Below are positions 1 to 64,000 of a stretch of DNA of 64,000 nucleotides, in pieces. A program made the position numbers and the translations under genes. The DNA is from Candidatus Nomurabacteria bacterium (GTDB taxonomy: Bacteria; Patescibacteriota; Minisyncoccia; Phycocordibacterales; SBAW01): positions 149,252-213,251 of the forward strand of contig CALREW010000001.1 of the NCBI GenBank assembly GCA_943356415.1. Direction: 5' to 3'. Positions within the stretch are counted from its first letter, which is position 1. Every line of letters starts with the position of its first letter. The notes beneath the pieces are model-generated. The model did no database searches. It had not been told where the DNA came from and worked only from the letters and a program-made list of their open reading frames with translations.

Positions 1-1352
1 CAACGACACTCACCCTCATCAACGGCAAACTAAACAAGTTTGTCGAAACAAAAACTGGAGATGAATTACGCATCGGACGTGGGGCGGTCGGTGTTTTGCC
101 GCGTCGCAAGGTGGTGCTTCTTGCGCGAAAGGCAATCAGTCTCGCAAAACAGAATCGTATCAGTGAAATATCTATTGATTGGAAAGAGTGGCGCGCCGCT
201 TCGGCAAAGATGATTGATGATCGTGAGTTAGGCGAAGTTATTGCCACCGCCTTTTCGATGGCTGACTTTGACTTTACTGAGTTTAAAAGCAAACCGAAGG
301 ATGGATTTGCGCAAGTAAAAAGCGTTTCAGTCGTGGGGGCAACGATCACGGCACGCAAAGGTGTCGAACGCGGACTGGCTATCGCCGAATCGGTGAATGC
401 GTGCCGCGCTCTTTCAAATACCCCAGGCAGCGACATGACCCCAGAACTTCTCGCACGGGCAGCACAAAAGGCAGTAGGAGGTACGTCGGCTACCTGCACG
501 GTTCTCAATGTTGCACAGATGGAAAAGCTTGGTATGGGGGCGGTTCTTGGTGTCGGAGCGGGTTCAACATCCGAACCAAAATTTATCGTTCTTGAGTACT
601 GGGGGGCAGGGAAATCTTCTAAAAAGAAGCCGCTGGTTCTTTGCGGTAAAGGTGTCACCTTCGATTCCGGCGGTCTCAACATCAAAACCGGCGACCACAT
701 GTACGAAATGCACCTCGACATGTCCGGAGGTGCCGCCGTCATCCACGCAGTAGCCCTTGCTGCCAAACTAAACCTCAAACGTAATGTTGTAGGCCTCGTG
801 CCCGCAGTAGAAAACATGCCAGGCAATAACGCGTTTCGTCCTGGCGACATTTTGAAGTCGATGTCGGGAAAAACGATTGAGGTTCTAAACACCGACGCGG
901 AAGGTCGTGTCATCCTGGCCGATGCGCTCACCTACGCAAAACGCTACGACCCAGAGGTGGTCCTTGAAGCGTCAACGCTTACCGGCGCTTCTCTTATCGC
1001 ACTCGGGCAGCAGTGTTCAGCGGTACTTGCAACCGACGACAAACTCGCCCGCGATCTAGTAGCGCTCGGTGAGCGTTCCGGAGACTATCTCTGGCAGCTG
1101 CCGTTGTGGGAAGAATACGACTATATGGTTGAAGGTATCTTTGGCGATGTTCCAAATATTCCCGCACAAGGAAATTCTCGATACGCAGGCGTTATCGGCG
1201 GCGGTAAATTCCTGGAAAAATTTGTTGACGGGTTCCGCTTTGCTCACCTCGATATCGCTCCACGCATGACTGCTGCGCCAGGCGAACACCTAGCTAAAGG
1301 TGCCGTCGGCGCTCCTGTGCGACTATTCCTCAGTGCAATTGAGAATCTATAG
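1..1352 (+). CDS. pepA: Leucyl aminopeptidase (M17 family), 5' end likely outside the window: the frame is open back to base 3 and the TTG at 96 is only the first in-window start
   Basis: NTDAEGRVILADALTYA signature of M17 LAP; C-terminal catalytic domain conserved; no stop upstream in frame. Confidence 0.8.
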   Translation, partial: TTLTLINGKLNKFVETKTGDELRIGRGAVGVLPRRKVVLLARKAISLAKQNRISEISIDWKEWRAASAKMIDDRELGEVIATAFSMADFDFTEFKSKPKDGFAQVKSVSVVGATITARKGVERGLAIAESVNACRALSNTPGSDMTPELLARAAQKAVGGTSATCTVLNVAQMEKLGMGAVLGVGAGSTSEPKFIVLEYWGAGKSSKKKPLVLCGKGVTFDSGGLNIKTGDHMYEMHLDMSGGAAVIHAVALAAKLNLKRNVVGLVPAVENMPGNNAFRPGDILKSMSGKTIEVLNTDAEGRVILADALTYAKRYDPEVVLEASTLTGASLIALGQQCSAVLATDDKLARDLVALGERSGDYLWQLPLWEEYDYMVEGIFGDVPNIPAQGNSRYAGVIGGGKFLEKFVDGFRFAHLDIAPRMTAAPGEHLAKGAVGAPVRLFLSAIENL

Positions 1353-1354
1353 CG

Positions 1355-2080
1355 ATGGCGTACGTTGTACGGACAGACGTTTTTGAAGGACCACTTCACT
1401 TGCTGCTTGATCTTATCGAGCGGCGTAAGCTCCTTATCAACGATATATCGCTCTCTCAAGTTGCGGACGACTTTTTAGGACACATCAAAGAACTCCCTGA
1501 ACTTCCGTTAACCGAGACTGCAGAATTCGTTGCACTCGCGGCAACACTACTTCTGATAAAATCGCGCTCACTGCTACCACTGCTTACCCTTACCGAAGAG
1601 GAAAAGGCAGATGTTGCTTCGCTTGAACGACGTTTAGCACAGTTAAAACTTTTTCGAGCAGCAGCAGCTAGTCTTGGGAAGGTATGGAAAGAAACTCCGA
1701 CCGCAGCTCACGTCGGACAAAACCCCGCGCCAGTCTTTGCACCTGACCGCATGACCACACTTGCATACATACAAGAGGCGATTGAGCGCGTGGTGTTTTC
1801 TTTTCCAAAGCCTGTCACCTTGCCGACAGCGATAGTCAAAACAGTAATAAGTCTTGAGGAAATGATCATGCGTCTTACTGAACGCATCAGTGCGCAACTG
1901 AAGATGAGTTTCAAAGAATTTTCCGGCCACGGAAAAGCGGCAAAAGACGATATTATCGTGAGTTTCTTGGCGCTTCTTGAACTGGTCAAGCAGGGTATAA
2001 TCAAGGCCGAACAAGAAGGCGCGTTTGGAGATATTGCGCTTGAAACCGACGCCGTTTCAACTCCCACCTATGGTGGCTGA
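1355..2080 (+). CDS. scpA: Segregation and condensation protein A
   Basis: N-terminal VFEGPLHLLLDLIERRKL motif typical of ScpA; followed by scpB. Confidence 0.8.
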   Translation: MAYVVRTDVFEGPLHLLLDLIERRKLLINDISLSQVADDFLGHIKELPELPLTETAEFVALAATLLLIKSRSLLPLLTLTEEEKADVASLERRLAQLKLFRAAAASLGKVWKETPTAAHVGQNPAPVFAPDRMTTLAYIQEAIERVVFSFPKPVTLPTAIVKTVISLEEMIMRLTERISAQLKMSFKEFSGHGKAAKDDIIVSFLALLELVKQGIIKAEQEGAFGDIALETDAVSTPTYGG

Positions 2081-2085
2081 CACTC

Positions 2086-2649
2086 ATGACACCCACACAA
2101 AATCTTATAACCTACCTGTTTGTTAAAGGCGAACCAACGACCCGGAAAGAACTGTTGCAGTACTTCAAATGGGATGAATCGACGCTTGCGAGTGCACTCA
2201 CTGAAGCGGGAGGCATGTTAAGCGAGTTGTCACTTTCTCTTGTTGATGATGGAAAAGAAATAGAGCTCCGAACCGCCTCCGCAGCGCAACCGCTTGTCGA
2301 TGCTATCCGGAAAGATGAACTTGGTCGTGATATTGGCAAAGCAGGACTTGAGACACTCGCCATTGTTCTTTATAAAGGTGGAGTGAGCCGAGCGGAGATT
2401 GATTACATACGTGGTGTTAACTCCTCACACATCCTTCGAGCGCTCAGTATGCGCGGTCTCGTGCGACGCATCCCAAAGCCAGGCGACGAGCGGAGTTTCC
2501 TATACGAGCCGACCACGGAACTTTTGGGTCACTTAGGCGTATCAAAAATAGATCAGTTGCCAGAGTTTGCTGCGGTACGTGCTAATCTGGCAGAACTTGA
2601 GGCAAGTGCAACGGTCGAAGTCGAAGCAGGAACGAACCATGACGCGTGA
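2086..2649 (+). CDS. scpB: Segregation and condensation protein B
   Basis: ScpB-like winged-helix sequence directly after scpA (4-nt gap). Confidence 0.75.
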   Translation: MTPTQNLITYLFVKGEPTTRKELLQYFKWDESTLASALTEAGGMLSELSLSLVDDGKEIELRTASAAQPLVDAIRKDELGRDIGKAGLETLAIVLYKGGVSRAEIDYIRGVNSSHILRALSMRGLVRRIPKPGDERSFLYEPTTELLGHLGVSKIDQLPEFAAVRANLAELEASATVEVEAGTNHDA

Positions 2650-3523
2650 CGCAATCCTTTTAAGCATAGCTACTGTAGCTGCGGTCGCAGGGCTTCTTCT
2701 CCTTGGCTATCAAACGTACGCACCGCGACCAACGGTGCCGGAAGCGCTGCGCCCTGCACCGACGCCCGCACATTTTAGCGCCGTAACATTGCCGAAAGAC
2801 GCACTCACCGCACAGGCGGCAATACTTTACAATCCCGCAACCAAAGAAGTCTTGTATGCAAAAAACGTCGAACAGCAGCTACCGCTTGCATCTCTCACAA
2901 AACTTGCGACAGCGCTTGCCGCGCTTTCACAAGGCGAAGATCGTTTAGTAACGATCCAATCACAAGATCTCAAAGAAGAAGGGGACTCGGGGCTCAAAGC
3001 AGGAGAGACGTGGCGTCTCGGCGACCTTATCGCCTTCGCACTCACCACCTCAAGCAACGACGGCATAGCGGCAGCGGCAGCGGGCGCTCTCACTCGTACT
3101 GCAGCGATTGAAAAAATGAACGAGGACGCAAAGGCGCAAGGTCTTTCACAGAGTTATTTCCTTAATCCGACCGGGCTCGACATTTCATCCTCGACCGCAG
3201 GTGCATACGGTTCAGCGCGCGACGTCGCGCAACTCGTCGAGACTATGCTACGAACGTATCCGGTCATTTTTGAAGCCACTGCTTATGAGCCCAGCGCACG
3301 CGCACCGAAAGAAGTGAGCACCCTTGCTCCTATACACAATCTCCCGGGTTTTGTTGCCGGAAAAACAGGCGACACAGACCTTGCAGGCGGAAATCTTGCT
3401 GCAGTTGTCGATGGTGGTCTAAACGAGCCACTTATTGCGGTAGTGCTCGGTTCAACACGCGATGGGCGCTTTGACGATGTGCGTACGTTAGTCGCTGCTG
3501 CACAGTCACAACGAGCACAATGA
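2639..3523 (+). CDS. D-alanyl-D-alanine carboxypeptidase (serine-type PBP5/6-like); start placed at ATG 2639 (MTRDAILL) rather than track start 2567
   Basis: SxxK (SLTK), SxN (SSN), KTG (GKTG) motifs; N-terminal TM segment. Confidence 0.7.
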   Translation: MTRDAILLSIATVAAVAGLLLLGYQTYAPRPTVPEALRPAPTPAHFSAVTLPKDALTAQAAILYNPATKEVLYAKNVEQQLPLASLTKLATALAALSQGEDRLVTIQSQDLKEEGDSGLKAGETWRLGDLIAFALTTSSNDGIAAAAAGALTRTAAIEKMNEDAKAQGLSQSYFLNPTGLDISSSTAGAYGSARDVAQLVETMLRTYPVIFEATAYEPSARAPKEVSTLAPIHNLPGFVAGKTGDTDLAGGNLAAVVDGGLNEPLIAVVLGSTRDGRFDDVRTLVAAAQSQRAQ

Positions 3524-4578
3524 GCATCGCCATACTCATCGTCATATTTGGGCCCGCTGTCGCTGCGTTTGCGCTTGGCATCGCCATGACTCCAGCACTG
3601 ACGCATTTTTTGTATTCGCGAAAAATGTGGAAGAAAAAAGGCGGCAAGATAGCGCTCGACGGGAGCACTGCCGAAGTCTTCAACACCCTCCATACTGAAA
3701 AAGAAGTTGGTACTCCACGTTTTGGAGGCATTATCGTATGGGCCAGCGTCTTGGCTTCTGCTGCTTTTTTCTTTGCACTCGCTGCCGCAACGGGTTACAC
3801 GGCACTCTGGGATCTCTCCTTTATTTCACGTGGCGAAACCTGGCTACCACTTGCAACACTCGCGTTAGGAGCGGCGGTTGGACTTATCGATGACCTATAC
3901 GAGGTGCGCGGGGTAGGGGGGTTGCGACTACGCATGCGCCTTATCATCGTGGGGGTCACCGCACTTTTTTGTGCTTGGTGGTTCTACTCCAAGCTTGGAG
4001 TCACGGGCGTTTCCATACCGTTTGATGGCGTCTTAGAGCTTGGTGTGCTTTTTATCCCTCTCTTTATGCTGGTGGCACTTTCTGTCTACGCCGGAGGAGT
4101 TATTGATGGAATCGACGGGCTTGCAGGAGGCGTATTTGCTGCCATGTTTGCCGCGTACGGCGGCATTGCCATTACCAACGGACAGATAGACCTCGCCGCT
4201 TTCTGCGCAACCGTTGTTGGTGGGCTACTCGCGTTTTTATGGTTCAATATCCCACCTGCCAGGTTTTATCTTTCTGAAACAGGGACGATGGGTCTTACTT
4301 TGACGCTTACCGTTGTTGCATTTCTCTCCGATACCCTGAGCGATGGAGTAGGGGTCCTCGTGCTCCCTATTATTGCGCTGCCCCTTGTAGCAACCGTCGG
4401 ATCCGTTTTGCTACAAATCGTTTGGAAAAAGGTGTTTGGAAAAAAACTTCTGCGCATCTCTCCACTACATCACCATTTCGAAGCTATCGGCTGGCCAGCC
4501 TATAAGGTGACGATGCGCTATTGGATTGTCTCTGTTATGTGCGCGATCATGGGGGTGAGCATCTCTTTGTTGGGATAA
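3520..4578 (+). CDS. mraY: Phospho-N-acetylmuramoyl-pentapeptide transferase (MraY-like polyprenyl-phosphate glycosyl-1-P transferase)
   Basis: GTPRFGG and PLHHHFE motifs, multi-TM; dcw context upstream of ftsW. Confidence 0.65.
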   Translation: MSIAILIVIFGPAVAAFALGIAMTPALTHFLYSRKMWKKKGGKIALDGSTAEVFNTLHTEKEVGTPRFGGIIVWASVLASAAFFFALAAATGYTALWDLSFISRGETWLPLATLALGAAVGLIDDLYEVRGVGGLRLRMRLIIVGVTALFCAWWFYSKLGVTGVSIPFDGVLELGVLFIPLFMLVALSVYAGGVIDGIDGLAGGVFAAMFAAYGGIAITNGQIDLAAFCATVVGGLLAFLWFNIPPARFYLSETGTMGLTLTLTVVAFLSDTLSDGVGVLVLPIIALPLVATVGSVLLQIVWKKVFGKKLLRISPLHHHFEAIGWPAYKVTMRYWIVSVMCAIMGVSISLLG

Positions 4579-4599
4579 CCCGCGGTACAATGTCCGGTA

Positions 4600-5700
4600 A
4601 TGAAGTCTGGACATCTTGATTACCCGTTCCTTTTTGTAACGTTACTGCTGTCTGCAACTGGCTTTCTTATTTTCTCGTCTGCAGCACTGGGTCTCCTTGC
4701 TCGCGAAGGCGCTTCGTTTGCAACGGTAGCTGGTACGCAAGTCCTCTTTGGTATTGTCTGCGGACTTATCGCCCTGTATGTCACCTCTCGTATAGACACC
4801 CGGTTATTGCGTCGCTTTTCTATCTATGTCTTTGGTATTTCGTGGATTGCGGCGTGGCTTCCATTTGTACCAGTTATTGGGCTCACGCTTAAAGGGGCGC
4901 ACCGTTGGATCGAGATAGGCGGCCTTTCATTCCAGCCTGCGGAACTCCTTAAAGTAGGGACTATCATTCTGCTCTCCTCGTACTTTGCTGCGTTTGCAAA
5001 CAAAGCCCACACCATCCGACACGGACTTATCCCATTTCTCGGCATTATTGCGATTGCCGCACTTCCGCTTGCCTTGCAACCCGACCACGACGGCATTCTT
5101 ATCCTCGGCATTGCCGGAGCTGCGGTGTACTTTGCGGCAGGGGGTCGCTTCCTTCATCTGCTTGGACTTGGCGTACTAGCGGCTGTAGTAGCAGCGCTGT
5201 TTATTTTCTCCAGACCTTACGTGATGGATCGCATAAAAACGTTTATCGACCCTTCACGCGACCCGCTTGGTGCCGGCTATCAAGTGACCCAATCGATTAT
5301 CGCCGTGGGTTCTGGTCAAGCGGTCGGTCGCGGCTTTGGACAAAGTATTCAAAAGTTCTCGCACCTACCCGAACCAATAGGGGACTCGGTATTTGCGGTT
5401 GCTGCTGAAGAGTTTGGTTTTGCCGGTTCAGTATTTTTAATAACGCTCTTCGTTGCATTTGCTGCGGCAGGTTTACGCATCGCTGCACTTTCAGCAGATA
5501 GATTTGGTGGCCTATTGGCGGTCGGACTTGTTGTGCACATAGTTAGCCAATCATTTATCAATATTGCATCTATGTTGGCGCTCTTTCCGTTATCGGGAAC
5601 CCCGCTTATTTTTGTAAGCCATGGCGGCACAGCCCTTCTTATTGCGCTCGCCGAGACTGGTATCATCCTTTCTGTATCGAGGCGTTTACGTAGTTCCTAA
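4600..5700 (+). CDS. ftsW: SEDS family peptidoglycan glycosyltransferase (FtsW/RodA)
   Basis: 10-TM SEDS-like sequence; between mraY and murG. Confidence 0.75.
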   Translation: MKSGHLDYPFLFVTLLLSATGFLIFSSAALGLLAREGASFATVAGTQVLFGIVCGLIALYVTSRIDTRLLRRFSIYVFGISWIAAWLPFVPVIGLTLKGAHRWIEIGGLSFQPAELLKVGTIILLSSYFAAFANKAHTIRHGLIPFLGIIAIAALPLALQPDHDGILILGIAGAAVYFAAGGRFLHLLGLGVLAAVVAALFIFSRPYVMDRIKTFIDPSRDPLGAGYQVTQSIIAVGSGQAVGRGFGQSIQKFSHLPEPIGDSVFAVAAEEFGFAGSVFLITLFVAFAAAGLRIAALSADRFGGLLAVGLVVHIVSQSFINIASMLALFPLSGTPLIFVSHGGTALLIALAETGIILSVSRRLRSS

Positions 5701-5705
5701 ATTGC

Positions 5706-5730
5706 GAACGCCCCCAAGTGAGGGGGCGTT
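5706..5730 (+). terminator. GC-rich hairpin AACGCCCCC-aagtga-GGGGGCGTT after ftsW, at the boundary of a GC-rich island
   Basis: 9-bp perfect stem; second hairpin AGACGG-agg-CCGTCT follows. Confidence 0.4.
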
Positions 5731-5769
5731 GCCCGAAGACGGAGGCCGTCTGCGGTAGTTGTTGTTGGT

Positions 5770-6618
5770 TCACCAGCGCCAGTTGATGGTGATGGCCCTG
5801 GTCTCGTGGACCTTGGCCAGCATGTAGCCAGCGAAACCGGCGACCAGGCTACCGGTCAGGAAGATGACCGTCGCCGTGGTATTGAAGCCAGGCGTGAAGC
5901 CCGTCACCTTGCCGATGGCGAGGCCGGTCAGCATGCCGAGCGCGGCTCCAGTCACCGCCGCGATGTGGGCATCCGAGACGGTGAACCAGTAGAAAGCCGT
6001 CGCAAACCGCGCAGCGAAGCGCACGATGGCCACGACAGCCGACAGCAGGTACGTCGAGTAGTGGACGACGCCCATCGGCATCCAGATCAGCAGCGCGGGG
6101 ATGCTGAAGTAGAGGAACGCCGAACCAGGAGCGACCCCGATGACATCAAACACGAAGCCGGTGCTGTAGCTCATCTTCTTCTCGAGGCGTTGGGCGCCAT
6201 ACATGGCACCGAGCGCGATGATGCCCGGCAGTCCAGCGAAGACGAAGGCACTCGTGGCCACTTCGCTGAATCCCGCTCCCACCGCGAGCGCTGCATCCAC
6301 TGGCGGAAGAGCCATGGCGGCCCAAAAGAAGAAGCCGTAGATAGCGGTGCCGCTAGCAACGAGATAGACCACAGCCACGATGACAGTGGTCCTCCTCCAG
6401 ACCGCACGGAGGTGCGCCGGATCGGTCGTCGTCGCCCACGCGTGCCGAAGACCGGCAAGGAAGGCTGCGGGGTCGCTCATGAACCACGAAACAGCGAGGC
6501 CGAGGAGCGAGCAGCAGACCAGCGACAAGCCGGTCGTGCCGAGGTACGCGTAGAAGGCGAGAAAGGTCGCCGCTCCGCCAATCGCAGAGAGAGCAACCTG
6601 ACGCTGCAGATGTGTCAC
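5770..6618 (-). CDS. Hypothetical multi-TM membrane protein in a GC-rich (about 62%) island between ftsW and murG
   Basis: Long ORF with multiple hydrophobic helices; opposite-strand ORF 5806..6744 is Arg/Asp-rich low-complexity, typical antisense artefact. Confidence 0.45.
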   Translation of the reverse strand: MTHLQRQVALSAIGGAATFLAFYAYLGTTGLSLVCCSLLGLAVSWFMSDPAAFLAGLRHAWATTTDPAHLRAVWRRTTVIVAVVYLVASGTAIYGFFFWAAMALPPVDAALAVGAGFSEVATSAFVFAGLPGIIALGAMYGAQRLEKKMSYSTGFVFDVIGVAPGSAFLYFSIPALLIWMPMGVVHYSTYLLSAVVAIVRFAARFATAFYWFTVSDAHIAAVTGAALGMLTGLAIGKVTGFTPGFNTTATVIFLTGSLVAGFAGYMLAKVHETRAITINWRW

Positions 6619-6772
6619 GCTTTGTGCACTCCGTCTTTACGGACATCCGGAAGTGGAGCCGTTCCGAAATGCACTGTACTACTGAAAATAGACTTCGTCT
6701 ATAGTACGCCGCTTACTGGGAAATACTCTTTAATTTCATGCTAATCTGTAGGAACTACTAATAGTCAGAGGG

Positions 6773-7900
6773 ATGAAAATACTGCTTACAGGAGGAGGTT
6801 CAGGAGGCCATTTTTACCCCATAATCGCGGTGGCAGAAGCTATCCGTGACTTGGCAAAAGAGCGCAAGCTGCTCGATCCTTTTCTCTATTACGCGGCGCC
6901 AGAGCCGTATAATGCGCAGTCTCTTGTTGAGAACGATATTACATTCGTCCAGACTTCAGCCGGAAAGATGCGACGCTATTTTTCATTGCTTAACTTTTTT
7001 GATTTCTTCAAAACGGCATGGGGGGTTACGGTGTCAGTCTTTCGCATTTTTTTCCTGTACCCAGACGTTATTTTTGGCAAAGGAGGGTACGCGTCGTTCC
7101 CGACACTCCTTGCGGCGCGACTTTTTCGCATTCCAGTTGTCATTCACGAGTCCGACACCGTGCCTGGACGCGTAAACAAATGGGCGGGTAAATTTGCCAC
7201 ACGTATCGCCGTCTCGTACCCACGCGCCGCAGCATTTTTCCCAAAGGACAAAGTGGCAGTGACCGGTAACCCCATACGCAAAGCGATACTCACACCCGCA
7301 ACCGAAGGAGCGCACGAGTTTCTCAAACTTGAGCGGGAAGTGCCTGTCATTCTCGTTGTTGGTGGTTCACAAGGCTCTGCAGTTTTAAACGACGCCATAC
7401 TGCGTGCATTGCCTGACCTTCTTGCAGATTTTCAAATCATCCATCAGACCGGCGCGGCAAACCTCGCAGAAGTTGAACAGCTGGCGTCAGTTATTCTTGC
7501 AGACTCGCCCTACAAAGGACGCTACCGCCCGTTTGCATATCTCGACGATCTTGCGACACGTATGTCTGCCGGGGCCGCGTCGCTTGTTATTTCTCGTGCC
7601 GGTTCTGCCATCTTTGAAATTGCCGCGTGGGGCAAGCCAGCCATTCTCATTCCTATTCCAGATAGCATTGTGAAAGATCAAACAACAAACGCCTTTACGT
7701 ACGCACGCGGAGGTGGAGCCGTGGTGATAGAACAAAACAATCTCTCCGCGACACTTCTTGCATCAGAAATTCGCCGCATCCTCAACAATCAAGATCTCTA
7801 TGACCGCATGCGTCTTGCTGCGACTGCTTCATCGACGGCAGATGCGGCGCGCATTATTGCAGACGAATTGTTACGCATCGCACTCTCGCACGAAAAGTAA
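6773..7900 (+). CDS. murG: Undecaprenyldiphospho-muramoylpentapeptide beta-N-acetylglucosaminyltransferase
   Basis: MKILLTGGGSGGHFYP N-terminus, GT28 family. Confidence 0.85.
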   Translation: MKILLTGGGSGGHFYPIIAVAEAIRDLAKERKLLDPFLYYAAPEPYNAQSLVENDITFVQTSAGKMRRYFSLLNFFDFFKTAWGVTVSVFRIFFLYPDVIFGKGGYASFPTLLAARLFRIPVVIHESDTVPGRVNKWAGKFATRIAVSYPRAAAFFPKDKVAVTGNPIRKAILTPATEGAHEFLKLEREVPVILVVGGSQGSAVLNDAILRALPDLLADFQIIHQTGAANLAEVEQLASVILADSPYKGRYRPFAYLDDLATRMSAGAASLVISRAGSAIFEIAAWGKPAILIPIPDSIVKDQTTNAFTYARGGGAVVIEQNNLSATLLASEIRRILNNQDLYDRMRLAATASSTADAARIIADELLRIALSHEK

Positions 7901-9231
7901 TGTTTGATTTTCTTAAAACAAAACCGCGTGTACGCATGGCACCGTCTCCAACGGGTAACCTGCATATCGGGACTGCACGCACCACACTTATTAACTACCT
8001 ATTTGCAAAAAGTACCGGCGGAACGTTTGTTGTGCGCGTTGAAGATACCGACAAAGAACGCAGCAAGCTAGAATTTGAAAAAAATATCCTCGATGGTTTT
8101 ACGTGGCTCGGTCTTACCTGGGACGAGTTTTATCGCCAATCAGAGCGCACCGACATATATAAAAAGGCACTCGCTCGTCTTATCAAAGAAGACAAGGCAT
8201 ACGTATCTAAAGAACCCGGCAAGAAAGACCCAAACGAAACTGTTGAAGTTGTGCGCTTACGGAACCCTGGAGGCACCGTAACCTTTGATGATGTTGTTCG
8301 TGGCCCGATCACTACTGACGTATCTGACTTAGGAGATTTTGTTATTGCTCGTGCCATTGATGACCCGCTGTATCACTTTGCGGTGGTAGTAGATGACGGC
8401 GAGACAGGCATTACGCACGTGATTCGCGGCGACGACCATATCAGCAACACGCCGCGCCAAATCCTTATTCTTGAGGCGCTCGGTTACACACGCCCTATTT
8501 ACGCGCACTTGCCGCTCGTGTTAGCACCCGACCGCTCGAAACTTTCTAAACGACATGGGGCAACCGCGCTCGACGATTACCGTGCGATGGGCTTTATACC
8601 CGAAGGCCTTACCAACTACCTTGCCTTCCTTGGCTGGAATCCCGGCACCGAGCAAGAAATCTTTACCCTCGAAGAATTGAGTCGTGCCTTCAAACTCGAG
8701 CAGCTCCAGAAGAGCGGCGCAATTTTTGATATGACTCGTCTTTCCTTTGTAAATCGTGAACACCTAAAGAGGCTCCCTGAGAACGAGTTTGCAAAACGCT
8801 TAGCGGATTTTGGTGTAACGGCAGACTCACGCCTGCTCCCACTTCTTCATGAACGTGTATCAACGCTTAAGGAAGCCGCTGACCTCCTTCTTAGCGACGA
8901 GTTCGCATTCCTCGGGACGGCCCCAGTCCAGGATGCCACCCTGCTCGTGCCTCGAGTCAAAGACAGGGAAGTAAGCCGGGGTGAGACCGCAGAGCATCTG
9001 GGCACTGTTTTAAGCCTTTTGGAGGCTATTTCCCCATCACAGTTCACTGCTGAAGCAGTTAAAGAGGTGGTGTGGCCCTACGCAGAAAAAGAAGGGAAGG
9101 GGGTTGTGCTGTGGCCCATGCGTGTAGGGTTAACCGGTAAGGAGCGCTCGCCAGATCCTTTCACAGTCGCAGCTCTGCTTGGAAAAGAAGAAACTGTTGC
9201 GCGTCTTACTGCCGCACGCACCGCGCTCTAA
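7900..9231 (+). CDS. gltX: Glutamyl-tRNA synthetase
   Basis: PSPTGNLHIG (HIGH) and KLSKRHG (KMSKS) motifs; TAATG overlap with murG stop. Confidence 0.9.
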   Translation: MFDFLKTKPRVRMAPSPTGNLHIGTARTTLINYLFAKSTGGTFVVRVEDTDKERSKLEFEKNILDGFTWLGLTWDEFYRQSERTDIYKKALARLIKEDKAYVSKEPGKKDPNETVEVVRLRNPGGTVTFDDVVRGPITTDVSDLGDFVIARAIDDPLYHFAVVVDDGETGITHVIRGDDHISNTPRQILILEALGYTRPIYAHLPLVLAPDRSKLSKRHGATALDDYRAMGFIPEGLTNYLAFLGWNPGTEQEIFTLEELSRAFKLEQLQKSGAIFDMTRLSFVNREHLKRLPENEFAKRLADFGVTADSRLLPLLHERVSTLKEAADLLLSDEFAFLGTAPVQDATLLVPRVKDREVSRGETAEHLGTVLSLLEAISPSQFTAEAVKEVVWPYAEKEGKGVVLWPMRVGLTGKERSPDPFTVAALLGKEETVARLTAARTAL

Positions 9232-9258
9232 AGCTCGTAGCGTATAATCAAACAATAA

Positions 9259-10563
9259 ATGCGTTTCCGTACTGTCTTGGTATTTATTTTTGTGCTTAGC
9301 TTGTGCGCCTCGGCGCAACGGGTAGCCCTTTTTATACCCACATCTATCGTCTACGCCGCAACTGAAGAAGAACTTAAGGCGCAAATAGACGAACACTCGA
9401 AACGTATCAATGACCTTGAAGCCGAAATATCAAAAATAGAAGTCGATCTTGCGACAACGACAAAACAGAAACAAACCCTGCAATCGACCATAAAAACGAT
9501 TGACCTCTCGCGTCAAAAAGTGAGCAGCAACATCAACCTCACTCAAAATAAAATACAAAAAACTGATCTTCAGATAACCGGACTCGCCGAAAATATTACC
9601 GAGACGGATAAAAAAATACACCGTCAACGCGAGGCAGTCCTTCTCGCACTCGCGTCCGTTTCTGATCTTGAAGATAGCGGCCTCGCCGTCTCACTTTTCT
9701 CTGGTGAAGATTTCTCGTCGTTTTTTGCTTCTGCCGCATCATTGTCGAGTTTGCGCGAAGCGCTACGTGCTCAAGTAGAAAAACTTTCGGGACTCAAGAC
9801 CAATCTTCAGGTCAGCAAAAGTTCTGCTGAAACTAAGCGCGCTGAACTTGCCGCACTCAAACGCGACCTCGCAGACCAAAAATCGCTTCTCGATCAAAAT
9901 CGAAAAGAGAAAGATTCGCTTTTAACTACAACAAAAAACAAAGAAGCGAACTATCAAAAACTCCTTGAAGAAAAGCGTGCGCTTAAAGCGCAGTTTGAAT
10001 CAGACCTTCGTGACTTTGAAAACCAGCTTAACCTCACGGTTGATGCGGCGAGTATCCCGAAATATGGCTCCGGCGTTTTGAAATGGCCAGTTGATAAGGT
10101 GGTTATCACTCAAAACTTTGGCAACACGGCATTCTCGACACAAAACCCACAGATTTATAGCGGCAAAGGGCACAACGGCATCGACCTTGGTATTCCTTCC
10201 GGTAGCAAAATTAAAGCTGCACGCGGAGGCACCGTAAAAGGTACCGGCGACACTGACCTTACCTGTCCGAATGCCTCCTACGGCAAATGGGTTCTTGTTC
10301 AACACGACAACGGACTTTCAACCCTCTACGCCCACCTCTCCTATATCCGCGTGACCACGGGCACGAGTGTTGCGACAGGGGATTTGCTCGGCTACAGCGG
10401 CAACACTGGCTACTCAACTGGTCCACATCTTCACTTCACTGTCTATGCAACACAAGGTGTCGAAATACGTTCCTTCTCTAGTCAGTCGTGTAAAGGAAAG
10501 AAGTACACCATGCCCGTTGCTGATACCAAAGCGTATCTAAATCCGCTTTCATACCTACCGTAA
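9259..10563 (+). CDS. M23 family metallopeptidase with N-terminal coiled coil (EnvC/NlpD-like murein hydrolase activator)
   Basis: Signal peptide, long coiled coil, C-terminal GHNGIDL...YAHL...HLHF M23 motifs. Confidence 0.8.
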   Translation: MRFRTVLVFIFVLSLCASAQRVALFIPTSIVYAATEEELKAQIDEHSKRINDLEAEISKIEVDLATTTKQKQTLQSTIKTIDLSRQKVSSNINLTQNKIQKTDLQITGLAENITETDKKIHRQREAVLLALASVSDLEDSGLAVSLFSGEDFSSFFASAASLSSLREALRAQVEKLSGLKTNLQVSKSSAETKRAELAALKRDLADQKSLLDQNRKEKDSLLTTTKNKEANYQKLLEEKRALKAQFESDLRDFENQLNLTVDAASIPKYGSGVLKWPVDKVVITQNFGNTAFSTQNPQIYSGKGHNGIDLGIPSGSKIKAARGGTVKGTGDTDLTCPNASYGKWVLVQHDNGLSTLYAHLSYIRVTTGTSVATGDLLGYSGNTGYSTGPHLHFTVYATQGVEIRSFSSQSCKGKKYTMPVADTKAYLNPLSYLP

Positions 10564-10618
10564 TGCAAAAGGCGCTGCGGGATTTCTCCCGAGCGCCTTC
10601 GCCCGTTTCTTGATGCGC

Positions 10619-11119
10619 TTACGCGCTAGAAGCTGCCACCGAAGCCAGACGAGGCCGCTGGCGGATGAGAAGTTTACCCTCCACCACCTCGCCAAAGCCT
10701 GACTCGCGGTACATCTCACCCGCCGCGCCTTCCATGACATGCGCGACGATGGCGAGATGCCGCTTCGCCATGCTGTCAGCCTCGTTGACGAGGCATTCGA
10801 TCAGCGCCGCCCGGAGACGCAGCAACTCTTCGCCGTCCTTGATGGGGGCGAAGAAGAAGTTGGTGATGATCCCGGCGTTGCCGCTCAACAGGTCGAGGTG
10901 AGCGAGCGAGGCCGTCGCCACGATCCGGCCGGTCTTGCCGATCAGGCTACGACGGACCACCGCGATGCGGCAGGATGTCATGACGCGCTGGAGGCCTTCG
11001 AGGGTGACGGACACGCCACCTTTCGAGATGTGGTGGAAATCGTCGACATCAGCTTGCGTCACGCACGAAGGGTGCAGCGTATGGGCTTGGCCATAGACGA
11101 AGCCAGTGTTCTCAATCAT
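10619..11119 (-). CDS. Hypothetical protein (GC-rich island); start placed at MIENTGF, track ORF extends to 11215
   Basis: ORF in about 62% GC DNA downstream of the GNAT gene on the same strand; no recognisable motif. Confidence 0.35.
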   Translation of the reverse strand: MIENTGFVYGQAHTLHPSCVTQADVDDFHHISKGGVSVTLEGLQRVMTSCRIAVVRRSLIGKTGRIVATASLAHLDLLSGNAGIITNFFFAPIKDGEELLRLRAALIECLVNEADSMAKRHLAIVAHVMEGAAGEMYRESGFGEVVEGKLLIRQRPRLASVAASSA

Positions 11120-11283
11120 GGCTCTAACCTCACAAGTTGCCAGTTGGGGAAACAAAGCAGATATTCGAACAGGTACAATCGATAAAACCATACAATAAAC
11201 CTTATATTCCGTCAATATAACGAAAACCGCCAGGGGAGACCCCGGGCGGTTTCGCTACTCACTCGTAGCTGGTGGATGGATAT

Positions 11284-11775
11284 TCACGTGCCGCCCGGGG
11301 TCCAACGATAGGTCCGTGTGTGGCGGCGCTGCACACCCCAGCCCTGCATCGTCGAGCCTTCGTAGAAGGCCTGTGCACCCGTCTTGCTCGAAGTCCAGTC
11401 GACGTGATCGAACTTCTTCTCACGCGCGACTTGGAACAGCTTGCGCATGACACGTTTGCCAAGGCCTCGGCCTTCATGTGCGCGGAGCGTCGAGACGTCA
11501 TTGACCGTCGCGAAGCGCTTGCCGACGTACTCCGCGAGCAAATGCGGCGTCATGATGGCCATCGAGACGATGGTGCCGCCACTGTCGCGCACAACCACCC
11601 AATACGCGCCTTGCGCAAGGACCATCTCATAGTGCCAACGCAGCTGCTCGAGCGACTTCGCAGGCAAGCTTTTGTTGCCAGCCAAATGCTGCATCAAAGC
11701 GGCGATGGCCTGCACATCCTTATCCGTAAGACGCTGTCCTCCGATCAACTCAGCCTCGCTGTAGGCTTCAGCCAT
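11284..11775 (-). CDS. GNAT family N-acetyltransferase (GC-rich island)
   Basis: Acetyl-CoA binding motif RAHEGRGLGKRVMRKL and C-terminal GAQAFYEGSTMQG. Confidence 0.7.
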   Translation of the reverse strand: MAEAYSEAELIGGQRLTDKDVQAIAALMQHLAGNKSLPAKSLEQLRWHYEMVLAQGAYWVVVRDSGGTIVSMAIMTPHLLAEYVGKRFATVNDVSTLRAHEGRGLGKRVMRKLFQVAREKKFDHVDWTSSKTGAQAFYEGSTMQGWGVQRRHTRTYRWTPGGT

Positions 11776-11863
11776 TGTCTTGGCCTCCCAGCCACTGTTT
11801 CAACCTCAGGGACTATAACCAACTCTCGTAGAAAAAAGTAGCGGACAGGGAAGTCGCTCCTCA

Positions 11864-11909
11864 AAAACAACAACGCCCGCGAGGAGTTACCCTCGGGGCG
11901 CGTGTTGAA
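11864..11909. repeat. Left copy of a 46-bp perfect inverted repeat (AAAACAACAACGCCCGCGAGGAGTTACCCTCGGGGCGCGTGTTGAA)
   Basis: Exact reverse complement found at 14154..14199; also hairpin-capable. Confidence 0.9.
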
Positions 11910-11935
11910 GTGATCCTTCGAAGTGATCCTTCAAG
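11910..11935. repeat. Tandem 13-bp direct repeat GTGATCCTTCGAA / GTGATCCTTCAAG abutting the left IR
   Basis: Read directly. Confidence 0.8.
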
Positions 11936-11946
11936 GTGCTGCGGCA

Positions 11947-12246
11947 TCACCTCTTCAGGCTGGCGATGACGTAGTTCGCCAGCGACCAGAGCGTGCCGAA
12001 ACCTGCGGCGACGGCGATGAAGGCCGACACGCCCCTGATAGGGCCAGCCGAAATACTTGCCGCGACAGCGACGCAGATGGCGCAAATCAGGCCATAGAAC
12101 GCTGCGCAGATCAGTTCCTGCGCGATATCGTTCAGTTCGTCCCACACGGGGAATCGCGGCTTACGGCGAGATGTAATGGACATTGTTCGAAGCCCTTCGC
12201 GCGAATGCCTCTGCACGAGCTTGATTGCTCTTAAGGTGCAGTGCAT
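11947..12246 (-). CDS. Hypothetical small membrane protein (99 aa, GC-rich) inside the IR-bounded cassette
   Basis: Two predicted TM helices; GC-rich codon usage. Confidence 0.35.
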   Translation of the reverse strand: MHCTLRAIKLVQRHSREGLRTMSITSRRKPRFPVWDELNDIAQELICAAFYGLICAICVAVAASISAGPIRGVSAFIAVAAGFGTLWSLANYVIASLKR

Positions 12247-12748
12247 TTAACCAAACATACGGTACCACACTTATTTAATTTAGCTAGCCTAGCCGAGATT
12301 TTGAACTAAATAGGGGAGACAGGCTTCCCTAAACCTCCATGATTTTTTGACTAAACCTTCAGCCGCGTTAACAACCAGGGAATTACATACCCACAAACCA
12401 ATCAGATTTATATACACGCGGTGTGTGTGGGGTAGAAGGTCTGTTGCCTTAGACTCAAAGCCCAGTACTTGGCTATCCTAGTTCGTCTATAGCCATACGT
12501 CGCAAAAGGTATATTGTGCGACGTATGTAATCTCTTCTCCCCTAGGGACTAGGATGGCCGAGACGGTTGGTTGGGGCTTAGTGCCCTACGACGTTGTGCA
12601 GCGCGTGGCGCGACAGAATGGCACCGGAATACTTTTATGGGAAAGAAGCGAGTGAAGGCTGAATCTAATAGGTCTACCCCCCCCCCGACCGATTTGCTCA
12701 GGAAACCGGGGGAGACCGGCTTCCCTATTTCAGCGTAGAATTGTACCT

Positions 12749-13192
12749 GTGAGACATCAGGAGCTCGTAAAACGGATTCGCGAAAATGCTGAGCAAGGCC
12801 GGAGATTGGAAGCCTTTTTGCTACTCATGGCGTACATAGAGACTATTTTCAACATGCACCTGCAGTTTGTAATTATGATGGCTGCGAATAAGCAAATTGG
12901 TGATAGTAAGCCAATGGATACTGTCTATAAGAAAATTGAGCGGATGCGTATCTCAGAAGTTTTGCAAATGCTTTTTGACATGCAGCAGATCGAAAAAGAG
13001 TTTAAGAACAACCTGGGAAAACTTTTTGATAAGAGGAATCAATTAATACACGACGTCGTAAGTCACGTCATGTTCAACGTTAAATTAGACGACTCACTTA
13101 CTGAACCTTACGAGCAGGCTTTTACTGTGTTGGAAACGGAAATTTTTAAAAGCTGGACTGCCACACTTGATCAGCAATTTACAGGCAATTAG
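12749..13192 (+). CDS. Hypothetical all-alpha protein with a HEPN-like Rx4H motif (KRNQLIHD); candidate RNase toxin or abortive-infection effector
   Basis: RNQLIH matches the R-[NHQ]-x3-H HEPN catalytic motif; AT-rich; GTG start; convergent with a membrane protein gene. Confidence 0.45.
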   Translation: MRHQELVKRIRENAEQGRRLEAFLLLMAYIETIFNMHLQFVIMMAANKQIGDSKPMDTVYKKIERMRISEVLQMLFDMQQIEKEFKNNLGKLFDKRNQLIHDVVSHVMFNVKLDDSLTEPYEQAFTVLETEIFKSWTATLDQQFTGN

Positions 13193-13232
13193 GCAGAGAA
13201 GTCTTGTCTGAAAGAAAAAGTATTTACATCCC

Positions 13233-13958
13233 CTACCTGTCTCTACTTTTGCGCCACGCGATAAACTCTAGGAACGGCAAGCAGACAAAATGACAGGCTT
13301 CTCTAAACAGGAGAAGTGTGCCGATCCAGACACTTAGAACAACGTAGTAAATCAAAATCGCATAATCCCATTTGAATATAGTGTGTATACATGCGTCTGA
13401 TCCCGGGCCAATATCGATTGCCATATGCTGCCCAGAGCTGAAGGTTGTTGTAGAAATTGGCGTCGCCGCAAAGAGAGTAGTTGTTGAAGCCATCCGTTTT
13501 CCAAGTTCACTTATGGGCAAGTTAGACCAAATGGTTTTTTCGTCGTGAACACTCAAACTAACGGAGGCGTCAGTTGGTGTCATTACCACATAAGAAACTT
13601 CGCTTGCTTGTGAATATTCTCCAGTTTCTACATTTCTAAATCCGACTGACTTTAGGTTGTTTGACGCCACAACATCAGCAATAAACCAACTGTCGGTAAA
13701 TTTGATTATAGGTTCCAGTGATTTCAATTCTTCATACGTAAAAGTAGTACTCTGGTTATTTCTTTCAGGGATTAGGCAAAAATCTCTTGAATAATGCTTA
13801 TCAACCCACACTAAAAATATAAAAGGGACGACAAGAATAAAAAGTGTTTTCCTAAATTGAGCACTGGCAAATAATCTAACAAGGAAATCTTTGACTTGCG
13901 GACCTTTCGAAGCAAGCCATTTTAACCTGACCCACCATTTAATAAGCACTTCTTTCAC
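13233..13958 (-). CDS. Hypothetical membrane protein (TM helices at both ends, central extracytoplasmic domain), AT-rich
   Basis: Hydrophobic segments LFILVVPFIFLVWV and YAILIYYVVLSVWIGTLLLF; convergent partner of the HEPN-like ORF. Confidence 0.45.
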   Translation of the reverse strand: MKEVLIKWWVRLKWLASKGPQVKDFLVRLFASAQFRKTLFILVVPFIFLVWVDKHYSRDFCLIPERNNQSTTFTYEELKSLEPIIKFTDSWFIADVVASNNLKSVGFRNVETGEYSQASEVSYVVMTPTDASVSLSVHDEKTIWSNLPISELGKRMASTTTLFAATPISTTTFSSGQHMAIDIGPGSDACIHTIFKWDYAILIYYVVLSVWIGTLLLFREACHFVCLPFLEFIAWRKSRDR

Positions 13959-14153
13959 GTTCTAACCCTACCACCAATAATTTACGCTAGAAGGGGTCTT
14001 CCCTTCTCCTGTAGAATGTAGCTGTGGGCTATATAATTAAGAAGAATATTCTACTTACTGGCGCTGGCTTCAGTGCAAATTTTGGTGGTCTCCTTGCTGC
14101 GGATAGTCCGAAACGACGAGGGAAAACCGCCAGAGTAATCGGTTCGGTTCGAG

Positions 14154-14199
14154 TTCAACACGCGCCCCGAGGGTAACTCCTCGCGGGCGTTGTTGTTTT
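14154..14199. repeat. Right copy of the 46-bp perfect inverted repeat; on the + strand it reads as hairpin plus T-run (terminator-like)
   Basis: Exact reverse complement of 11864..11909. Confidence 0.9.
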
Positions 14200-14244
14200 A
14201 AAACGGTATAATTAATCCCATACAAGCTTTAGATAATTTTCTTC

Positions 14245-14640
14245 ATGCAGATTCCTTCTTGGGCTGAGTTATATGCACCGGTCATCGCGCGCGTACTTAT
14301 GGGCGGTATGTTCCTTATGGCAGGTATCCAAAAGTTTATGACATTGGATACAACGGCTGGCTATATTGCCACGAGCTTCCTCCCTGCCCCGATGGCCATG
14401 GCAGTCATCGCAGCCATCGTTGAAACCGTACTCGGCGCGTCACTCCTTATCGGCTACCGCACCAAGCTTGCTGCGGCAGGCCTCGCAGTCTTTACCGTCA
14501 TTGCCACCATCGCCTTCCACACTGGATGGAGCGCCAACCAGATGCAGCAAGTCCTTTTTACCAAGAACCTTGCTATCGTTGCCGGTCTTCTCTATATGAT
14601 GGCGTTTGGTTCTGGTCGCTACGCAGTAAACAACAAATAG
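14245..14640 (+). CDS. DoxX family membrane protein
   Basis: 4-TM DoxX-like sequence (MGGMFLMAGIQKF...). Confidence 0.65.
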   Translation: MQIPSWAELYAPVIARVLMGGMFLMAGIQKFMTLDTTAGYIATSFLPAPMAMAVIAAIVETVLGASLLIGYRTKLAAAGLAVFTVIATIAFHTGWSANQMQQVLFTKNLAIVAGLLYMMAFGSGRYAVNNK

Positions 14641-14663
14641 GTTTTAGCTTCCCTGAACAAAAC

Positions 14664-14700
14664 AAAACCCCGGCTCACATGGAGCCGGGGTTTTGTTTTT
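14664..14700 (+). terminator. Intrinsic terminator, likely bidirectional: CCCCGGCTC-acatg-GAGCCGGGG plus T-run
   Basis: Perfect 9-bp GC stem flanked by A-run and T-run. Confidence 0.75.
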
Positions 14701-14717
14701 AAAATCGTATTTCTATC

Positions 14718-15167
14718 TTACTTTTTGGCTACAGCAACTTTGGCACTTTGTGCAGCTGCCGTTTTGCCCCAGCAATTCTGGGACGGCTTCCACGGAGCGG
14801 TGCCTTCCTTGCCGTAGAGGTACTGAGCGTAACCGAGATTACCGTCTATGGTCTTAAGGTCGTAACCGAGGTCCTTTGCCGCTTTGGCATGGAAGTACTC
14901 ATTGATCTGCATTACGCCGATGTCTTGCGAGACGGCTTCACCGCGAAGCAGCTGACCTTTCTCATCAAACTGGCGAAAACGAGACTCGCAACGTGCGATT
15001 TCAGCGAGAACGGGCGTATCGGTATAGAACGTACGGACGTACTGTTCAACTGAAGGCGCCGACGTTGCAACGGTAGGTTCAACCGGTGCTTTGTCCGTCA
15101 TGGTGGCGTTCCAGAGCATCATTGCACCTATTACAAGTGGAATCATAATTAATAGGACTTCCCACAC
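14718..15167 (-). CDS. Membrane-anchored lytic transglycosylase-like (SLT/lysozyme-like) domain protein
   Basis: N-terminal TM; CESRF...GVMQIN resembles SLT catalytic ES...GLMQ motif. Confidence 0.5.
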   Translation of the reverse strand: MWEVLLIMIPLVIGAMMLWNATMTDKAPVEPTVATSAPSVEQYVRTFYTDTPVLAEIARCESRFRQFDEKGQLLRGEAVSQDIGVMQINEYFHAKAAKDLGYDLKTIDGNLGYAQYLYGKEGTAPWKPSQNCWGKTAAAQSAKVAVAKK

Positions 15168-15295
15168 ACAGTCCCTTTTCTCGTTCGGCCCGGGAAATCC
15201 TTAGGGAGGCCGAGGGGACAAATAAAAGCGCTCGGCCGCAATGACCGAGCCCAATAAGGGTATGTTTTTTGGCTAGTACCGGCAATAGCACCTCC

Positions 15296-15322
15296 TTGAC
15301 AGGACCCGAAGGTGGATATTAA
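15296..15322 (+). promoter_or_regulatory. Weak candidate promoter TTGACA-N15-TATTAA
   Basis: Consensus -35 with suboptimal spacer; a hairpin terminator lies about 130 nt downstream. Confidence 0.25.
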
Positions 15323-15426
15323 CGTTGCAAAATAAGGCTATTTTAGGAGATTTGCCAAAGAGCAATATTTATTGAGTTTTAGAACCCTTTCTCCCCTGCC
15401 GCCGGTTAGGTGAGCCCACAAAACAT

Positions 15427-15457
15427 GCAAAAAGGAGGCTTTTGGCCTCCTTTTTGC
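15427..15457 (+). terminator. Hairpin GGAGGC-ttttg-GCCTCC flanked by A-run and T-run (bidirectional terminator-like)
   Basis: Read directly. Confidence 0.55.
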
Positions 15458-15667
15458 ATCTCTTGCGTCTCTTTTGCTCTAGTCGGGCTGCCGGTCGGCC
15501 AGGCGTTCAAGCTTCGCCGTCGCTCACCTTGCCGCACGGCCCTGGCTCGTCATCTTGGGCCGGTGCCCAAGATATGCCTCCGCCTTTCGATTCCCGGCCG
15601 CAGAGTATGCAGATACTCTATTCAGCCCACCCATACGTAAAAGAGACGCTCTCGCGTCTTTTTACTT

Positions 15668-15741
15668 TGGTCGGGCTGCCGGGAATCGAACCCGGTCCAC
15701 ATCCACCCCATGGATGCATACTACCGGTATACTACAGCCCG
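15668..15741 (-). tRNA. tRNA-Pro (anticodon GGG), CCA encoded
   Basis: Manual fold: 7-bp acceptor stem (C1-G70 to G7-C64, 5' CGGGCUG) with discriminator A71 and encoded CCA, U8, D-loop with GG, anticodon loop AUGGGGU (G37), T-arm CCGGG-UUCGAUU-CCCGG. Confidence 0.7.
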
Positions 15742-15770
15742 AAATAACGAACCGCCGTATCTTACCGTAG

Positions 15771-16364
15771 TTACCAAGGCATCGGGAACTGATCGAACTC
15801 AGGAAGCAACTTCTTTCCGTATAAAAGCCTCGATATAACCTCTGCATGGCTCATGGCTCCGGTGAGGGCGTTGTGTGGGTCCGGCTCGTCCGGGATGCCG
15901 CAGTAGTTTAAGACTGCATCGAGGTTGAGGGCGGAGCGGTGGTGGACCGGGTCAACTGGCGGGGTAAGACCTGCTTTCACCATATGCATATAGCAGAGGG
16001 TGTGTGTGTCGATAGTGCGGTGGGCAAAAGGCCAGTTGGTATGCCCTGCTCGCTCAGCCGCTGCACGCAAAAAATCGCGGTCAAAGGAGACGTTCTGGCC
16101 AGCCAAAGTACGCTCCGGAACCTTGAGTGCCCACTCGATAAAAGCATGAGCTAAGTCTGCTTCAGTCATCTTGCTCGGGTCACGGAGCTCCACTTCGGTA
16201 AAGCCGTTGACCGCAAGTGCACCTTCGTCGATATGTGCTCCGTCCCAAACCTTACACTCCATGTACAGGCGATTTGTTGGGTTATCAATATCGAGAGCCC
16301 CCACACTCACAATCGAGTGCTTTTCGTAATTAACCCCGGACGTCTCCACATCAACAACAATCAT
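15771..16364 (-). CDS. DEDD-family 3'-5' exonuclease (DnaQ/RNase T-like)
   Basis: VVDVETSG Exo I motif and downstream H...D motifs. Confidence 0.65.
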   Translation of the reverse strand: MIVVDVETSGVNYEKHSIVSVGALDIDNPTNRLYMECKVWDGAHIDEGALAVNGFTEVELRDPSKMTEADLAHAFIEWALKVPERTLAGQNVSFDRDFLRAAAERAGHTNWPFAHRTIDTHTLCYMHMVKAGLTPPVDPVHHRSALNLDAVLNYCGIPDEPDPHNALTGAMSHAEVISRLLYGKKLLPEFDQFPMPW

Positions 16365-16418
16365 AGGAACCAGTGTATAGCCACAAGTGGCTTGCGACTA
16401 GTAGACCACCAATTTTGC

Positions 16419-16667
16419 CTAAACTTCTCCTACAACCTTAAGTACCCACCGTTCAACTTTAAGCACAATTCTTTCAGCTTGAGGATGCTGTCTTCCAATC
16501 TTATGTAAAAGTTTTTTTGCCCATTCGGAATATACGGAAAGTAAGACCAATCCTGCAACAAGAAACACCGTGCCGTTTAAGATAGGCAAAATAATGCCCG
16601 CGATGCCGAGCAAAAGGCATGCGTAGCCGACGGTTTGTATGCTGATTCGTTTAATATGTTTTGCCAT
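16419..16667 (-). CDS. Small inner membrane protein (DUF454/YbaN-like)
   Basis: Two TM helices with GxxxLPxLxGTxFLxxG pattern. Confidence 0.45.
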   Translation of the reverse strand: MAKHIKRISIQTVGYACLLLGIAGIILPILNGTVFLVAGLVLLSVYSEWAKKLLHKIGRQHPQAERIVLKVERWVLKVVGEV

Positions 16668-16763
16668 TTGAAATCACAGTATGACGGAAAAACCTGTATG
16701 CCGTATGAAGTGTTGAGGTGAGTATATACGTCATACGTGATACCTCATACTTTTATACCGTTT

Positions 16764-17177
16764 CTACTCCAATCCTTTGCAGTTACTTGCTGGTTGATAT
16801 CCAGCAGCCTTCGCTTCCGCAGTAGAGGTGAACCAAATCTTGTTTGCGTCTTTGATAGCTTTTGCTCCCGCACACCACGGAAAGTGATATTTAGTACCGC
16901 TTTTTGAAGCGACTACTCCTCCCGCAACAGCACCTGCCACTCCGGCTACAGAAGTGCCGGGGGTCTCGACAGACCCCCCTCCTTCCGTCGTACTGGTAGC
17001 GCCAGCAACATCTTCCCCAACGAGGCGCAGACCCGCCTGTGACGAAGCAGGCTTAGTTTGTGAGGCCGATACTCGCCCCAAGGCAAAGGACGAAAGTCCA
17101 ACCAGGATAATAACCAGGCATATAAGGACAGTTTGGCCTGGTTCCTTGCGGAAGGAGAGGAATTCTGGTAGATTCAT
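16764..17177 (-). CDS. Secreted or membrane-anchored protein with C-terminal Cys-containing domain (KYHFPWC...GYQPASNCKG)
   Basis: N-terminal TM or signal, low-complexity linker, conserved-looking C-terminal module. Confidence 0.45.
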   Translation of the reverse strand: MNLPEFLSFRKEPGQTVLICLVIILVGLSSFALGRVSASQTKPASSQAGLRLVGEDVAGATSTTEGGGSVETPGTSVAGVAGAVAGGVVASKSGTKYHFPWCAGAKAIKDANKIWFTSTAEAKAAGYQPASNCKGLE

Positions 17178-17218
17178 GCGGTAAATTATAGGGCACGGGC
17201 GTCAACTGAAACACTGAT

Positions 17219-17491
17219 ATGGCAACAAAAAAATCAGGCGGAACAGCGAAAAACCTTCGCGATTCTAATGCACAATACCTTGGCGTTAAGCTCTTTGGCG
17301 GCGAAGTTGCCAAACCGGGCGCTATTATCGTGCGCCAGCGCGGTACCCGCATCCTCCCAGGCAAGAACACCATGCTCGGCAAGGATCACACTATTTTTGC
17401 AGTAGCAGACGGCAAAGTAACCTTCCGCGACGTCCGCAAGAGTCACTTTGATGGAACGACTTCAACCAAAAAGAAAGTAGACGTCCTCTAG
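17219..17491 (+). CDS. rpmA: 50S ribosomal protein L27
   Basis: [29 protein letters not shown] matches L27 N-terminus. Confidence 0.9.
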
Positions 17492-17516
17492 ATCTCCCTG
17501 TCATATCTGAACTCAC

Positions 17517-17544
17517 ACAAAAGCCCCGTAAGGGGCTTTTGTGT
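17517..17544 (+). terminator. Intrinsic terminator after rpmA: AAAAGCCCC-gtaa-GGGGCTTTT
   Basis: Perfect stem plus T-run. Confidence 0.75.
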
Positions 17545-17547
17545 TAA

Positions 17548-17576
17548 TTGACCATTCTATTTTTCTTTTGTATAAA
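17548..17576 (+). promoter_or_regulatory. Near-consensus sigma70 promoter TTGACC-N17-TATAAA driving the GC-rich ORF at 17610
   Basis: Read directly; RBS GGGAG 7 nt before ATG. Confidence 0.55.
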
Positions 17577-17609
17577 AAGTTTGGACCGAAACACACCAGG
17601 GAGCCAACA

Positions 17610-18407
17610 ATGGCCTCGCATACTCCGTCGTTCTCCTTCGAGGGCTTGTCGGCTTCACAGCTCGCTCAGCTCGCCACGCTCATCTGCAATCGTAAAGACG
17701 CGGCGAACTTCGACGCCATCCTCAGCGAGGTTGGACGTCAGGTTGACCGCTTGGGCGGCCTTCACGACGCACTTCGTCACCTACGGCGCATGGGGAAACC
17801 TATTCCTTCCGCAACGCGCCTGCCGGTGTGGAAAAGGCTGCGACTTGGCACCCGCAGCACCTTCCTGAAATACCGCGCGGATCTCGACGTTCGAGAGTAC
17901 GGCTTCTTCGGCGGCGGGTTAGAGACGTACTACCTGTTTGAGGAACTGCGACGCTTCCGCCCTGCGCAGACGACGCATGAAGTAGACCTTGTTCGACTGT
18001 CCGCAAAGGACCTCGGCTTCATCGGACCGGTGAGCCACACCGACGTCTACGCCATCGCCAGCAAAATGGGACTGGAGCTCTGCACGCCAGAGGTCGGGCC
18101 CGCATTGCGTCGCGTCTACCGGAACCAACCGGTCGGCGAAACGCTCTACGTCGGCATGGAAGCGATCGAAAGACACCGCGCAAGCACGGCGCGTCAGGCT
18201 GATCTCCCACGGAAGTTCGGCTTCGCACTTCACCGCGAGTCGAACTTCAAGGATTACCGCCGGACGCACATGCGGCGGATGAAAAAAGCGCTCCTACTCA
18301 AACCGATCGAGTACGAGCGCTACCCTGAAGAGCCTGGGAATCTACGCTCCCACCCTCTGGTGCAGGGCAACTGGTTCTACGTGTTCGTCCGGCCTCGGCC
18401 GAAATAA
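17610..18407 (+). CDS. Hypothetical protein (GC-rich island, about 60% GC)
   Basis: ATG with GGGAG RBS; GC-rich hairpin (GAGGCCTGCA-tttcgg-TGCAGGCCTC) after stop. Confidence 0.45.
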   Translation: MASHTPSFSFEGLSASQLAQLATLICNRKDAANFDAILSEVGRQVDRLGGLHDALRHLRRMGKPIPSATRLPVWKRLRLGTRSTFLKYRADLDVREYGFFGGGLETYYLFEELRRFRPAQTTHEVDLVRLSAKDLGFIGPVSHTDVYAIASKMGLELCTPEVGPALRRVYRNQPVGETLYVGMEAIERHRASTARQADLPRKFGFALHRESNFKDYRRTHMRRMKKALLLKPIEYERYPEEPGNLRSHPLVQGNWFYVFVRPRPK

Positions 18408-18474
18408 CACGACCACCATCTGTGCGATTCGAGGCCTGCATTTCGGTGCAGGCCTCATCGTATTCAGGTAAGCG

Positions 18475-18918
18475 TTACTCCGCTACAATCTCAACCGTGA
18501 TTTCTGCTTTTTTGTGCTTCGATTTGAGGCCAACTTCATGCTTTCCTACTGAACGCAGTGGTTCGTCGAGAATAATCGCGCTTGTCGGCATTTCGAGAGA
18601 TTTTTCCGCACGAATAGCTTTCACGACATCGTTGTCAATCACTTTCTTAAAGAGACCTCCACTTGGAGCTGCTTTAACTTTGATCACAAACGTTGCACCC
18701 CGCAGCGTGTCTACTTTTTTATCGAGCGCCAATTCTTCTGCTTCTTTTTCTGCAGTTTTCTTTGCTATCTCTGCAGCAACTGCAGCAAGTTTCTCTTCGG
18801 TTGCCGGTTCAGCTGCTTTCTGTGGAAACAGGAAGTTAACGGCGTAGCCGTCAGATACTTCTTTGACAGCACCTTTCTGTCCCAGCCCGCGCAAGTCCCT
18901 CAGTAGAATTACCTTCAT
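18475..18918 (-). CDS. rplI: 50S ribosomal protein L9
   Basis: MKVILLRDLRGLGQKGAVKEVSDGYAVNFLFPQ matches L9. Confidence 0.85.
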   Translation of the reverse strand: MKVILLRDLRGLGQKGAVKEVSDGYAVNFLFPQKAAEPATEEKLAAVAAEIAKKTAEKEAEELALDKKVDTLRGATFVIKVKAAPSGGLFKKVIDNDVVKAIRAEKSLEMPTSAIILDEPLRSVGKHEVGLKSKHKKAEITVEIVAE

Positions 18919-19088
18919 CAGATGAGTCTACTTCAGTAGCCTGCGCTTTCCCAGCCTCTCGCTTTCTGAGGCCTCTGGTTTTGGATGTAATACAAGGCGC
19001 GCCTGAGGAGCAAACTGAGGTGTATCAGGAATACACCGAAGGAGCACCGGAAGGAGCAACGCAGTAGTACGCCAAAACCAGAGGTCGT

Positions 19089-20336
19089 CTACTTGCCCGT
19101 GAGGAGGAACTCTACTGCTCGGTCTAATTGAGGATCCTTATTCGCCTTCATATCGTCTATCGTTCTATCAACTTCAATATCCGGAGTGAGTCCCTGCTGC
19201 GAGATTGAATGGCCGCTCGGAGTGAGCCACTTTGCGATAGTGATCTTAAGCGACGCACCGCCACCAAGATCTACCAGTTCTTGCACAGAGCCTTTGCCGA
19301 AACTCTTCATACCGATAAGGGTTGCTACACCATGGTCCTTAAGTGCTCCTGCAAGAATTTCCGAAGCCGATGCCGAACCCTGGTTTATAAGCACCACCAT
19401 CTTGAGGTCAATACCTCGAGTGCGTATAACGTTGTATCCGCGACTCTTGTGCTCTTCGTTTTTCTGCGTGCCATTGTAGTCCTCGGTCACAATCACATCT
19501 CCCAGCGGCAAGAAGTAGCTGGCCATATCTACTGACGATTCAAGGAACCCTCCTGGGTTGCCACGAAGGTCGAGCACGAGACGTGTGCTGCCAGACTCAA
19601 TAAACTGACGCATCGCTTCTTTAAACTTGGGAGAGGCAAGCGAGGAGAAGTTATAGAGCGATATCACGAAGACACCGTCTGGACGATGAACAACTTTAAT
19701 AGTCGGTGCTTCAATCGTTGCGCGTGTTATCTTGAGCTCCTTTGCTTCCTGTTTGTCGTGGGCAACCAAAAGACGAACGACGCTATCTACCGGTCCGCGA
19801 ATGCGTTTAACGGCTTCGTCTACTGACATACCGTCCGTTGGTACGCCGTCGACAGCGATTATCTTGTCTCCCGTGAGAATACCCGCGCGTTCAGCCGGAG
19901 AATTCGGAATCGGCGCTACTACCGTGATTGCGCGATCTTGAATACCTATTTCCATACCAACACCAGAGAAACTTCCTTGCACTTGCTCAGTAAAGGCTTT
20001 GTTTTCCTCGGGCGGCAAAAAGACGGTGTACGGGTCTCCGTAGGAACGGGTCAGTCCTTCAATAGCACCCCAGATTTTTTCCTGGTCTGTTGCACGAGTT
20101 GAAGACGCCGTTGTTGAAACAAAACGGTCATTGAGAAGCTGCCACGCGACCCAAAGCTGGGTGAGATCAACTCCTTCTGGCGCTTTGCCAGTTCCAACAA
20201 AAAAAGTAGAGAAGTTGGCGGCTTGCGACGAACTGCGCGCCACGCCAACCGCTATACCTGCACCGAATGACGAAAATACAAGAACGGCAGCTATAACCGC
20301 CGAAGATACGCGGAAGCGCCTGTTTGGAGTCTGCAT
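19089..20336 (-). CDS. ctpA: Carboxyl-terminal processing protease (S41, PDZ domain)
   Basis: PDZ region and S41 catalytic Ser in GSASASEIL (the LDLRGNPGG stretch is the conserved S41 region, not the nucleophile). Confidence 0.85.
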   Translation of the reverse strand: MQTPNRRFRVSSAVIAAVLVFSSFGAGIAVGVARSSSQAANFSTFFVGTGKAPEGVDLTQLWVAWQLLNDRFVSTTASSTRATDQEKIWGAIEGLTRSYGDPYTVFLPPEENKAFTEQVQGSFSGVGMEIGIQDRAITVVAPIPNSPAERAGILTGDKIIAVDGVPTDGMSVDEAVKRIRGPVDSVVRLLVAHDKQEAKELKITRATIEAPTIKVVHRPDGVFVISLYNFSSLASPKFKEAMRQFIESGSTRLVLDLRGNPGGFLESSVDMASYFLPLGDVIVTEDYNGTQKNEEHKSRGYNVIRTRGIDLKMVVLINQGSASASEILAGALKDHGVATLIGMKSFGKGSVQELVDLGGGASLKITIAKWLTPSGHSISQQGLTPDIEVDRTIDDMKANKDPQLDRAVEFLLTGK

Positions 20337-20360
20337 TTGCCTATTTTCTCACAGTCTCGA

Positions 20361-20382
20361 CGCGAGAACAAATTTTCTCGCG
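20361..20382. promoter_or_regulatory. Perfect palindrome CGCGAGAA-caaatt-TTCTCGCG in the ctpA/corA divergent intergenic region (candidate operator)
   Basis: 8-bp arms, read directly. Confidence 0.3.
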
Positions 20383-20399
20383 CTATACTGTGTTGACGT

Positions 20400-21311
20400 A
20401 TGCTCGCGCGCCACACCTTAAAGGGAATGACGTGGATCGACCTTGAGTCGCCAACCCCGACTGAAGTGCGCACCCTCATGCACGAGCACGATATCCATCC
20501 GTCCGTTGCCGAAGAGCTTCTTAAGCCGTCGCTTAAATCAAAAGCAGAACGGTATGAAAACTGCCTCTATGTGATACTCCACTTCCCCACCGCGCTTGGC
20601 CGCAGCGCTGCGCACGCGCAAGAAGTAGACTTCGTTCTCGGAAAGGACTACCTCATAACAACGCGTTACGAAGAAGTAGATCCACTCTTTAAATTCTCGC
20701 GCATCTTCGAAGCCAGCGCACTTATCGAACATGGTGACGCAAGCAACCGTGCCGGTTACACGTTTTGCATGATGCTGCGCAATATCTATCAAGCGCTCGA
20801 ATCTGAGCTTGAGACCGTTTCATCGATGCTTTCCCGGGCTGAAAACCGTATTTTTGAAGGACAGGAGCGTGCGATGGTAACTGAGCTCTCTCGCGCAGCG
20901 CGCATACTCCTCACCTTCAAGCAAACGTTGATGCCACACAAAGATATGCTCGACTCCATCGAAGCGCCCGGCGTGCGTCTCTACGGGCAAGCGTTCGCCT
21001 ACCACCTGCGCGGCATTATGGGTGATTACTTCCGCCTTGCGACCAATTTGCAGAGCGAGCGCGACATACTTGGAGAATTGCGCGCCACCAATGACTCGCT
21101 TCTTACCACCAAACAAAACGAGACGATCAAAAACCTCACCGTGATGGCGTTTATTGCGCTCCCTCTTTCTGTAATTGCCTCACTTTTCGGAATGAACGTA
21201 GAACACACTCCTATCGTAGGGAATCCGAACGACTTCTGGGTGGTCATTATGTTGATGGCTGCGTTCTCAATTGGGCTTCTGTGGTTCTTTAAATATAAAA
21301 AGTGGCTCTAA
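20400..21311 (+). CDS. corA: CorA family magnesium/cobalt transporter
   Basis: C-terminal two TM helices with GMN motif (LFGMNVEH). Confidence 0.8.
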   Translation: MLARHTLKGMTWIDLESPTPTEVRTLMHEHDIHPSVAEELLKPSLKSKAERYENCLYVILHFPTALGRSAAHAQEVDFVLGKDYLITTRYEEVDPLFKFSRIFEASALIEHGDASNRAGYTFCMMLRNIYQALESELETVSSMLSRAENRIFEGQERAMVTELSRAARILLTFKQTLMPHKDMLDSIEAPGVRLYGQAFAYHLRGIMGDYFRLATNLQSERDILGELRATNDSLLTTKQNETIKNLTVMAFIALPLSVIASLFGMNVEHTPIVGNPNDFWVVIMLMAAFSIGLLWFFKYKKWL

Positions 21312-21358
21312 GCACGAGGCGGTAGCACGCTACCTGCTTAGTTGGTATTCTCTCGTCT

Positions 21359-22825
21359 ATGGGTTTCCTCGGACTATTTAGTAAAAAAGAACCGGCCATT
21401 CAGGCTAAGCTTCGTTTTCACAACACCCTTTCAGACGAACTCGAGGTATTCGAACCGATCGCGGGACCGTCAGTGCGCATGTACAACTGCGGTCCTACTG
21501 TCTATCTCGAGCAGCACATCGGCAATCTCAAGCCATACATATTTGCGGATATTCTTAAACGTACGCTCGTCCTTTGGGGGTATCGAGTAAACCAGGTCAT
21601 CAATATCACCGATGTTGGACATCTCGTTTCAAACGCCGATGAGGGTGAAGACAAAATCGAAAAAGGGGTCCGCGCACGCGGTGGGACGGTAGAAGACTTG
21701 GTTCAAGAAGTAAGTGCCGCATTTTTTTCAGACCTTGATCTGCTTGGCATTAACCGAGCGTCTATTGTTTTCCCGCGCGCAACAGAATACATCGGCGAGC
21801 AAATTGCGTTGGTACATGCGCTCGAAGAAAAGGGTTACACCTACACTATCGAAGAAGACGGTATCTATTTCGACACCAAACGTTTTAAGGACTACGGCAA
21901 GCTCGGTTCTATAAATCTCTCCGGACTTGAAGAAGGAGCGCGCATCGGCGTCGTTCTAGGAAAGCGTAACCCTGCAGACTTCGCACTTTGGAAATTCTCG
22001 CCAAAAGGAGAGAAGCGCTTGCAAGAATGGGACAGCCCCTGGGGCACCGGCTTCCCTGGCTGGCATTTAGAGTGCACCGCCATGATCTTCAAACTTCTTG
22101 GCCGACAGATCGATATCCATACCGGTGGCGTCGACCATATTCCCGTTCACCACAACAACGAGCTCGCACAGGCTGAAGCAGCAACGCAAAAGCAATACGT
22201 TCGCTATTGGATGCACGAAAATTTCATAAACATCGAAGGAAAGAAAATCAGCAAGTCGCTCGGCAATACGATTTACTTGCGTAATATTGTTGAACGCGGT
22301 TTTAATCCGCTCTCCTATCGATACCTCCTCCTTACTGCCCACTACCGCACGCTGATGAATTTCACATGGACAGGACTCGAGGCGGCACAAGCAGCACTCA
22401 CTCGTCTCTACCGCATCTTTTTTGAAGAGCTCCCAACATCCGGCGAAGCGTCACCCGAGTTTATTGCGACGTTTACTGAAGCACTCTCAAACGACCTCGA
22501 TACCCCGAAAGCAATCGCAGCAATGTGGGAGATGCTCAAAGATACAAAAGTCACTCCCGCACAAAAACACGGCAATCTTTTATATGCAGATCGCGTGCTG
22601 GGCTTAGGACTGCGCGATGGAAAAAAACGTCTTTCAGAAATGAAATCGCTTAGTGTATTGCCTGCCTCGGATGTCCCTGCAGAGATACAAAACCGCATCG
22701 ACGCTCGCGAAACGGCACGAAAGGAACGCAATTTCACTGAAGCAGATCGGCTTCGTCAAGAACTCCTTGATTTAGGCTATGAACTGTCGGATAGCCCTAC
22801 CGGGCCCTCAATACGCAAAATATAG
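21359..22825 (+). CDS. cysS: Cysteinyl-tRNA synthetase
   Basis: CGPTVYLEQHIGN (HIGH) and KISKSLGN (KMSKS) motifs. Confidence 0.9.
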   Translation: MGFLGLFSKKEPAIQAKLRFHNTLSDELEVFEPIAGPSVRMYNCGPTVYLEQHIGNLKPYIFADILKRTLVLWGYRVNQVINITDVGHLVSNADEGEDKIEKGVRARGGTVEDLVQEVSAAFFSDLDLLGINRASIVFPRATEYIGEQIALVHALEEKGYTYTIEEDGIYFDTKRFKDYGKLGSINLSGLEEGARIGVVLGKRNPADFALWKFSPKGEKRLQEWDSPWGTGFPGWHLECTAMIFKLLGRQIDIHTGGVDHIPVHHNNELAQAEAATQKQYVRYWMHENFINIEGKKISKSLGNTIYLRNIVERGFNPLSYRYLLLTAHYRTLMNFTWTGLEAAQAALTRLYRIFFEELPTSGEASPEFIATFTEALSNDLDTPKAIAAMWEMLKDTKVTPAQKHGNLLYADRVLGLGLRDGKKRLSEMKSLSVLPASDVPAEIQNRIDARETARKERNFTEADRLRQELLDLGYELSDSPTGPSIRKI

Positions 22826-22923
22826 CCTTATATAGAGGCCTGTATTGCTATCCCCTGCTTATCCAGAGGTTATAAAGCGTTGGCAATATTTGTCCCCGAC
22901 ACTGCACAAGGTAGACTGCCGAT

Positions 22924-24300
22924 ATGAAGGACAAGCTCCGTATACCGCCCCAGCAACTTGAATCGGAGAAGGCACTCCTCGGTGCCATCATGATTAAGCC
23001 TGACACGCTCCACGACACCATCGACATGGTGTCGCCGGATGCCTTTTACAGCGAAAAGCATCGCATCATCTACCGCGCGATGGTCGGGCTTTGGGGCAAG
23101 AACGAGCCGATCGATTTACTTTCGGTTACTTCAAAGCTGAAAGACAGCGGCCAGATGGAGCAAGTCGGTGGTGTCACCTATCTCTCTGAACTTGTTGCCG
23201 GCGTGCCTGCGGCAAGCAACGCCAAACATTACGCGGGCATCGTGCAGAAGAAGTTTATGCTCCGCAATCTTATTGATGCGGGTGAATATATCGCTGAACT
23301 TGGGTATGACGAATCTTCTGATGTTGAAGAGACACTCGATAAAGCGGAGAAAAAAGTCTATGAGGTAACCAACGCCCCAACGCTCCACAAATTTGTTTCG
23401 ATGCGCGAAAGTTTGACCGAAGCATGGGCTCGCCTCGAACACCTTTCAAATTCTAAAGACGAGATGCGCGGCGTGAAAACCGGTTTCAAAGACCTCGACA
23501 ACTTGCTCGCAGGCTTGCAGAAGTCCGACCTCGTCATCCTTGCGGCGCGTCCTTCCATGGGTAAGACGGCACTCGCGCTCGACATTGCACGCCAAGCAGC
23601 AATCAACCAAAGCACGGTTGTCGGCCTGTTCTCACTTGAAATGAGTTCGCAGCAGTTGGTAGACCGTATGGTTTCTGCGGAAGCAAAAGTTAACTCGTGG
23701 AACCTTCGTATCGGTCGCGGACTTGATGCTGACGACTTCGAAAAAATACGCGATGCGTATGACCGTCTTTCAAAAGCACCCATCTTTATCGACGACAAAG
23801 CAGCTAACAACGTGCTCAACATGCGCGCTGTTGCTCGACGATTGAAACGCGAACAGGGATTGGGTCTTATCGTTGTCGACTACCTCCAGCTGATGGCCCC
23901 AACTAACGCACGCGGTACGGACTCGATGGTGCAGCAAGTAACCGAAATATCACGCTCGCTCAAACAACTGGCACGCGAGCTTGAAGTCCCCGTGCTCGCA
24001 CTCTCACAGCTCTCTCGTGCCGTTGAACAGCGACGCGGCCGCCCTCGCCTCTCTGACCTTCGCGACTCAGGTTCGATCGAACAAGACGCTGACGTCGTTA
24101 TGTTTATTCACCGTGAAGATAAAATGTCCGACAACCAAGATAGACCAAACATCGCTGAAATATTAGTAGAAAAACACCGCAACGGTCCGGTGGGCAAAGT
24201 AGAGCTCTACTTCGATGAAAAGCGAACCACCTTCCTCTCGGTAGATAAGAGCGACTTTGGAGCGTTTGAAACTGCAGCTTCCTCTAGCAGCGAGTTCTAG
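22924..24300 (+). CDS. dnaB: Replicative DNA helicase
   Basis: Full-length DnaB-like with Walker A GKTALAL and C-terminal RecA-like domain. Confidence 0.9.
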   Translation: MKDKLRIPPQQLESEKALLGAIMIKPDTLHDTIDMVSPDAFYSEKHRIIYRAMVGLWGKNEPIDLLSVTSKLKDSGQMEQVGGVTYLSELVAGVPAASNAKHYAGIVQKKFMLRNLIDAGEYIAELGYDESSDVEETLDKAEKKVYEVTNAPTLHKFVSMRESLTEAWARLEHLSNSKDEMRGVKTGFKDLDNLLAGLQKSDLVILAARPSMGKTALALDIARQAAINQSTVVGLFSLEMSSQQLVDRMVSAEAKVNSWNLRIGRGLDADDFEKIRDAYDRLSKAPIFIDDKAANNVLNMRAVARRLKREQGLGLIVVDYLQLMAPTNARGTDSMVQQVTEISRSLKQLARELEVPVLALSQLSRAVEQRRGRPRLSDLRDSGSIEQDADVVMFIHREDKMSDNQDRPNIAEILVEKHRNGPVGKVELYFDEKRTTFLSVDKSDFGAFETAASSSSEF

Positions 24301-24337
24301 ATTTACCATTTGATACTTCATACGCCATACTTTCTTT

Positions 24338-24943
24338 ATGTCCCCGCTCGATAGACTCACTGAACTCTTCCGTGACTTCCCCGGCATTGGTCCGCGCCAA
24401 GCACGACGTTTCGTATATTTTCTCCTTGCGGCAAATCCTAACTACCGCCGCGAACTAGCAAAACTTATTGAAACGAGCGCTGCGGATATCGCGCAATGTG
24501 AGTCATGTTTTCGCTATTTCCCAAAAGATCGACAGCCCTCACCTTTTTGTCGCATCTGCAAAGATCCTGGCCGTGACCAGACGTCTCTTATGGCAGTCGA
24601 GCGCGATGTAGACATTGAAAGCATCGAGCGTTCCGGTGCGTTTAAAGGGCGTTATTTTGTGCTCGGTGGAACCATACCCCTTGCTTCAGAAGAGCCAGAA
24701 AAGTTTGTTCGTCTCCGCGAACTACGCGCCGCAGCAGAACGCCCAGAGCTTAAGGAAATAGTGCTTGGTTTCTCAGCAACGACTGAAGGAGACCACACGC
24801 GTTTGCTTGCAGAAGAATGGTTAAAAGGGGTGCAAGAAAAAGGATTGCGTGTCACGGTCCTCGGCCGCGGTCTTTCAACTGGCTCTGAACTTGAGTACGC
24901 AGACCCCGAAACGATTAAAGCCGCAATACTCGGTAAAAAGTAG
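24338..24943 (+). CDS. recR: Recombination protein RecR
   Basis: FPGIGPRQARR helix-hairpin-helix, C4 zinc finger, Toprim. Confidence 0.9.
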   Translation: MSPLDRLTELFRDFPGIGPRQARRFVYFLLAANPNYRRELAKLIETSAADIAQCESCFRYFPKDRQPSPFCRICKDPGRDQTSLMAVERDVDIESIERSGAFKGRYFVLGGTIPLASEEPEKFVRLRELRAAAERPELKEIVLGFSATTEGDHTRLLAEEWLKGVQEKGLRVTVLGRGLSTGSELEYADPETIKAAILGKK

Positions 24944-24949
24944 AAGCGA

Positions 24950-24982
24950 CAAGCCCCGCCCCCAAGTAGTTCGGGGCGGGGC
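24950..24982 (+). terminator. Bidirectional GC hairpin GCCCCGCCCC-caagtagtt-CGGGGCGGGGC
   Basis: Read directly. Confidence 0.55.
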
Positions 24983-24992
24983 ATAAACAGGG

Positions 24993-25616
24993 TCACGTGA
25001 TACGTACGCGGCCCTCGAGCTTCGTAACCAAGGCCCTCACGTTGCGCGCGAGGATGCCCGAGTACGTGTGCTTCCACTCGTCTGAAGCATCTCGCTTCGC
25101 CAGCAATAGGTCGAACGCGCTGGCATACGTGGTGAAATGCCACATGGCCATCTTCGTCAGCATGTCGCCACGTGCTGCATCCATCATTGTGAAGCCTGCG
25201 CTAGCTGCAGGAGATGGTGTGAACTCGAAGAAGAGTCCATCATCGTCATCGGGGGCAACGGACCACAGAAGACCCGAAGGCCATGTGTTGCAATCCCGGA
25301 TGGAAATGTTGAGTGCGCTGCCGACGAGTGGATTGAGGTCCCGCAGCAGCAGATACGTCGTGGCCTGCAATATGGACATCATCTGTTCGGGCTTCTCCGA
25401 GTTTGGGTTCTCGGCAAAATCCCGGAAGGCGGCATCGAGCGGCCGAACCAACGATGTGAAAATCTGCTCCATCCACATCCCGAGCGACTCCGCTTCGCGC
25501 TTCTTTCCATAGCAGGTAATCGACGCAGAATGCGAGAGCCTGAGATGCAGTTTCCACTGTTGCGGCGGCACGCCCTTCGCATCGAAGACGGCCCGCAAGT
25601 CACTTGTAAAGCGCAC
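24993..25616 (-). CDS. Hypothetical protein (GC-rich island), GTG start with GGAGG RBS
   Basis: ORF in about 60% GC segment between recR and rplU. Confidence 0.4.
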   Translation of the reverse strand: MRFTSDLRAVFDAKGVPPQQWKLHLRLSHSASITCYGKKREAESLGMWMEQIFTSLVRPLDAAFRDFAENPNSEKPEQMMSILQATTYLLLRDLNPLVGSALNISIRDCNTWPSGLLWSVAPDDDDGLFFEFTPSPAASAGFTMMDAARGDMLTKMAMWHFTTYASAFDLLLAKRDASDEWKHTYSGILARNVRALVTKLEGRVRIT

Positions 25617-25697
25617 GGCGCGCCTCCATTGCGTGAGGGGTAAAAAGGATTATTGGGCTAGAAAGAATAGCCGCAGTCAGGATGCAACAAATACCTC

Positions 25698-25736
25698 AAA
25701 ACAACAAGACCCACCGAGTGGTGGGTCTTGTTGTTT
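25698..25736 (-). terminator. Intrinsic terminator downstream of rplU: AACAAGACCCACC-gagt-GGTGGGTCTTGTT
   Basis: 13-bp perfect stem flanked by A/T runs. Confidence 0.7.
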
Positions 25737-25740
25737 GAAA

Positions 25741-26115
25741 TTAGGCTACTTTGCCTATCTTCACTTCAAAATACGGTTGGCGATGACCGCGCTTCTTAAA
25801 ATAGCGACTCTTGGCTTTGTATTTGATGACCGTAACTTTGTCTGCTTTAGCGATAGCAGTGATTTCGGCCGAAACTTTTGCGCCAGCAACGTTCGGGGCA
25901 CCAATCTCAACGCTTTCACCTTTGCCAGTGAGAAGCACGTCTTCAAAGGTGACTGCGTCACCTACTTTGTATCCGCCGAGCATTTTCTCGACACGAAGTT
26001 TCATTCCCTCGGAGACGAGGTACTGCTTACCGCCAGTGGCGATAATCGCGTAAGTATCAGCCTTAGCCTTCGGGGCTTTCTTAGCCTTAACTGGGGCCTT
26101 TTTTGTAGTTGCCAT
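25741..26115 (-). CDS. rplU: 50S ribosomal protein L21 with short Lys/Ala-rich N-terminal extension; start placed at ATG (MATTKK), track ORF begins at TTG 26136
   Basis: YAIIATGGKQY...GHRQPY core of L21. Confidence 0.8.
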   Translation of the reverse strand: MATTKKAPVKAKKAPKAKADTYAIIATGGKQYLVSEGMKLRVEKMLGGYKVGDAVTFEDVLLTGKGESVEIGAPNVAGAKVSAEITAIAKADKVTVIKYKAKSRYFKKRGHRQPYFEVKIGKVA

Positions 26116-26125
26116 AACGCGGCCT

Positions 26126-26154
26126 ACTATACGCAAAATGGCCTAAAAAGGCAA
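26126..26154 (-). promoter_or_regulatory. Promoter TTGCCT-N17-TATAGT for rplU (minus strand), back-to-back with the rnpB promoter
   Basis: Read directly; places TSS a few nt before ATG 26115. Confidence 0.45.
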
Positions 26155-26172
26155 CCTTCTTTACTTACCCTA

Positions 26173-26200
26173 TTGACAAAAATATAAAGAAGTGTACTCT
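26173..26200 (+). promoter_or_regulatory. Promoter TTGACA-N16-TACTCT upstream of candidate rnpB
   Basis: Consensus -35; weak -10 preceded by TG. Confidence 0.4.
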
Positions 26201-26204
26201 GCTT

Positions 26205-26652
26205 GTGCGTCCGTAGATGACGCTCGGGCTACCGGTTCTCCGTCTTTACGGATTCTGGGCTTCTCCTCCTCCGGCGAGGGTCGCACAAATAGCCTGATCT
26301 TGCAGAAGTCCGGATGCTCTTTTTTTCGCTTCACCAGTCCGACGAAGGACACCGGTGGGCGGATGCCCGGGCTATAGGCAGACTTTGGTCAGTTCGTCGA
26401 CCAAGGGAGCACTATAGGCACCAGTCCCTGAAATGGGAATTCTCTGGGGCGTCTTCGCGGACGATCTCCCTTTAGGGCGGACTTGGAACGAGCGTTCGGT
26501 GCTGCAGCACCTACGCATGGGATATACGGGGAGCGCTTCAGCGACGAACTCCCTATGGCCCCTCCAAACTCCGGCACCATGCGCCAGTCGCGCCAGTCTC
26601 CTTGCGGGATTGGCGCTTCTCTTTTTATTCCTCCCCTACGGCAGGACGTTCT
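26205..26652 (+). ncRNA. rnpB: Candidate RNase P RNA (about 445 nt)
   Basis: GCAGAAGUCCGGAUGCUC resembles CR-I GGAAAGUCCGGGCUCC; CAAACUCCGGCAC resembles CR-V ACAGAACCCGGCUUA; 5' GUGCGUCCGUAG can pair with 3' CUACGGCAGGACG (P1); no credible ORF. Confidence 0.5.
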
Positions 26653-27707
26653 AACGCAGCAACTTCAAGACCGGGTGCTGCGCCCGCAATTTTTAATACA
26701 TCTTTGTCTATCTTCTTCAATTCTTTACCAGCAGCGTTGTAGTGGTTAACCGTTGTTGAAAGTGCGTTGCCAAGTTTTCCGTAATATTCTTCGTACGCTT
26801 TCAAGTGCTTGCCGAGATCGCCCACCTTTCCAATAATCTGTGTGGCAGTTTCTTCTATCTGCATGGCGCGTAACCCCTGAAGTACCGTCTGGAGATATGC
26901 GAGGAATGATGTCGGAGAAACAATAATGACTTTGTATTTGCTCGCAGCGCGCTGGATAAGGTTCTCAGTATCTTCAGTCTTAAGCGCACCGACTTTGTTC
27001 GTTAGCAAGTCGTAGTAGATGGCTTCGTGTGGAATAAACATAAACGCAAAGTCCAGCGTGCCCTTACTCGGTTGAATATATTTTGCCGTTTCAACAATAC
27101 GATTCTTTAAATCATTCACGAATACTTTTTCGAGGCGATCCCGCTCTGCAGGCTCGCTGGCTTCAACCATCTTGTTATAGTTCTCGAGCGAAAACTTCGA
27201 GTCCACCGGAATAATTTTTTCCTTCACAAACACCACCGCGTCAGGGATGAGGTCTCCCCCATCTTCATCTTTACCCAATTTGTACTGCATTTCATATGAG
27301 CCGGGCGGTAGCACGTTCTTCAAAAGCGTCTCGAGGTAATACTCACCGAGGATTCCTCGTTGTTTTGGATTTTTCAAAATATCTTGAAGACTCTGCAGTT
27401 GCTCTGCAAATCCCTCAACACGCCGCCCAGTCTCTTTAACAAACGTAAGTTCCGCGGTGATTTCCTTGATAAGTCGGGATGATTCTCCGTGTTGGCTCGT
27501 GACCGCTTCGTGCATTTGCTTTGAAGACTCCGTCACACGACTATCGAGCGTACGCGCAAGCTCTTGTATCTGGTTTTGCAGGAGAACTAATCCACGGTCA
27601 GCGTTTGGGTCAACAGGAGCAGCCTGTTTGCTTCGCTGCCACAGTAGATAGACGAGCGAAACATTCCCCAAAACAACCACGATAAGTATGCCGATAAGGA
27701 CTTCCAT
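26625..27707 (-). CDS. rmuC: DNA recombination protein RmuC
   Basis: N-terminal TM, long coiled coil, C-terminal RmuC nuclease-like region. Confidence 0.75.
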   Translation of the reverse strand: MEVLIGILIVVVLGNVSLVYLLWQRSKQAAPVDPNADRGLVLLQNQIQELARTLDSRVTESSKQMHEAVTSQHGESSRLIKEITAELTFVKETGRRVEGFAEQLQSLQDILKNPKQRGILGEYYLETLLKNVLPPGSYEMQYKLGKDEDGGDLIPDAVVFVKEKIIPVDSKFSLENYNKMVEASEPAERDRLEKVFVNDLKNRIVETAKYIQPSKGTLDFAFMFIPHEAIYYDLLTNKVGALKTEDTENLIQRAASKYKVIIVSPTSFLAYLQTVLQGLRAMQIEETATQIIGKVGDLGKHLKAYEEYYGKLGNALSTTVNHYNAAGKELKKIDKDVLKIAGAAPGLEVAALERPAVGEE

Positions 27708-27808
27708 GCCGATATCATACCGCGACCCGTAGATGCACCCGACTTGCCATCTTGGATAAATGTTGTGTAGGCTCGAAGTGGATCCCGAAACAACCTGACG
27801 GTGATGTG

Positions 27809-28264
27809 ATGAATCGAGAGATGCTCTACGCGTTTGCGGCCATGCTCCTGAGCGCGCCGCTTCTCATGGCCGTTCCGTTCTTCGAGTACAAGTACGGGAC
27901 GCCCAAAGCCGTGACGACGCTCTCCTGGTTCGCCGGAGAGATTGGCGTCATCGCCATCGTCGCGGTCGCGACGGGCCAGTTGAAGCCCCTGGCGGGCTAC
28001 ACCGGCAACCCTGGCATGTGGCTCGCACTTGTCGGCGGAGCTGTCATCGGAACCGGAGCGCTCTTCTGCATGATGAAGGCATTCGGCGGGGACGAACCGG
28101 CTGCTATCGTCATGACCATCGCAAACGCCAACCCGGCTGTCGCGGTGTTGGGGCTCATGTTCCTCGGCCTCGTCGTCAAGGACTTCCCCACCGGAATCAG
28201 CGACAAGCAGACCTTCGGGGTCTTCCTGTCGATACCGGTCTTCTACCTCCTCGCCTCGAAGTAG
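27809..28264 (+). CDS. Hypothetical 4-TM membrane protein (GC-rich island); start placed at MNREMLY
   Basis: GC about 63%; GGTGA RBS; followed by terminator. Confidence 0.4.
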   Translation: MNREMLYAFAAMLLSAPLLMAVPFFEYKYGTPKAVTTLSWFAGEIGVIAIVAVATGQLKPLAGYTGNPGMWLALVGGAVIGTGALFCMMKAFGGDEPAAIVMTIANANPAVAVLGLMFLGLVVKDFPTGISDKQTFGVFLSIPVFYLLASK

Positions 28265-28287
28265 TTCGCAGGCGACACCAGAAATCC

Positions 28288-28322
28288 ACCCTCTCGCCGC
28301 GCGGCGAGAGGTTTGTGTTTTT
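28288..28322 (+). terminator. Intrinsic terminator CCTCTCGCCGCG-CGGCGAGAGG plus T-run
   Basis: Read directly. Confidence 0.7.
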
Positions 28323-28337
28323 TGCTATACTAATTTT

Positions 28338-28790
28338 ATGACCCACCAAGAACTTCGCGACTCCGTTAAAGCTGCCATGCTCGCAAAAGACTCTGTTCGT
28401 TTGCTCGTTGTGCGCGGCCTTGTTACCGCTGCAACGAACGACCTTGTTGCAAAGGGACGCAAGCCAACCGAAGAACTTACTCCTGAGGAGCTGGAGGCTA
28501 TTGTGAGCCGCGCTGTAAAACAACGTAAGGACTCGATCGAACAATTTGAAAAAGGCGGTCGTGCAGACTTGGCAGAAACTGAAAAAGCCGAACTTTCAAT
28601 ACTTGAGGCGATGCTTCCCCCGCAGATGTCCGACGCTGAAATAGAAGTGGTGGTGCGCGCAAAGATGGCAGAAATGGGACCAATTGATAAACAGAAATCT
28701 GGCCAGTTTGTAGGCGCAGTTATGAAGGACCTCAAAGGCAAAGCCGAGGGCTCCGCAGTAAAAGCGGTCGTGGAGCGGGTGCTTGGATAA
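28338..28790 (+). CDS. GatB/YqeY domain protein
   Basis: Typical YqeY-like sequence. Confidence 0.75.
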   Translation: MTHQELRDSVKAAMLAKDSVRLLVVRGLVTAATNDLVAKGRKPTEELTPEELEAIVSRAVKQRKDSIEQFEKGGRADLAETEKAELSILEAMLPPQMSDAEIEVVVRAKMAEMGPIDKQKSGQFVGAVMKDLKGKAEGSAVKAVVERVLG

Positions 28791-28901
28791 ACTTGACGGA
28801 CCTCACTTTCTAACGAATAATCTTTGCAGATGGAATCTCGCCCAAAAAACAACAAACGGGCACCGAGAGAATCCACCCCGCAACCAAGAGACGAGGCATC
28901 G

Positions 28902-29546
28902 ATGGCAACGCCATTTAGTGAGAAGCCCGTCCAGGTTCGGCGGGCAATTGTCGAAGACGACGTCGTGGCACTCTCCGCGATGGGGCACCACGGCGCAATC
29001 CGCTCCAACATCGTGCAGGAGCGAAAGCGCCGCGAAGAGGATGCCGAGCACGAACGTCACCTGATGAACGCGGAACAAAAGTTGCACGAGGCCCACGAGG
29101 ACCTTGTTCCGGTCGGTGACAGCGAGTTCGAGCGCAACAACGTTCCCGAAGATGAGCGCCCTGCGATAATCGAGGATATACCGGCAATCCCCGCCGGCCT
29201 CTCCAAACGCGCACTTGCGTTCCTCACGCTCGCCGCGCGTAAGGCATCTGAGCGTTCTGGTCACCGCGTTTCGACCGACACGCTCGCTGACCTGTGGAAG
29301 TCGCAGCAGCATCACGATCGAAACATGCGCGGCTTTGGAAAGTCACTTACGGCTGCGATGAAAGATGTCGGTATCGCACCGAGTGAACGAGCGGACTACG
29401 GCGCAGCGCTCTTCGAGCTCAACCGACTCGGGATTAAACCCCCGCACGCAAGACGAGCAACCTCCAGACGAGGTACCAACCCTTCGCGGCAGGTACCACC
29501 TGGACAAGCGAAAGATGCGCCGAGAAAGCCCCGCAGGCTTCTCTAG
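28902..29546 (+). CDS. Hypothetical highly charged protein (GC-rich island); alternative starts at 28824 (TTG) or 28830
   Basis: TTGACG-N18-ATAATC promoter-like at 28791-28820; GAGG RBS before ATG 28902; opposite-strand ORFs are Arg-rich artefacts. Confidence 0.35.
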   Translation: MATPFSEKPVQVRRAIVEDDVVALSAMGHHGAIRSNIVQERKRREEDAEHERHLMNAEQKLHEAHEDLVPVGDSEFERNNVPEDERPAIIEDIPAIPAGLSKRALAFLTLAARKASERSGHRVSTDTLADLWKSQQHHDRNMRGFGKSLTAAMKDVGIAPSERADYGAALFELNRLGIKPPHARRATSRRGTNPSRQVPPGQAKDAPRKPRRLL

Positions 29547-29564
29547 GACCGGACTCCCGACAAG

Positions 29565-29598
29565 TGACGCCCCTCCCCTGGGGCGTCGCGTTGCGTTT
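29565..29598 (+). terminator. GC hairpin GACGCCCC-tcccct-GGGGCGTC followed by GCGTTGCGTTT
   Basis: Read directly. Confidence 0.45.
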
Positions 29599-29686
29599 AA
29601 GACCCTTGCAAATACAAGGATTAGTGGGATAGTAGGGGCGCTACCAGCCAACATCGGTAGCGTGTGTCTAGGGGAGCTCTTTTAGA

Positions 29687-30094
29687 ATGAAACCGAAAAA
29701 AGGCAAGCCCGAGCTTAGGCTCGCGGCGTGCGACGGCAAGTCGCTCGAACGCGGAACCATCCTGGTTCCGAAGAACCTCACGTCCTTTCTTCAACAAGGC
29801 GTGGACCCCATGGTCTTCACGACCATCAACGACTTCGACGACCAGTCGAACGGGGTGTTCTTCGCTACGTTGGGACGGAAGTTCCCGACGTTGCGCTTCA
29901 TGCTGCCGAACATCGAGTGCCCGAACCTCATCATGGCGTTCAGGTACTGCTGTCATCCCAACAACGCGCTGCGTCTCTCTCGTACGCTGCGTGAGCTGGG
30001 CTACCCGGTGATGCTCGTCCACATGACGCCGAGCAGTGTTCCGGAACAGACAGCGCGCATGTTCGCGCCCAATCGGATGAGGATCCGAGCCTGA
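29687..30094 (+). CDS. Hypothetical protein (GC-rich island)
   Basis: GGGGAG RBS, ATG; about 62% GC; terminator hairpin CGCGGCGGCC-tcct-GGCCGCCGCG after stop. Confidence 0.4.
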   Translation: MKPKKGKPELRLAACDGKSLERGTILVPKNLTSFLQQGVDPMVFTTINDFDDQSNGVFFATLGRKFPTLRFMLPNIECPNLIMAFRYCCHPNNALRLSRTLRELGYPVMLVHMTPSSVPEQTARMFAPNRMRIRA

Positions 30095-30149
30095 TCTCCT
30101 ACCCCCCAATCGATCGACGCGGCGGCCTCCTGGCCGCCGCGATTCGTTA

Positions 30150-30794
30150 TTATTTTAAATTTTCTAGCGTAACCGCATCCTCAATTTTAAAATCTCCAAT
30201 TCGTGTGCGGCGTAAACTTGCGAGCGTTGCAGGTACCTCAAGTCTTCGTCCGAGTTCTTCTGCAAGCGAGCGTATGTACGTGCCGCTTCCTACGTCAAAA
30301 CGAGCACGTATATCACAACCTCCCTTTTCACACGCTAACCCCAAAAACTCTGCCTTTCGTATTTCCATGTCTCTCATAGGTAGAGTCACCTCTTCACCTC
30401 GACGGGCCTTTTTATACAACGGTTCCCCTTCTCTCTTTATTGCTGAGTACGCAGACACAGGAAGCCGCAACATTCCTTGCAAACCTTCTATTGTCTCCTT
30501 TGCTCTCTGAGGCGCTACCGGCAAAATTGTTCTTTCTTCTAGTACCGCTCCTTCAATATCACTCGTGTCAGTGCGTATGCCGAGACGAATCGTCGCCTCA
30601 TATGTTTTCGGCAATTTTAAATATTCAGTAAGTTTCTTAGTCCCGGCACCAACTCCCAAGACAAGTAGCCCTGTAGCCATAGGGTCGAGCGTTCCCGCGT
30701 GACCGACTTTTTGCCTAACAATACGGCGCACTTGAGCCACAACACCAAACGAAGTGATGCCTGCAGGTTTATCAATAAGGAGTATCTGCTCCAT
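30150..30794 (-). CDS. truB: tRNA pseudouridine(55) synthase
   Basis: KPAGITSF and GHAGTLDPMATGLL motifs. Confidence 0.9.
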   Translation of the reverse strand: MEQILLIDKPAGITSFGVVAQVRRIVRQKVGHAGTLDPMATGLLVLGVGAGTKKLTEYLKLPKTYEATIRLGIRTDTSDIEGAVLEERTILPVAPQRAKETIEGLQGMLRLPVSAYSAIKREGEPLYKKARRGEEVTLPMRDMEIRKAEFLGLACEKGGCDIRARFDVGSGTYIRSLAEELGRRLEVPATLASLRRTRIGDFKIEDAVTLENLK

Positions 30795-30803
30795 ACGGAT
30801 ACG

Positions 30804-32207
30804 CTATGCGCGCAATTGACTCTTCAGCGCCTCGACGTCAGCGTCCATAGTAATAAAACTACCTTGCTTCATCTCCTCCTCTAACCCCACAAAACGTGCA
30901 GGGCGCTCCGGTACAAATCCAAGTGCTTCGCGAATCGTCTCTTCAAATTTGACCGGCAACGCAGTGGCTAAACAAATAACCGGCACTTCTTGTATGTCGC
31001 GCTTCTTTGCAACACAAACACCATCAGCAGTGTGCGGGTCGATAACAATGCCAGTGTCTTTGTAGATATCTTGAATGGTACGAATGCGTTCCTCATGTGT
31101 CGATGAACCGCTTTCAAACCCAAGCGCTAAAAATGCTTCAACGGAGAGGCCGTGATCTAAAAACGAAACAAGTCCCGTCGTATTGAATTCATGCATATAG
31201 GCTGAGAGCTTCGTGGCGTCGCGGCCAAAGAGGTCGAACGCGAGGCGCTCGTAGTTGGAGGCCTTTGAAATATCCATTGAGGGGCTCGAGGTAATGACTG
31301 CCTCCTTCTGGGCATAAACGCCCGTCTGCATTAGACGAGACAGTACGTTGTTCTCATTAGTAGCCACCACAAGGCGTCTGATGGGTAGTCCCATGCGCTT
31401 TGCGACATAGCCAGAAAACACGTTCCCAAAATTCCCGCTTGGCACCACAAAATCAACTTCCTCACCTACCTCTTTTACCGCCTGCAAATATCCGGAGAAG
31501 TAATACGGTACCTGTGAGCTAATGCGTCCCCAGTTTATTGAATTAACGGCACCAAGTGCGGCAAACTCTGAATCTTGTTTAACCGCTTTTACCAAATCCT
31601 GACAATCGTCAAAACGCCCTCGGATGCTGATGTTGCGGATGTTTCCACCTGAGAGCGCGCCCATCTGCGCGCGTTGAAATGCACTCATCCCAACTTCGGG
31701 ACTAAGCATAAAAAGTTCTACACTACCGAGCCCTTTGAACGCTGCCTCCGCAGCAGAGCCAGTGTCGCCTGAAGTAGCACCCAAAATCGTGAGGCTGTCT
31801 TTCCGACGAGCGAGTTCGTAATCCATTTCTCGACCAAGCAGCTGCATAGCCATATCTTTAAACGACGCCGTTGGTCCGAGTGAGAGATTCTGCAACTTGA
31901 GATTTCTTCCAACGTCAGTGACCGGTGTCACTTGTCCTTTTTCATTCGCAAAGGCCGGTTCAATATAGGTTGAGTCAACGAGCGAACGTAGTTCGACTGA
32001 GGGTATAGCGTCGCCAACAAGTTTTTGCTTTATAACAAATGCAACAGTTTCATACGAAGCACCTTTAAGCGCTCGAAGTTCATCGAGTGTTACCTTTGGA
32101 TACTCCTCCGGTGTATACAGCCCGCCGTCTGGAGCAAGACCAGAGAGGAGAACGTCCGTATATGAATGCTGCGCAGCAGAAGCGTCCCGAGTACTTACCA
32201 ATCTCAT
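30804..32207 (-). CDS. thrC: Threonine synthase (ThrC family PLP enzyme)
   Basis: PLP-lysine motif GPTASFKD; full-length ThrC-like. Confidence 0.75.
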   Translation of the reverse strand: MRLVSTRDASAAQHSYTDVLLSGLAPDGGLYTPEEYPKVTLDELRALKGASYETVAFVIKQKLVGDAIPSVELRSLVDSTYIEPAFANEKGQVTPVTDVGRNLKLQNLSLGPTASFKDMAMQLLGREMDYELARRKDSLTILGATSGDTGSAAEAAFKGLGSVELFMLSPEVGMSAFQRAQMGALSGGNIRNISIRGRFDDCQDLVKAVKQDSEFAALGAVNSINWGRISSQVPYYFSGYLQAVKEVGEEVDFVVPSGNFGNVFSGYVAKRMGLPIRRLVVATNENNVLSRLMQTGVYAQKEAVITSSPSMDISKASNYERLAFDLFGRDATKLSAYMHEFNTTGLVSFLDHGLSVEAFLALGFESGSSTHEERIRTIQDIYKDTGIVIDPHTADGVCVAKKRDIQEVPVICLATALPVKFEETIREALGFVPERPARFVGLEEEMKQGSFITMDADVEALKSQLRA

Positions 32208-32869
32208 CGATGGAGTTTTGACTTAATGAGATCAAGTGTCTCTTGTGCAGAGGTGTCACGTACCAATTGTGCAGGAATACTCATGTGAGCGAGTTTCCGA
32301 TAGGTCGCAAGGCGATCAGTAAGAAGCTTCGGGTAGCAGCGGCGGATGGACTCTTCATCGCTCTCTCCCACTTCGCGCGTGAGATACCCAGACCACGCGA
32401 CCGGTTTTGGCTTGCGGAAAAAGCGATCCATCACTTCGTGCAACGACTCTTCCCCTACATCAAGGTGGACAACGAGGCAGTTGTCTTTAAGGAGTACTAA
32501 CGTCGAGGGTTCGAGGTGCGCGACACTCCCAGTAGTATCGAAGACCAAGTTCTTGCCATGCATTTCCATCGATGCTTTTCGCGTGGCAGCATTTTCAAGC
32601 TCAAGATACTTCGCTTCCCGCTCCTCATACCCTTCACTTGTCGGATACCCAAGCCATGTGGAGATGGCATCCATATCGGCAAATCCAAGCGCTTTTTGTA
32701 TTTGCTCGTCTACTTGAAACCAAAAGAACTTCAGTTCATTCTGAAGCGCCTTAGAACGGTAGCTTTTACCGGCATTCGACATGCCGACAAACGCCAAGCG
32801 AAACGTGCCATTGGCGATATGCGCCTCAAACTCCTCTGCCGTGAGCTGCTCACTGTCCATGTAATGCAA
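32204..32869 (-). CDS. P-loop kinase (shikimate-kinase/NMP-kinase-like fold), translationally coupled to thrC-like
   Basis: Walker A GMSNAGKS, DTTG Walker-B-like; 4-nt ATGA overlap with thrC start. Confidence 0.5.
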   Translation of the reverse strand: MHYMDSEQLTAEEFEAHIANGTFRLAFVGMSNAGKSYRSKALQNELKFFWFQVDEQIQKALGFADMDAISTWLGYPTSEGYEEREAKYLELENAATRKASMEMHGKNLVFDTTGSVAHLEPSTLVLLKDNCLVVHLDVGEESLHEVMDRFFRKPKPVAWSGYLTREVGESDEESIRRCYPKLLTDRLATYRKLAHMSIPAQLVRDTSAQETLDLIKSKLHR

Positions 32870-32935
32870 TACTACATGAATTTTTCATGGAGTGGCAGCG
32901 CTTAAACGCCCAAAAGATGATGTACACTTCTGCGT

Positions 32936-33301
32936 ATGAGTCGACTCGAAAAGTACGTCAAAAGCTGGCATTTGGAGTCAGAGGAGCGGTTTTTGAAAAC
33001 TCCCGTTGGCATTTTTCTCCTCGGTGCCTTTTTGGGCGAACTTTCACCAGACCCCACAGACGCAATCCATTTTTGGCTTCAAGAAAACGTCTTTCTGCAC
33101 CCTACCCTCCCAGCACCGGTGCTGATATTCCTACAGATTTTTGATTGGTACCTTATGAGCGCCTTCTACTTTCTCTTACTCTTGATACTGGCTTATTTCC
33201 TCCATATTAAGAAAGTGAATACCGTAAAGCGCATTACGGTTATCGGAGGATTGCTCGGCGTTGGTGTCGTAATTGGGGTTCTTGTTCGATTTTTTGTGTA
33301 G
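32936..33301 (+). CDS. Hypothetical small membrane protein
   Basis: Three predicted TM helices. Confidence 0.35.
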   Translation: MSRLEKYVKSWHLESEERFLKTPVGIFLLGAFLGELSPDPTDAIHFWLQENVFLHPTLPAPVLIFLQIFDWYLMSAFYFLLLLILAYFLHIKKVNTVKRITVIGGLLGVGVVIGVLVRFFV

Positions 33302-33326
33302 AAAATAAAACACGGTTTTAGAATAT

Positions 33327-33351
33327 ATTGATTACTTGACAAGTAATCAAT
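33327..33351. promoter_or_regulatory. 25-bp perfect palindrome ATTGATTACTTG-A-CAAGTAATCAAT centred on the -35 hexamer (operator-like)
   Basis: 12-bp arms, read directly. Confidence 0.6.
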
Positions 33352-33364
33352 ATATATGTATAAT
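33336..33364 (+). promoter_or_regulatory. Consensus sigma70 promoter TTGACA-N17-TATAAT
   Basis: Exact consensus hexamers, 17-nt spacer; RBS AAGGGGGA before ATG 33400. Confidence 0.7.
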
Positions 33365-33399
33365 GGTTTTATTGCATCAAACGTCCAAGGGGGACATCA

Positions 33400-33759
33400 A
33401 TGCACACGTTCACTCAGCTCTTTTCGTGGCTCTCGACTCTTCCCGGCATGATCGCCGCGATGATCGTCGGGTTCGCAATTCAAATGGCCCCGTTCAGCGC
33501 AGGCCTCGTCGTCTACAAGTGGTCGGTGTTCGGATTCCTGATCCTGCCGCTCATCACCGGCCTGATCTATCCGGCCAGCATCGCCCTCGGCGTTGCGGTC
33601 AGATGGAACCGGCTCGGCGCGAGCGGCCGCTCGCTCCAATGGGAGAAGATCTCTCCGTGGATTAGCGGTTATGGCGCGCCGATGTCAGTGACCCTGACGG
33701 CGCTCTGCATCCTGTGCACGATCTTCATCGGCGCCGGCGCTAACGTCAAGATGATGTAG
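33400..33759 (+). CDS. Hypothetical small membrane protein (GC-rich island, about 62% GC)
   Basis: 3-4 TM helices; driven by consensus promoter; followed by terminator. Confidence 0.45.
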   Translation: MHTFTQLFSWLSTLPGMIAAMIVGFAIQMAPFSAGLVVYKWSVFGFLILPLITGLIYPASIALGVAVRWNRLGASGRSLQWEKISPWISGYGAPMSVTLTALCILCTIFIGAGANVKMM

Positions 33760-33765
33760 GCCTCG

Positions 33766-33812
33766 GGCCTCGACGAAAGAGCTTCGGCTCCCCGTCGAGG
33801 CCCTTTTGTTTT
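33766..33812 (+). terminator. Intrinsic terminator GGCCTCGACG...CGTCGAGGCC plus CTTTTGTTTT
   Basis: 10-bp stem, read directly. Confidence 0.65.
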
Positions 33813-33994
33813 GGAAGTTGAATTTATATGGTCGCAAGTATTTTTCTCATAACGTGACCCGCAGGGGTCTGGGAAACCCACGGTTTTCCCAACCTTCCTC
33901 CACGGAAAACCAAACAGGTTTTCCGACCCTTTCCTACCCCGTGGGTTCATGCAGCCGAAAAAGGCGCCGAGAGGCGCTCAATTTCGTTACTGCA

Positions 33995-34066
33995 TGACCC
34001 CACGGGGAGTCGAACCCCGATTAACGGCTTGAGAAGCCGGCGTCCTAACCATTAGACGATGGGGCC
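33995..34066 (-). tRNA. tRNA-Glu (anticodon CUC), CCA not encoded
   Basis: Manual fold: acceptor GGCCCCA/UGGGGUC, D-stem GUCU/GGAC, anticodon loop UUCUCAA, T-arm CGGGG-UUCGACU-CCCCG. Confidence 0.65.
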
Positions 34067-34134
34067 GTCTAAATGAACACGCGAAACTATACCAGTTTTT
34101 TTACTACCTGACAAAACAGCGTATACTTTCCCCA

Positions 34135-35355
34135 ATGTCGCTTAAAAAAACCGACCTAGCGGTGACCATTCTTTTCATTGGAATTGTAGGATTGTTGATC
34201 CTTAGTCCGTACATACACCTGCCAAGATTTCTCATATCCAAAGAAGCGCACTACGTACAAACGCTTGAAGAACATTGCGGAAATCGACCGACGCAGTACA
34301 ACTGCTTAGAGCCGTTTGTAACCGAAACCATACGTACAGAAGGCCTTGATGCGGGACTTGAAATGATAAAGGCGTGGTATCTGCACACGCCTGAATTTCG
34401 ACAATTTTGTGACGCATTTACACGATACGTAGGAGTCGCCGCAGAAAAGAAAATTAAAGACTACGAAGCGCTTACCTACACAGAAAAAAGTGTTTGGTGT
34501 AACTACGGTTTTTATCACGGGTATATGCAGGCCTATATGGCTGAAGTTCAGGATGTAGAAAAAGGAACGGCATTCTGCACTCATATAGGCGAAAAATTGC
34601 ACGATTCTGCCCCAGGTGCTCAGTCAGAGTGTTTTCGCGCCCTTGGATACGCCATTGTGTTGCTTACCGGAGCAAAAGAGAAAGATATATCGAAGATTGC
34701 AGAGACGTCAGTAAAGCAGTGCAGAACACACGCAAAAGAACCTTTGGATGTGCGCCTTTGCGAAGAAGGAGTCTTTAGTGAATTGGGACAAGTCATTGCA
34801 ACTGGCGAATACGGTGCAATATCAAAGGACAATCCGCTTTGGCTATGTGATCAACAACAAAACGACATGCAAACAATTTGTTATGCAACGATGAAGTGGC
34901 TACCACTCATTTCGTTTGACATCAGAGGAGAAGATATTATTCCTGGCTTTAAGAAAATCGAGGAGCGCTATAGCGAACAAGAAATACAAGAATTGAGCAA
35001 AACTATAGAACAGCTGGTTTTTACACTCGCTTACAATCAAGCACGCCGTGGAACTTCTCTTCCTGCTGCAGAAAATTATAAAAAAGGTACAGACGCGTGC
35101 GCGGCACTACCTTCTATGTTCCTAAACCAATGCATAAGTGGCTTTGGCTTCGGACTCGCAAAGGGAGGTAAGCCTGGCGAGCAATATCATGAAGTGCTCG
35201 CCTTCTGCGAAGAGACCTCAAAGATTCCTGGATATCCGGTCAAAGAATGCGCACCATCGTCACTTGAATACCTCGGTCGATACTATTCACACGAGCTTTT
35301 TAAAAAAGTATGTACTGAATTTGAGACGTCTGTTGGAACTTCATGTGCTAATTAA
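34135..35355 (+). CDS. Hypothetical membrane-anchored Cys-rich protein (406 aa)
   Basis: N-terminal TM, about 20 Cys spread through extracytoplasmic domain; slightly AT-rich. Confidence 0.5.
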   Translation: MSLKKTDLAVTILFIGIVGLLILSPYIHLPRFLISKEAHYVQTLEEHCGNRPTQYNCLEPFVTETIRTEGLDAGLEMIKAWYLHTPEFRQFCDAFTRYVGVAAEKKIKDYEALTYTEKSVWCNYGFYHGYMQAYMAEVQDVEKGTAFCTHIGEKLHDSAPGAQSECFRALGYAIVLLTGAKEKDISKIAETSVKQCRTHAKEPLDVRLCEEGVFSELGQVIATGEYGAISKDNPLWLCDQQQNDMQTICYATMKWLPLISFDIRGEDIIPGFKKIEERYSEQEIQELSKTIEQLVFTLAYNQARRGTSLPAAENYKKGTDACAALPSMFLNQCISGFGFGLAKGGKPGEQYHEVLAFCEETSKIPGYPVKECAPSSLEYLGRYYSHELFKKVCTEFETSVGTSCAN

Positions 35356-35468
35356 TTACAAACGACATTTACCTTTCATTGAAAAACAAACCAGTCGACT
35401 CTCTTTTTAAATAGGTGTACCCTCTCCCATGGAGCCGGTTCGGCTCGAACAACGCAGGAGACACCTTC

Positions 35469-35939
35469 ATGCGGCTGCGCATCGCATATATGGGTACCAT
35501 CGGCGAAGTGCCGAGGGGTGAACCCGACCCGTTCCAGCTTCTCGCTCGGGGCGGCAAGCACTTCGGCCTTATCGCCCCCGACGACGAGCTCCTCGAAGGC
35601 AAGCCTCCGGAGGCGCGCCTCTTCATCTGGAAGTCGGCCTCGATCCTGAGCCGCGTCATGGAAGCGAAGTACGACCTCAACAAGATCGCTGAGGCACTTG
35701 CGGCAGAAGGACACGCAAGCGCCGTGGTCCTGAAGCGGCTTGCTGCCGAAACGACCGCGGCCGCACCTGCTGGCAACATCCACCTCGTGTGGGCTTTGCC
35801 GCCCGGCATGCCGGAGCGCACTGCAGAGGGCCAGAGCGGCCTCATGGACACGATCTACTGCCCCATGTTCAGCGGTCGCTTCACCTTCAGCGACACCCTG
35901 GAGACCACGATCGAACTTCTCGGGGCTCCACGCGCCTGA
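35469..35939 (+). CDS. Hypothetical protein (GC-rich island); start placed at MRLRIAY with AGGAGA RBS
   Basis: About 64% GC; terminator follows. Confidence 0.4.
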   Translation: MRLRIAYMGTIGEVPRGEPDPFQLLARGGKHFGLIAPDDELLEGKPPEARLFIWKSASILSRVMEAKYDLNKIAEALAAEGHASAVVLKRLAAETTAAAPAGNIHLVWALPPGMPERTAEGQSGLMDTIYCPMFSGRFTFSDTLETTIELLGAPRA

Positions 35940-35955
35940 TTGCGGCGACATACGG

Positions 35956-35991
35956 CGAACGTCCGGGCTTAGGCCCGGACGTTTTGCGTTT
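35956..35991 (+). terminator. Hairpin AACGTCCGGGC-ttag-GCCCGGACGTT plus TTGCGTTT
   Basis: Read directly; shares CGTTTTGCGTTT tail with other GC-island terminators. Confidence 0.6.
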
Positions 35992-35997
35992 CATACT

Positions 35998-37302
35998 CTA
36001 TCTCCTTCTCCACTCTGGCTCCTGGCGTACTAAAAGCTCTTTTGCACGCGCTGGCTCTGCCATCACTTCCTCAACCGCGCGTTCCATGCGTATCGACTGC
36101 GAACCCTTTATCAGAACAACATCACCAGGCTCGAGCATCCGTTCAAGTTCTTTGCCCGCTTGATGCGAATCTTCAAACTGCAAAATGTTGTCATCCTTCA
36201 TTCCATTGTCGAGCGCTCCCTCAGCCATATCGCGTGCACGAAAACCAACAGTGAGCAGTATGTCTGCAGCATCTGCAATATCCTTTCCTATCTCTTTGTG
36301 TTGTGCGGTTGAATAACGTCCAAGCTCAAGCATGTCGCCTAAGACGGCAATGCGACGCCCTTTACCTCCTGCCAGCTTAAGCGCTTGGAGTGCTGCAACC
36401 GTGGCTGCCGGCGAGGCGTTGTACGTATCGTCGATAATGAGCGTGTCTTTGATGCCTGGGAGCAGCCGCATACGACCCGGAGGAGCGCTGTGTCCTGCAA
36501 GTGCTTCAATCATCGAAGGGAGTGAAAACCCGAGCACTTTGCCTACTGCAATGGCAGTAAGTACCGGCATAAATCCGTGAGCGCCGATGGTACCCATAAT
36601 GCGAACCTCTGCTGACTCTCCGGTATCTTCGTAATGGACCCGCGCTGCAAGTCCAATAGGTAGACTCTTTGGGCCTTTCTCGGAGAGTAGCTGCAGATTG
36701 TCTCCCATCACATCGGAGCCAAGGGTAAAACCAACCGTCATCGATTGCCCAGGAACGTCGTCGCGCAGTTTCAACACTTTGGGATCATCAGCATTTGCAA
36801 CAAAAATTCCGTCCGACTTAAGAGCAGCGAGAAGCGAGGCTTTTTCTCGCACAACATCTTCCGGAGAATCAAAAAACTCAACGTGAGCTGGCATGTCCGG
36901 CAAACGAGTGATAACCACAACATCTGCACGCAGCCACTTTGAAACCGACGAAATATCCCCTGGCCTGTCTGCACCAACTTCAAGGACGAGCCACTCTGGA
37001 TACTTACTTCTCCAAAGAATCAATACGAGGCCATCAATAAGATTTTCAATCCATCGAAGCGGATTACTCCACGCATTCGGACGACCTAAAATGGTAAGAG
37101 GAATACCTACTTCGCTATTGAAACTCTTGTCGCTTTTACGCACGTATGCGTGGGGAGCTAAAACAGAATAAATGGCGTCTTTGGTGGAGGTTTTGCCAAC
37201 GCTTCCCGTCACCGCGACAATACGCGGCTTATAGATGCGCAAAACGGCCTTAGCCTCGAGCGTGAGCAGTGCAACAATAATCCGCTTAAATAGACCGCGC
37301 AT
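35998..37302 (-). CDS. murF: Mur ligase family protein (MurF-like UDP-MurNAc-tripeptide--D-Ala-D-Ala ligase)
   Basis: GSVGKTSTKD ATP-binding motif; downstream of ftsI in dcw order. Confidence 0.65.
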   Translation of the reverse strand: MRGLFKRIIVALLTLEAKAVLRIYKPRIVAVTGSVGKTSTKDAIYSVLAPHAYVRKSDKSFNSEVGIPLTILGRPNAWSNPLRWIENLIDGLVLILWRSKYPEWLVLEVGADRPGDISSVSKWLRADVVVITRLPDMPAHVEFFDSPEDVVREKASLLAALKSDGIFVANADDPKVLKLRDDVPGQSMTVGFTLGSDVMGDNLQLLSEKGPKSLPIGLAARVHYEDTGESAEVRIMGTIGAHGFMPVLTAIAVGKVLGFSLPSMIEALAGHSAPPGRMRLLPGIKDTLIIDDTYNASPAATVAALQALKLAGGKGRRIAVLGDMLELGRYSTAQHKEIGKDIADAADILLTVGFRARDMAEGALDNGMKDDNILQFEDSHQAGKELERMLEPGDVVLIKGSQSIRMERAVEEVMAEPARAKELLVRQEPEWRRR

Positions 37303-37357
37303 GGCTGTAGTGGCTATAGTTTAGCTCCTTTAGTATCCACAAGAAAGTCTCTCACTT

Positions 37358-39061
37358 CTAGCGATCTGGAGGAATTTCGTAGTAATTAATCAAGAACTGG
37401 CTCAGTTTATGAAAGGGGTCAGTGAGGGTCTGGGACGCAAAATTGGCTCCTTTCGGCTCCATAGCGAATAGGAAAATAATGAACTTGGGTTGATATGACG
37501 GGAAGTAGCCGAAGAACGTGTGTAAGTAGCGGTCATCGTAATACCCGCCTCCATTTGGGTTAGCGATCTGTGCGGTGCCCGTCTTTGCCGCAACAGACGT
37601 GTGCTCAAGCTTTATAGCGCCATTGGCGAGTGCTTTATCGACAACGACCGTAAGCATGCGGCTTATCTCGTGCGATGTTTCTTTTGAAATGACTCGCTTC
37701 CCTTCTGGATAATCAACGGTGCGCACTGCGCCAGTCTCATGACGTATCGCCTTTACAAGATGTGGAGTTACCAATGTGCCGCCATTTGCCAACACCGCAA
37801 GCGCGCGGATGGTAGAAATAGGTGTAATAGCGACGCCCTGTCCGAATGATGCGGTGTAGTGTTCAACTTTTCTTGGACTATCAAGGTTTGCAACAAGCCC
37901 AGGCAATTCTCCCGGCAAATCAATACCCGTTTCCTCCCCCATACCGTAGTTATGCATGTAATCGCTAAACTTTTGTATACCCATTTTGTCTACGACAAAG
38001 GAAACACCTGTGTTCAATGATTGATTCAATACTTCTTGCATTGGAACCACCCCACGGCCTTTGCCGTCGTAGTTACGTATCGTCTTGCTGTCGATATCGA
38101 TGAAGCCACGGTCGTTATAGGTCGTTGACGCCGTCACTGCTCCCGCGTCGATACCCGCAGCCATCGTGAGCGGCTTAATGATGGAACCCATTTCATAGAC
38201 GTTTTCAATCATCGGGTTTGCGTACCAGGCTGGATTGGCCTTTCCAAACTCATTGAGATCGAACGATGGGTGTACCGCCATCGCAACCACTTCGCCAGTC
38301 ATAGGGTCCATGATGATGCCTCCAAGTTCGCGTGGGCTCCACGTTTCATTCACGCGCGAAAGCTCTCGTTCAAGCGTCGCTTGCACGGTTGGCTCAATGG
38401 TCGTGATGAGGTCTCCTTTTGCATTTTGTTTTGATCCAAGCACCTCACGTGCCGCAGAAAATATTTCTGCAAAGAGATTTACATACAGACCATTTTCGTC
38501 ACGAGAGAGCGCGTCGTTGTAATAACGCTCAAGTCCGTACCGCCCGCGCAGCACATCACCGTCATAGGCAACAAACCCAATTGCTTGTGCAGCGATCGTC
38601 TGCGCAGGGTACGCACGCCATTGTTCATCTTCCAAAATAACGCCAGAAAGTTTCAAGGCCCTCACACTATCGGCCTGCTTTTTGGTGAGTCGATGAACTA
38701 TCTCCTCATACGGATCCCCTGATTTGCTCGCCTTTGCAATAAAGGATTCTTTATCGATCGTTACCACTGCAGAGAGTGCTGCATAGAGCGCTGCAGGGTT
38801 TTCTACTTCAGTTGGCTTGATGGCCAATATATAGCCCGTCGCAAGCGTCGCCGCAGCGATAGGGTCGCCACTGCGGGTTGTGAAGTAAATGCTGCCACGA
38901 TCAAAAATACCTGCTTGGGGCCGTACTGCTTGTCGGTTTGCCCGGGCAGCGTACTCAGACCCATGCACCAATTGTAAAAAATAAAGTTTACCGACGAGCG
39001 CAGCAGCAATAAGTAAGAACGGTACAAGCAACAATCGGATGCGTAGGCGATGCCCCTTCAT
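37358..39061 (-). CDS. ftsI: Penicillin-binding protein (FtsI-like class B transpeptidase)
   Basis: SIIKP (SxxK), SxN, KTGT motifs; dcw context. Confidence 0.85.
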   Translation of the reverse strand: MKGHRLRIRLLLVPFLLIAAALVGKLYFLQLVHGSEYAARANRQAVRPQAGIFDRGSIYFTTRSGDPIAAATLATGYILAIKPTEVENPAALYAALSAVVTIDKESFIAKASKSGDPYEEIVHRLTKKQADSVRALKLSGVILEDEQWRAYPAQTIAAQAIGFVAYDGDVLRGRYGLERYYNDALSRDENGLYVNLFAEIFSAAREVLGSKQNAKGDLITTIEPTVQATLERELSRVNETWSPRELGGIIMDPMTGEVVAMAVHPSFDLNEFGKANPAWYANPMIENVYEMGSIIKPLTMAAGIDAGAVTASTTYNDRGFIDIDSKTIRNYDGKGRGVVPMQEVLNQSLNTGVSFVVDKMGIQKFSDYMHNYGMGEETGIDLPGELPGLVANLDSPRKVEHYTASFGQGVAITPISTIRALAVLANGGTLVTPHLVKAIRHETGAVRTVDYPEGKRVISKETSHEISRMLTVVVDKALANGAIKLEHTSVAAKTGTAQIANPNGGGYYDDRYLHTFFGYFPSYQPKFIIFLFAMEPKGANFASQTLTDPFHKLSQFLINYYEIPPDR

Positions 39062-39088
39062 TACTTCAAAAGAGTAGCACGCGCGCTC

Positions 39089-39409
39089 TTACTGAGTCGC
39101 AGCGGTATTAAGTGAGAACGTACCCACGTTCTGTGGAGTGATAAAACTTACATGCGCTGGCGCATGCAAACCTCTACGTCCCGCTTCTTCAGGAGTTATG
39201 GTGTGTTCTATGACGAAATAACTACGCTCAAGGTCCCCGATAGAGGCGGTGAGCGCCTTGCTCTCACGAGCAGCAGCAGTGCGTTCTGCAGTAGCAAAAA
39301 TGGTTGCGGCAGTAAAACCGATATAGGCAATGATTGAGAGTGCCGCAAGTACGGTAAGCCCTGAAATACAGGTCTTGTAGAGTGAAAGTGAGTGTGCGGT
39401 GTTGCTCAT
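39089..39409 (-). CDS. ftsL: Putative cell division protein FtsL (small single-TM protein)
   Basis: Position between rsmH and ftsI; single TM; no sequence motif. Confidence 0.35.
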   Translation of the reverse strand: MSNTAHSLSLYKTCISGLTVLAALSIIAYIGFTAATIFATAERTAAARESKALTASIGDLERSYFVIEHTITPEEAGRRGLHAPAHVSFITPQNVGTFSLNTAATQ

Positions 39410-40299
39410 GTTGTTTTTTGTAAAGTGCGAAGTTTTGCGCTGCGTGAACGTGGGTTTTTTTGTATCTCCTCGGCGCTCGGTGTTACTGGTTTTTTTGTGA
39501 GTGTCTCGCCTTCACCGAGTTGAACTTTGTCTCGCATGAAGTGCTTTACGACTCGGTCTTCAAGACTATGAAACGAGATGACTGCAATTCGCCCGTTTGG
39601 TGAAAGATGCTCCCATACCGCATTCAGTCCATCTTTAAGAGCGTCGAGTTCATCGTTAACTGCCATGCGCAAGGCCTGAAATACTTTTGTTGCCGGATGA
39701 ATGCGTCCTTTTGCGTAGAGTGCTGGTACGGACACTTTGATAAGTTCTCGCAATTGCGTTGTGGTCGTTATCGCCTCGTGCTCACGGTGTGCAACGATCG
39801 CTCGTGCGATGCGCATGGCATACCGCTCTTCCCCGTACGCACGGAAGATGTCCGTTAACTGCTGTGCATCGAGGTGTGCGAGGAGGTCTGTCGCGGTGAG
39901 TTCTTGCCGTGAGTCAAAGGCCATCGAAAGCGGTTCGTCCTTTTGTAAGGAAAATCCACGACCTGATAACTCCAATTCGTCGGACGAGAGGCCAAGGTCA
40001 AAGAGTGCCTTGTCGATATGCGTGACTTCGAGCTTCGAGAGAACGCTACCAACGGCTCTGAAGTTCGATTGTGCAAGCACTGCCCGCTTTCCATACGAAG
40101 CCAAGCGCTCCGTGACCCGCTCCACCGCTTGAGCGTCAGCATCAAGACCAAGGAGGTGAATATCGGCTTCAGCAAGCATCGCTTCAGCGTGACCGCCACC
40201 ACCAAGTGTTGCGTCGAGCACGACATCTCCATCGTGGAGATCAAGTGCATCTATGGTTTCTTTCAAAAGAACTGGGACATGGACCGTTGGTTTAGGCAT
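39406..40299 (-). CDS. rsmH: 16S rRNA (cytosine1402-N4)-methyltransferase
   Basis: VHVPVLLKE N-terminus and SAM-MTase motifs; after mraZ. Confidence 0.9.
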   Translation of the reverse strand: MPKPTVHVPVLLKETIDALDLHDGDVVLDATLGGGGHAEAMLAEADIHLLGLDADAQAVERVTERLASYGKRAVLAQSNFRAVGSVLSKLEVTHIDKALFDLGLSSDELELSGRGFSLQKDEPLSMAFDSRQELTATDLLAHLDAQQLTDIFRAYGEERYAMRIARAIVAHREHEAITTTTQLRELIKVSVPALYAKGRIHPATKVFQALRMAVNDELDALKDGLNAVWEHLSPNGRIAVISFHSLEDRVVKHFMRDKVQLGEGETLTKKPVTPSAEEIQKNPRSRSAKLRTLQKTT

Positions 40300-40301
40300 C
40301 G

Positions 40302-40808
40302 CTATATCGCGCCTAGATCACCCAACTTTTGCGCAACCTGATCTGCCTGCTTTTCGATGCGGCGTGTTTGTTCTTCCCACGCCTTTTCGCTCCAGACTTC
40401 AACGCGCTCACCGACACCTGCGAGTACGACCTTCCCTTTGAGACCCGCAAAATCTTTTAAGAAATCGGGAACAAGGATGCGTCCTGCGGCATCGACATCG
40501 CTTTCAACCGCGCCGGAGAGGATAAATCGCGACAACGCTCGGCTGTCACTTTGTCCCATCGGAAGCTCCGCGAGCTTCTGGGCAATCTTCCCCCACGCTT
40601 TTTCTGGATACATGAACAGACAGGCATCGAGCCCGCGCGTTACAACCACCTTCTTCCCCATCTCCTTGCGAAATTTCGCCGGAAGCGAAAGACGCTTCTT
40701 GGAGTCGAGCGTGTGGATGTATTCGCCAATAAGCATCGACTTTGTGTGTGATGCAGTGGTTTCCCACTTCATCCCACTAGTAGGTAAGTATATGCCACTC
40801 TGCCCCAC
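40302..40808 (-). CDS. mraZ: Transcriptional regulator MraZ
   Basis: Duplicated DxxxR-like MraZ halves (GEYIHTLDSKKRLSLP). Confidence 0.85.
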   Translation of the reverse strand: MGQSGIYLPTSGMKWETTASHTKSMLIGEYIHTLDSKKRLSLPAKFRKEMGKKVVVTRGLDACLFMYPEKAWGKIAQKLAELPMGQSDSRALSRFILSGAVESDVDAAGRILVPDFLKDFAGLKGKVVLAGVGERVEVWSEKAWEEQTRRIEKQADQVAQKLGDLGAI

Positions 40809-40907
40809 TCTACGGGTTGGTTATCCACAAAATAAGGACACAGAAGTAGCCAAAAGAAAGACCGGGCTTTGTGGCCCGGCTTCTCTCAGGATTCCTCTGT
40901 TAGTGGC

Positions 40908-41456
40908 TTATACCTTTACGCTTGGGTGCGATTCGGCCGAAAGGGCGTGCCGTTGGCACTCCAAAATGCGGTCTTTCGCGTGCTGCGGGTAGGCCGCGTA
41001 GCGTATGACGATATCAGGGTCTTCTGCCCCTGCCGTATGGAGAATAAGGGTGCCGAATCCAAAGAGCGTCTGGAAGAGACCGTCGACGTCAACGGTCATA
41101 TCTTGGATTTTCTCGAGCATAAGAGTCGTCACTTTGCGCTGAAAGAGTGCGCGCTGGTCAATGTCAATAATACGTCGGTTCGTAACAATCCAAGTGTCCA
41201 AGTAATAGGTGGTCCAAGAAATAAACGCGAGATTCCACGTCATAAGAACCCAGAGCATGTACAGAAAGACCAAAAAAGTTGAAGAAGCTCCGATCTGCGA
41301 AAGTGACTCAAACGCGGTTGCCGGTATAAAGAGTGCTGCAAGGAGCGGAAAAAGAGCGACAACAGAAAGAATGAACACTTGGATAGCGAACATGAACCAG
41401 TGCTTCCGTATCACGGTCACTACTTCTTCGTTTGGATCGAGTCGGTCTGAAATCAT
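40908..41456 (-). CDS. Membrane protein with bacterial PH (YdbS/bPH_2-like) domain
   Basis: Two TM helices flanking a PH-like region. Confidence 0.4.
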   Translation of the reverse strand: MISDRLDPNEEVVTVIRKHWFMFAIQVFILSVVALFPLLAALFIPATAFESLSQIGASSTFLVFLYMLWVLMTWNLAFISWTTYYLDTWIVTNRRIIDIDQRALFQRKVTTLMLEKIQDMTVDVDGLFQTLFGFGTLILHTAGAEDPDIVIRYAAYPQHAKDRILECQRHALSAESHPSVKV

Positions 41457-41459
41457 AGG

Positions 41460-41666
41460 TTACAACTGCGCAAAGACGCCAAGGGCTGATATCAGAAGCA
41501 CCGCCGTTCCAATCGCATAGGAAACCATAACGATGAACGTACCGATGATGCCGACACCATAACGTACCCAGTGATAATAGAGCGCAAGCGCGAGCAAAAG
41601 CGTTCCGCCAGCAGCAAATGCAAGGAGCACAAACGCAACTGTTCCAGACGATACAACCATTACCAA
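41460..41666 (-). CDS. Hypothetical small membrane protein (68 aa)
   Basis: Two TM helices; tight spacing with neighbouring gene. Confidence 0.3.
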   Translation of the reverse strand: MVMVVSSGTVAFVLLAFAAGGTLLLALALYYHWVRYGVGIIGTFIVMVSYAIGTAVLLISALGVFAQL

Positions 41667-41681
41667 ATAGTATAGCGCGCC

Positions 41682-43277
41682 TTAGAGCGTTGCTGCTGCG
41701 CGCAAACGAACCAAAGTGGATTCACGTGGAAGGGTGTACAGAAGCCACCCAGCCTTTGGACCTTGAGATTTGCCAAAGAAAATAAGATAGATAGCAGCAA
41801 AGAGTTCTGCTGGTGCAATCGTAAGTTCATCTTTGAGGCTGTGTATCTGCGTATGAAGCTCTTCTGGCGACGTCGCCTTCTCAAGTAATTCTGCGACACG
41901 CCCAAGTGCCGCCTTTTGCACGGCGGTAAGCGTCGAAGCAGATTCTGGCATTGTGTCGTGAAGCGCAAAGCGATATTTCTCTGGCGCTTGGCCTTTGAGC
42001 CAGCCCTTAGCGTACGCGGCGCGCTCATCAAGCTCGGCACGATCGAGATCAGTCAGTGCACTTCCCTTTAGTTCAGCGGCTGCGCTATAGAGATCGACGT
42101 GTGGCATCTGCACGGTAAAGGCAAGCTGTGAGAACCGCATCAAGAACGGCACTTCAATTTTCTGTTTTGAATCCCCGCGGTCATCAGTCTCAATGAGAGT
42201 GAAGAGGCGTGAGTAGTCATCATCATTTCCTGCCTTGTATCCTTCAGCCAACTTGTCATAGAGATCGTAGAGCACAGGGATGGTCTCGCCCGCCGGATCG
42301 AAGTTAAACGCCTGATTGATTTCTTTGCCAAGGAGTGCCAGACGAAATATTTTGGGCGGCACCAAGCTTGCAACGTCGCGCGCCGAAGAGCCGCGACCTT
42401 TCGATGACGCCATTTTCTGTCCACCGACAAGGAAGAATTCGTACGGCACATCGAACGGCGGTTCTATATTGAATACGTCTCGCGCAATGGCGTTGGCCAC
42501 GTCGCGGGCGCCACCTTTCGTGGAGTGGTCTTTACCCGCACCTTCAACATCAACGCCAAGTACGTACCATTTTGCGGCCCATTCAGGTTTCCATGGCAGC
42601 TTTGCGCGACCGCCGAACGGTGATACGCGACCAGAGTGACCACACCCCACCCCGCCCCAAGGCAGCTCGTGCGGTACGCACCTATACGCGACCGTCTCGC
42701 CATCAAAGTCGGAAGATTGCGTCATGGATACCTTGGCGCAGTTCTCACATATAACCGATATAGGGAGCCATTCTGACACCCGCTGAGACCCCGAAACTTC
42801 TTTGTATATCTCTCGGATACGATCTGCATTTGTTATGACCAGACGCATTGCTTCATCCATTTTGCCCGAGAGGTAAAGGTCTTTCGAATAGTAGAACGTC
42901 GGATGATATCCACTATCGCTGATGACCTTCATGAACTCGCCGCCATAGAAATCGGCATAATTTGGAGCCGAAGAGTCTGGTGATGGGATCTTGTAAAGTT
43001 GTCCACCAAGGAGCGGTTTATATTGATCCGCTGGCAAGTAATTTGGCAGACCGTCAAATGGATCAAAATCGTTTATCTCGTACTTAAATTCGTTCAGAAC
43101 GCCGCGTTCACGAAGCACGCGAGCTAAAAGGCCGTGGATAGCGACGCCACGCATCGAACCGACATGCACCCGGCCTGAGGCCGTCTTTTCATCGCGTATT
43201 AAAAGGGGCTCGCCTTTCTTGATGCGGTCCTTGAAACGCTCTTCTATTTCAGCTGCAATGCGGTCTGCCCAAAACAT
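41682..43277 (-). CDS. lysS: Lysyl-tRNA synthetase, class I (archaeal type)
   Basis: HVGS (HIGH-like) and KMASSKG (KMSKS-like) motifs, about 530 aa. Confidence 0.8.
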   Translation of the reverse strand: MFWADRIAAEIEERFKDRIKKGEPLLIRDEKTASGRVHVGSMRGVAIHGLLARVLRERGVLNEFKYEINDFDPFDGLPNYLPADQYKPLLGGQLYKIPSPDSSAPNYADFYGGEFMKVISDSGYHPTFYYSKDLYLSGKMDEAMRLVITNADRIREIYKEVSGSQRVSEWLPISVICENCAKVSMTQSSDFDGETVAYRCVPHELPWGGVGCGHSGRVSPFGGRAKLPWKPEWAAKWYVLGVDVEGAGKDHSTKGGARDVANAIARDVFNIEPPFDVPYEFFLVGGQKMASSKGRGSSARDVASLVPPKIFRLALLGKEINQAFNFDPAGETIPVLYDLYDKLAEGYKAGNDDDYSRLFTLIETDDRGDSKQKIEVPFLMRFSQLAFTVQMPHVDLYSAAAELKGSALTDLDRAELDERAAYAKGWLKGQAPEKYRFALHDTMPESASTLTAVQKAALGRVAELLEKATSPEELHTQIHSLKDELTIAPAELFAAIYLIFFGKSQGPKAGWLLYTLPRESTLVRLRAAATL

Positions 43278-43322
43278 CGCTCCAGTCTACAAGTAAAAGC
43301 GTTTACGCCAAATAGTGACTGC

Positions 43323-44438
43323 CTACCGTACCGAGGTATACCCGCCAGGAACTCCTCGTTTTGAGAGTACGATCTGCCAGAGTTGCAGGTTGCGCGAACG
43401 GAAAAAACCTGCAAAGAGAAGAAGGTAATAGACCCACATGCGTTTGAAGCGGTCGTCGTACTTTCCCTTAAGTTTGTCCCAATTGTTGATGAAGTTCGAA
43501 TGCCATGCCATCAGTGTCTTGTCGTAGTCAGCACCGAAGTTGTGCCAGTCTTCCATAACAAAACGCCTCTCAAGGTGCCGACCTATCTGTGTGATGGAAG
43601 GCAACATGCTATTGGGGAAAATATATTTATTCACCCAGGAGTCTCCCGTCTGTTCTGACTCATTACCCCCTATGGTGTGCAAGAGAAAGAAACCGCCGTC
43701 TTTAAGAAGCGAGTGGGCCTTTTTGATATAGGTGCCATAGTTCTTATGACCAACGTGCTCCATCATGCCTAACGAGACGATGTGATCGAACTCACCCACC
43801 GTATCGCGATAGTCCTCAAGTCGAATTTCAACAGGAAGTCCTGCACAATTCTCGCGTGCAAGTGCCGCTTGTTCTTTGGAGACGGTGACACCCACAACAT
43901 GTGCGCCATATTTCTCTGCAGCAAATTTTGCAAAGCTTCCCCACCCACAACCAATATCAAGGACGGTATCGCCAGGTTTAAGGCCCAATTTTCGGCACAC
44001 TAAGTCGAGTTTTGCTTCCTGTGCTTCATCAAGATTTTTTGCGTCCTTCCAGTAGGCGCAGGTATAAACCATGCGCTTGTCTAGCATCGCGACGTATAGA
44101 TCGTTGCCAAGATCGTAGTGCTCCTCCCCGATAATGAACGCGCGACGCTTACTTTGAGGATTCACAATCCCTTCCAACACTCGTCGCACAACTCTGCCAG
44201 CGCCAGGCGCCGTTTTCGCCAACCCACCTTTCGCAACATGGTAAAAAAATTGATCAAGGGCTGGGCAATCCCACCAACCGTCCATATAGGACTCACCAAG
44301 GGCAAGCGAGCCACCAAAAGCAATGCGTCGATAAATCCGTTCATCGTGGATGGTCATATCCCACGGCCTACCACCATCCACTTTGATATCTGCGCTTTTG
44401 AGGAACCGCTGCGCTCCTTCCTTCGTAAAAAATGCCAT
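43323..44438 (-). CDS. cfa: Cyclopropane-fatty-acyl-phospholipid synthase family SAM methyltransferase
   Basis: VLDIGCGWG SAM motif and CFA-synthase-like length. Confidence 0.8.
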   Translation of the reverse strand: MAFFTKEGAQRFLKSADIKVDGGRPWDMTIHDERIYRRIAFGGSLALGESYMDGWWDCPALDQFFYHVAKGGLAKTAPGAGRVVRRVLEGIVNPQSKRRAFIIGEEHYDLGNDLYVAMLDKRMVYTCAYWKDAKNLDEAQEAKLDLVCRKLGLKPGDTVLDIGCGWGSFAKFAAEKYGAHVVGVTVSKEQAALARENCAGLPVEIRLEDYRDTVGEFDHIVSLGMMEHVGHKNYGTYIKKAHSLLKDGGFFLLHTIGGNESEQTGDSWVNKYIFPNSMLPSITQIGRHLERRFVMEDWHNFGADYDKTLMAWHSNFINNWDKLKGKYDDRFKRMWVYYLLLFAGFFRSRNLQLWQIVLSKRGVPGGYTSVR

Positions 44439-44627
44439 ATCGAAACGTTACGAAATAAGTATTAAATAGTCAAAACGAAAAAACCACCTGAGACGACCTC
44501 ACGTAAGACCTCAGAAACTGGATGCAGAGCAAGAAGACAAGGAGCGATGCCCGCGAGCAATAGTAAACCTATTGTGAGCGGGCTCGCGACGCAGGCGCCA
44601 AAGCTATGCGCCAATTTCTGAGGTCGA

Positions 44628-45092
44628 CTATTCGACCTTGAGTATCTTATATTTCTGCGTCCCTTTAGGAGTGGAGAATGCAAACTGCTCACCTTTCTTT
44701 TTGCCCATCAATGCACCGCCAAGTGGCGAGTGGTAGGAAATCTTTCCTTCGAGCATGTTTGCCTCCTCCGCACCAACAACCGTATAGGTGTGTTTATGGC
44801 CTTCGCCACTTTGATTTTCGACAGTAACAACCGAACCCATGCCAATACCTTCGCTCTTAGCGATTTTTGCTATCTTCGCGGTCTTAAGTACTCCTTCGAG
44901 TTTGCTTATGCGCTCTTCAACGGCAGCTTGCATTTCACGAGCTTCTTGATACTCAGCATTTTCAGAGAGGTCTCCGAGTGAGCGTGCGTACTCAAGCTGT
45001 TCTGCGATCTCTTTGCGACGACGAGTTTTAAGGTCGTCAAGCTCTTTTGTCAGCTCTTCAAATTTTTCTTGTGAGAGTAGTTCGTTTGGCAT
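44628..45092 (-). CDS. greA: Transcription elongation factor GreA
   Basis: N-terminal coiled coil and C-terminal FKBP-like domain. Confidence 0.9.
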   Translation of the reverse strand: MPNELLSQEKFEELTKELDDLKTRRRKEIAEQLEYARSLGDLSENAEYQEAREMQAAVEERISKLEGVLKTAKIAKIAKSEGIGMGSVVTVENQSGEGHKHTYTVVGAEEANMLEGKISYHSPLGGALMGKKKGEQFAFSTPKGTQKYKILKVE

Positions 45093-45173
45093 AAAGAGTG
45101 TAATAGAGCCTTGAAAAATGGAGTTTTTATGTCAGAGGTAGTGTACCTGAAATAACCCTCTCGTCAAGATGGC

Positions 45174-46877
45174 TCAGTCATCCTTTCCTTCCAACATCTC
45201 TTGGCGGTTACCATGCATCCATTCAAATGCACTAAGCATAACGCCCGGCGCACCGTAGAGATTTTTGTACGGTCCATGCTCAAGTAAAAGAACAAACGCA
45301 TACCGCGGATGTTCATAGGGGAAAAATCCGGTAACCCACGAATTAACATACGATTTACTCGAATCAAGTTCTGCGGTACCTGTCTTCGCAGCAATATGCA
45401 CGTAACCGAGGTTTAATGCCTTCGCGGTGCCTATCTGCGCACCCATGCGCATACCTTCAAAAAGTATTTGGTACTCCTCATACGTCATTGGCAGTGTCCC
45501 TTCTTTGCGTTCGCCGCGTGCACCCTGGATGATGGTTGGTGTTATAAGCGTGCCACGCGTGGCGATGGCCGAAACGGCGCGCAACGCCTGCAGTGGCGTG
45601 ACTTGAAAACCGTATTGACCAATAGATGTGTTGTACGTGTCGCCAAGACGCCACGGGTCGTCAGGAAACAGTTTTGCTTTCCACGCCTTACTTGGCACCG
45701 TGCCGTCTTCTTCTGGAAAATAGTCGATGCCGGTCTTTGAACCAAACCCAAAAGACCTGGCGTACTTTTCAAGCTTCTCTATTCCCAAACCCGCTTGATC
45801 ACCGAACCCGCCGCCTATGGTAAAGAAGTACACATTCGAAGAGACGGCGATGGCTTGGCGCATATCAACCCAGCCATGCGCTTTCCAATCTTTAAAGACG
45901 CTTGGCTTATCCGGGTTATATGGGTTTGGAACCGTGAGTGCACCCGTTGAAAGTATCGACTTCGTTGGACTAATAAGATTTTCGTTTAAGGCACCGAGTG
46001 CAAAGTAAGGCTTCATGATCGAACCTGGCGTAAAAGCGCCGAGTATCGCGCGGTTAAGAAACGGCTGACGCGTATCTTTTAAATACCCACGTATTGCTGC
46101 TTGATCACTTCTATCCGTCATAATCTGAGGGCTATACGACGGATAGCTCGTAAGTGCGAGTAATTCCCCCGTCGTAAGATCCATCACCGCGGCCGCGCCT
46201 CCACGAAAACCCGATTCTTCGATACGCGCTGCAAGGGCGTTATAGATAACCTGATTCAACTCTGCGTCAACGGAAAGCGCGATGGTCTCGCCATGTTTTG
46301 GCGCTGCAATAGTACTTTCTGAAGTTACCCTGCCTTTGGCATCAGTTTCCTGAATTTTCAAACCGTTTACCCCGCGCAGACGTTCATCAAGTGCTTTTTC
46401 TAATCCTTCGGCGCCAACGTACGTATCTTGGTAGTAAATGCCGGAAGAATCTTTTGCTGGTGCTTTTGCGTACCCAATGACGTGCGAGAGTCCCGTATAC
46501 GACGAATACACGCGCGAGGGGTAGTCACTGCCCTCTTTGTGTGAGTCGTGCACGAGGTCAACGCCACGCCGGTCAACAATGGTGCCGCGGTCAGCAAACA
46601 CATATTCGTGTGAAAGACGGTTGTTTTCAGAAAGCGCCGCATACGCAGTGCCTTCAAATATCTGTAAGTACGACGCTCTTCCGGCAAACGTAAGGACGAC
46701 GAGTGCAAAAACACCAAGAAGCACGGACGCAGTTCGTCGGCGAATCGGTTGCTCGATGCGTCCTTCAAACTGGTCGGTATCAAACGAAGGCAAATTGCTC
46801 GAGTCGATAAATATTTCGTCGGGAGCTATCTCCTCACTCTTTCGCTTTAACCCACGCAACAACTTTCTAAGCGGCAT
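45174..46877 (-). CDS. mrdA: Penicillin-binding protein 2 (elongasome class B transpeptidase)
   Basis: SIMKP, SSN, KTGTAE motifs; downstream of mreBCD. Confidence 0.85.
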   Translation of the reverse strand: MPLRKLLRGLKRKSEEIAPDEIFIDSSNLPSFDTDQFEGRIEQPIRRRTASVLLGVFALVVLTFAGRASYLQIFEGTAYAALSENNRLSHEYVFADRGTIVDRRGVDLVHDSHKEGSDYPSRVYSSYTGLSHVIGYAKAPAKDSSGIYYQDTYVGAEGLEKALDERLRGVNGLKIQETDAKGRVTSESTIAAPKHGETIALSVDAELNQVIYNALAARIEESGFRGGAAAVMDLTTGELLALTSYPSYSPQIMTDRSDQAAIRGYLKDTRQPFLNRAILGAFTPGSIMKPYFALGALNENLISPTKSILSTGALTVPNPYNPDKPSVFKDWKAHGWVDMRQAIAVSSNVYFFTIGGGFGDQAGLGIEKLEKYARSFGFGSKTGIDYFPEEDGTVPSKAWKAKLFPDDPWRLGDTYNTSIGQYGFQVTPLQALRAVSAIATRGTLITPTIIQGARGERKEGTLPMTYEEYQILFEGMRMGAQIGTAKALNLGYVHIAAKTGTAELDSSKSYVNSWVTGFFPYEHPRYAFVLLLEHGPYKNLYGAPGVMLSAFEWMHGNRQEMLEGKDD

Positions 46878-47013
46878 TAGGCGCAGTATACCCCATGAGA
46901 TATTCCACCCAGTATCTTGCCGAAATACTATGCCTGCATGTCAAGATGAAGCCTATAGATTGATGCGTTTCCCTTATCTCACGAAGTATAGCGAAGCACG
47001 AAAATCAAACCCA

Positions 47014-47268
47014 CTAGCGCAAATATTTCTCAAGTGCGATTGCACTGAGACCTAGTACTAGGGCTGCAACCGTAAACGGATACGCAACGTATGACGGCAG
47101 CCACGTAGGGGCGCCAAAAATAATATCGAGACAAAATCCAAGCGCTAGCCCGAGTGTTGGCACCACTGCAGAGAGTCCAATAAGTGCAATGAGTCCAGCA
47201 ATCCAGCTTGGGATGATGAGTCCTAAAATACCGAGAACGCCGAAAGCAACAAGTAATTTATTCTGCAT
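47014..47268 (-). CDS. mreD: Putative rod shape-determining protein MreD (short)
   Basis: Small multi-TM protein between mreC and mrdA. Confidence 0.35.
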   Translation of the reverse strand: MQNKLLVAFGVLGILGLIIPSWIAGLIALIGLSAVVPTLGLALGFCLDIIFGAPTWLPSYVAYPFTVAALVLGLSAIALEKYLR

Positions 47269-48058
47269 ACGCGCTTCTCCACACTTCAGCAAAGCGAAGT
47301 GAAAAAGGATTGGCCGCAAGGTGCATATATATTTCTGCCGCAGAATCTCCCCTCCCGGCTTCGATACTCTCTACGACAAACGACAAATTGGGTTCAATGC
47401 CCGGCAGCGTCACCAAGTCGCCCGCTGCCGCTTCCGCATCATGCGGGACTGATGCTTTGAGAGAACCTCCGCCGATACCTTCGGCGCGAATAGGAATACT
47501 GCCGCGCAAAAATGCATCGTATGAAGTATTGGGAGCAGAGTAGAGTTTTATGCGCGCAGTGGTGGCGTAGACCGCCTCGACGGTGCCAATAAGGAATGCC
47601 CCGCTTGCCGCAACGCGGTCCCCAACCTTCACTTGTTTATCTTCCCCGGCGTCAATGATGAGCGTGTCATAAGGACTCTCAGGTGGGCGCACCAGGACTG
47701 CCGCAAGGAGTGCATTTGGCTGTGCGGAACGACCCATCGATTCTTTGAGCGTGAGATTCTCTTCGTACAAGAGATTGCGATCAAGTACCGCGAGCTTTGA
47801 GGCAGCGAGTTGCTCTTTAAGCGAATCTCGTTCACGCAAAAGTGCATTCATCCCTCGAAAATACTCGGGCACTCGACCAAGTCCAGTACTGCTTATGTCG
47901 CTCGCACGCCACAGAGCCGAGAGACCTCCTCCTACCACTCGTTCAAGTGCTGGACGAAAGAAGAAACCAGCAATAAGGAGGGCAATAAAAAAACCGACCG
48001 CAACGAGTGCTCGGCGCAGCCCAGGACCTCGCTTTCTATTACGATAGATCGTCGTCAT
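47258..48058 (-). CDS. mreC: Rod shape-determining protein MreC
   Basis: N-terminal TM, coiled coil, beta-rich C-terminus; follows mreB. Confidence 0.75.
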   Translation of the reverse strand: MTTIYRNRKRGPGLRRALVAVGFFIALLIAGFFFRPALERVVGGGLSALWRASDISSTGLGRVPEYFRGMNALLRERDSLKEQLAASKLAVLDRNLLYEENLTLKESMGRSAQPNALLAAVLVRPPESPYDTLIIDAGEDKQVKVGDRVAASGAFLIGTVEAVYATTARIKLYSAPNTSYDAFLRGSIPIRAEGIGGGSLKASVPHDAEAAAGDLVTLPGIEPNLSFVVESIEAGRGDSAAEIYMHLAANPFSLRFAEVWRSAYAE

Positions 48059-49103
48059 GTTCGATAAGAATGTCGCGGTAGCTTTCTATATCTTCAAGTA
48101 CCACACCCGCGCCGCGTGCAACCGCGGTGAGCGGATCGTCCGCAACATGCACCGGTATTTTAACCCACTCGGAAATTAAGCGATCTAAGTCTTTTATAAG
48201 TGCACCGCCTCCCACTAGGTAAATACCGCTCTTCATAATATCGGCAAGTATTTCAGGCGGCGTTGTTTCGATAACTTCACGCACCGACTCAACAAGCGTA
48301 TCGATAGACTGCGACACCGCTTCGCGCACATCAGAGTCCGTCACAATCACTTCGCGCGGCAACCCGGTAATAAGATCGCGTCCGCGTACCACCGCTTCAA
48401 GTGGTCGGTCGCCTTCAATCACCGCTCCGATAGCCATCTTTACATTTTCTGCCGTTTTCTCTCCTATCAATATTTTGAACTCCGATCGTATATGAGAAAT
48501 GATGTCCTGATTGAGTTTGTCTCCCGCGATTCTGAGATTTTTTGAACGAACGATGCCACCAAGCGAAATGACGGCGATATCAGTGGTGCCACCACCAATA
48601 TCGACAATCATTGAGCCGACCGCTTCTTTTACCGGAAGACGGATGCCGAGCGCTGCAGCCATCGGTTCTTCGATAATGTGCACTTCGCGCGCGCCAGCAT
48701 TCTGAGCCGCATCGCGCACCGCGCGTATCTCGACGTTCGTAATGCCGGAAGGCACACCCACGACAACGCGTGCGCCGAGCAGTTTTCTTCCTTCACCCTG
48801 CGCACGGTTCATCAAATATGCCAGCATTTCTTCGGTCACTTCGAAATCTGAAATAACACCGTCAACGAGCGGACGCACCGCAACAAGATGTCCGGGAGTG
48901 CGCCCCAACATTTCCTTTGCAGAGGCACCCACCGCAACAACACGGCCGGTCTTTTGGTTGACCGCCACGACTGATGGCTCATTGACTACAATGCCGCGCC
49001 CGCGCACATAGACAAGCGTATTGGCCGTTCCGAGGTCGATGCCGAGGTCGTTGCTCGCGAGGCTCGCTATTTTTTCACGCAGTCGTTTAAACATAGAGAG
49101 CAT
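48039..49103 (-). CDS. mreB: Rod shape-determining protein MreB
   Basis: Actin-like ATPase with canonical MreB motifs (DLGTANTLVYV, VDIGGGTTD). Confidence 0.9.
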   Translation of the reverse strand: MLSMFKRLREKIASLASNDLGIDLGTANTLVYVRGRGIVVNEPSVVAVNQKTGRVVAVGASAKEMLGRTPGHLVAVRPLVDGVISDFEVTEEMLAYLMNRAQGEGRKLLGARVVVGVPSGITNVEIRAVRDAAQNAGAREVHIIEEPMAAALGIRLPVKEAVGSMIVDIGGGTTDIAVISLGGIVRSKNLRIAGDKLNQDIISHIRSEFKILIGEKTAENVKMAIGAVIEGDRPLEAVVRGRDLITGLPREVIVTDSDVREAVSQSIDTLVESVREVIETTPPEILADIMKSGIYLVGGGALIKDLDRLISEWVKIPVHVADDPLTAVARGAGVVLEDIESYRDILIEHDDDLS

Positions 49104-50361
49104 CCTTCGTTATGGCAGCCGCATCGGGAAGAAGGAAACTCTCGCCCGTCTGTCGACGGACACATTCGAACTGTCCTGTTTCAATGGTTTTCTTTCCTAC
49201 CACAACGCGAAGCGGTATCCCGATAAGGTCTGAATCTGCAAATTTTTCTCCCGCGCGCATATCGCGCTCATCGTAAAGCACCTCGACTCCCGCTTTCATA
49301 AGATCAGCATAGAGTTCGTCTGCCTTTGCTTTAACTGCCGCGTCACCACCTGAGAGCTCGATAAGGTGTACCTGTGCTGGCGCAATAGATTTTGGCCACA
49401 CCATTCCCTTCTCATCTGCGAATGTTTCTACCGCTACTCCCATCAAGCGTGTCGTGCCGATGCCATAACAACCCATGATCGGGTAATAGTCGCTGCCATC
49501 CTCTGCTTTATATGTATAGTTGAGCGCTTTTGGATATCGCTGCCCGAGGTCAAAAACATTTCCAACTTCAGAGGCAACGGCTTTGGTGAGTTTTGAACCG
49601 CCGCACTTCGGGCAGTTCTCACCTTCCTTCAAATCACCGGCTACTTCGACGTTAGTGCAGTAATCGCACGCAGAACAGTAGAGGATGGTGTCTTCTCCCG
49701 CATCGGTTAGCACCATAAATTCATAGGAAATCTTTTCACTGAAGCTACCTCCAGAAGCTTCAGTGACTTTCGCGACAAGACCGGTGCGTGTATAGACACG
49801 CAAGTAGGCTTCCTTCGCGATTGCATAAAAACGATCGAAGTCTTCCTGCGACGTATGAAAGCTGTACATGTCTTTCATGCCGAACTCGCGTCCGCGCATA
49901 ATGCCGCTTTTTGCACGCAACTCGTCGCGATACTTCTGTCCAATCTGATAGACCATGAGCGGAAGCTCTTTGTATGAGCGCGCGTACTCACCAACAATAG
50001 GCGTGACGATTTCTTCTTCACTCTGCCCTATCGCATATTCCTTTTCGGTGCGGCTCTGTAATTTGAAAAGCACATCAACCCCGTCCCAACCGCCTGTCAT
50101 CTTCCACGGCTCGCTCGGATGGAGTGTTGCCATCCGCGTCTCTTGCGCGCCAATACCATCCATCTCTTCACGAACGATCGCTTCAATTTTGCGCAATGTT
50201 CGAAGCCCAAGCGGCAGCATCGAATAAACACCTGCCATTTCCTTATGAACAAAGCCTGCTCGTATCAAAAGCTGGGCGTTCTTCGCGACTTCATCGGAAG
50301 GAACTTCCCTGCGCGTCTTGGTAAATAGGTGAGATTGCTTCATACCCCTTTGTGAAGCCAT
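49087..50361 (-). CDS. proS: Prolyl-tRNA synthetase (short bacterial type without editing domain)
   Basis: Class II aaRS motifs and ProRS-like anticodon-binding region. Confidence 0.85.
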   Translation of the reverse strand: MASQRGMKQSHLFTKTRREVPSDEVAKNAQLLIRAGFVHKEMAGVYSMLPLGLRTLRKIEAIVREEMDGIGAQETRMATLHPSEPWKMTGGWDGVDVLFKLQSRTEKEYAIGQSEEEIVTPIVGEYARSYKELPLMVYQIGQKYRDELRAKSGIMRGREFGMKDMYSFHTSQEDFDRFYAIAKEAYLRVYTRTGLVAKVTEASGGSFSEKISYEFMVLTDAGEDTILYCSACDYCTNVEVAGDLKEGENCPKCGGSKLTKAVASEVGNVFDLGQRYPKALNYTYKAEDGSDYYPIMGCYGIGTTRLMGVAVETFADEKGMVWPKSIAPAQVHLIELSGGDAAVKAKADELYADLMKAGVEVLYDERDMRAGEKFADSDLIGIPLRVVVGKKTIETGQFECVRRQTGESFLLPDAAAITKDALYV

Positions 50362-50536
50362 TGTACGTTATGAGGCTCAGGGGTCAAAAGTCCTCCCATG
50401 GTGTAATTGGATCTTTCCTTAAGCCGCTCAATGACCCCAGATACAAGGCGTGATCGAGGAGCGAACTGAGACGTATCACGTATACGGCGAAAGAGCACCG
50501 CAGATCACAACGAAGTAGCTGGGGTTAGTCAGCGGC

Positions 50537-51634
50537 TTAGAAGAGCTTCAAAATATCGTTATAGGTAACTACCAACATCAACACGATTAGAAGTACGAAG
50601 CCAGCTCCATTAACCCAAAGCGAAACAACGGACGGTATGGGGCGTCGCATCACTGCTTCAACAACCACCATGACAAGCCTGCCTCCGTCGAGTGCTGGAA
50701 ATGGGATGAGGTTAATGATGGCGAGGTTGATGGATATGATGGCCGCAAGCATCAACACCGACACAAAGCCAAACTCAGACGCTTCACCCACAACTCCAAC
50801 AATCCCCACCGGACCTGCAACCGTTGAGAAGTCTGCAGAGCCAGTAACAACACCCGAGAAAAATCCCCACAGCCCAACCGCTGTGTCACGAAGAAGTCTG
50901 CCAGTGAGTATCCCTCCTTCTATAAGAGCAAGGTGAACTGGCAAACGACGTACTCCAACATCCTCAAGCATTACACCAAGCGCAGCTTTCCCTTCTACGA
51001 GCCCTTCAACAGGATGCATCGTTACCTTGCGCTCGGTCTCTCCACGCGCAAGTGTGAGCGTGAGATCTTCACTGCCATGCTGCGCGATAAAGTGACGTAC
51101 GTCATCTGCAAGCGCATCTTTTTCAAGAAACGCACCTTGTGTGGCTTCAATGCGCACCACCCGCTCTCCTGAAATAAGGCCAGACGTTTCTGCGGGAGAA
51201 CCCGGAGCAATGCCAAGTACCGTGACGTGCGCGTCGGTGACCACCCCTAGACCAGTGTCACTTGCTGCTGCAGGAAGGCCGACCATATATCCGACTGAAA
51301 GAATGAGCCACGCAGCAACGACGTTCATAAAAACGCCCGCAACGATCACTAGCGCTTGGATCCACCAGCTTTTTTTAGCAAAAGAACGCGCTGTGCTCTC
51401 TCCGGATGCATCAGCCTCCGCACCATCTTCACCAAATATCTTTACGAACCCTCCAAACGGCAACGCATTTATGGTGTAGTCCGTCTCGCCGTATCGGCGC
51501 CCCCACAGTCGGGGAGGAAATCCAATACCAAACTCATCGACACGTATTTTGAAAAGTTTTGCAACAGAAAAATGCCCAAACTCATGGACGAGGATGAGTC
51601 CGAGCAGTATTACGATAAAGAGAAGTATCGCCAT
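50537..51634 (-). CDS. rseP: RIP metalloprotease RseP (site-2 protease, M50)
   Basis: HEFGH zinc motif, PDZ domain, multi-TM. Confidence 0.85.
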   Translation of the reverse strand: MAILLFIVILLGLILVHEFGHFSVAKLFKIRVDEFGIGFPPRLWGRRYGETDYTINALPFGGFVKIFGEDGAEADASGESTARSFAKKSWWIQALVIVAGVFMNVVAAWLILSVGYMVGLPAAASDTGLGVVTDAHVTVLGIAPGSPAETSGLISGERVVRIEATQGAFLEKDALADDVRHFIAQHGSEDLTLTLARGETERKVTMHPVEGLVEGKAALGVMLEDVGVRRLPVHLALIEGGILTGRLLRDTAVGLWGFFSGVVTGSADFSTVAGPVGIVGVVGEASEFGFVSVLMLAAIISINLAIINLIPFPALDGGRLVMVVVEAVMRRPIPSVVSLWVNGAGFVLLIVLMLVVTYNDILKLF

Positions 51635-51637
51635 GCG

Positions 51638-52189
51638 TTAGGCTGATATCTCTGACTCCTTTTTCCTCAAAAGTTCTTCAAACATCTTTCCTGCGGCGTC
51701 TACATGCTTTTGCATTTCGTCGCGGTAGCGAAACTTCTCGTCTTCGCCGTATTCTTTTGCCTTCTCACGCTTATCGATGTCGCTCTGCACTTGATCACGT
51801 TCATGACGTAGTTGTTTGCGTGTCTCCTCAAGACGTTCCTTTGCAAGCTTCATCAACATATCCCGACGTTCGGAAGTTAGTTCTGGAAAGAAGACCCGGA
51901 CTCCCTTCTCATCAGCACCGACTGATACACCTAAATTTGCAGATACAATCGCGCGCTCTACTTCTTTACCATCCGCGGTATTCCACGGTGCGATACGCAA
52001 GGTTCGAGAGTCTTCTACCGTCACACTCGCCAACTGGTTTATTGGCATGCGCGTTCCATAAAGTTCAACCTGCACTCCATCGAGAATTGCCGGCGTTGCG
52101 CGTCCCGTGCGAATTCCTGAAAGTTCACGACCAAAATGTTCGGTTATTTCCGCGATGCGTGCCTGAAACGGTTTAAAGTCGTATGCCAT
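51638..52189 (-). CDS. frr: Ribosome recycling factor
   Basis: Full-length Frr. Confidence 0.9.
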   Translation of the reverse strand: MAYDFKPFQARIAEITEHFGRELSGIRTGRATPAILDGVQVELYGTRMPINQLASVTVEDSRTLRIAPWNTADGKEVERAIVSANLGVSVGADEKGVRVFFPELTSERRDMLMKLAKERLEETRKQLRHERDQVQSDIDKREKAKEYGEDEKFRYRDEMQKHVDAAGKMFEELLRKKESEISA

Positions 52190-52228
52190 AGATACAGATT
52201 ATAGATGATAGAAGATAGAAAGGAAGAA

Positions 52229-52576
52229 TTAACCCTTAACACGTATCAACCCCGCTAACATTTTTTGAACTTCAGAGAGTTTAGTAAGCACGTCCCCTAG
52301 AGTAACGTTTGGATACAACCGGGAGACCAAAATGAGCTGAGTCTCCGCCTCAGCTGCCGAGCCACTTGCGATATGTAAAAAATGTACGAATTCTTTCTTG
52401 GTTCCACGTTTAGCCCCCTCAGCAATATTAGATGGAATTGATACCGCCGCTCTACAAAGCTGCGATGCAAGACCAAAACGTTCGCTCTCAGGCAAATTGC
52501 GAGCTGTAAGATAAATATCTTTCACAACATCCATGGCTTTTCGCCAAACAATCAAATCTTTTACAGAATTCTGCAT
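52229..52576 (-). CDS. Four-helix-bundle protein (23S rRNA intervening-sequence protein family)
   Basis: Characteristic WxxA...SIPSNIAEG motif. Confidence 0.7.
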   Translation of the reverse strand: MQNSVKDLIVWRKAMDVVKDIYLTARNLPESERFGLASQLCRAAVSIPSNIAEGAKRGTKKEFVHFLHIASGSAAEAETQLILVSRLYPNVTLGDVLTKLSEVQKMLAGLIRVKG

Positions 52577-52616
52577 TGCGCGTGTTTCTATTTTCTATTT
52601 TCTGCCTTCTTCTTAT

Positions 52617-53315
52617 CTAGAGTTTATAGACCACATCCTTACGTTCAACGACGACCGGCCAGCCCATGCGCTGTGCGTAGCGATATAACTTTTTATTTGG
52701 ATTAAAAACCAGTGGCTTTTCTACCATTTCAAGGAAACTAATGTCGCTCTCGGTGTCACCCACCCCGACAGACCCCTTCAGCGTAAGACCTTCTTTCTCT
52801 ATCGCTCGCTTCACAATATTTGCTTTGTTGCCAATGAGGTGCAAGTCGAGCACCGCACCCGTAAAGCAATCGTTGGGTCCAACGTCGTACATCATGCCGT
52901 ACACCTTATGGAAGCCGAGTCGGCGTGCAAATTGGTCCACCACAAGTTTCGGTGAATGCGATATTGCGAGCATATAGTATCCACGCTCGCGGAGATTTCG
53001 TACAAGCGCTGCAGTGTGCAAATACGTGCGGAAGCCAAGACGTTCAACGAGACGTTTTCCCGCCCACTCAAGCTGACGATACTCAACTCCTTTTAAGTTG
53101 CGGACAAACGCTTGGACCGTTGCGCCAACATAGGCTTCATAATCGCCTCGCCGATCGAGCCAGGCTTCTTTTTCTTTTTGATACGTTCCACGCACCGATG
53201 CGTCAAAGACTCCTGCTGCAATAAGTTCTTCTACCAGCTCAATAAGAAGTGAGGAGCGAAAGATGGTCCCATCGATATCGAATATCGCAACTTTCCTCAC
53301 TGGCTTCGTAGTCAT
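52617..53315 (-). CDS. HAD-superfamily subfamily IB hydrolase; start placed at MTTKPVRK
   Basis: FDIDGT (motif I), GVGDTESD (motif IV). Confidence 0.65.
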   Translation of the reverse strand: MTTKPVRKVAIFDIDGTIFRSSLLIELVEELIAAGVFDASVRGTYQKEKEAWLDRRGDYEAYVGATVQAFVRNLKGVEYRQLEWAGKRLVERLGFRTYLHTAALVRNLRERGYYMLAISHSPKLVVDQFARRLGFHKVYGMMYDVGPNDCFTGAVLDLHLIGNKANIVKRAIEKEGLTLKGSVGVGDTESDISFLEMVEKPLVFNPNKKLYRYAQRMGWPVVVERKDVVYKL

Positions 53316-53329
53316 CAAGGTAAGTATAG

Positions 53330-54019
53330 CTAATGCGCCTTTGTGCGAAATACCTTCCCCGCTTTTGGATATATGGTAACAAGTGGGTCCTTTGAGGTGT
53401 CGTAGGCTCGTGCCGGAGCAATGCGACGCCCGTAGTAGATGACGCGGTGGGTAAAATGTGGCCATTCTTTCTTTGGGAGCATCTGCATCAAGTCTCGCTC
53501 GATGCGAACTGCATCTTTGTAGTCAGAGAGATCGAAGCGGTGCACAAAACGTATGACATGCGTGTCTACCGTGATACCACCGCTTTCACCATACAGGTCG
53601 CCGAGGATAACGTTGGCCGTCTTACGACCCACGCCAGGTATTTTTATCATCTCCGGAAGCGTGGTCGGCAGCTTCCCCTTCAAATTATTCTTTACGTATT
53701 TTGCTGCAGCAAGAATGTTGCGCGTCTTTGCATTTGCAAAAGTGACTGAGCGTATAAGTTTTGAAAATTCTGCCGGATCAGCCACGCAATAGTCGTTGAG
53801 TGTTTTATAGCGTTTAAAAAGCGCCGGAGTCACCCGGTTTACCATTTTATCCGTGCACTGAGCAGACAACTGTACTGCAACCATAAACTGCCATGGCGTT
53901 TTATAGACCAATTCGGTTATGGCTTCAGGGAACAGTTTCTTTAGAGCCTTATCAAGCTTCAAAATACGAGCCTTTCGCTCGGCTAACTTTTTGCCCGTCA
54001 TGGCTAGCTTGCTGGGCAT
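53330..54019 (-). CDS. nth: Endonuclease III; start placed at MPSKLAMTGKK, as the track ORF extension to 54826 is antisense of the GC-rich gene
   Basis: HhH-GPD motif and C-terminal 4Fe-4S Cys cluster region. Confidence 0.8.
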   Translation of the reverse strand: MPSKLAMTGKKLAERKARILKLDKALKKLFPEAITELVYKTPWQFMVAVQLSAQCTDKMVNRVTPALFKRYKTLNDYCVADPAEFSKLIRSVTFANAKTRNILAAAKYVKNNLKGKLPTTLPEMIKIPGVGRKTANVILGDLYGESGGITVDTHVIRFVHRFDLSDYKDAVRIERDLMQMLPKKEWPHFTHRVIYYGRRIAPARAYDTSKDPLVTIYPKAGKVFRTKAH

Positions 54020-54050
54020 AATGACTAGATAGTACTCCACCTCGGATCTA

Positions 54051-54079
54051 TTGACACAGTGGCAGAGTCGGTCTATAGT
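54051..54079 (+). promoter_or_regulatory. Near-consensus promoter TTGACA-N17-TATAGT driving GC-rich ORF 54158
   Basis: Read directly. Confidence 0.6.
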
Positions 54080-54157
54080 CTTTTTTGGTTCGCTTCTCAG
54101 ACCTGGCAACCGCCAATTTCCCCGAAATAAAGGTCTACCATCGCGAAAGGACGTCCT

Positions 54158-54817
54158 TTGACCAAGACCGCCCCGTTCACTGCCCGTCTCCACGCTGCCA
54201 TGGCTGCTGACGGTTCCACTATCCGCCCGCCCGAGCTGGGCGCCGGCATCAAGACCAAAGGCTACCGCGCCTACGGCATCGTCCCGCACAACCTGCGCGG
54301 CCTGACGGCTTTCCACCATGAGACCCGCACGGCCGTCAACGGCATGCTGGACGAGGCCATGCGCATCAGCGCGGACTGCCTGAAGGGCAACTGCGCCTGC
54401 AAGGCCGGCACCTTCGATGTGGTGAAGTTCGCCGACGAGCTCGCGCTCCTGACCGGCGACCTGACCAAGATCGATGGCATCCTGCTCCCCGAGCTGGCGC
54501 CTGCGCTCAACGGCCTCGATCTGAACTTCACCCAGTACGTCATCGGCGACGACTGGTCCATCAAGGCCCCGGCCGACGCCATGCGCAAGCAGAACCCGCT
54601 CGCGATGTTCAGCGAGATGCTGTTCGGCGATGCTGCTGGTCGATCGCCCTTCGGTCGCGGTCGTCGCGAGCGCAACGACGACATGATGGTCGAGGTCATC
54701 GAAATCGGCGGCATGCGCGGTGGTGGCTCGCCCTTCGGTGGCGCCACCACGCTCCGCGATCTGCTCGGCCGTCTCCGCGGCAGCCGGCGTCACGATCAGT
54801 ACGCCGGCTCGGCGTAG
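54158..54817 (+). CDS. Hypothetical protein (GC-rich island, about 66% GC), TTG start with AAAGGA RBS
   Basis: ORF with Gly/Arg-rich C-terminus; followed by terminator. Confidence 0.4.
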   Translation: MTKTAPFTARLHAAMAADGSTIRPPELGAGIKTKGYRAYGIVPHNLRGLTAFHHETRTAVNGMLDEAMRISADCLKGNCACKAGTFDVVKFADELALLTGDLTKIDGILLPELAPALNGLDLNFTQYVIGDDWSIKAPADAMRKQNPLAMFSEMLFGDAAGRSPFGRGRRERNDDMMVEVIEIGGMRGGGSPFGGATTLRDLLGRLRGSRRHDQYAGSA

Positions 54818-54855
54818 CCTCCTCAACCTCTACTCGGCGCGCCTCGCGCGCCGGT

Positions 54856-54886
54856 GGAAGCGCCCCCTTTTCGGAGGGGGCGTTTT
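54856..54886 (+). terminator. Hairpin AAGCGCCCCC-ttttcg-GAGGGGGCGTT plus TTC
   Basis: Read directly; resembles hairpin at 5706. Confidence 0.55.
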
Positions 54887-54920
54887 CAATTGCAGGAGAC
54901 TTTTAAGTTTGCAAGGAAGA

Positions 54921-56003
54921 TTATTTCTCTAACTTTCCAATGCGTACTCCGATAAGGCGCACTTTTTTCTTACGAGGATTCTCGCGTCGATCAAAAAACG
55001 GCAATACTAACTTGATGGCACGCATCTCAAGATCTTTGACTGAAGAGAGCGGCTCGTCAGCTGTGACCGCTCGCGTATAGGTGGCGAAGTCTTCAAAACG
55101 GACTACGATGCTTACGTTGCGAAACGCGGTGAATCCATCTTTGTGCATACGTGAAATAACTTCTTTCGCCTCCCGCTCGATAACCACAAACGCATCGCGC
55201 ACGTCAGAGATATCGACGTCGAGCGTTTCATCAACACCGATAGTTTTTGCATCAACTTCTACCTCCGCAACCTCACGATCATCCCTCCCCCACAGTCGCT
55301 CATAGAAGGTAAAGCCGAAACGCCCAAGCAGACGCTCACATTCTTGCCAGGAAAGTTTGCGTGCATCCTCAACCGTTTTAATCCCTCGACGATTAAGGAG
55401 TTCTTCTGTCTTTCTGCCAATACCTGGAATAACTGAGACAGGGAGCGGCGCAAGCAACCCTTCGACTTCTCGCAAGCGCACAACAAAAAGCCCATCTGGT
55501 TTGGCACGCTCACTTCCAAACTTCGCGAGCATTTTGTTTGGAGCAACACCGATTGAAGCGGGTAGTTTCGTTTTTGTGCGTATCTCACGACGAAGCTTCT
55601 TCATTGCCGCTTCTGCCTTTGCAAAACTGCGAAGGCTCGAGAGGTCTATATATCCTTCGTCCACACTCGTTTGTTCAAGCGAAGGGTAGGTACGTCGAAC
55701 AATGTCGAACACTTCACGCGACGCTGCACCATAGCGTCCAGACTTCGGCACAATAAATGCGACGCCAGGTTTACCCTTCGCTCGCGCTTCTTCAGAAAAT
55801 CTCCATGCGCGGCTAATCGGAATAGCAGAGCGGATACCATATTCGCGTGCCAAATAATTTGCCGTCGAAACTACACCACGGCCAGTGCCACCAGCCGGGT
55901 CTGCCCCTACGGCGATAGGTCTTCCGCGCAAATGCGGCTTGTCACGCTCTTCTACCGAAGCAAAGAAAGCGTCCATATCCAGATGTGCGACGATGCGCGC
56001 CAT
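54921..56003 (-). CDS. dinB: DNA polymerase IV
   Basis: HLDMDAFFASVE Y-family N-terminus. Confidence 0.85.
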   Translation of the reverse strand: MARIVAHLDMDAFFASVEERDKPHLRGRPIAVGADPAGGTGRGVVSTANYLAREYGIRSAIPISRAWRFSEEARAKGKPGVAFIVPKSGRYGAASREVFDIVRRTYPSLEQTSVDEGYIDLSSLRSFAKAEAAMKKLRREIRTKTKLPASIGVAPNKMLAKFGSERAKPDGLFVVRLREVEGLLAPLPVSVIPGIGRKTEELLNRRGIKTVEDARKLSWQECERLLGRFGFTFYERLWGRDDREVAEVEVDAKTIGVDETLDVDISDVRDAFVVIEREAKEVISRMHKDGFTAFRNVSIVVRFEDFATYTRAVTADEPLSSVKDLEMRAIKLVLPFFDRRENPRKKKVRLIGVRIGKLEK

Positions 56004-56022
56004 CTACGCAGTGTACGGGTTT

Positions 56023-56664
56023 TTACTTTTGGACGGGCACCACCAGCGCCAGGTGCTCGAGAATCATCTTGACCGAAGGAGAAGGACCCATCAGGTAGGA
56101 GCGCATTTGAGATAACTCAGTTAGAGCGTGGCGTATTGGTGCTTTTTTTATATCTTTGCGTAGCAGCGATTCGAGTCCATCAATAAGTTCGCGAGCTGCA
56201 TGCTTTTCTTTATCCTCAACTACTTTTGAAATAAGTTTGCTGCGAGCCGCAGGTGCTGCAGCAATAAACTCCTCTGCCAATCCCTTTTCAGACTTCTTTG
56301 TCGGAAGTGCAATGGCAACAAGTCGCGAACGCACCGTGGCAATAAGAGTTCCGTGTGGCACAAGAAGCGCAAAATGCGTATCAGCCGTTGGTTCTTCGAG
56401 CGTCTTTAACAGCGCGTTCTGTGCTTCGCGCGTGAGCGATTGCGCAGCAATCACAAATAATTTCTTTCCTCCTGCGCTTGAAAGTGAAGCAAGTGCAGTG
56501 AGCTCTCGTGCGTCATCAACTCCAAGATTCTCGAACTGACGCACGTGTATATCAGGATTGTGCGCGGCAGAGAGTCCAAGCTCACGTACAAGCAGAGCTG
56601 CGAGTTCTTTGCTACGCATTGGTGACCCATATGCGACATAGGCATGATGCTGAGAAAGCGACAT
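56023..56664 (-). CDS. holB: DNA polymerase III delta-prime-like AAA+ subunit (short); start placed at MSLSQHH
   Basis: LLKTLEEP sensor motif. Confidence 0.5.
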   Translation of the reverse strand: MSLSQHHAYVAYGSPMRSKELAALLVRELGLSAAHNPDIHVRQFENLGVDDARELTALASLSSAGGKKLFVIAAQSLTREAQNALLKTLEEPTADTHFALLVPHGTLIATVRSRLVAIALPTKKSEKGLAEEFIAAAPAARSKLISKVVEDKEKHAARELIDGLESLLRKDIKKAPIRHALTELSQMRSYLMGPSPSVKMILEHLALVVPVQK

Positions 56665-56758
56665 ACAAAGCATTCTACCAAAATGAAACGCCGGCCTGGG
56701 AAGGCCGGCGGCGCCGAATGGCGCGAACTTCGGGGGAATCAACCGTTTCTTCTTGGAG

Positions 56759-57145
56759 TTAGCGGCCCTTTCGGAGATCCGCCAAACTCTCCTCTACCTG
56801 CTCCTTGTGGTAGAGGATGAAGTCCTTGAAGGCGGTTTGGCCGCCCCGCTTGAATTGTTCTTCTCCGTGTAAGACGAAGTTGAGGGCCAAGACGATCACG
56901 TCGAGATCGCGTTGTTCACCCTTCCAGCCGCACAGGTGCTGGTTGTCCTCGTTTTCCGCCATGCACAGCAGCTGACGTTTGAGCGTGAGTAGTTTCGCTC
57001 GCGTCATGTCGACAGTGAACAGGTCAAGCGCCTTGCGTTGCTTGACCCACCCCTGCTCTTCCGCGGTAGTCGTCTGCGCCTGGCCGGAAGCGACCAGAAA
57101 CAGTAGTGCAGCCACAACCAAAGTCGCGGCACGCATTGGGTTCAT
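56759..57145 (-). CDS. Hypothetical secreted protein (GC-rich island)
   Basis: Signal peptide MNPMRAATLVVAALLFLVASGQA; GGGAGG RBS. Confidence 0.4.
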   Translation of the reverse strand: MNPMRAATLVVAALLFLVASGQAQTTTAEEQGWVKQRKALDLFTVDMTRAKLLTLKRQLLCMAENEDNQHLCGWKGEQRDLDVIVLALNFVLHGEEQFKRGGQTAFKDFILYHKEQVEESLADLRKGR

Positions 57146-57267
57146 TTCTGCCTCCCGACCGCTTCTACTGGCACAAGGCGATTGCCTGTCCTAGAACGGT
57201 CTGCCAGGTATAAGACTACAGCTACACTAGGTCGTCAATACACCCTTGTTGATAGTCAATGTTGCCT

Positions 57268-58281
57268 CTACCTCTTAGCAATAATGGAGCGCTTATACGT
57301 ATCGAGGTGCTCGAGAGCGATGCCAGTCCCCTTCGCTACACAATAGAGCGGATCTTGAGCAAGTTCAGCGCGTACGCCGGTGCGGCGCAAAACAAGTTCA
57401 GGAAAATTGCGCAACTGACTCGTGCCACCCGTCATGATGATGCCATAGTCGATGATATCGGCCGCAAGCTCTGGCGGCGTCTCTTGCAGAACATCGCGAA
57501 TCGCTTTGATTATCTCGCGCAATTCACGACCAATTGCTTTTACTATTTCGTTGGTGCGGATTTCAGTCTGACGTGGAAGCCCGGTGATAAAGTCGCGTCC
57601 TTTAATGATCATCGCGAGCTCTTCTTCAACCGGCACCGCGGAACCAACCTGTATTTTTATTTGCTCTGCCGTCTTGTCTCCAATCGCAAGGTTAAAGGTC
57701 TTCTTTATATAGTCAGCGATAGCGTGATCAAGCCTATCGCCCGCACACTTCACCGACGTTGAGGCGACGATGCCGCCGAGAGAAATCACTGCGACGTCAG
57801 TGGTTCCTCCACCTATGTCGACAATCATATGTCCGCGTGGTTCTTGGATGGGAATACCTGCGCCGATAGCGGCAAGCACCGGTTCTTTAACCACATACGC
57901 GTTTCGCGCACCCCCCTTTATCGCCGCCTCAACAACTGCGCGGCGCTCAGTTGATGTAACACCTGCCGGCACCGATACCATTACTTCAGGTTTAAAGAAT
58001 GAGAAGCGTCCCATCGCTTTGCCGATAAAGTAACGCAGCATCGCCTGCGTCACGCGATAGTCCGCGATAACCCCGTCGCGCATCGGCCGATACGCGATAA
58101 TCTCGTCCGGCGTGCGGCCGATCATTTCCTTTGCTTCAAAGCCAACCGCAAGAATGCGCTTATCTATTTCTGAAATAGCGACAACTGAAGGTTCGTTGAG
58201 GATGACACCTTTACCGGGTACGAATACGAGTGTATTTGCAGTGCCTAAGTCGATTCCGAGTTTTGGAGAGAAAAACGACAT
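57268..58281 (-). CDS. mbl: Second MreB paralog (Mbl/MreBH-like)
   Basis: Full-length MreB-like with all actin-fold motifs. Confidence 0.85.
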   Translation of the reverse strand: MSFFSPKLGIDLGTANTLVFVPGKGVILNEPSVVAISEIDKRILAVGFEAKEMIGRTPDEIIAYRPMRDGVIADYRVTQAMLRYFIGKAMGRFSFFKPEVMVSVPAGVTSTERRAVVEAAIKGGARNAYVVKEPVLAAIGAGIPIQEPRGHMIVDIGGGTTDVAVISLGGIVASTSVKCAGDRLDHAIADYIKKTFNLAIGDKTAEQIKIQVGSAVPVEEELAMIIKGRDFITGLPRQTEIRTNEIVKAIGRELREIIKAIRDVLQETPPELAADIIDYGIIMTGGTSQLRNFPELVLRRTGVRAELAQDPLYCVAKGTGIALEHLDTYKRSIIAKR

Positions 58282-58320
58282 ATCGGAGACATCATACAGG
58301 ATTTACTACGAAGCTGAGAA

Positions 58321-60030
58321 TTAGACCTCTTCGGGCCTGTATTTTACCGCGCGCACTTCTTCTTCCTTTGGACTTTGGTACGCGACCGTAAAATCAAGTT
58401 TCCCATCTCTTTCGACTACAGAAACACTCGCTGTTCCAGCAACATCGTTTGGGGCTATGACCATTATGCCCAAGCTATCACGCATACGTTCTGCAATACC
58501 TCCTGCTTGGCCCGTTGAACATGAATCAAGAATCAATGTCGCGTCTTTTGAAAAAAAGTCTTTGGCGCGCCTATGTCCAGGCCCTGCTAAATGTTCACTG
58601 GTAAGTGAACCAAATTGCGAAAACTCAATGTTGTCTGGCGCTCCGTGCCCACCGAGGATTGCAAAATCTATTTTGTGCTCATACGCCTTACCGAGATGCA
58701 GTAAGTGGCGCGCAACATCGCGCGACGAAGCAACTTCAAATATTTTGACGCCGTGATGGGCTTTCACGCTCTCAAACAATGCTTTAAATTCGGTTCTTTC
58801 ATTGTCAAAAGCAGCAATTTCTTCAGCGTTGTCAGCATATGGAAACATGATGACCCCGTAAGGGCGATCTACCTTTTCTTCTTGCAGCTGTGAAAGCAGC
58901 ATTTCTTCCGGATATCGGTAGAACTCACGTATTCCGTAATCCTTAAAGAGGCGTTTGACCGAACCTGGCGTAGATTTTTCAAGGGAACTACACGCCTCAA
59001 AAAATTTATACAGTGCGATTTCTTTATATCCTTTAGGATTTCTGTTTAGGTCAAACATTTCGCGCAACGATACGCCGTACGTTTGTGCAAAGGTTTCGCC
59101 GTACTTCTCGAATCCATATTCGGCTGCCTTCGGTCCCGACAGAAGCAAGTGTTGAAATAGAAGTGAGTCAGAAATGCCGCCAAGCGATTCAACAAATTGT
59201 GTCCTGGTTTTGTCTTTTTCTGGCAGTGCAAACAAGAAGCGCGTCACGCCATGACCCTCCTCTACTATTCTCTGAGCTGCATCATGATCCATCGAGGGAA
59301 CGATTTGCTGAAGTGCAGAGAGAATCTTTGTTTCTCGACCCTTAGGCAAGGGCATGTGCTCAAACGCAGGTTCCGCAAGCAGTCGATCGATAAGTTTGAC
59401 GTACGTCCATCGCACTTTCTCTGCATCATCTTCAGACTTCCCAAGAGTCGACAGTGACTCCATATTTTCAAAGACGGCACCGGCAAGCGCTGCGCGTAAC
59501 TGAGGTAATCGTTTGGTCGCCAACAGTGACCTGTAGAGGTTCGAGAGTTTTGGAATCAAAACGTTATGATCCTCTGCGCGCTTCAATGCATACGAAAGAT
59601 TGCCGAGATGTATGGCTTTTGCCAACTCCTCGTCTTTTGGAGACTCCGCAAATGTCATCTGCGCCGCACCTTCAACGTGAAGTACTTCTACTCCCTGTCT
59701 AAAGAGACGGTCCATTGGTCCATACACGGTTTCTTGAAGAAGTGTTTCTTCATCTCGAGGTGCCACAATTTCTTTTTGTGCAAGCAACTCAGTCGCTCCT
59801 TCGCGCAACGTATCCTTCGCAGCTGCAATGTCCTGCTCACGTCTCTCGGCACGCGCCGGTACAAAAAAGCGTTTCGCCGCATGCAACACTCCCTTCTCTT
59901 CGCGCGTCAGTGCGTCGCGTTCTCGACGTCCAGCACGCAACTGTGCTGCCCACTGATCGCGGTGCTCCTGTACTCGTGGATCAACGAGGCCGGGTTTCTT
60001 TGGCCCGCGGTTTGGACCTTCCATATTCAT
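58321..60030 (-). CDS. Uncharacterized 569-aa protein with C-terminal caspase-like (clan CD; CHAT/C11-like) His-Cys dyad domain
   Basis: Hydrophobic strand plus GGHG, then about 40 aa later TLILDSCSTG (His and Cys after beta-strands). Confidence 0.5.
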   Translation of the reverse strand: MNMEGPNRGPKKPGLVDPRVQEHRDQWAAQLRAGRRERDALTREEKGVLHAAKRFFVPARAERREQDIAAAKDTLREGATELLAQKEIVAPRDEETLLQETVYGPMDRLFRQGVEVLHVEGAAQMTFAESPKDEELAKAIHLGNLSYALKRAEDHNVLIPKLSNLYRSLLATKRLPQLRAALAGAVFENMESLSTLGKSEDDAEKVRWTYVKLIDRLLAEPAFEHMPLPKGRETKILSALQQIVPSMDHDAAQRIVEEGHGVTRFLFALPEKDKTRTQFVESLGGISDSLLFQHLLLSGPKAAEYGFEKYGETFAQTYGVSLREMFDLNRNPKGYKEIALYKFFEACSSLEKSTPGSVKRLFKDYGIREFYRYPEEMLLSQLQEEKVDRPYGVIMFPYADNAEEIAAFDNERTEFKALFESVKAHHGVKIFEVASSRDVARHLLHLGKAYEHKIDFAILGGHGAPDNIEFSQFGSLTSEHLAGPGHRRAKDFFSKDATLILDSCSTGQAGGIAERMRDSLGIMVIAPNDVAGTASVSVVERDGKLDFTVAYQSPKEEEVRAVKYRPEEV

Positions 60031-60188
60031 ATAAGGATTCTACCTTGCCGTACCGAGGAGTCACTTGTACCCACAGTAACCCTTTTAGGACTGAAAATGA
60101 AAAATAGATTCTCTGTAGGTTTTCCAAAAGAAAAGCCCCCGCCTTGCAGCGGGGACTTCACCACCAGGCCGGAGCCTGGATTTAGATA

Positions 60189-61034
60189 TCAGTTGCGGAG
60201 CGTGGTCCGCAGGTCCTCCATGTGGGCCAGATAGCCCCTCAGCAGAGCGTCGCCCTGCTGGCCGCGACCGGCGTCCTCGTGACGACGGTCGGCAAACTGG
60301 AGGGTCTCCGGCCGCGTGCCGAGCTTCTTGGCCGCATCCTGCAGGACGACCTTGGCGGCGCCCATGGCGTCCCACTTGGCGCCTTCCGTGCCGTCCTTCG
60401 CGAGGTAGGCCGCATGCCAGAGAGCCTGGCTCGAGCGCAGCCCGAGAACGGCGGTGCGGATGCCGTCCTTGTCGTCGAGGTAGGCCTGGGTCGCGGTGAT
60501 GCGCCGGTCGAGATGCGCCATGAAGCGCGCACGCTCGTCGGAGTTCATCTCGCGCACCGTCTTGATGACGGTGAGCTTGTGCTTGTCGTAGAAGGCCTTG
60601 AGGCCCTCGGGCGTCGACAGCACGGATTTGCCCAACGCCAGGGTGACCTTGCGCCAGTTGTAGATGGCCTCGGAGTCCTCCTTCGTGATCCGCGCCTCCT
60701 CGAGGTCGTAGGAGCGCGAGAAGGTGAAGGACGCGTAGAGGACATTGTAGAACTGTCGGTCCTCGTTGACGGCCAGCAGCGGCTGCAGTTGGTCGCGGTA
60801 GAACGCCTGCCGCTCCATGCCACCGCGATCCTCGTAGACCCGCTGGTCCACCGAGGCCATCACCATGCTCGCCACCGTCTTGTTGGTGACGAAGCTGAGG
60901 GCGACACTCGTGGCGACCTGGTCGGTGACGGCCTTGATCTTGGCGCTGATCGTCGGCGACTGCGCGACCACCACGCTGGTGGCCGCCAGAGTCATCAGCG
61001 CTGCGCCAACGATGGCGCGACCGATATTGTTCAT
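60189..61034 (-). CDS. Hypothetical secreted protein (GC-rich island); start placed at MNNIGRA
   Basis: Signal peptide; GGGAG RBS; alternative long ORFs on both strands are Arg/Gly-rich artefacts. Confidence 0.4.
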   Translation of the reverse strand: MNNIGRAIVGAALMTLAATSVVVAQSPTISAKIKAVTDQVATSVALSFVTNKTVASMVMASVDQRVYEDRGGMERQAFYRDQLQPLLAVNEDRQFYNVLYASFTFSRSYDLEEARITKEDSEAIYNWRKVTLALGKSVLSTPEGLKAFYDKHKLTVIKTVREMNSDERARFMAHLDRRITATQAYLDDKDGIRTAVLGLRSSQALWHAAYLAKDGTEGAKWDAMGAAKVVLQDAAKKLGTRPETLQFADRRHEDAGRGQQGDALLRGYLAHMEDLRTTLRN

Positions 61035-61109
61035 AGACTTTTGCTCCCGCCGGCAGTGCCGGTCTTCTAGACATGGAAGTGCCAAACAACAACTCATAGC
61101 ACCTGTAAC

Positions 61110-61139
61110 ATTATACTATACTTATAGTAATATTGTCAA
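61110..61139 (-). promoter_or_regulatory. Consensus sigma70 promoter TTGACA-N18-TATAAT (minus strand) driving the GC-rich ORF 60189..61034
   Basis: Exact consensus hexamers. Confidence 0.65.
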
Positions 61140-61188
61140 TAGCCTCCAAACCTTCTGGTTAAGGCCTGTATGGGCTACGCTGGTGGGT

Positions 61189-62499
61189 ATGCAGCCAACC
61201 CTCAATTTCCGCGTTAAAGGCGGGCGCAAACTTACCGGTGAAATAACCGTTAATTCTTCAAAGAATGGCGCAGTGGGCCTTTTGTGCGCAAGCCTTCTAA
61301 ACCGCGGTACGACCGTACTCAAAAACATGCCTCGCATAGAGGAAGTACACCGCATCATCGAGGTTTTGCGTTCCATCGGTGTTGAGGCAACGTGGAATGA
61401 CCATACACTCACATTGGTACCCCCAAAAACGTTTTCGATGCAAAAAATGGATATTGAGGCTGCCGAAAAAACACGGAGCATCTTGATGTTTGTCGGCTCG
61501 CTTATCCATTCCCTGCCTTCAATGCGCATACCGCAAGCAGGTGGATGCAAGCTTGGCAGCCGCACTGTGCGTCCACATAAGTACGCACTTAAACAATTCG
61601 GTGTTGTTATCGCCTCCGGTGGAGATGCGTGGAAAGTCTCGCACACGAAACTGCATGCTGCAGATATTCTTATGTATGAGTCCGGCGACACCGCGACCAT
61701 CAACGCCATACTTGCAGCTGCAGGCATCGCAGGTCAAAGCACTATCAAATACGCATCAGCAAACTACCAGGTGCAAGATGTTTGCCAGTACCTCGTGAGC
61801 CTCGGCGTAAAGATAGATGGCATTGGTACGACGACGCTTACGATTCGTGGCAAGGCGGGTATAAAGAAAAACGTATCGTTCGAATTGTCAGAGGACCCGA
61901 CCGACGCTATGTTTTTCCTTGCCGCTGCGATAGTCACCCGCTCATCGATTGTCATCAAACGCATTCCCATAGATTTCCTTGAACTCGAGCTCTACAAGCT
62001 CGAGTTGATGGGTTTTACCTACGACGTGCTACGCAAGTACAAAGGTCGCAATGGGTACGTGAATCTTGTCGATATTCGCACACATGCATCATCCCTTGTT
62101 GGGTCGCCTGAAAAAATCTACGGACGCCCCTATCCGGGACTTAATATCGACAACCTTCCGTTCTTTGCAGTTATCGCAACACAGGCAAAAGGCACAACGC
62201 TTATCCATGACTGGGCCTATGAAGGCCGCGCGCTCTATTTCACCGAGATGAACAAACTTGGCGCCAAAGCCATGCTTGCTGATCCTCACCGCGTGTTTGT
62301 TGAAGGAAAAACTCCACTTAAAGCCGCGGATCTCACGTGCCCGCCAGCACTTCGTCCCGCCGCCATACTTCTTATTGCCATGCTTGCTGCAAAAGGCATT
62401 TCGACGCTCCGCAATATTTACAGCATCAATCGTGGGTATGAAGGTCTCGCGGAGAAACTCCAATCGCTGGGCGCTTCAGTAGAGGTATTTGAGGGGTGA
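61189..62499 (+). CDS. murA: UDP-N-acetylglucosamine 1-carboxyvinyltransferase; start placed at MQPTLNF
   Basis: Full-length MurA-like incl. KLTGEI, catalytic Cys region. Confidence 0.9.
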   Translation: MQPTLNFRVKGGRKLTGEITVNSSKNGAVGLLCASLLNRGTTVLKNMPRIEEVHRIIEVLRSIGVEATWNDHTLTLVPPKTFSMQKMDIEAAEKTRSILMFVGSLIHSLPSMRIPQAGGCKLGSRTVRPHKYALKQFGVVIASGGDAWKVSHTKLHAADILMYESGDTATINAILAAAGIAGQSTIKYASANYQVQDVCQYLVSLGVKIDGIGTTTLTIRGKAGIKKNVSFELSEDPTDAMFFLAAAIVTRSSIVIKRIPIDFLELELYKLELMGFTYDVLRKYKGRNGYVNLVDIRTHASSLVGSPEKIYGRPYPGLNIDNLPFFAVIATQAKGTTLIHDWAYEGRALYFTEMNKLGAKAMLADPHRVFVEGKTPLKAADLTCPPALRPAAILLIAMLAAKGISTLRNIYSINRGYEGLAEKLQSLGASVEVFEG

Positions 62500-62547
62500 C
62501 GCAGACGAAGATGAAGATACAGAGGACTTCCTGTACTGCCGATATAT

Positions 62548-62576
62548 TTGACATTATATTTTATTTATAGTATAGT
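62548..62576 (+). promoter_or_regulatory. Near-consensus promoter TTGACA-N17-TATAGT
   Basis: Read directly; RBS AAGGGGG before ATG 62624. Confidence 0.6.
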
Positions 62577-62623
62577 TAGTTCGACACCGTCCTTTTTTAA
62601 TTCGCGCAACAAGGGGGCATCCT

Positions 62624-63097
62624 ATGCGCACGCGAAACGTAAATATCCTGGCCTGGGGGCTTGGTCTGATCGTGGGTGGCATCGTCCTCTACGCCGGACT
62701 CGCGGGCTTCGGCTTCTTCGATGGGAGCTGGGCGCCAAGCCGAGCGTCGGCTAACAAGAACCCCATCGACGAGGTTTACCACCTCGTCGTCGCACAGCAA
62801 TTGCCGCCGGGCCCTGGGCCAAACACGACCCGCATCGTCAGCGCCAGCGGGACGTACGTACTTGGTGCTACGGCACCCAATACGTTCAGCGTCTCGCGTG
62901 AGGGGTCACCGAGGCTCGGTGTCGTGATGCAGAAGCTGGGCGACGTCTGGAATTCGACCAGCGTTACCGGTTTTGAAACCACGCTGAACCGGGATTCCGG
63001 GCGAGCGCGTATCCTCGACCCGCAGAAGCTGCAGGATTTCATCAACACGGCAATCAACGCCGCGTTGGCCTGCAGTCACAGGAAGAACATGTGCTGA
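62624..63097 (+). CDS. Hypothetical secreted protein (GC-rich), paralog of 63267..63791
   Basis: N-terminal TM/signal; C-terminus FINTAINAALACSHRKNMC similar to FLMKAFDAARSCGYNKTQC. Confidence 0.4.
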   Translation: MRTRNVNILAWGLGLIVGGIVLYAGLAGFGFFDGSWAPSRASANKNPIDEVYHLVVAQQLPPGPGPNTTRIVSASGTYVLGATAPNTFSVSREGSPRLGVVMQKLGDVWNSTSVTGFETTLNRDSGRARILDPQKLQDFINTAINAALACSHRKNMC

Positions 63098-63146
63098 CCT
63101 CGGTCACCACGCAGCGAGCGCCCCTCACCGGGCGCTCGTTTTGCGT
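63095..63146 (+). terminator. Terminator hairpin GAGCGCCC-ctcacc-GGGCGCTC plus GTTTTGCGT; copy 1 of a near-identical repeat
   Basis: Almost identical to 63789..63842. Confidence 0.6.
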
Positions 63147-63182
63147 CTGGCTACGGCAATTTTGAAAGTAGAAAGAGCGTAA

Positions 63183-63212
63183 TTGACAGATAGTACTTTT
63201 TCGTATCATAAT
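63183..63212 (+). promoter_or_regulatory. Near-consensus promoter TTGACA-N17-TCATAAT
   Basis: Read directly. Confidence 0.55.
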
Positions 63213-63266
63213 ACTTACGTACGCTCGTTGAGTTCCCTTTCCTCAGTTCAATCCTGGAGACACGCC

Positions 63267-63791
63267 ATGTCGTGGTTTATCCGCCTCTTCGTCCCAGTCC
63301 TTCTCCTTCTCGCGCTCGGCGCGTGCGACAACGGCAACAAGAAGGCCAAATCCCCGCCTCCCCCGGCACCGACGGAGCTCGACCTGGCAGCCAACCAGGT
63401 CCTGGACCTCTTCCTCTCGGGCAAGCTGCCCATGGGGAATGATGCCTTCGGCGCCCCTGCGGCCGTCTTCGGCAAGCACACGGTGCCGGCGGTGCCCTCG
63501 ATTAACGCGCCGGCGTACACCATGGAGTACACCATCACGATGGACTCCATCGATAAGTGGACGAGCCTGAAGATCGCTGTCCGCTACAGCAATGGCGCGG
63601 GCAGCTACGTCGGCATCTCTCGGCTTAACACCGAGACGAAGTGGGCCATCAATGGTGTCGGCAACATGCCGTGGACATCCGGGGCCAACTGGAACGAGCC
63701 GGGCAGCGTGGACTATCCACGCTACAAAGAATTCCTGATGAAGGCCTTCGACGCCGCCCGCTCCTGCGGCTACAACAAGACCCAGTGCTGA
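63267..63791 (+). CDS. Hypothetical lipoprotein (GC-rich), lipobox LLALGAC
   Basis: Signal peptide with LALGAC, Pro-rich linker; paralogous C-terminus. Confidence 0.45.
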   Translation: MSWFIRLFVPVLLLLALGACDNGNKKAKSPPPPAPTELDLAANQVLDLFLSGKLPMGNDAFGAPAAVFGKHTVPAVPSINAPAYTMEYTITMDSIDKWTSLKIAVRYSNGAGSYVGISRLNTETKWAINGVGNMPWTSGANWNEPGSVDYPRYKEFLMKAFDAARSCGYNKTQC

Positions 63792-63842
63792 CCTCGGTCA
63801 CCACGCAGCGGGCGCCCCTCACCGGGCGCTCGTTTTGCGTTT
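63789..63842 (+). terminator. Copy 2 of the conserved 3' end plus terminator repeat
   Basis: One mismatch versus 63095..63146. Confidence 0.6.
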
Positions 63843-63892
63843 AGATATGCACCGTTCGACAAACATGGCTGTATTCGTATAATGTGGCGGCT

Positions 63893-64000
63893 ATGGGTAT
63901 CTTTTCCCGCAAAAACATCCTCCTTATCGGGGCTCTCGTGGTTTTCACCGTCGGCGCTTTTACGCTGGTAAAACTCTACGAGCTTGGGTACCGCTTTACG
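63893..64000 (+). CDS. 5' fragment of a CDS continuing beyond the window (MGIFSRKNILLIGALVVF...)
   Basis: Open frame from ATG to window edge with N-terminal TM. Confidence 0.25.
   Translation, partial: MGIFSRKNILLIGALVVFTVGAFTLVKLYELGYRFT

What the first reader, a model, noticed from the sequence alone, without database searches (positions are those of the whole stretch)
12749..13958. HEPN-like (RNQLIH) protein convergent with a novel membrane protein in AT-rich DNA
The 147-aa all-alpha ORF contains KRNQLIHD, which matches the R-[NHQ]-x3-H motif that defines HEPN RNase domains. These occur in Abi systems, HepT toxins and Csm6/Cas13. Its only close partner is a convergent 241-aa protein with TM helices at both termini and an extracytoplasmic middle. 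Neither has an obvious housekeeping role, and the AT-rich pair sits inside an IR-bounded cassette. This is a plausible two-gene toxin plus membrane sensor/immunity or abortive-infection module of unknown type.
Basis: inference. Interest (0 to 1): 0.65.

Follow-up and report, generated by a model that had tools for sequence, protein, structure and literature searches.

The report
Solo HEPN-fold gene, unrelated membrane neighbour
The 147-aa gene is a real, previously unannotated member of the HEPN (DUF4145-like) predicted-RNase superfamily found in tiny "candidate phyla" bacteria, but nothing supports the idea that it works as a pair with the neighbouring membrane protein, which has no relatives anywhere.

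Summary
Both ORFs, the KRNQLIHD motif, the low G+C and a bounding inverted repeat are really there. The catalytic pair is R96/H101, not R98/H103.

**HEPN call: supported.**
- An exhaustive HMMER search finds about 27 distant relatives that align from residue 1.
- R96 and E31 are invariant; N97 and H101 are conserved in at least 90%.
- The family consensus just reaches Pfam's DUF4145 threshold.

**Toxin plus membrane partner: not supported.**
- The 241-aa protein is an ORFan.
- No homolog of it, and no recurrent membrane neighbour, lies beside HEPN relatives in 20 other loci.
- The genes are convergent, so they are not an operon.
- The closest relative (45% identity) sits in the same syntenic slot of another genome. 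Its convergent neighbour there is a Hypoth_Ymh HEPN protein.
- Many relatives are fused to sigma-70 region 4 plus a DnaA C-terminal DNA-binding domain.

**Best reading:** a stand-alone, probably dimeric, metal-independent endoRNase of a Patescibacteria-restricted HEPN branch, lying in a variable genomic slot. This is a new member of a known kind and of modest interest.

The perfect 46-nt inverted repeat, made of two outward-facing terminator hairpins, is the most unusual thing nearby.

The parts
12749..13192 (+). 147-aa stand-alone HEPN-fold protein (DUF4145-like, Patescibacteria-type family), GTG start
13034..13051 (+). Codons for R96-N97-Q98-L99-I100-H101, the Rx4H predicted catalytic motif, near the C-terminal end of the long helix 83-106
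   Evidence: R96 is invariant and N97/H101 are conserved in at least 90% of 27 sequences. All three are invariant in the second set of 20. The position and the polar residue after R match the HEPN definition in PMC3710099.
12839..12841 (+). Codon for E31 (AYIE motif in helix 19-45), the conserved acidic residue of the N-terminal half
   Evidence: E31 is invariant in both alignments. The family consensus reads E-S-L-L-K, which is Ex3K. The window protein has E31-x3-N35. PMC3710099 describes an Ex3[KR] acidic residue in helix 2 lying next to the active site.
13233..13958 (-). 241-aa ORFan membrane protein, convergent neighbour; no evidence of a functional link
11864..11909 (-). Left arm of the perfect 46-nt inverted repeat; a terminator-like hairpin plus UUGUUGUUUU read on the minus strand, pointing out of the cassette towards the GNAT gene
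   Evidence: The hairpin centroid is -25.6 kcal/mol with z -3.5.
14154..14199 (+). Right arm of the 46-nt inverted repeat; the same hairpin plus T-run on the plus strand, pointing out towards the DoxX gene
11947..12246 (-). 99-aa high-GC ORF (a small hydrophobic protein) inside the IR-bounded segment; ORFan, no detected link to the HEPN gene
   Evidence: no Pfam hit. G+C is 0.59 and GC3 is 0.72. A gene caller called it as 78 aa in L002.
12247..12748 (.). 502-nt gene-less spacer upstream of the HEPN gene, with 19-nt direct repeats GGGGAGACNGGCTTCCCTA at 12313 and 12709
   Evidence: No Rfam match. The plus-strand fold has z -2.5.

Best explanation
The 147-aa ORF encodes a stand-alone HEPN domain. 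It belongs to a divergent, so far unannotated, DUF4145-like branch that appears in candidate-phyla-radiation (Patescibacteria) genomes.

Shown here: it is a real conserved gene. It has the HEPN helical fold, an invariant R-N-x3-H at the end of core helix 3, and an invariant glutamate in helix 2.

Inferred from what is established for HEPN domains: it forms a homodimer whose two Rx4H motifs build a composite, metal-independent endoribonuclease site, and it cleaves RNA.

It acts on its own or with a partner encoded elsewhere, not as a module with the adjacent 241-aa membrane protein. The gene sits in a variable slot between conserved housekeeping blocks (MurG/GltX on one side, RNase T/L27/L9 on the other), and different accessory genes have accumulated there in different lineages. 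The 241-aa membrane ORFan is one such lineage-specific addition.

The most likely biological role is conflict- or stress-related RNA cleavage, as in other DUF4145/Ymh-type HEPN proteins. In many relatives the same domain is tethered to DNA by a sigma-70 region 4 HTH plus a DnaA C-terminal domain.
For: **Real gene and start codon**
- Exhaustive HMMER finds 27 proteins at E<1e-3, best 44% identity, aligned from residue 1.
- The homolog in L016 also starts with GTG, and DNA homology begins at that codon.

**Motifs**
- E31 and R96 are invariant; N97 and H101 are at least 90% conserved.
- L20, F23, Y29, E31, R96, N97 and H101 are invariant in an independent set of 20.

**Fold**
- AF2 gives pLDDT 87.7 and pTM 0.81.

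**Family**
- The family consensus matches Pfam DUF4145 at E 5e-5, 23.7 bits, against a cutoff of 23.1.
- 7 of 27 members hit DUF4145. Others hit HEPN_RiboL-PSP, HEPN_Swt1 and DUF3644.
- PADLOC CARF_HEPN profiles hit 4-5 members.
- These features match the published HEPN definition (PMC3710099).

**No partner**
- The 241-aa protein has no homolog.
- None is near 20 other family loci, and no neighbour family recurs except DnaX (3 loci) and a small GIY-YIG protein (3 loci).

**Synteny**
- The closest homolog lies between the same flanking genes, but with a Hypoth_Ymh protein as its convergent neighbour.

**Composition**
- GC3 of the HEPN gene (0.48) equals that of housekeeping neighbours, so it looks resident rather than recently imported. 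The 241-aa gene has GC3 0.38.
Against: - No enzymatic or toxicity data exist for any member.
- The window protein alone reaches no Pfam threshold. Its best hits are DUF3644 at E 0.015 and two unrelated families at similar E.
- Foldseek against PDB gives nothing significant. The best hit is the HEPN protein 2hsb at E 0.86, probability 0.60.
- Proximity of E31 to R96/H101 in the model, and dimer formation, could not be checked.
- A solo RNase toxin with no neutraliser is awkward, so some control mechanism remains unidentified.
- The housekeeping-type neighbourhoods of most relatives (dnaX, rpsI, rpoD, mur genes) fit a cellular RNA or DNA-related role at least as well as defence.
- The fusions to DNA-binding domains fit that reading too.
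Confidence: 0.62

Rival explanations
1. First reader's model. The HEPN protein is a toxin or effector, and the convergent 241-aa membrane protein is its sensor, immunity or Abi partner. Together they form a lineage-specific two-gene system carried on the IR-bounded cassette.
For: The two genes are 40 nt apart, share low G+C (0.40) and lie inside the same 46-nt inverted-repeat-bounded segment. No terminator separates them, so their transcripts could overlap. Membrane-associated HEPN proteins, as TM-HEPN fusions, are known (PMC3710099). One relative (L014) lies beside SLFN-type helicase, MazG-like and HNH genes, a defence-like setting.
Against: The genes are convergent, so they are not co-transcribed. 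The 241-aa protein is an ORFan. There is no co-occurrence in 20 other loci. The closest homolog in the syntenic slot lacks it. GC3 differs between the two genes, 0.48 against 0.38, which suggests different histories.
Confidence: 0.1
2. The HEPN domain is not primarily a nuclease. It is a dimerisation or RNA-binding regulatory module, MtlR-like. The stand-alone protein modulates gene expression, or modulates a full-length HEPN-sigma4-DnaA_C paralog encoded elsewhere in the genome.
Against: R-N-x3-H and the helix-2 glutamate are invariant or nearly so in both fused and stand-alone forms. Non-catalytic HEPN families such as much of MtlR have typically lost the motif (PMC3710099). No paralog is present in the 64-kb window.
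Confidence: 0.2
3. The functional unit is the whole 2.3-kb segment between the 46-nt inverted repeats. It would be an invertible or formerly mobile cassette whose orientation, or whose convergent overlapping transcription, controls expression of the HEPN gene and the membrane genes.
For: The perfect 46-nt IR is unique in the window. The arms are outward-facing terminators that insulate the segment. The HEPN gene is inverted relative to the conserved flanks when compared with the syntenic locus L016. A 2,303-nt Logan contig equals the inner segment, as expected if assembly graphs branch at the arms.
Against: No recombinase, invertase or transposase is in the neighbourhood. There is no target-site duplication (sequence). 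All three available assemblies show the same orientation. L016 has no such repeat. The arms may simply be a duplicated terminator. The segment is compositionally mixed, with orf99 at 59% G+C and the HEPN/241-aa pair at 40%.
Confidence: 0.08

Closest known systems
DUF4145 (PF13643) / DUF4145-like HEPN family, Pfam clan KNTase_C (CL0291)
   Same: Both have the R-N-x3-H motif at the end of core helix 3, an acidic residue in helix 2, and a helical insert between helices 2 and 3. The family consensus scores just above the Pfam cutoff. DUF4145 is already recorded as fused to sigma-type HTH domains (PMC3710099), and relatives here carry Sigma70_r4.
   Different: The window protein itself does not reach the threshold. 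The family is very divergent and, among titled genome records, comes almost only from Patescibacteria MAGs. It is not embedded in R-M, McrBC or TerD operons as described for DUF4145. The additional DnaA C-terminal domain fusion is not among the architectures listed in that paper.
HepT/MntA (HEPN-MNT, DUF86) toxin-antitoxin systems
   Different: No nucleotidyltransferase (MNT) gene is adjacent here or in any of the 20 related loci. There is no Pfam DUF86 or HEPN match.
Hypoth_Ymh (PF09509) HEPN proteins
   Same: This is another HEPN family of conflict-type contexts. A bona fide member (E 1.7e-21) occupies the position convergent to the closest homolog in the syntenic locus L016.
   Different: It is not homologous at detectable sequence level to either window protein, and the window has no Ymh gene.
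MtlR/YggD HEPN-fold regulators
   Same: They are the best structural superpositions by rmsd (3brj, 6kcr), and they are small helical proteins with a regulatory role.
   Different: Many MtlR members have lost the Rx4H motif, whereas here it is invariant. There is no mannitol-operon context.
Csm6/Csx1 HEPN domains
   Different: No CARF domain is present: the protein is 147 aa with a single domain. No cas genes appear in the annotated neighbourhood.

Membership tests
HEPN superfamily | Conserved Rx4-6H motif with a polar residue (N/D/H) right after R | tested here: met
   R96 is invariant and N97/H101 are at least 90% conserved in 27 sequences. All three are invariant in 20 sequences. The definition comes from PMC3710099.
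HEPN superfamily | Motif located at the end of core helix 3, with an insert between helices 2 and 3 | tested here: met
   Model helices are 3-15, 19-45, [54-65, 68-77 as the insert], 83-106 and 114-128. The motif at 96-101 lies near the C-terminal end of helix 83-106, as described in PMC3710099.
HEPN superfamily | Conserved acidic residue in helix 2, typically Ex3[KR] | tested here: met
   E31 is invariant. The family consensus is YIESLLK, which is Ex3K. The window protein has E31-x3-N35.
HEPN superfamily | Structural similarity to solved HEPN domains | tested here: met
HEPN superfamily | Metal-independent endoRNase activity as a dimer | not testable with these tools
   This needs biochemistry or at least a multimer prediction.
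Pfam DUF4145 (PF13643) | Score at or above the gathering threshold (23.1 bits) | tested here: inconclusive
   The window protein gives no DUF4145 hit. 7 of 27 relatives give weak hits, best E 4e-4. The HMM consensus of the family scores 23.7 bits, E 5e-5.
HEPN-MNT (HepT/MntA) toxin-antitoxin | Adjacent co-oriented nucleotidyltransferase antitoxin gene | tested here: not met
   No such gene is in the window neighbourhood or in related loci.
Two-gene Abi/defence module (HEPN + membrane protein) | Conserved co-occurrence of the two genes across genomes | tested here: not met
   The 241-aa protein has only self hits. It is absent from 20 loci that encode family members. A different neighbour occupies the syntenic locus L016.
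Two-gene Abi/defence module (HEPN + membrane protein) | Match to a known or candidate defence-system profile | tested here: not met
   For the HEPN protein, PADLOC gives only weak sub-threshold hits: PDC-S58 at E 7.5e-4 and PDC-S31 at E 2.5e-3. It gives none for the membrane protein.
Transposable element / MITE with terminal inverted repeats | Transposase or target-site duplication flanking the TIRs, and multiple copies | tested here: not met
   No transposase or recombinase domain is nearby. The flanks differ: tcgctcctca before the left arm against aaaacggtat after the right arm. The window has only the two arms. Genome-wide copy number could not be tested.

The most novel reading that the evidence does not exclude
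The Patescibacteria HEPN branch found here has both stand-alone members and HEPN-sigma4-DnaA_C members. It could be a new class of DNA-tethered RNases or regulators acting at replication or transcription sites, which would fit the recurrent dnaX and rpoD neighbourhoods. In this genome the solo form would be held in an invertible, terminator-insulated cassette, where convergent antisense transcription with an ORFan membrane gene controls it. That would be a lineage-specific switchable toxin locus.
Probability: 0.08. Interest if true: 0.7.

Novelty: new member of a known kind. Interest (0 to 1): 0.3.

Why it matters
It adds a conserved but unannotated HEPN branch to the inventory of predicted RNases in Patescibacteria, organisms whose defence and RNA-metabolism repertoires are poorly known. 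The NCBI record apparently does not call the gene, and gene callers disagree on its start.

The family's fusion to sigma-70 region 4 and DnaA domain IV hints at an RNase or RNA-binding module recruited to DNA, which is worth a dedicated look.

For the scan itself, the result is a caution. A correct motif-based domain call does not make the nearest gene a partner, and the proposed two-gene system is not supported.

Tried and rejected
- **Word-indexed homolog searches** of both proteins gave only self hits.
- **Profile libraries.** Pfam, NCBIfam, PADLOC and PHROGs gave nothing above threshold for either window protein.
- **PDB sequence-profile search** with the family alignment found nothing relevant. 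The best hit was Ssu72 at E 0.12, which shares a chance ...RxxxxH-like stretch.
- **Foldseek against PDB** was not significant. The afdb50 library was not available.
- **Phage, plasmid and IMG/VR searches** found no match for either protein or for the family. There is therefore no evidence for a mobile-element origin.
- **Rfam** on 11700-14300 at E<=1 found nothing. Folding the 502-nt spacer gave only z -2.5 on the plus strand and z -1.2 on the minus strand.
- **Possible SIR2-like gene remnant.** I considered that the 50-aa ORF at 14024-14176 (GYIIKKNILLTGAGFS...) is the remnant of a SIR2-like gene. There is no Pfam support, so I dropped the idea.
- **Transposon reading of the cassette.** I considered it and rejected it: there is no TSD and no transposase.
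- **Assembly-artefact reading of the IR.** I considered that the inverted repeat is an assembly artefact. The left arm and its junctions are identical in two independent ENA assemblies, and both arms are in L001, so this is unlikely.

Full report
**1. What is at the coordinates**

The window has an ORF at 12749..13192 (+, GTG start, 147 aa) and a convergent ORF at 13233..13958 (-, 241 aa), 40 nt apart.

The 147-aa product contains K95-R96-N97-Q98-L99-I100-H101-D102 (nt 13031-13054).

The motif alone is weak evidence. R[NHQ]xxxH occurs six times among about 69 ORFs of this window, including in an obvious aminoacyl-tRNA synthetase.

Both genes have G+C of 0.40, against 0.515 for the window. GC3 of the 147-aa gene is 0.48, the same as the neighbouring housekeeping genes, which range from 0.46 to 0.60. 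Its low G+C therefore reflects amino-acid composition. The 241-aa gene has GC3 0.38, lower than any neighbour.

The 241-aa protein has hydrophobic segments at about 34-54 and about 199-218, with a weaker one at 215-233, and a beta-rich middle in a low-confidence model.

The IR-bounded cassette is real. A perfect 46-nt inverted repeat has arms at 11864-11909 and 14154-14199. It is the only inverted repeat of at least 24 nt in the whole window, and none is expected by chance.

**2. The 147-aa protein is a real, conserved gene**

The word-indexed search returned only the same protein, called as 121 aa. Another assembly's gene caller gave 105 aa. The source list shows ENA only, so the NCBI annotation seems to lack the gene.

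The exhaustive HMMER scan of 1.84 billion representatives found 27 proteins at E<1e-3. The best, P0003, has 44% identity and 148 aa. Nearly all hits align from residue 1 of the query.

P0003's gene also starts with GTG, and DNA similarity between the two loci begins exactly at that codon. The 147-aa reading with the GTG start is therefore correct.

In the 27-sequence alignment E31 and R96 are invariant, and L6, L20, A22, F23, Q26, A28, Y29, Y92, N97 and H101 are conserved in at least 90%. In a second set of 20 sequences L20, F23, Y29, E31, R96, N97 and H101 are invariant.

**3. It has the HEPN fold and motifs**

- *Model.* AlphaFold2 with the 20-sequence alignment gives pLDDT 87.7 and pTM 0.81. 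The helices are 3-15, 19-45, 54-65, 68-77, 83-106, 114-128 and 131-145.
- *Foldseek.* Nothing is significant. The best hit is 2hsb at E 0.86, although the plausible hits are again HEPN.
- *Published definition.* Anantharaman et al. 2013 (PMC3710099) describe four features. The Rx4-6H motif sits at the end of helix 3. The residue after R is polar. Helix 2 carries a conserved acidic residue, typically Ex3[KR]. An insert lies between helices 2 and 3.
- *Match to that definition.* All four features are present. RNx3H lies near the end of helix 83-106. E31 lies in helix 19-45, and the family consensus reads E-S-L-L-K. A two-helix insert spans residues 54-77.
- *Sequence profiles.* The window protein alone gives only sub-threshold hits. 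One is DUF3644 at E 0.015, a family that the same paper lists as HEPN.
- *Family-level profile hits.* 7 of 27 relatives hit DUF4145, 2 hit HEPN_RiboL-PSP and 1 hits HEPN_Swt1. PADLOC CARF_HEPN profiles hit 4-5 relatives. The HMM consensus of the family scores 23.7 bits (E 5e-5) on DUF4145, just above its 23.1-bit cutoff, over the region containing the motif.

I therefore file the protein in the HEPN superfamily, closest to the DUF4145-like assemblage, as a divergent branch that current libraries do not annotate.

**4. Who has it and in what form**

The titled genome records that carry relatives are Saccharibacteria, Moranbacteria, Kaiserbacteria and Minisyncoccia MAGs. One "Gammaproteobacteria" MAG gives only a partial match.

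About half of the members are stand-alone, at 140-200 aa. Many others are about 300-320 aa, with C-terminal Sigma70_r4 (PF04545) and Bac_DnaA_C (PF08299, best E 3e-25). A third form of 261-317 aa has a different C-terminal extension (L013, L014).

No family member was found in IMG/VR, or in the phage or plasmid collections.

**5. Is the membrane protein a partner?**

Nothing supports it.

- The 241-aa protein has only self hits.
- It matches no profile library and no phage or plasmid sequence.
- I collected 20 other loci that encode family members. None encodes anything similar to the 241-aa protein within 3.5-8 kb.
- All-against-all comparison of neighbours shows no recurrent partner. DnaX recurs in 3 loci and a small GIY-YIG protein in 3. 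The rest are pairwise coincidences or shared synteny.
- Neighbourhoods are mostly housekeeping: dnaX, rpsI, rpoD, mur genes and M23 peptidase. One, L014, looks like a defence islet, with an SLFN-group-3 helicase, a MazG-like protein and an HNH nuclease.

The most telling case is the closest homolog, in L016. It lies in the same slot, between MurG/GltX/peptidase on one side and RNase T/L27/L9 on the other. Its convergent neighbour is a 292-aa Hypoth_Ymh protein (PF09509, E 1.7e-21), itself a HEPN family, and not a membrane protein.

So the HEPN gene is the conserved element of a variable slot, and the 241-aa ORFan is a lineage-specific addition. The two window genes are convergent and cannot form an operon.

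**6. Mechanism**

*Shown:* a conserved gene, the HEPN fold, and conserved catalytic-type residues.

*Inferred from established HEPN biology:* dimerisation brings two Rx4H motifs together into a metal-independent endoRNase site, with E31 assisting. The substrate and the trigger are unknown.

No MNT antitoxin, CARF domain or other neutraliser is present. Control must therefore come from elsewhere, for example low expression from the GTG start with no visible Shine-Dalgarno sequence, a partner encoded elsewhere, or substrate restriction.

The invariant motif in both the solo and the DNA-binding-fused forms argues for catalysis rather than a purely structural role. An MtlR-like regulatory role remains the main rival, at about 0.2.

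**7. The inverted repeat**

Each arm folds into a GC-rich hairpin followed by UUGUUGUUUU (centroid -25.6 kcal/mol). Each is oriented so that transcription leaving the segment is terminated before the GNAT gene on the left or the DoxX gene on the right.

There is no convincing terminator between the two convergent genes. Transcripts of each could therefore run antisense through the other.

Relative to the conserved flanks, the HEPN gene is inverted compared with L016. That is compatible with, but does not prove, past inversion between the arms. L016 has no such repeat.

No recombinase or target-site duplication is present, and all available assemblies share one orientation. A 2,303-nt Logan contig carrying the 241-aa protein matches the inner 2,244 nt plus k-mer overlaps, as expected if the assembly graph breaks at the arms.

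I regard the arms as a duplicated terminator that may permit RecA-type inversion. Its function is unproven.

**8. Verdict**

- The HEPN interpretation is supported.
- The two-gene toxin/membrane module is not supported.
- This is a new member, in effect a new unannotated branch, of a known superfamily.
- Interest is modest, at 0.3.
- The domain fusions in relatives and the unusual perfect inverted repeat are the points most worth following.

Noticed in passing
window 11864-11909 and 14154-14199: A perfect 46-nt inverted repeat, the only one of at least 24 nt in 64 kb, encloses 2,244 nt. Each arm is an outward-facing intrinsic-terminator-like hairpin. The enclosed HEPN gene is inverted relative to the conserved flanks when compared with the syntenic locus L016. 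This may be an invertible, insulated segment or just a duplicated terminator.
   Followed up: partly
relatives P0006, P0014, P0021, P0025, P0031-P0041 (e.g. L010:8001-8918, L011:8001-8942, L018:3795-4745, L020:3091-3993): Many family members are fusions of about 300 aa: N-terminal HEPN (invariant RNx3H), then sigma-70 region 4 HTH, then the DnaA C-terminal (domain IV) DNA-binding domain. This architecture is not listed in the 2013 HEPN survey. dnaX is the upstream neighbour in 3 of 20 loci, and rpoD in one.
   Followed up: partly
L016:6476-7354 (-): In the syntenic locus of the closest relative, the gene convergent to the HEPN homolog is a Hypoth_Ymh (PF09509) protein, which is another HEPN family. 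That locus therefore holds two convergent HEPN-type genes.
   Followed up: partly
L014:5887-10781: A Kaiserbacteria relative (261 aa) sits beside a MazG-like pyrophosphohydrolase, a Schlafen-group-3/DUF2075 helicase and an HNH nuclease. This is a defence-island-like context, unlike the other loci.
   Followed up: partly
window 12247-12748; repeats at 12313-12331, 12709-12727 and 13291-13308: A 502-nt gene-less spacer lies upstream of the HEPN gene. It contains two copies of GGGGAGACNGGCTTCCCTA, each a small hairpin, 396 nt apart. The second copy is 20 nt before the GTG start. A third 16/17-nt copy lies inside the 3' end of the 241-aa gene. There is no Rfam match, and the plus-strand fold has z -2.5.
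   Followed up: partly
window 10619-12246: A high-GC patch (G+C 0.59-0.64, GC3 0.72-0.74) holds a GNAT acetyltransferase (11284-11775, -) and an upstream ORF whose strand the gene callers disagree on (10619-11215 - or 10739-11185 +). It also holds the 99-aa hydrophobic ORF. It lies directly next to the 40% G+C pair, so the slot between GltX/M23 and DoxX/RNase T is a compositional mosaic.
   Followed up: no
window 11907-11932: An exact 13-nt tandem duplication, GAAGTGATCCTTC x2, starts at the inner end of the left IR arm (3-nt overlap), just after the stop of the 99-aa ORF.
   Followed up: no
window 12749-13192: The annotation is inconsistent. One ENA assembly aa (start at M27), another aa (start at M43), and no NCBI source is listed for the protein. 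Homology shows that the 147-aa GTG start is correct.
   Followed up: yes
window 14659-14699: A perfect 18-bp-stem bidirectional terminator (-31 kcal/mol, z -6.6) lies between DoxX and the 149-aa gene. Its 3' flank (TTTTTAAAATCGTAT) resembles the flank of the right IR arm (TTTTAAAACGGTAT). This suggests a common terminator/promoter-junction style in this genome.
   Followed up: no
L004:1012-4443: A 3.4-kb stretch with no called genes lies directly downstream of a stand-alone family member in a JGI metagenome contig. It may be an rRNA or other RNA gene, but I did not examine it.
   Followed up: no

Follow-up and report, generated by a model that had tools for sequence, protein, structure and literature searches.

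The window, by which we mean the whole 64-kb stretch of DNA analysed here, carries on its minus strand a tRNA-Pro(GGG) gene, a GC-rich segment and two hairpin terminators that border this segment (Table 1). The tRNA gene found by ARAGORN is also matched by the Rfam tRNA model (RF00005) at 15671–15741 with 52.5 bits. Terminator 1, which has a 6-bp stem at 15659–15644 in the terminator scan, sits between the tRNA gene and the structured element described below; judged from its sequence it is probably leaky, so that read-through is possible. The segment between the two terminators is about 160 nt long and has 60% GC, and the GC content measured over 15400–15700 is 0.595–0.605 versus about 0.47–0.52 in the surroundings. 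The locus is adjoined by a 197-aa RNase T/DnaQ-like exonuclease, whose homologues in Kaiserbacteria, Adlerbacteria and Paceibacterota MAGs are 68–85% identical; the window is part of a Parcubacteria (Patescibacteria) genome.

The last 13–19 nt of tRNA-Pro are the sequence that is copied at the 3′ end of the element. The 13-mer GTCGGGCTGCCGG occurs exactly at two sites in the 64 kb, 15482–15494 and 15670–15682 on the plus strand; when up to one mismatch is allowed, 0.09 matches are expected, and none of 100 shuffles reaches two. Beyond the end of tRNA-Pro the direct repeat runs on imperfectly, reaching 23 nt at 87%. A second 13-mer, TTCGATTCCCGGC, is exact and inverted: it lies at 15586–15598 on the plus strand, where it copies the T-loop and the 3′ side of the T-stem of tRNA-Pro, and at 15678–15690 on the minus strand as the T-arm of tRNA-Pro itself (0.08 matches expected in the window). 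The original prediction, made from the letters of the window, had described the tRNA-Pro gene, a segment of about 60% GC, its two hairpin borders, the 13-nt direct copy of the tRNA 3′ end and the inverted T-arm-like fragment. All of these hold, with coordinates right to 1–2 nt, and neither 13-mer is explained by chance, the objection named at that time for the direct copy.

Table 1 Features of the tRNA-Pro locus in the window, listed in the direction of tRNA transcription.
Feature	Positions	Strand	Basis
tRNA-Pro(GGG) gene, CCA encoded	15668–15741	minus	ARAGORN
Terminator 1, weak hairpin GAGACGC-GAGA-GCGTCTC followed by a T-run	15640–15663	minus	terminator scan
Structured element, full-length family member	15479–15637	minus	model R1
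5′ closing strand GUGGGCUG	15623–15630	minus	sequence; in MFE and centroid folds
Hairpin 1, AGAGUAU-CUGC-AUACUCU	15602–15619	minus	R1 alignment
Conserved motif CCGGGAAUCGAAAGGCGGAGGCAU	15574–15597	minus	R1 alignment
Hairpin 2 (variable arm), AUCUUGGGC-ACCG-GCCCAAGAU	15552–15573	minus	inverted repeat, fold, R1 alignment
GACGAGCCAGGG junction, then hairpin 3 with apex GAGCGACGGCGA	15495–15551	minus	R1 alignment
3′ closing strand CCGGCAGCCCGAC, exact copy of the tRNA-Pro 3′ end	15482–15494	minus	repeat search, R1 alignment
Terminator 2, strong 15-bp hairpin and T-run, directly 3′ of the element	15425–15459	minus	terminator scan

The element belongs to an uncatalogued family

No Rfam family covers the element, either in the region (E up to 10) or at 15 canonical loci of the family (E up to 0.1); weak matches to SpF41, permuted tmRNA, isrK and MicX come from the tRNA T-arm or the terminators, and the Rfam models of tmRNA, permuted tmRNA and YrlA stay below threshold on the element in the window and at the 15 canonical loci. 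Searches of the segment by blastn and nhmmer against the loci of 80 relatives returned nothing outside the same population. Homology was first recognised by eye in one relative (L032) and next by a motif scan. In L032, an insert of about 135 nt lies 3′ of tRNA-Pro and ends in an 18-nt copy of the 3′ end of its own tRNA, the motif CCGGRAATYGAARGSCGGAG-CAT is common to the insert and the window, and the inverted T-loop copy tracks the T-loop of each tRNA, with G in the window and A in L032. A global MAFFT alignment of the window with L032 left the two inserts unaligned.

A metagenome scan with the motif common to L032 and the window yielded at least 120 loci, and about two thirds of the loci listed show one architecture. 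The covariance model R1, whose seed comprised 19 other members with the window copy left out, matches the window copy once over its full length (model positions 1–147 of 147) with 66.1 bits and an E-value of 9.4e-17. Among the metagenome loci R1 recognises at least 103 copies (83 + 20), to which L032, a GTDB relative, is added; some of the metagenome copies do not contain the search motif, and some contigs carry two to four of them. On 83 related loci (80 GTDB species representatives and 3 closer relatives) only L032 matches, and R1 has no match on viral loci. All copies whose host was checked are in Parcubacteria; exact-protein look-ups assigned three loci to Yonathbacteria, Paceibacterota and a Parcubacteria-group genome. 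The family is previously uncatalogued, being new relative to Rfam and to the searched literature, in which we found no description of it.

The elements are 130–190 nt long, about 150 nt as a rule, and share a consensus. Read 5′ to 3′ in the tRNA sense, it begins with the complement of the acceptor 3′ strand, followed by A or AG, hairpin 1 (its loop usually CUGC or CUUC) and the T-stem 5′ strand with GGAAUCG. The middle comprises GAAAG, then G-S-C and GGAG(N)CAU, hairpin 2, and GCGAG, G-S-C and GGG. The 3′ part consists of hairpin 3, YCGUGAC, and finally CGAUUCC, the T-stem 3′ strand, the acceptor 3′ strand, the discriminator and sometimes CCA.

Architecture of the window copy

On the minus strand, which is the tRNA sense, the element folds with −69.7 kcal/mol (z = −2.8 versus shuffles). 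It lies directly 3′ of the tRNA gene on the same strand, tRNA-Pro ending at 15668 and the element starting at 15637. The 5′ closing strand GUGGGCUG (15630–15623) pairs with CAGCCCG (15490–15484) through seven pairs, one of them U.G, and in the predicted fold this pairing mimics the acceptor stem of tRNA-Pro. Hairpin 1 carries the tetraloop of the family consensus, CUGC, which is of the YUNY type. Within the conserved motif, CCGGGAAUCG (15597–15588) is intact; it is the complement of the T-loop and the 3′ side of the T-stem, that is, the inverted T-arm fragment of the original prediction read on the other strand. GAAAG of the motif forms the junction, while GGC (15584–15582) pairs with GCC (15546–15544), the 'G' variant of the CG/GC swap in the G-S-C/G-S-C helix. 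The apex motif of hairpin 3 is found again in three other copies (L113, L213 and L189).

The window copy has lost 2–3 nt in the CGAUUCC segment (CGA--CC), which is why its repeat measures 13 nt instead of 19 nt and its score is below the typical one. With 66 bits versus 90–130 bits for typical copies it is diverged and could be decaying, and its MFE fold contains an alternative pairing of CGGCCGGG with CCUGGCCG.

Covariation in a three-way-junction core

The RNAalifold consensus shows compensatory changes in 14 of its 25 pairs. Across 75 distinct sequences, 96.3% of the cells are paired and double changes are seen in 20 of the 25 pairs; the covariation score reaches 0.493, versus 0.167 in shuffles (none of 500 reaches it) and about 0.06 with slid partners, values obtained on an alignment that was fitted to R1 and is to that extent biased toward the structure. 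The changes in hairpin 1 and the G-S-C swaps are plain even in an unfitted MAFFT alignment. Specifically, all nine pairs of hairpin 1 covary in the family, and alignment columns 91 and 193 swap between CG (35 copies) and GC (34 copies). Additionally, the tRNA-sense strand has frequent G.U pairs (columns 204/314, for instance, show 22 among 68), so the sense strand is the folding strand, and RNA is the natural reading of such a sense-strand fold. The conserved core is a three-way junction composed of hairpin 1, GGAAUCG-GAAAG-GSC-GGAG, hairpin 2, GCGAGSC-GGG and hairpin 3.

The signal of the closing helix differs in strength with the way it is counted. Perfect 9-bp duplexes occur in 17% of copies versus 1.9% of controls; in a fixed register, 53% of positions are paired versus 45% in shuffles, a weak signal that arises because R1 does not align the 5′ strand in register. 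The helix is degenerate in many copies linked to tRNA-Pro.

The terminal strands copy the upstream tRNA or tmRNA gene

We examined 57 non-redundant copies, which have on the same strand an upstream tRNA gene, drawn from 23 anticodon classes, or a tmRNA gene, mostly at a gap of 0–48 nt. At least 12 nt are shared exactly with the 3′ end of the host gene in 33 of the 57 pairs, versus 3 of 523 mismatched controls. The shared block has a mode of 19 nt and starts nearly always with CGATTCC, that is, at C56 of the T-loop. Typical copies thus end in a 19-nt copy of the host 3′ end and carry its complement near their 5′ end, and this complement is split by hairpin 1 exactly at the boundary between acceptor stem and T-stem; paired with each other, the two strands form a terminal helix that resembles the 'minihelix' of acceptor stem and T-stem in the tRNA next to it. 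The window copy, with its exact 13-nt CCGGCAGCCCGAC and its intact CCGGGAAUCG, has both strands.

Copies with the ends GGAGAUG...CAUCUCCACCA, which first seemed to stand alone, lie behind tmRNA genes, as confirmed by Rfam RF00023. In three of the four tmRNA cases the 5′ strand has A3 (GGAGAUG, forming A3-U70) where the tmRNA has G3 (GGGGAUG), so that this strand is matched to the 3′ copy by Watson-Crick pairing and was not copied from the 5′ end of the gene. Since the G3.U70 alanine identity pair is replaced by A3-U70 in tmRNA-linked copies, alanylation is unlikely, and we rejected the idea of a mini-tmRNA or another aminoacylatable mimic.

In tandem arrays each unit ends in the same copy of the host 3′ end. 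At one locus (L211), a tmRNA gene is followed by two different units, each behind a terminator and each ending in CGATTCCCGCCATCTCCA. A recognisable terminator lies in the spacer between gene and element in 19 of 53 copies and just downstream of the element in 12 of 77; the dual-terminator layout of the window is therefore not general.

These data bear on how the two repeats of the window should be understood. The family's terminal helix is made of exactly these pieces, the 13-mer repeat being one strand and the inverted T-arm fragment the other. The original prediction had taken both pieces for a scar and the segment for a short remnant of inserted DNA. The pieces are built into about 100 other copies, and the segment is a full-length match to a conserved family of 130–190 nt. 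A decayed attL/attR scar of a prophage or genomic island, inserted at tRNA-Pro and later mostly deleted, would account for a GC-rich insert that is flanked by a direct repeat of the tRNA 3′ end and is missing in most relatives; random deletion remnants, on the other hand, are not expected to share a 147-position architecture with covarying helices at over 100 loci that adjoin tmRNA or tRNAs of 23 classes, and neither an integrase nearby nor a related sequence in viral or plasmid collections was found. We consider this scenario very improbable, and it is largely refuted by the R1 match.

Likewise very improbable is a degenerate tandem duplicate, or pseudogene, of tRNA-Pro. Such an origin fits the tRNA-Pro-like strands at the 5′ end (UGGGCUG) and the 3′ end (CCGGCAGCCCGAC) and the similarity that reaches into the downstream terminator. 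Against it, neither the tRNA model (RF00005) nor ARAGORN has a match in 15479–15637, a D-arm, an anticodon arm and an intact T-loop are all missing, and the interior is homologous to elements at unrelated tRNAs and tmRNA. As a complete account of the segment the pseudogene is refuted; an ultimate origin from the tRNA may still apply to its terminal strands.

Several known kinds of element were tried and set aside as well. A group I intron is opposed by a C, not a G, before the identity block and by the lack of any group I match in Rfam; moreover, the element lies outside an intact tRNA, and the group I introns described for tRNA genes of Patescibacteria in PMC13011429 are all at position 35/36, in the anticodon loop. 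Hammerhead, HDV, twister and similar ribozymes were dismissed for want of their core motifs and of Rfam matches. TnpB/IscB omega-RNA, IS200/IS605 ends, IS110 bridge RNA and an attC-like site were considered as well, but no associated protein is present.

Patchy distribution and probable exchange between loci

The orthologous tRNA-Pro locus is filled in three of about nine cases, namely the window, L032 and L200. A search for uninterrupted tRNA-Pro loci in relatives, which the original prediction had proposed, found them in L009, L010, L012, L037, L045 and L086. The sequence behind the second copy in L032 is orthologous to the one that directly follows the tRNA in L010 and L009, giving a clean pair of filled and empty sites. 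In its core the window copy shares about 70% identity with copies at other tRNAs or tmRNA versus 57–60% with those of L032 and L200, and throughout the family nearest neighbours often lie behind different tRNAs. On one contig (L160), two copies 4.7 kb apart have a core of about 125 nt that is 97% identical, together with ends that are unrelated and mutually complementary. The patchy presence, the similarities between cores and the L160 pair argue against simple vertical descent, and an exchange pattern of this kind can be produced either by transposition-like spread or by resident copies undergoing gene conversion with one another. A functional RNA alone does not account for one conserved core behind more than 20 different genes whose ends it matches; this distribution calls for some form of mobility or cassette exchange.

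We next consider the enzymes that might accompany such movement. When the ORFs within 4 kb of about 80 copies were clustered, no recurrent integrase, transposase or reverse transcriptase emerged; the clusters contain housekeeping genes only, for example LepA and aminoacyl-tRNA synthetases. The 64-kb window has no XerD-like gene, so the integrase with a matching att core that the original prediction suggested looking for is not found there. A motif scan of IMG/VR gave 21 matches, all due to chance, and blastn against phage and plasmid collections gave no match to the element. The absence of a linked enzyme and of viral or plasmid matches argues against a conventional autonomous or phage-borne element. 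Of the integrase-type insertion footprint originally proposed, one part thus survives, namely an insert that has a duplicated tRNA 3′ end at its border and is missing at most orthologous tRNA-Pro loci; the enzyme that would go with it was not found in the window or recurrently near the copies, nor were phage or plasmid relatives found in the collections searched.

A mobile DNA element is nevertheless an explanation that we entertain tentatively. The element would be non-autonomous, similar to a CIME or MITE, and would enter tRNA and tmRNA genes in the part from the T-loop to the 3′ end with the help of a recombinase encoded elsewhere; its fold would represent a single-stranded recombination site (as in integron attC or CTX-phage attP) or a guide RNA, and the 19-nt repeat would be the crossover or a target duplication. 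These properties are compatible with an RNA gene. The patchy orthologous loci with the clean filled and empty sites speak for such an element, as do the choice of tRNA and tmRNA genes as targets, the tandem accretion of units, the presence of several copies on one contig, the closer kinship of the window core to copies at other genes, the L160 pair and the Watson-Crick complementarity of the 5′ strand to the 3′ copy. The start of the identity block within the T-loop is likewise in favour, since the T-loop is reportedly a classic sublocation for tyrosine integrases. The missing enzymes and the empty viral and plasmid collections weigh on the other side. In addition, frequent G.U pairs and conserved junction nucleotides are more in keeping with RNA than with DNA hairpins, the L160 pair can also stem from gene conversion that acted on the core of resident copies, and each hop between tRNAs needs both the 3′ copy and the 5′ complement to be matched anew. 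We know of no recombinase that re-matches both ends of an element at each hop.

A bolder scheme, which we regard as doubtful, is a new kind of mobile RNA gene, a structured RNA cassette without any protein. Its built-in complement would act as a guide or as a folded att site, the part from T-loop to 3′ end of any tRNA or tmRNA gene would be the target, the target would be regenerated at the distal end, and host enzymes only would be used; the tRNA-linked repeats of E. coli would then be relics of the same process. If this were true, the protein-less mobile RNA would live as a parasite or commensal on the stable-RNA genes of the reduced Parcubacteria genomes and target itself to them, and the regeneration of the target at the far end would allow tandem accretion.

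Comparison with known systems

The closest parallels are the tRNA-linked repeats (TLRs) of E. coli, which go back to Egan & Landy 1978 and Rudd 1999, as cited by Stenum et al. 2021 (PMC8144298). That study counts 22 TLRs, distributed over ten loci with one to five units each, whose 3′-terminal 18–19 bp repeat the 3′ end of the preceding tRNA or rRNA without a mismatch (PMC8144298). RrA, RrB and RrF lie downstream of 5S rRNA between dual terminators and are made by read-through; the TLR repeat has been proposed as an end-processing signal, and the tRNA-linked TLRs have no known function (PMC8144298). In the MG1655 genome, we found that the 178-bp RtT units downstream of tyrT-tyrV overlap the last 19 nt of tRNA-Tyr, and that an RtT unit contains an internal 10-nt complement, GGGGAAGGAT, of its own 3′ copy.

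The likeness to the family described here is extensive. In both cases a stable-RNA gene is followed at once, on its own strand, by non-coding units of about 100–180 nt, one to several tandem units occur per locus, and the unit ends in a copy of the host 3′ end (family mode 19 nt; 13 nt exact in the window). The two-strand architecture of a 3′ copy and an internal complement is common to RtT and the family, and the window copy resembles RrA, RrB and RrF in its dual terminators, with read-through predicted here from sequence. In contrast, no homology connects the two: the Rfam RtT model (RF00391) scores 133–137 bits on the E. coli units and has no match in the window (E up to 10) or at the 15 canonical loci (E up to 0.1), while the R1 score at the E. 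coli locus does not exceed 4.6 bits. Furthermore, the hosts are Parcubacteria instead of enterobacteria, tmRNA is an additional host gene, and one covarying three-way-junction core recurs at 23 tRNA classes and tmRNA. To our knowledge, the E. coli TLRs of different loci do not have one common conserved core.

The family also shares features with the att duplications of integrases and with their non-autonomous derivatives such as cis-mobilizable elements (CIMEs), specifically an insert bordered by the directly repeated 3′ portion of a tRNA or tmRNA gene, a block of identity that starts in the T-loop, a patchy distribution and tandem accretion. It differs from them in having neither integrase nor cargo, a uniform length of 130–190 nt, RNA-type covariation and an internal complement of the repeat, and in being missing from viral and plasmid collections.

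A third group comprises RNAs that mimic tRNA. The tRNA-like ends of tmRNA, the 4.5S RNA precursor, mascRNA and bacterial YrlA borrow tRNA-processing enzymes. As in these RNAs, the terminal helix of the element imitates the stack of acceptor and T-stem and could recruit RNase P, RNase Z and the CCA-adding enzyme. Unlike them, the element copies its neighbouring gene nucleotide for nucleotide, and its T-loop is replaced by an extension of the helix into a large core.

A probable TLR-like small RNA and its significance

Based on these comparisons, we consider it likely that 15479–15637 on the minus strand is the gene of a small structured non-coding RNA, a member of the large Parcubacteria family whose copies always adjoin the 3′ end of a tRNA or tmRNA gene, and that this RNA would mature via its tRNA-like ends. 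By analogy with E. coli, we read the element as a TLR-like small RNA with tRNA-mimicking ends. As the layout of the locus and the TLR analogy suggest, transcripts of tRNA-Pro would run through the weak terminator 1 into the element and end at the strong terminator 2. The tRNA-like terminal helix would present the same end-processing determinants as a tRNA, so the 5′ side could be cut by RNase P and the 3′ side by RNase Z or exonucleases, possibly with CCA addition. The product would be a stable RNA of about 150 nt, and its abundance would follow the transcription of the tRNA. A similar processing proposal has already been made for the tRNA-linked repeats of E. coli (PMC8144298). As the sequence comparisons indicate, the family has probably spread, or been exchanged, between tRNA and tmRNA loci as a cassette that has no linked protein gene.

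Parcubacteria have tiny genomes with very little non-coding DNA. The presence of many copies of one element in such genomes suggests either a role in tRNA expression or processing or an unusually successful selfish element that can do without a gene of its own. The point of greatest interest is the pairing of one core with so many host genes. More than 100 sequences with a conserved core and covariation open the 'tRNA-linked repeat' puzzle of E. coli to comparative study. Finally, duplicates of tRNA 3′ ends are routinely taken for att sites of genomic islands, and in these genomes that assignment would be wrong.

Family copies linked to tmRNA and an orphan copy

We compared the copies of the Parcubacterial element with the genes that they adjoin. 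In three tmRNA-linked loci (L193, L203 and L211), the 5' strand of the element reads GGAGAUG, giving an A3-U70 pair, and the adjoining tmRNA starts with GGGGAUG, giving G3.U70. The element's 3' copy in L193 ends in ACCA, whereas the tmRNA gene itself has ACAG.

An orphan copy is found in L160. Its ends pair with each other through CCGAGGG/CCCUCGG and GCGGG/CCCGC, and none of the nearby genes matches them. The core of this copy is 97% identical to that of the copy behind tRNA-Gly(CCC), located 4.7 kb away.

Features in the window and the compared loci
Feature	Location	Strand	Context
Non-coding stretch (~130 nt)	window 15215-15360; L087 3355-3500	- (window)	upstream of 149-aa lysozyme-like gene
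Element-like sequence	window 15383-15424	-	directly past terminator 2
Low-GC block	window 12800-14000		
tRNA-Glu(CTC)	window 33995-34066	-	only tRNA in window besides tRNA-Pro
Segment of ~120 nt	L087 3108-3232		where tRNA-Pro would be
Orphan family copy	L160 9770-9941	+	no tRNA/tmRNA within 1 kb upstream
rttR	E. coli MG1655 (L229) 1287066-1287236		

Sequences surrounding the window copy

The sequence that follows terminator 2, the strong hairpin directly after the window copy, is GUGGGCUCACCUAACCGGCGGCAGGGGAGAAAGGG, which resembles the element's 5' strand plus its CCGG...GAAAGG start and lacks hairpin 1. It may be a decayed piece of a second, tandem family unit; a search with R1, the covariance model of the family core, gives no hit there with E-values up to 10.

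The non-coding stretch beyond it is also conserved in the relative L087, whose exonuclease is 82% identical. The stretch runs CCTAAAATAGCCTTATTTTGCAAC ... CCTGTCAAGG ... CTGCTATTGC ... CCTTATTGGGCTCGGTC-TTGCGGCCGAGC, followed by a T-run, and a terminator at 15250-15230 closes it. The stretch has no match in Rfam, and it may represent a leader or a small RNA. The L087 segment at the tRNA-Pro position is bounded by the inverted repeat GTAGACCACTTTAAA ... TTTAAAGGGGTCTAC and contains neither a tRNA nor an R1 match.

Elsewhere in the window, the low-GC block (0.32-0.43, versus about 0.50-0.60 on both flanks) carries two ORFs, of 147 aa (plus strand) and 241 aa (minus strand), to neither of which the public gene calls assign a Pfam family; the block may be recently acquired DNA. 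No family element was found downstream of tRNA-Glu(CTC), and therefore the family occupies only part of this genome's tRNA genes.

Comparison with the E. coli RtT units

Every RtT unit of rttR contains GGGGAAGGAT, the perfect complement of ATCCTTCCCC inside the unit's 3' copy of the tRNA-Tyr end. Since each unit thus holds the complement of its own 3' copy, the classic E. coli TLR has a 'complement plus copy' layout, as does the Parcubacterial family.

Follow-up and report, generated by a model that had tools for sequence, protein, structure and literature searches.

The 64,000-nucleotide stretch of DNA analysed here (hereafter the window), from the reduced genome of a CPR bacterium (Patescibacteria), carries a small P-loop kinase gene that runs into a threonine synthase gene, which raises the question of what substrate this kinase phosphorylates. 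A preliminary description of the locus had proposed a non-orthologous kinase for homoserine, or for another hydroxylated amino acid, that supplies ThrC. We examined this proposal through the gene boundaries, the predicted fold and active-site residues of the kinase, and the gene contexts of its relatives.

Gene boundaries at the locus

According to the open reading frames of the window, three genes lie on the minus strand and point in one direction, in the order kinase, thrC and truB. The features are as follows.

32204–32860, minus strand: P-loop kinase of shikimate-kinase fold, predicted to act on homoserine; 218 aa when started at the ATG at 32860
32204–32207, minus strand: ATGA shared by the end of the kinase gene (stop TGA) and the beginning of thrC (ATG), read directly from the sequence
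30804–32207, minus strand: threonine synthase ThrC of the long (yeast/proteobacterial) type, 467 aa, with Pfam Thr_synth_N, PALP and THR4_C
30150–30794, minus strand: truB, tRNA pseudouridine-55 synthase, short 214-aa form (TIGR00431)
30118–30141, no strand assigned: palindromic hairpin, perfect over 10 bp and GC-only, directly 3' of truB, from the terminator-like scan

The kinase reading frame extends upstream to a TTG codon at 32869, which gives the 221 residues (32204–32869) first attributed to the protein. That reading frame and its Walker A motif, GMSNAGKS, are as first described. The start is not, since public gene calls and the alignment of homologues place it at the ATG at 32860, with a protein beginning MDSEQL. 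At the other end of the gene the junction reads ...CAT CGA TGA / ATG AGA TTG, and the kinase stop and thrC start do share the ATGA that had been reported. Translationally coupled genes are expected to overlap in this way, and the kinase/thrC junctions of relatives have similar overlaps of 1–4 nt or short gaps.

ThrC scored 235.6 bits against TIGR00260 (cutoff 167.1) in the NCBIfam profile search. It matches the solved threonine synthases of PDB 3v7n (E = 1.1e-126) and PDB 4f4f (E = 2.2e-106), with which its PLP-lysine motif, SFKD, aligns. Judged by its sequence, the ThrC of the window appears to be a functional threonine synthase of the ordinary kind.

The third gene stands apart. An 11-nt overlap between thrC and truB had been reported; instead, the thrC stop codon TAG (30804–30806) is followed by a 9-nt spacer, cgtatccgt, and then by the truB ATG at 30794. 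Because the thrC stop precedes truB in its own reading frame, truB cannot start farther upstream. The truB product scored 188.6 bits against TIGR00431 (cutoff 151.45) and matched Pfam TruB_N and the first 40 of the 66 positions of TruB_C_2. The gene follows thrC in the same species only (L001 and L002) and in 0 of the 66 genome loci. Since the adjacency is not conserved, the link to truB reflects genome compaction and not a conserved operon; truB is a mere co-directional neighbour outside the pathway. The promoter and terminator scan returned nothing above shuffled expectation except the hairpin at 30118–30141, which may mark where the transcription unit ends. Elsewhere in the window, the protein encoded at 52617–53465 returned no record on look-up.

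Fold and substrate-site residues of the kinase

The AlphaFold2 model of the kinase has a pLDDT of 93.3, and its 40 or so best Foldseek matches in the PDB are almost all shikimate kinases. AroK and AroL structures (1kag, 2iyq and others) were matched with E values of about 1e-7 and target-normalised TM scores of 0.72–0.78. The model thus predicts an NMP-kinase-like shikimate-kinase fold with a P-loop. The P-loop is intact, and the protein also keeps the lid lysine (PKP) and an Asp and an Arg that align with Asp34 and Arg136/139 of shikimate kinase. No GHMP-family model of Pfam or NCBIfam matched the kinase at E ≤ 0.1.

The solved structures nearest in fold are without exception shikimate kinases, and the protein might be a genuine but divergent AroK. 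Its score with Pfam SKI (PF01202) is marginally above the gathering score (29.3 versus 22.1 bits), and source records label family members "shikimate kinase" (JGI and some NCBI records) or "hypothetical". We nevertheless consider this identity very unlikely. The kinase fell short of every NCBIfam shikimate-kinase equivalog (AroK/AroL) by about 180 bits, scoring 14–23 bits against cutoffs of 186–204. The shikimate-binding residues, which we take to be DxD, Arg58, the GGG motif and Arg136/139, are kept at two places only, D51 (the second Asp of DxD) and R183 (the C-terminal Arg). The family has no conserved Arg at the Arg58 position, and the GGG motif aligns with the T-G-S that follows an invariant Asp (Asp108, motif DTTGS). 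Moreover, the substrate subdomain is remodelled with WxGxP and PKPVxW, there are no aro genes within the 64-kb window, and the conserved gene contexts of the family consist of threonine-pathway genes. As findings that would speak against its proposal, the preliminary description had named a canonical thrB elsewhere in the genome together with membership of the kinase in an unrelated family, such as shikimate kinase with conserved substrate residues. On the second point the outcome favours the proposal: the shikimate-binding set is not kept, and all NCBIfam shikimate-kinase models fail.

The profile searches that had been suggested at the outset gave, besides the marginal SKI match, the Desulfovibrio homoserine kinase model NF040667 (hom_kin_desulfo) as the best NCBIfam model, at 25.7 bits and far below its cutoff of 197. 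The same model ranks first for five other family members, at 24–36 bits, all below the cutoff. In the window kinase this score barely exceeds those of the shikimate-kinase models, which counts against a homoserine kinase.

The family has invariant motifs of its own, namely WxGxP, DTTGS, PKPVxW and RRCYP...R...Y. Across all 71 context-labelled sequences, 26 positions are at least 95% conserved, and the window kinase has all 26. No alignment column separates the kinases with an adjacent thrC from those without.

Gene contexts of the kinase family

The kinase family comprises about 700 clusters at 50% identity and has no dedicated curated model. It ranges over CPR bacteria, marine Caulobacterales and probable algae. 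The thrC gene adjoins the kinase gene in 41 of the 66 genome loci (18 CPR loci with the kinase before thrC, 2 divergent loci and 21 alphaproteobacterial loci with thrC before the kinase) and in 28 of the 61 metagenome loci, so that the adjacency spans unrelated phyla and several gene orders. The remaining 25 genome loci lack an adjacent thrC, which counts against a homoserine kinase.

Several operons place the kinase within the pathway itself. In one, thrA, the kinase and thrC abut or overlap (L077); others read thrA-asd-kinase-thrC (L114) and hom-kinase-thrC (L132 and L111). In a further operon, lysC-ACT-hom-kinase-asd, the kinase lies between hom and asd (L071); the next gene after asd encodes a chorismate-binding enzyme, which counts against the homoserine-kinase assignment. 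At L073, kinase-thrC is convergent with ilvA/D/C/BN genes. The kinase is also fused to aspartate-pathway enzymes, as kinase + AK + ACT + HSDH in P0174 and as AK-ACT-HSDH-kinase in P0215, P0256 and P0271, and thrC follows directly behind the P0215 fusion gene. In these cases the kinase fills the thrB position or is fused to threonine-pathway genes, and the operon holds no other homoserine kinase gene. Since members of the family are fused to, or lie inside, threonine-pathway operons, the family very probably represents a missing, non-canonical homoserine kinase. In vertebrate THNSL1, an N-terminal shikimate-kinase-like domain is fused to a ThrC-like domain; our literature search found no paper on this fusion, and there was no kinase–ThrC fusion among the best 150 representatives of the family.

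The proximity to thrC might still be an accident of a compact genome, with the kinase serving an unrelated housekeeping role. The unrelated truB is packed equally tightly, 9 nt downstream, and kinase loci that lack thrC have unrelated housekeeping neighbours, among them an aminoacyl-tRNA synthetase, TsaD and RNA methyltransferases. However, the association recurs in CPR bacteria, Alphaproteobacteria and other lineages, in three gene orders and as fusions with thrA. Compact-genome chance therefore cannot explain it, and we regard this explanation as the least probable of those considered, with hardly any weight. The neighbours at the thrC-less loci, mostly named by eye, further include TrmH-like and other methyltransferases, a DHH phosphoesterase, a LOG-family protein, a glyoxalase and an FAD oxidoreductase; no common theme emerged among them.

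Two further observations count against a homoserine kinase. First, neither the 64 kb of the window nor the ±10 kb around the 66 related genome loci yielded a thrB, hom, asd or lysC gene, where hom, asd and lysC would be needed upstream. Because no upstream pathway gene lies nearby, homoserine is possibly scavenged in this CPR organism. Second, for kinases on very long Paceibacteria contigs, which reach 715 kb and include a complete 644-kb chromosome, no matching ThrC occurs among the best 120 ThrC relatives. This contig matching is weak, as it reached ThrC relatives down to about 60% identity and missed even the window's own 425,570-bp contig. The kinase may accordingly persist without ThrC in some Paceibacteria. 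An apparent pairing of a kinase (P0039) and a ThrC (P0507) on one contig of about 710 kb was rejected, as the two come from different organisms.

These observations bear on a further alternative, in which the Paceibacteria kinase acts on another hydroxylated small substrate, such as serine, threonine, 4-hydroxythreonine or a scavenged metabolite, and the adjacent thrC is a relic or encodes an enzyme that uses a non-canonical phosphoester. The many close Paceibacteria relatives without an adjacent thrC, and perhaps without any thrC, would fit such a role, as would the lack of upstream homoserine genes near the Paceibacteria loci and in the window. On the other hand, no alignment column tracks the presence of an adjacent thrC and all invariants are kept, which argues for one chemistry across a family that is tied elsewhere to hom, asd, thrA and thrC. 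Moreover, the ThrC of the window scores above the cutoff of the threonine synthase equivalog and closely resembles threonine synthases of solved structure, and the absence of thrC was deduced from the weak contig matching described above. We therefore consider a different substrate unlikely, while giving it more weight than either of the other two alternatives.

Proposed reaction and comparison with known systems

Taken together, the sequence data suggest that the kinase is probably an ATP-dependent L-homoserine kinase built on a shikimate-kinase fold, which feeds the threonine synthase encoded by the overlapping gene. The support comes from comparative genomics: the AK-HSDH fusions, the operons with the kinase in the thrB slot, the hom-kinase-asd arrangement and the adjacency to thrC across phyla all favour the non-orthologous homoserine kinase proposed in the preliminary description. 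The kinase would phosphorylate the γ-hydroxyl of homoserine, its presumed substrate, to yield O-phospho-L-homoserine, which ThrC would turn into L-threonine and phosphate. An amino-acid pocket may be shaped by the WxGxP segment peculiar to the family and by Asp108, invariant within DTTGS. In this CPR organism, the kinase and ThrC would form a two-step module from homoserine to threonine, with the homoserine perhaps scavenged.

A wider picture can be offered tentatively, as a possibility that we hold with less than even confidence. The kinases of CPR bacteria, marine Caulobacterales, soil and marine lineages and probable algae would constitute a widespread homoserine kinase family that partly explains the "missing ThrB" gap. 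Paceibacteria, which appear to lack the steps from aspartate to homoserine, would salvage homoserine from the host or the environment and convert it to threonine, and some relatives would have only the kinase, retained for another use of O-phosphohomoserine. If so, the two-gene salvage route would be a rare retained capacity for making an amino acid in an otherwise auxotrophic symbiont.

Homoserine kinase is among the steps most often missing when the threonine pathway is reconstructed from genomes. GapMind could assign it only with low confidence in 20% of 148 prototrophs, and about half of these cases had no candidate at all (PMC7311316). The family of about 700 clusters is a concrete candidate for the missing enzyme. 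If the homoserine-kinase assignment is correct, it would fix annotations that falsely imply remnants of the shikimate pathway in CPR genomes, and it would mean that some CPR bacteria can make threonine from homoserine or, in some lineages, from aspartate. It would also represent a second independent recruitment of the shikimate-kinase fold for an amino-acid hydroxyl.

The first such recruitment is known from Desulfovibrio, where DvMF_0971, a relative of shikimate kinases, complements E. coli thrB (PMC5764234). A search of the literature on shikimate-kinase-like homoserine kinases and on CPR threonine synthase found only this precedent and GapMind. The window kinase and DvMF_0971 have in common a P-loop fold of the shikimate-kinase type and the same proposed reaction. 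Their likeness was judged from profile scores with NF040667, which is the top curated model for every family member tested, at the sub-cutoff scores given above. The window kinase exceeds the 163 positions of the model by about 55 residues, and its family is set apart by invariant motifs of its own.

With AroK and AroL, the kinase has in common Walker A and the second Asp of DxD (D51 in the kinase). The basic residue of the lid is K152 in the kinase and Arg in shikimate kinase, while the C-terminal R...Y of the kinase (R183 and Y187) corresponds to ERNPLY. The two groups are only 15–21% identical; the kinase has D-T-T-G-S in place of GGG, does not conserve Arg58, and differs further in its longer substrate subdomain, an insertion after the lid, and a setting of threonine genes with no aro genes.

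In Bacteroides, TIGR02535/BT2402, a protein resembling phosphoglycerate mutase that is encoded beside thrA and thrC, has likewise been proposed to fill the missing ThrB step (PMC7311316). It differs from the window kinase in its fold and in its proposed phosphate donor. BT2402 failed to complement thrB, and its activity is unconfirmed (PMC7311316).

Finally, the family occupies the same operon slot as the canonical ThrB of E. coli thrABC, a GHMP kinase, in the order thrA-[kinase]-thrC (L077 and, with asd interposed, L114). The kinase is proposed to catalyse the reaction of ThrB and likewise has ThrC as its downstream partner, whereas the folds are unrelated. A kinase of this family in the ThrB slot would thus be a non-orthologous displacement.

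Locus structure and surroundings

The three co-directional minus-strand open reading frames of the preliminary description were all found:

32204-32869, minus strand: kinase, 221 aa from a TTG start, carrying the P-loop motif GMSNAGKS
30804-32207, minus strand: thrC, 467 aa
30150-30794, minus strand: truB, 214 aa

In public gene calls, and likewise in the alignment of homologues, the kinase starts at the ATG at 32860, yielding a product of 218 aa. The kinase and thrC overlap by 4 nt as described, the TGA stop and the thrC ATG sharing ATGA. The 11-nt overlap claimed for thrC and truB is absent. The TAG stop of thrC is followed by nine bases and then by the truB ATG at 30794 in the same frame, so that no earlier truB start is possible. 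The locus observation is thus partly confirmed, the truB overlap being wrong. Directly 3' of truB, a perfect 10-bp all-GC palindromic hairpin (30118-30141; CGCGGCGGCC tcct GGCCGCCGCG) could serve as a terminator for either strand.

The ThrC-family assignment of the middle gene was borne out. Its product contains the Pfam domains Thr_synth_N, PALP and THR4_C, passes the NCBIfam threonine synthase equivalog (235.6 bits; cutoff 167.1) and aligns over its whole length, SFKD lysine motif included, with threonine synthases of solved structure (3v7n, E=1.1e-126; 4f4f, E=2.2e-106). Judging by its sequence, it looks like an ordinary, functional threonine synthase. The truB product is short; it scores above the NCBIfam TruB equivalog cutoff and comprises the catalytic domain and the first 40 of the 66 positions of Pfam TruB_C_2; the C-terminal PUA domain, present in E. 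coli TruB, is apparently missing.

All other annotated genes in the window are housekeeping genes, encoding aminoacyl-tRNA synthetases, cell wall and division proteins (MraZ, RsmH, FtsI, Mur ligase, MurG, FtsW, MreB, MreC and PBP), DnaB, RecR, RmuC, ribosomal proteins and DNA repair proteins. No hom, asd, lysC, thrB or aro gene was found within the 64 kb. Although the CPR genome is reduced, its rod-shape set is complete, with two full-length MreB paralogues (48039-49103 and 57268-58281, both minus strand), MreC and a PBP2-type transpeptidase (47258-48058 and 45174-46877). A cyclopropane-fatty-acyl-phospholipid synthase gene (43323-44438, minus strand; CMAS, 301.8 bits) adjoins that of a class I lysyl-tRNA synthetase (41682-43277, minus strand; tRNA-synt_1f). 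The plus-strand gene at 34135-35355 encodes a cysteine-rich protein of 406 aa that starts with a hydrophobic segment and has no Pfam match; the loci where it was seen (L001 and L002) are all from the same species. The region 28000-30100 has a G+C content of 0.57, as compared to about 0.50. Around its YqeY-like gene (28338-28790) and two ORFs without annotation (28824-29546 and 29687-30094), numerous long ORFs overlap on the two strands, so that any assignment of coding frames is tentative.

Fold and conserved residues of the kinase

In profile searches the first gene gave only a marginal match to Pfam SKI (29.3 bits; gathering score 22.1), and every NCBIfam shikimate-kinase equivalog cutoff was missed by about 180 bits. 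The top NCBIfam match, to the Desulfovibrio homoserine kinase model NF040667, scored 25.7 bits (cutoff 197). The AlphaFold2 model, built from 54 sequences (pLDDT 93.3, pTM 0.89), has shikimate kinases as its nearest solved folds (15-21% identity; target-normalised TM about 0.72-0.78).

In the profile alignment with E. coli AroK, the family keeps the P-loop, the second Asp of DSD (D51 in the family), the basic residue of the lid (PKPVxW in the family, KRPLL in AroK) and the C-terminal R...Y motif (R183/Y187; ERNPLY in AroK). In contrast, DTTGS, whose Asp is invariant, stands in place of GGG of AroK, conservation is lost at the Arg58 position, and the family has its own WxGxP in the substrate subdomain and an insertion after the lid. 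Across 71 sequences from all context classes, 26 positions are at least 95% conserved. The window kinase has all 26, and the most parsimonious interpretation is therefore that all family members share one chemistry. No residue column of this alignment separates kinases with an adjacent thrC from those without.

Distribution and gene contexts of the kinase family

A single-sequence search with the kinase returned 360 relatives, an exhaustive profile search 699 clusters at 50% identity (251 at E<=1e-30), and a profile from distant members 1,509 clusters at 90% identity. The named homologues belong to Patescibacteria, among them Kaiserbacteria, Adlerbacteria and Paceibacterota, which places the window in a CPR bacterium. 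On the CPR side the family spans Paceibacteria, Microgenomates/Levybacteria, Peregrinibacteria and Gracilibacteria; it also occurs in free-living marine Alphaproteobacteria (Robiginitomaculum, Litorimonas, Algimonas and Hellea) and in soil and marine metagenomes. Source records, where they give a name, use 'hypothetical protein' or 'shikimate kinase', and neither Pfam nor NCBIfam holds a family-specific model. Eight members (P0133, P0135, P0136, P0137, P0140, P0146, P0151 and P0154) bear N-terminal extensions of 50-160 residues rich in Ala, Arg and Ser, which look like organelle transit peptides of eukaryotic forms. One of them, P0136, is a EukProt entry. Together these observations suggest that eukaryotic algae use the family as well.

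Several members are fused to enzymes of the homoserine pathway, in the order kinase, aspartokinase, ACT and homoserine dehydrogenase in P0174, and aspartokinase, ACT, homoserine dehydrogenase and kinase in P0215, P0256 and P0271. The P0215 fusion gene is directly followed by thrC on a 351-kb contig. Further relatives lie in operons or clusters (thrA, fused aspartokinase-homoserine dehydrogenase; hom, homoserine dehydrogenase):

L077: thrA, kinase, thrC; genes abut or overlap
L114: thrA-asd-kinase-thrC
L132 and L111: hom-kinase-thrC
L071: lysC-ACT-hom-kinase-asd; overlapping junctions
L073: kinase-thrC, convergent with ilvA, ilvD, ilvC and ilvBN

None of the operons examined contains a second candidate homoserine kinase. 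In L071, asd is followed by a gene (9777-11063) for a chorismate-binding enzyme (PF00425); no other neighbour observed in the family is related to the aromatic pathway.

The immediate neighbour of the kinase is thrC in 41 of 66 GTDB genome loci, with the order kinase>thrC in 18 CPR loci, thrC>kinase in 21 alphaproteobacterial loci and a divergent arrangement in two (Gracilibacteria/Peribacteria). In an independent metagenome sample the two genes adjoin in 28 of 61 loci, many of the others being too short in flank to judge. Chance packing cannot explain a link that recurs in three gene orders, in several phyla and as gene fusions. In the marine Caulobacterales (the four alphaproteobacterial genera; L044, L046-L053, L055-L059 and L061-L067, about 7900-10650 in each), the thrC-like gene precedes the kinase, often overlapping it, and, as judged by eye, an XRE-HTH/cupin-like regulator gene usually lies just upstream. 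Their ThrC proteins share 29-34% identity with the window ThrC, yet score above the TIGR00260 cutoff.

Many Paceibacteria have a well-conserved kinase without thrC within 10 kb on either side (L004-L013, L016-L018, L020-L021, L024, L026-L027, L040-L041, L043, L045 and L078-L081). In a neighbour-joining tree, the window kinase falls within a clade in which none of the other kinases adjoins thrC; in more basal clades of Paceibacteria, adjacency is the usual state. For the very long kinase contigs of 715, 644, 489, 464, 387, 382 and 364 kb, no contig of equal size was present among those of the 120 nearest ThrC relatives, and ten other kinases had such a match; the test is weak, since the window's own contig escapes it. 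The result hints that the kinase is retained in the absence of ThrC by some Paceibacteria, and a number of near-complete genomes, the complete chromosome OZ253947.1 among them, may be devoid of the window-type ThrC.

Predicted function and known homoserine kinases

The fusions, operons and thrC adjacency support the earlier proposal of a dedicated small kinase supplying the ThrC substrate as a non-orthologous homoserine kinase. On this strong comparative evidence the enzyme is probably a homoserine kinase. It would convert ATP and L-homoserine to O-phosphohomoserine, from which ThrC, encoded by the overlapping gene, would form threonine. The fold, the catalytic motifs and the gene contexts are established, whereas the substrate and the parts played by D108 and the WxGxP segment are inferred. 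Neither the window nor any Paceibacteria locus has an upstream pathway gene close to the kinase, and the organism may salvage homoserine.

GapMind rated homoserine kinase as low-confidence in 29 of 148 prototrophs, with a putative TIGR02535 alternative in only 15 of the 29 (PMC7311316). The kinase family is a testable candidate for filling this gap, which recurs in genome annotation, and for the threonine-making capacity of CPR bacteria. A precedent is DvMF_0971 of Desulfovibrio vulgaris, a shikimate-kinase-related homoserine kinase whose mutants are threonine auxotrophs and which complemented E. coli thrB (Price et al., PMC5764234). The family of the window kinase appears to be the same kind of solution, but falls outside the curated NF040667 model.

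Follow-up and report, generated by a model that had tools for sequence, protein, structure and literature searches.

An exact consensus promoter in the window, by which we mean the whole 64-kb stretch of DNA analysed here, carries a perfect 33-bp palindrome over its -35 box and heads a compact, GC-rich unit that encodes an orphan membrane protein of 119 aa. This unit would be a horizontally acquired, self-contained expression cassette in a Patescibacteria/Parcubacteria-type chromosome, with the palindrome as its control site. The interpretation that we favour, if only tentatively, is that the cassette is foreign and moron-like and that a symmetric repressor gates its promoter by occupying the -35 box. 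The original prediction for this locus had rightly singled out the promoter and the palindrome but missed the wider context, in which the unit is one foreign, lineage-specific cassette among about a dozen.

A perfect palindrome over the -35 box of a consensus promoter

The promoter and the palindrome consist of the following elements.

33323..33355 (no strand): perfect palindrome and candidate operator, ATATATTGATTACTTG-A-CAAGTAATCAATATAT, with 16-bp arms and the centre A at 33339
33336..33341 (+): -35 hexamer TTGACA, with the palindrome centre inside the hexamer
33359..33364 (+): -10 hexamer TATAAT, after a 17-bp spacer, a 12/12 match together with the -35 hexamer

As predicted, an exact TTGACA-N17-TATAAT promoter overlapped by a palindrome occupies 33336-33341 and 33359-33364, and transcription from it would start near 33371. 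It is the only 12/12 TTGACA-N17-TATAAT site with a 17-bp spacer in the window, and 0.005 exact sites are expected per shuffled window. The palindrome had been described as the 25-bp ATTGATTACTTG-A-CAAGTAATCAAT, which is indeed present at 33327-33351 but is too short, as the symmetry runs 4 bases further on each side. The two arms of 16 bp are 100% complementary around a 1-nt centre, 33 bp in total. In 30 shuffles, the longest arm at a gap of 0-1 was 0-13 bp and usually 8-9 bp. Both the 33-bp palindrome and the 12/12 promoter are far beyond what chance would produce.

The stretch 33323-33355 has the dyad symmetry that characterizes the operator of a dimeric repressor. By position, its centre falls at about -33, within TTGACA, and the dyad overlaps the core promoter. 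Since the dyad lies 5' of the predicted transcription start, it would act as DNA and not as part of the cassette mRNA. A divergent promoter on the minus strand was considered and discarded; the dyad holds a weak 9/12 site in that direction, with nothing there to transcribe.

The remaining long palindromes of the window are all GC-rich terminator hairpins with A/T flanks. The palindrome at the promoter is 76% A+T, with G/C at 4 of its 16 stem pairs, and was rejected as a terminator-type element, being unlike the window's terminators with their GC-rich stems and T runs directly 3'. An Rfam family was rejected as well, the lone match to the palindrome being a meaningless miRNA hit; at the gathering and E-value thresholds, tRNA was the sole meaningful Rfam match. 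The palindrome is identical in every strain contig available, a conservation that is uninformative in itself, the genomes that carry it being strains merely ~2% apart. At a strain difference of ~2.3%, the 300 bp of 33300-33599 show no substitutions, which is only mildly unusual.

A compact cassette for an orphan membrane protein

Downstream of the promoter, the following features make up the rest of the unit.

33302..33850 (+): extent of the cassette, ~550 bp, missing in the closest distinct relative (L031) and marked by a step in composition; borders approximate
33387..33393 (+): Shine-Dalgarno-like AAGGGGG, 6 nt 5' of the ATG
33400..33759 (+): gene for the 119-aa orphan membrane protein, GC1/2/3 = 0.50/0.48/0.84
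33765..33812 (+): intrinsic terminator, GGGCCTCGACG...CGTCGAGGCCC then TTTTGTTTT

Within ~550 bp, the unit thus combines a promoter, a 29-nt leader with a Shine-Dalgarno (SD) site, the 119-aa ORF and a GC-rich terminator, whose 11-bp stem at 33765-33803 is followed by TTTTGTTTT. A single gene is therefore flanked by a promoter and a factor-independent terminator of its own, both as predicted from sequence, which is one of the hallmarks of morons. The same AAGGGGG precedes the cassette gene at 62624. The expectation of a GC-rich 119-aa membrane protein gene near tRNA-Glu held, with the gene at 33400-33759 and tRNA-Glu(CTC) at 33995-34066(-). The ORF is a genuine coding sequence, its GC3 of 0.84 standing far above its GC1 of 0.50 and GC2 of 0.48. 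In one strain allele, found in L001, L027 and L030, gene callers placed an earlier in-frame ATG or a minus-strand ORF. In this allele, an indel of 1 nt that falls after the -10 box and before the SD site shifts the upstream frame, which shows that this stretch is non-coding and that the ATG at 33400 is the start.

The 119-aa protein is hydrophobic, and AF2 models it as three long helices with low confidence (pLDDT 58.9), a model that was judged too poor for a fold search. The protein's only homolog among 5.8 billion clustered sequences is 91% identical and is encoded at the same locus in another strain. Exhaustive HMMER searching of 1.84 billion representative proteins returned nothing beyond this allele, apart from three weak matches, all to giant proteins. 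The protein has no match in Pfam, PHROGs or PADLOC. In addition, blastn of the cassette DNA found no match in vector, plasmid or phage collections, and such a source for the 'synthetic-looking' cassette was rejected.

The 3' part of the gene varies between strains. Within the 128 bp of 33608-33735 (codons 70-111), 24 positions (19%) distinguish the two strain alleles, with 11 non-synonymous and 7 synonymous codons, while the 308 bp before this segment carry no substitutions and the genome-wide difference is ~2.3%. The pattern suggests that the segment was acquired by recombination from an allele that had diverged further. Targeting by a diversity-generating retroelement (DGR) was rejected for the variable 3' half, as no repeat of 33560-33760 was found in the window and no reverse transcriptase in the Pfam scans. 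Elsewhere in the window, 52229-52576(-) is a stand-alone gene for a 23S-rRNA-IVP/bAvd-like four-helix protein, located between RRF and a HAD hydrolase with no adjacent reverse transcriptase.

The cassette as extra DNA beside tRNA-Glu

The landmarks on either side of the cassette are listed below.

32936..33301 (+): conserved Parcubacteria-type gene for a 121-aa membrane protein, native and leaderless, left landmark
33853..33868 (+): degenerate direct copy of the tRNA-Glu 3' end, TGACCCGCAGGGGTC
33995..34066 (-): tRNA-Glu(CTC), right-hand landmark

The wider neighbourhood contains thrC, truB, a shikimate-kinase-like gene, murF, a PBP gene and mraZ. The 121-aa protein has more than 200 homologs, and those with a named source belong to Parcubacteria, Minisyncoccia or Yanofskybacteria. 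Every contig with an identical 121-aa protein has the same cassette, with identical palindrome and promoter. Apparent strain variation in cassette content (L027, L029 and L030) was dismissed as gene-caller strand errors on identical or near-identical DNA.

In L031, whose 121-aa ortholog is 81% identical, 15 nt that copy the 3' end of tRNA-Glu exactly come directly after the stop codon of the 121-aa gene, followed by ~190 nt and then tRNA-Glu on the minus strand, and the interval between the 121-aa gene and tRNA-Glu has no promoter, palindrome or GC-rich ORF. This layout, together with the degenerate copy at 33853-33868, indicates that the ~550 bp from 33302 to ~33850 are extra DNA, a conclusion drawn from one comparator with 81% protein identity and a different tRNA-Glu isoacceptor. 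Absence from the same position in relatives, as is typical of morons, is accordingly seen in this one comparator with partial synteny; the farther homologs of the 121-aa gene lie in other neighbourhoods, which leaves L031 as the only one informative for synteny. The 9-mer CACGGTTTT occurs at both 33311 and 33877 and brackets the cassette.

Several secondary structures were observed around the tRNA gene. The 3' end and trailer of tRNA-Glu are complementary to a segment ~35 nt downstream, across a small terminator hairpin (33937-33954 versus 33990-34007). The same pairing is found in L031 (~705-716 versus 752-763) despite a different trailer sequence, which amounts to covariation, and it may be a conserved precursor-tRNA structure. 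Moreover, three neighbouring hairpins lie at 33853-33925, between the cassette terminator and tRNA-Glu (GACCC..GGGTC, TGGGAAA..TTTCCCA and CGGAAAACC..GGTTTTCCG). The last two are related through the direct repeat GGTTTTCC(C/G)A(A/C)CCTT, 35 nt apart. None of the three has an Rfam match.

Sister cassettes of foreign composition

The native genes have a GC3 of 0.39-0.61, mostly no higher than 0.55, compared with 0.84 for the 119-aa ORF. GC content is 0.60-0.64 in the cassette versus 0.44-0.47 in its flanks, and the flanking native genes have a GC3 of 0.39-0.55, so that the unit also deviates from its surroundings in the way that morons do. The high GC3 is not an effect of expression, because the genes for L9, RRF and GreA, which are probably highly expressed, reach only 0.41-0.45. 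About a dozen GC3-rich ORFs (GC3 0.70-0.88) occur in the window as follows.

5770-6618 (-): GC3-rich ORF
10619-11215 (-): GC3-rich ORF
11284-11775 (-): GC3-rich ORF, GNAT
17541-18407 (+): GC3-rich ORF
27752-28264 (+): GC3-rich ORF
29687-30094 (+): GC3-rich ORF
33400-33759 (+): GC3-rich ORF, the gene headed by the palindrome
35415-35939 (+): GC3-rich ORF
54158-54817 (+): GC3-rich ORF
60189-61097 (-): GC3-rich ORF, with a single homolog at 67% identity
62624-63097 (+): GC3-rich ORF
63183-63791 (+): GC3-rich ORF

Besides 33400-33759, 10 of the 11 have no Pfam match, and the Pfam search of the sister cassettes gave a GNAT domain and a weak glycine zipper only. Nine of the sister proteins were searched in PHROGs and PADLOC, with nothing beyond a marginal SduA match. 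Several of the sister proteins appear, as judged by eye, to be membrane or signal-peptide proteins.

In most sister cassettes, the gene is preceded by a sigma-70-like promoter of its own and a leader with an SD site, and followed by a strong GC-rich terminator. Six promoter-like sites in the window score at least 11/12, and five of these, all with a perfect TTGACA, stand directly 5' of GC3-rich ORFs (33336, 61139(-), 54051, 62548 and 63183); the sixth, TCGACA-16-TATAAT at 63856, is at the window edge, 5' of another ORF. No long dyad was found at the other cassette promoters of the window. The native genes are built differently. In ~22 of the 34, a TAnAnT -10 box is placed 6-8 nt 5' of the start codon (for example 34122-34134 and 9243-9258), a spacing which indicates that they are leaderless. 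Their -35 scores are 1-5/6, with none above 5/6 among the 34 genes, and no SD site is visible in 38 native upstream regions. Judged from these sequence signals, the GC3-rich cassettes appear to follow a different expression grammar from that of the native genes.

Two of the cassettes resemble each other. The near-identical terminator segments CCTCGGTCACCACGCAGCG(A/G)GCGCCCCTCACCGGGCGCTCGTTTTGCGT at 63098-63146 and 63792-63840 end 62624-63097 and 63183-63791, respectively, and the proteins of both have a terminal Cys, which suggests that the two are tandem paralogous cassettes. In the GC-rich islands, the publicly available gene calls frequently choose the wrong strand or run too far. Judged by its GC3, 35415-35939(+) is the coding ORF, and not the called 191-aa minus-strand ORF at 35376-35951(-); similarly, the '498-aa' HhH-GPD ORF at 53330-54826(-) is over-extended through an island that really encodes 54158-54817(+).

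Search for a regulator and for further sites

The expectation that no regulator gene is adjacent to the cassette was confirmed, the neighbours having no Pfam DNA-binding domain of the HTH, RHH or other type. MraZ was the only regulator-type protein among ~44 ORFs scanned across the 64-kb window and the gene calls for 36-43 kb, a domain-based result from which a regulator could be concealed among the orphan proteins.

A regulon defined by further copies of the half-site had also been anticipated. The 64-kb window contains no second copy, either of the half-site with up to 2 mismatches or by best-match scoring of the 25-mer, for which the best other match (16/25) equals the shuffle maxima. A further 8.6 kb of the same genome likewise had no second palindrome site, which brings the DNA covered to ~73 kb in all. 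The reading of the palindrome as a dimeric-repressor operator therefore stands as far as geometry goes, with the dyad over the -35 box, but the regulon that it predicted found no support in the ~73 kb reached.

The 19-nt core GATTACTTGNCAAGTAATC had 11 matches among the GTDB genomes and 12 among the JGI metagenomes, with none in viral contigs. By our own estimate, ~9 matches are expected by chance in GTDB, and the core thus occurs at chance frequency. The matches come from unrelated organisms, none of them Parcubacteria, and are often inside coding sequence. As the GTDB and JGI searches did not return this locus itself, they are uninformative on its own regulon. A literature search for the core gave only a coincidental Sulfolobus oligonucleotide.

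Proposed control of the cassette and alternative explanations

Regulation of this promoter can only be negative, because it is already a consensus promoter and needs no activator. We infer that a protein binds the dyad. It would be a symmetric DNA-binding protein positioned on the 33-bp dyad at about -33, as a dimer or, given the 16-bp arms, as a pair of dimers. When bound, it would keep sigma region 4 off the -35 box and the gene would be off; when the repressor is lost, the membrane protein would be strongly expressed. Such a repressor would act in trans, being encoded elsewhere than beside the cassette, and it may share the mobile gene pool. The cassette promoter presumably fires in this organism, and our guess for the product is a surface or exclusion-type accessory protein. 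Two further observations count against an operator. The 33-bp site is long for a single dimer, and native -35 boxes are poor, a consensus TTGACA being atypical of the organism's own promoters.

A first alternative is that the dyad is a relic, the repressor having been left behind in the donor (a phage, a plasmid or another genome), so that nothing binds the site here and the promoter is constitutive and strong. The missing regulator nearby and the lack of a second site in ~73 kb would fit this, as would the nature of the cassette as a recent, species-level acquisition with an orphan product. Moreover, other GC3-rich cassettes have strong promoters and no long palindrome, which suggests that a palindrome is dispensable for cassette expression. 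However, the 16/16 symmetry is undecayed, which points to a very recent arrival or to selection, and the dyad is identical in every strain, even where the ORF has diverged by 19% over 128 bp. Constitutive high output of a hydrophobic protein would also probably be costly in a tiny cell. We consider a relic operator rather unlikely.

Control might instead be protein-independent. If the palindrome extruded as a cruciform under negative supercoiling, the -35 box would be destroyed and the promoter would become sensitive to supercoiling. The repeat is perfect and 76% A+T with a 1-nt centre, the predicted single-stranded DNA hairpin has -11.1 kcal/mol per strand (z -6.5) and the -35 box would be at the hairpin tip; a cruciform would also account for both the missing regulator and the missing second site. 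Cruciform-gated synthetic E. coli promoters were reportedly described by Horwitz and Loeb in 1988. However, natural examples of such control are rare, and 33 bp is near the lower limit for cruciform extrusion in vivo. A cruciform switch is, in our assessment, improbable.

The palindrome could also function as RNA. A transcript of the 121-aa gene would read into it, and the resulting hairpin would terminate or stabilize that mRNA and insulate the cassette. Indeed, the palindrome begins 22 nt past the 121-aa stop codon with no other terminator there, folding prediction gives -15.8 kcal/mol for the RNA hairpin and the orthologous gene in L031 also has an AT-rich hairpin 3' of it (AAAACTTTTTcgtcAAAAAGTTTT). 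The palindrome nevertheless lacks the GC-rich stem directly before a U tract that defines an intrinsic terminator; its stem is AU-rich with only 4 of 16 G/C pairs, and no U tract abuts it, the nearest UUUUAUU beginning 12 nt later. In addition, it was not reported by the terminator scan, whereas the convincing terminators here all have a GC-rich stem and a direct T run. An RNA hairpin would also leave the centring of the dyad on a consensus -35 box unexplained, and we give it a slim chance.

Least probable is that the dyad is the target or scar of a recombinase that delivered the cassette beside tRNA-Glu. It does lie close to where the inserted segment begins on the left (~20 bp), in a region flanked by tRNA 3'-end copies and with CACGGTTTT bracketing the cassette. 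However, neither an integrase nor a transposase gene was seen in Pfam scans and gene calls covering most ORFs of the window, no dyad of this kind accompanies the other cassettes and the dyad itself lacks a central spacer like those of dif or att sites. The 9-mer could also be a chance repeat (~1% for two 50-bp zones by a rough hand estimate that leaves multiple looks uncounted).

Repression through the dyad, the reading that we favour, may be part of a larger picture. The genome might be peppered with chromosomal 'morons', ~12 in these 64 kb, each with a complete foreign expression grammar (TTGACA/TATAAT, SD leader and GC-rich terminator). Their source would be a high-GC gene pool that has escaped sampling, such as the presumed episymbiont's host or the mobile elements of that host. 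In this picture, a repressor acting in trans, and possibly foreign itself, would use the dyad to switch one of them. We regard this extension as possible but doubtful.

As far as we are aware, experimental knowledge of transcription control is scant for the candidate phyla radiation (CPR), and the locus offers a clean candidate repressor-operator pair in a CPR bacterium. The context weighs more than the site itself, as two expression styles seem to co-exist, leaderless native genes with only a -10 box versus imported cassettes in which a canonical promoter is combined with an SD site. Each of a dozen orphan genes, of which several seem to encode surface proteins, forms a unit of its own. Provided that they are expressed, the cassettes would be promising candidates for a role in host interaction or exclusion, and they would mark gene flow from some high-GC source into CPR genomes.

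Comparison with known systems

Repressor operators over the -35 box of strong promoters include phage immunity operators and the IR1 site of QacR (TetR family), which is bound by two dimers, and LexA boxes are found at genes for small membrane toxins that the SOS response induces, tisB among them. The site described here is like these operators in having a (near-)perfect dyad over the core elements of an activator-independent promoter and in placing a small hydrophobic protein under control. It differs from them in that no cognate repressor, autoregulated neighbour or second site was found here and in its perfect length of 33 bp, which is unusually long. We know of no operator consensus that its half-site matches.

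The locus also shares features with tRNA-linked genomic islets, namely foreign DNA beside a tRNA gene and, close by, partial copies of that tRNA's 3' end. In contrast to such islets, the cassette has no integrase, is only ~550 bp long and lies outside the interval between the tRNA and its direct partial copy.

Phage morons are described by their own promoter and terminator and a deviant GC content (PMC3594210). Like the morons of HK97/HK022 type (PMC3594210), the unit adds one gene, which has a promoter and a factor-independent terminator of its own, differs from its flanks in GC content and is absent from related genomes at the same position; its product is a small membrane protein, comparable to gp15 of HK97. 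Unlike them, the cassette lies among housekeeping genes (thrC, truB, tRNA-Glu, murF and the mraZ cluster) and not in a prophage, and about a dozen such units are found in 64 kb. No phage genes were found nearby, no match in PHROGs and none in the phage collection, which places the cassette outside any recognized phage or prophage. The unit is thus moron-like but not a moron in the strict sense. Taken together, the element can be described as an operator-type dyad on a moron-like cassette, an assignment that is plausible in geometry and in which both component kinds are already known.
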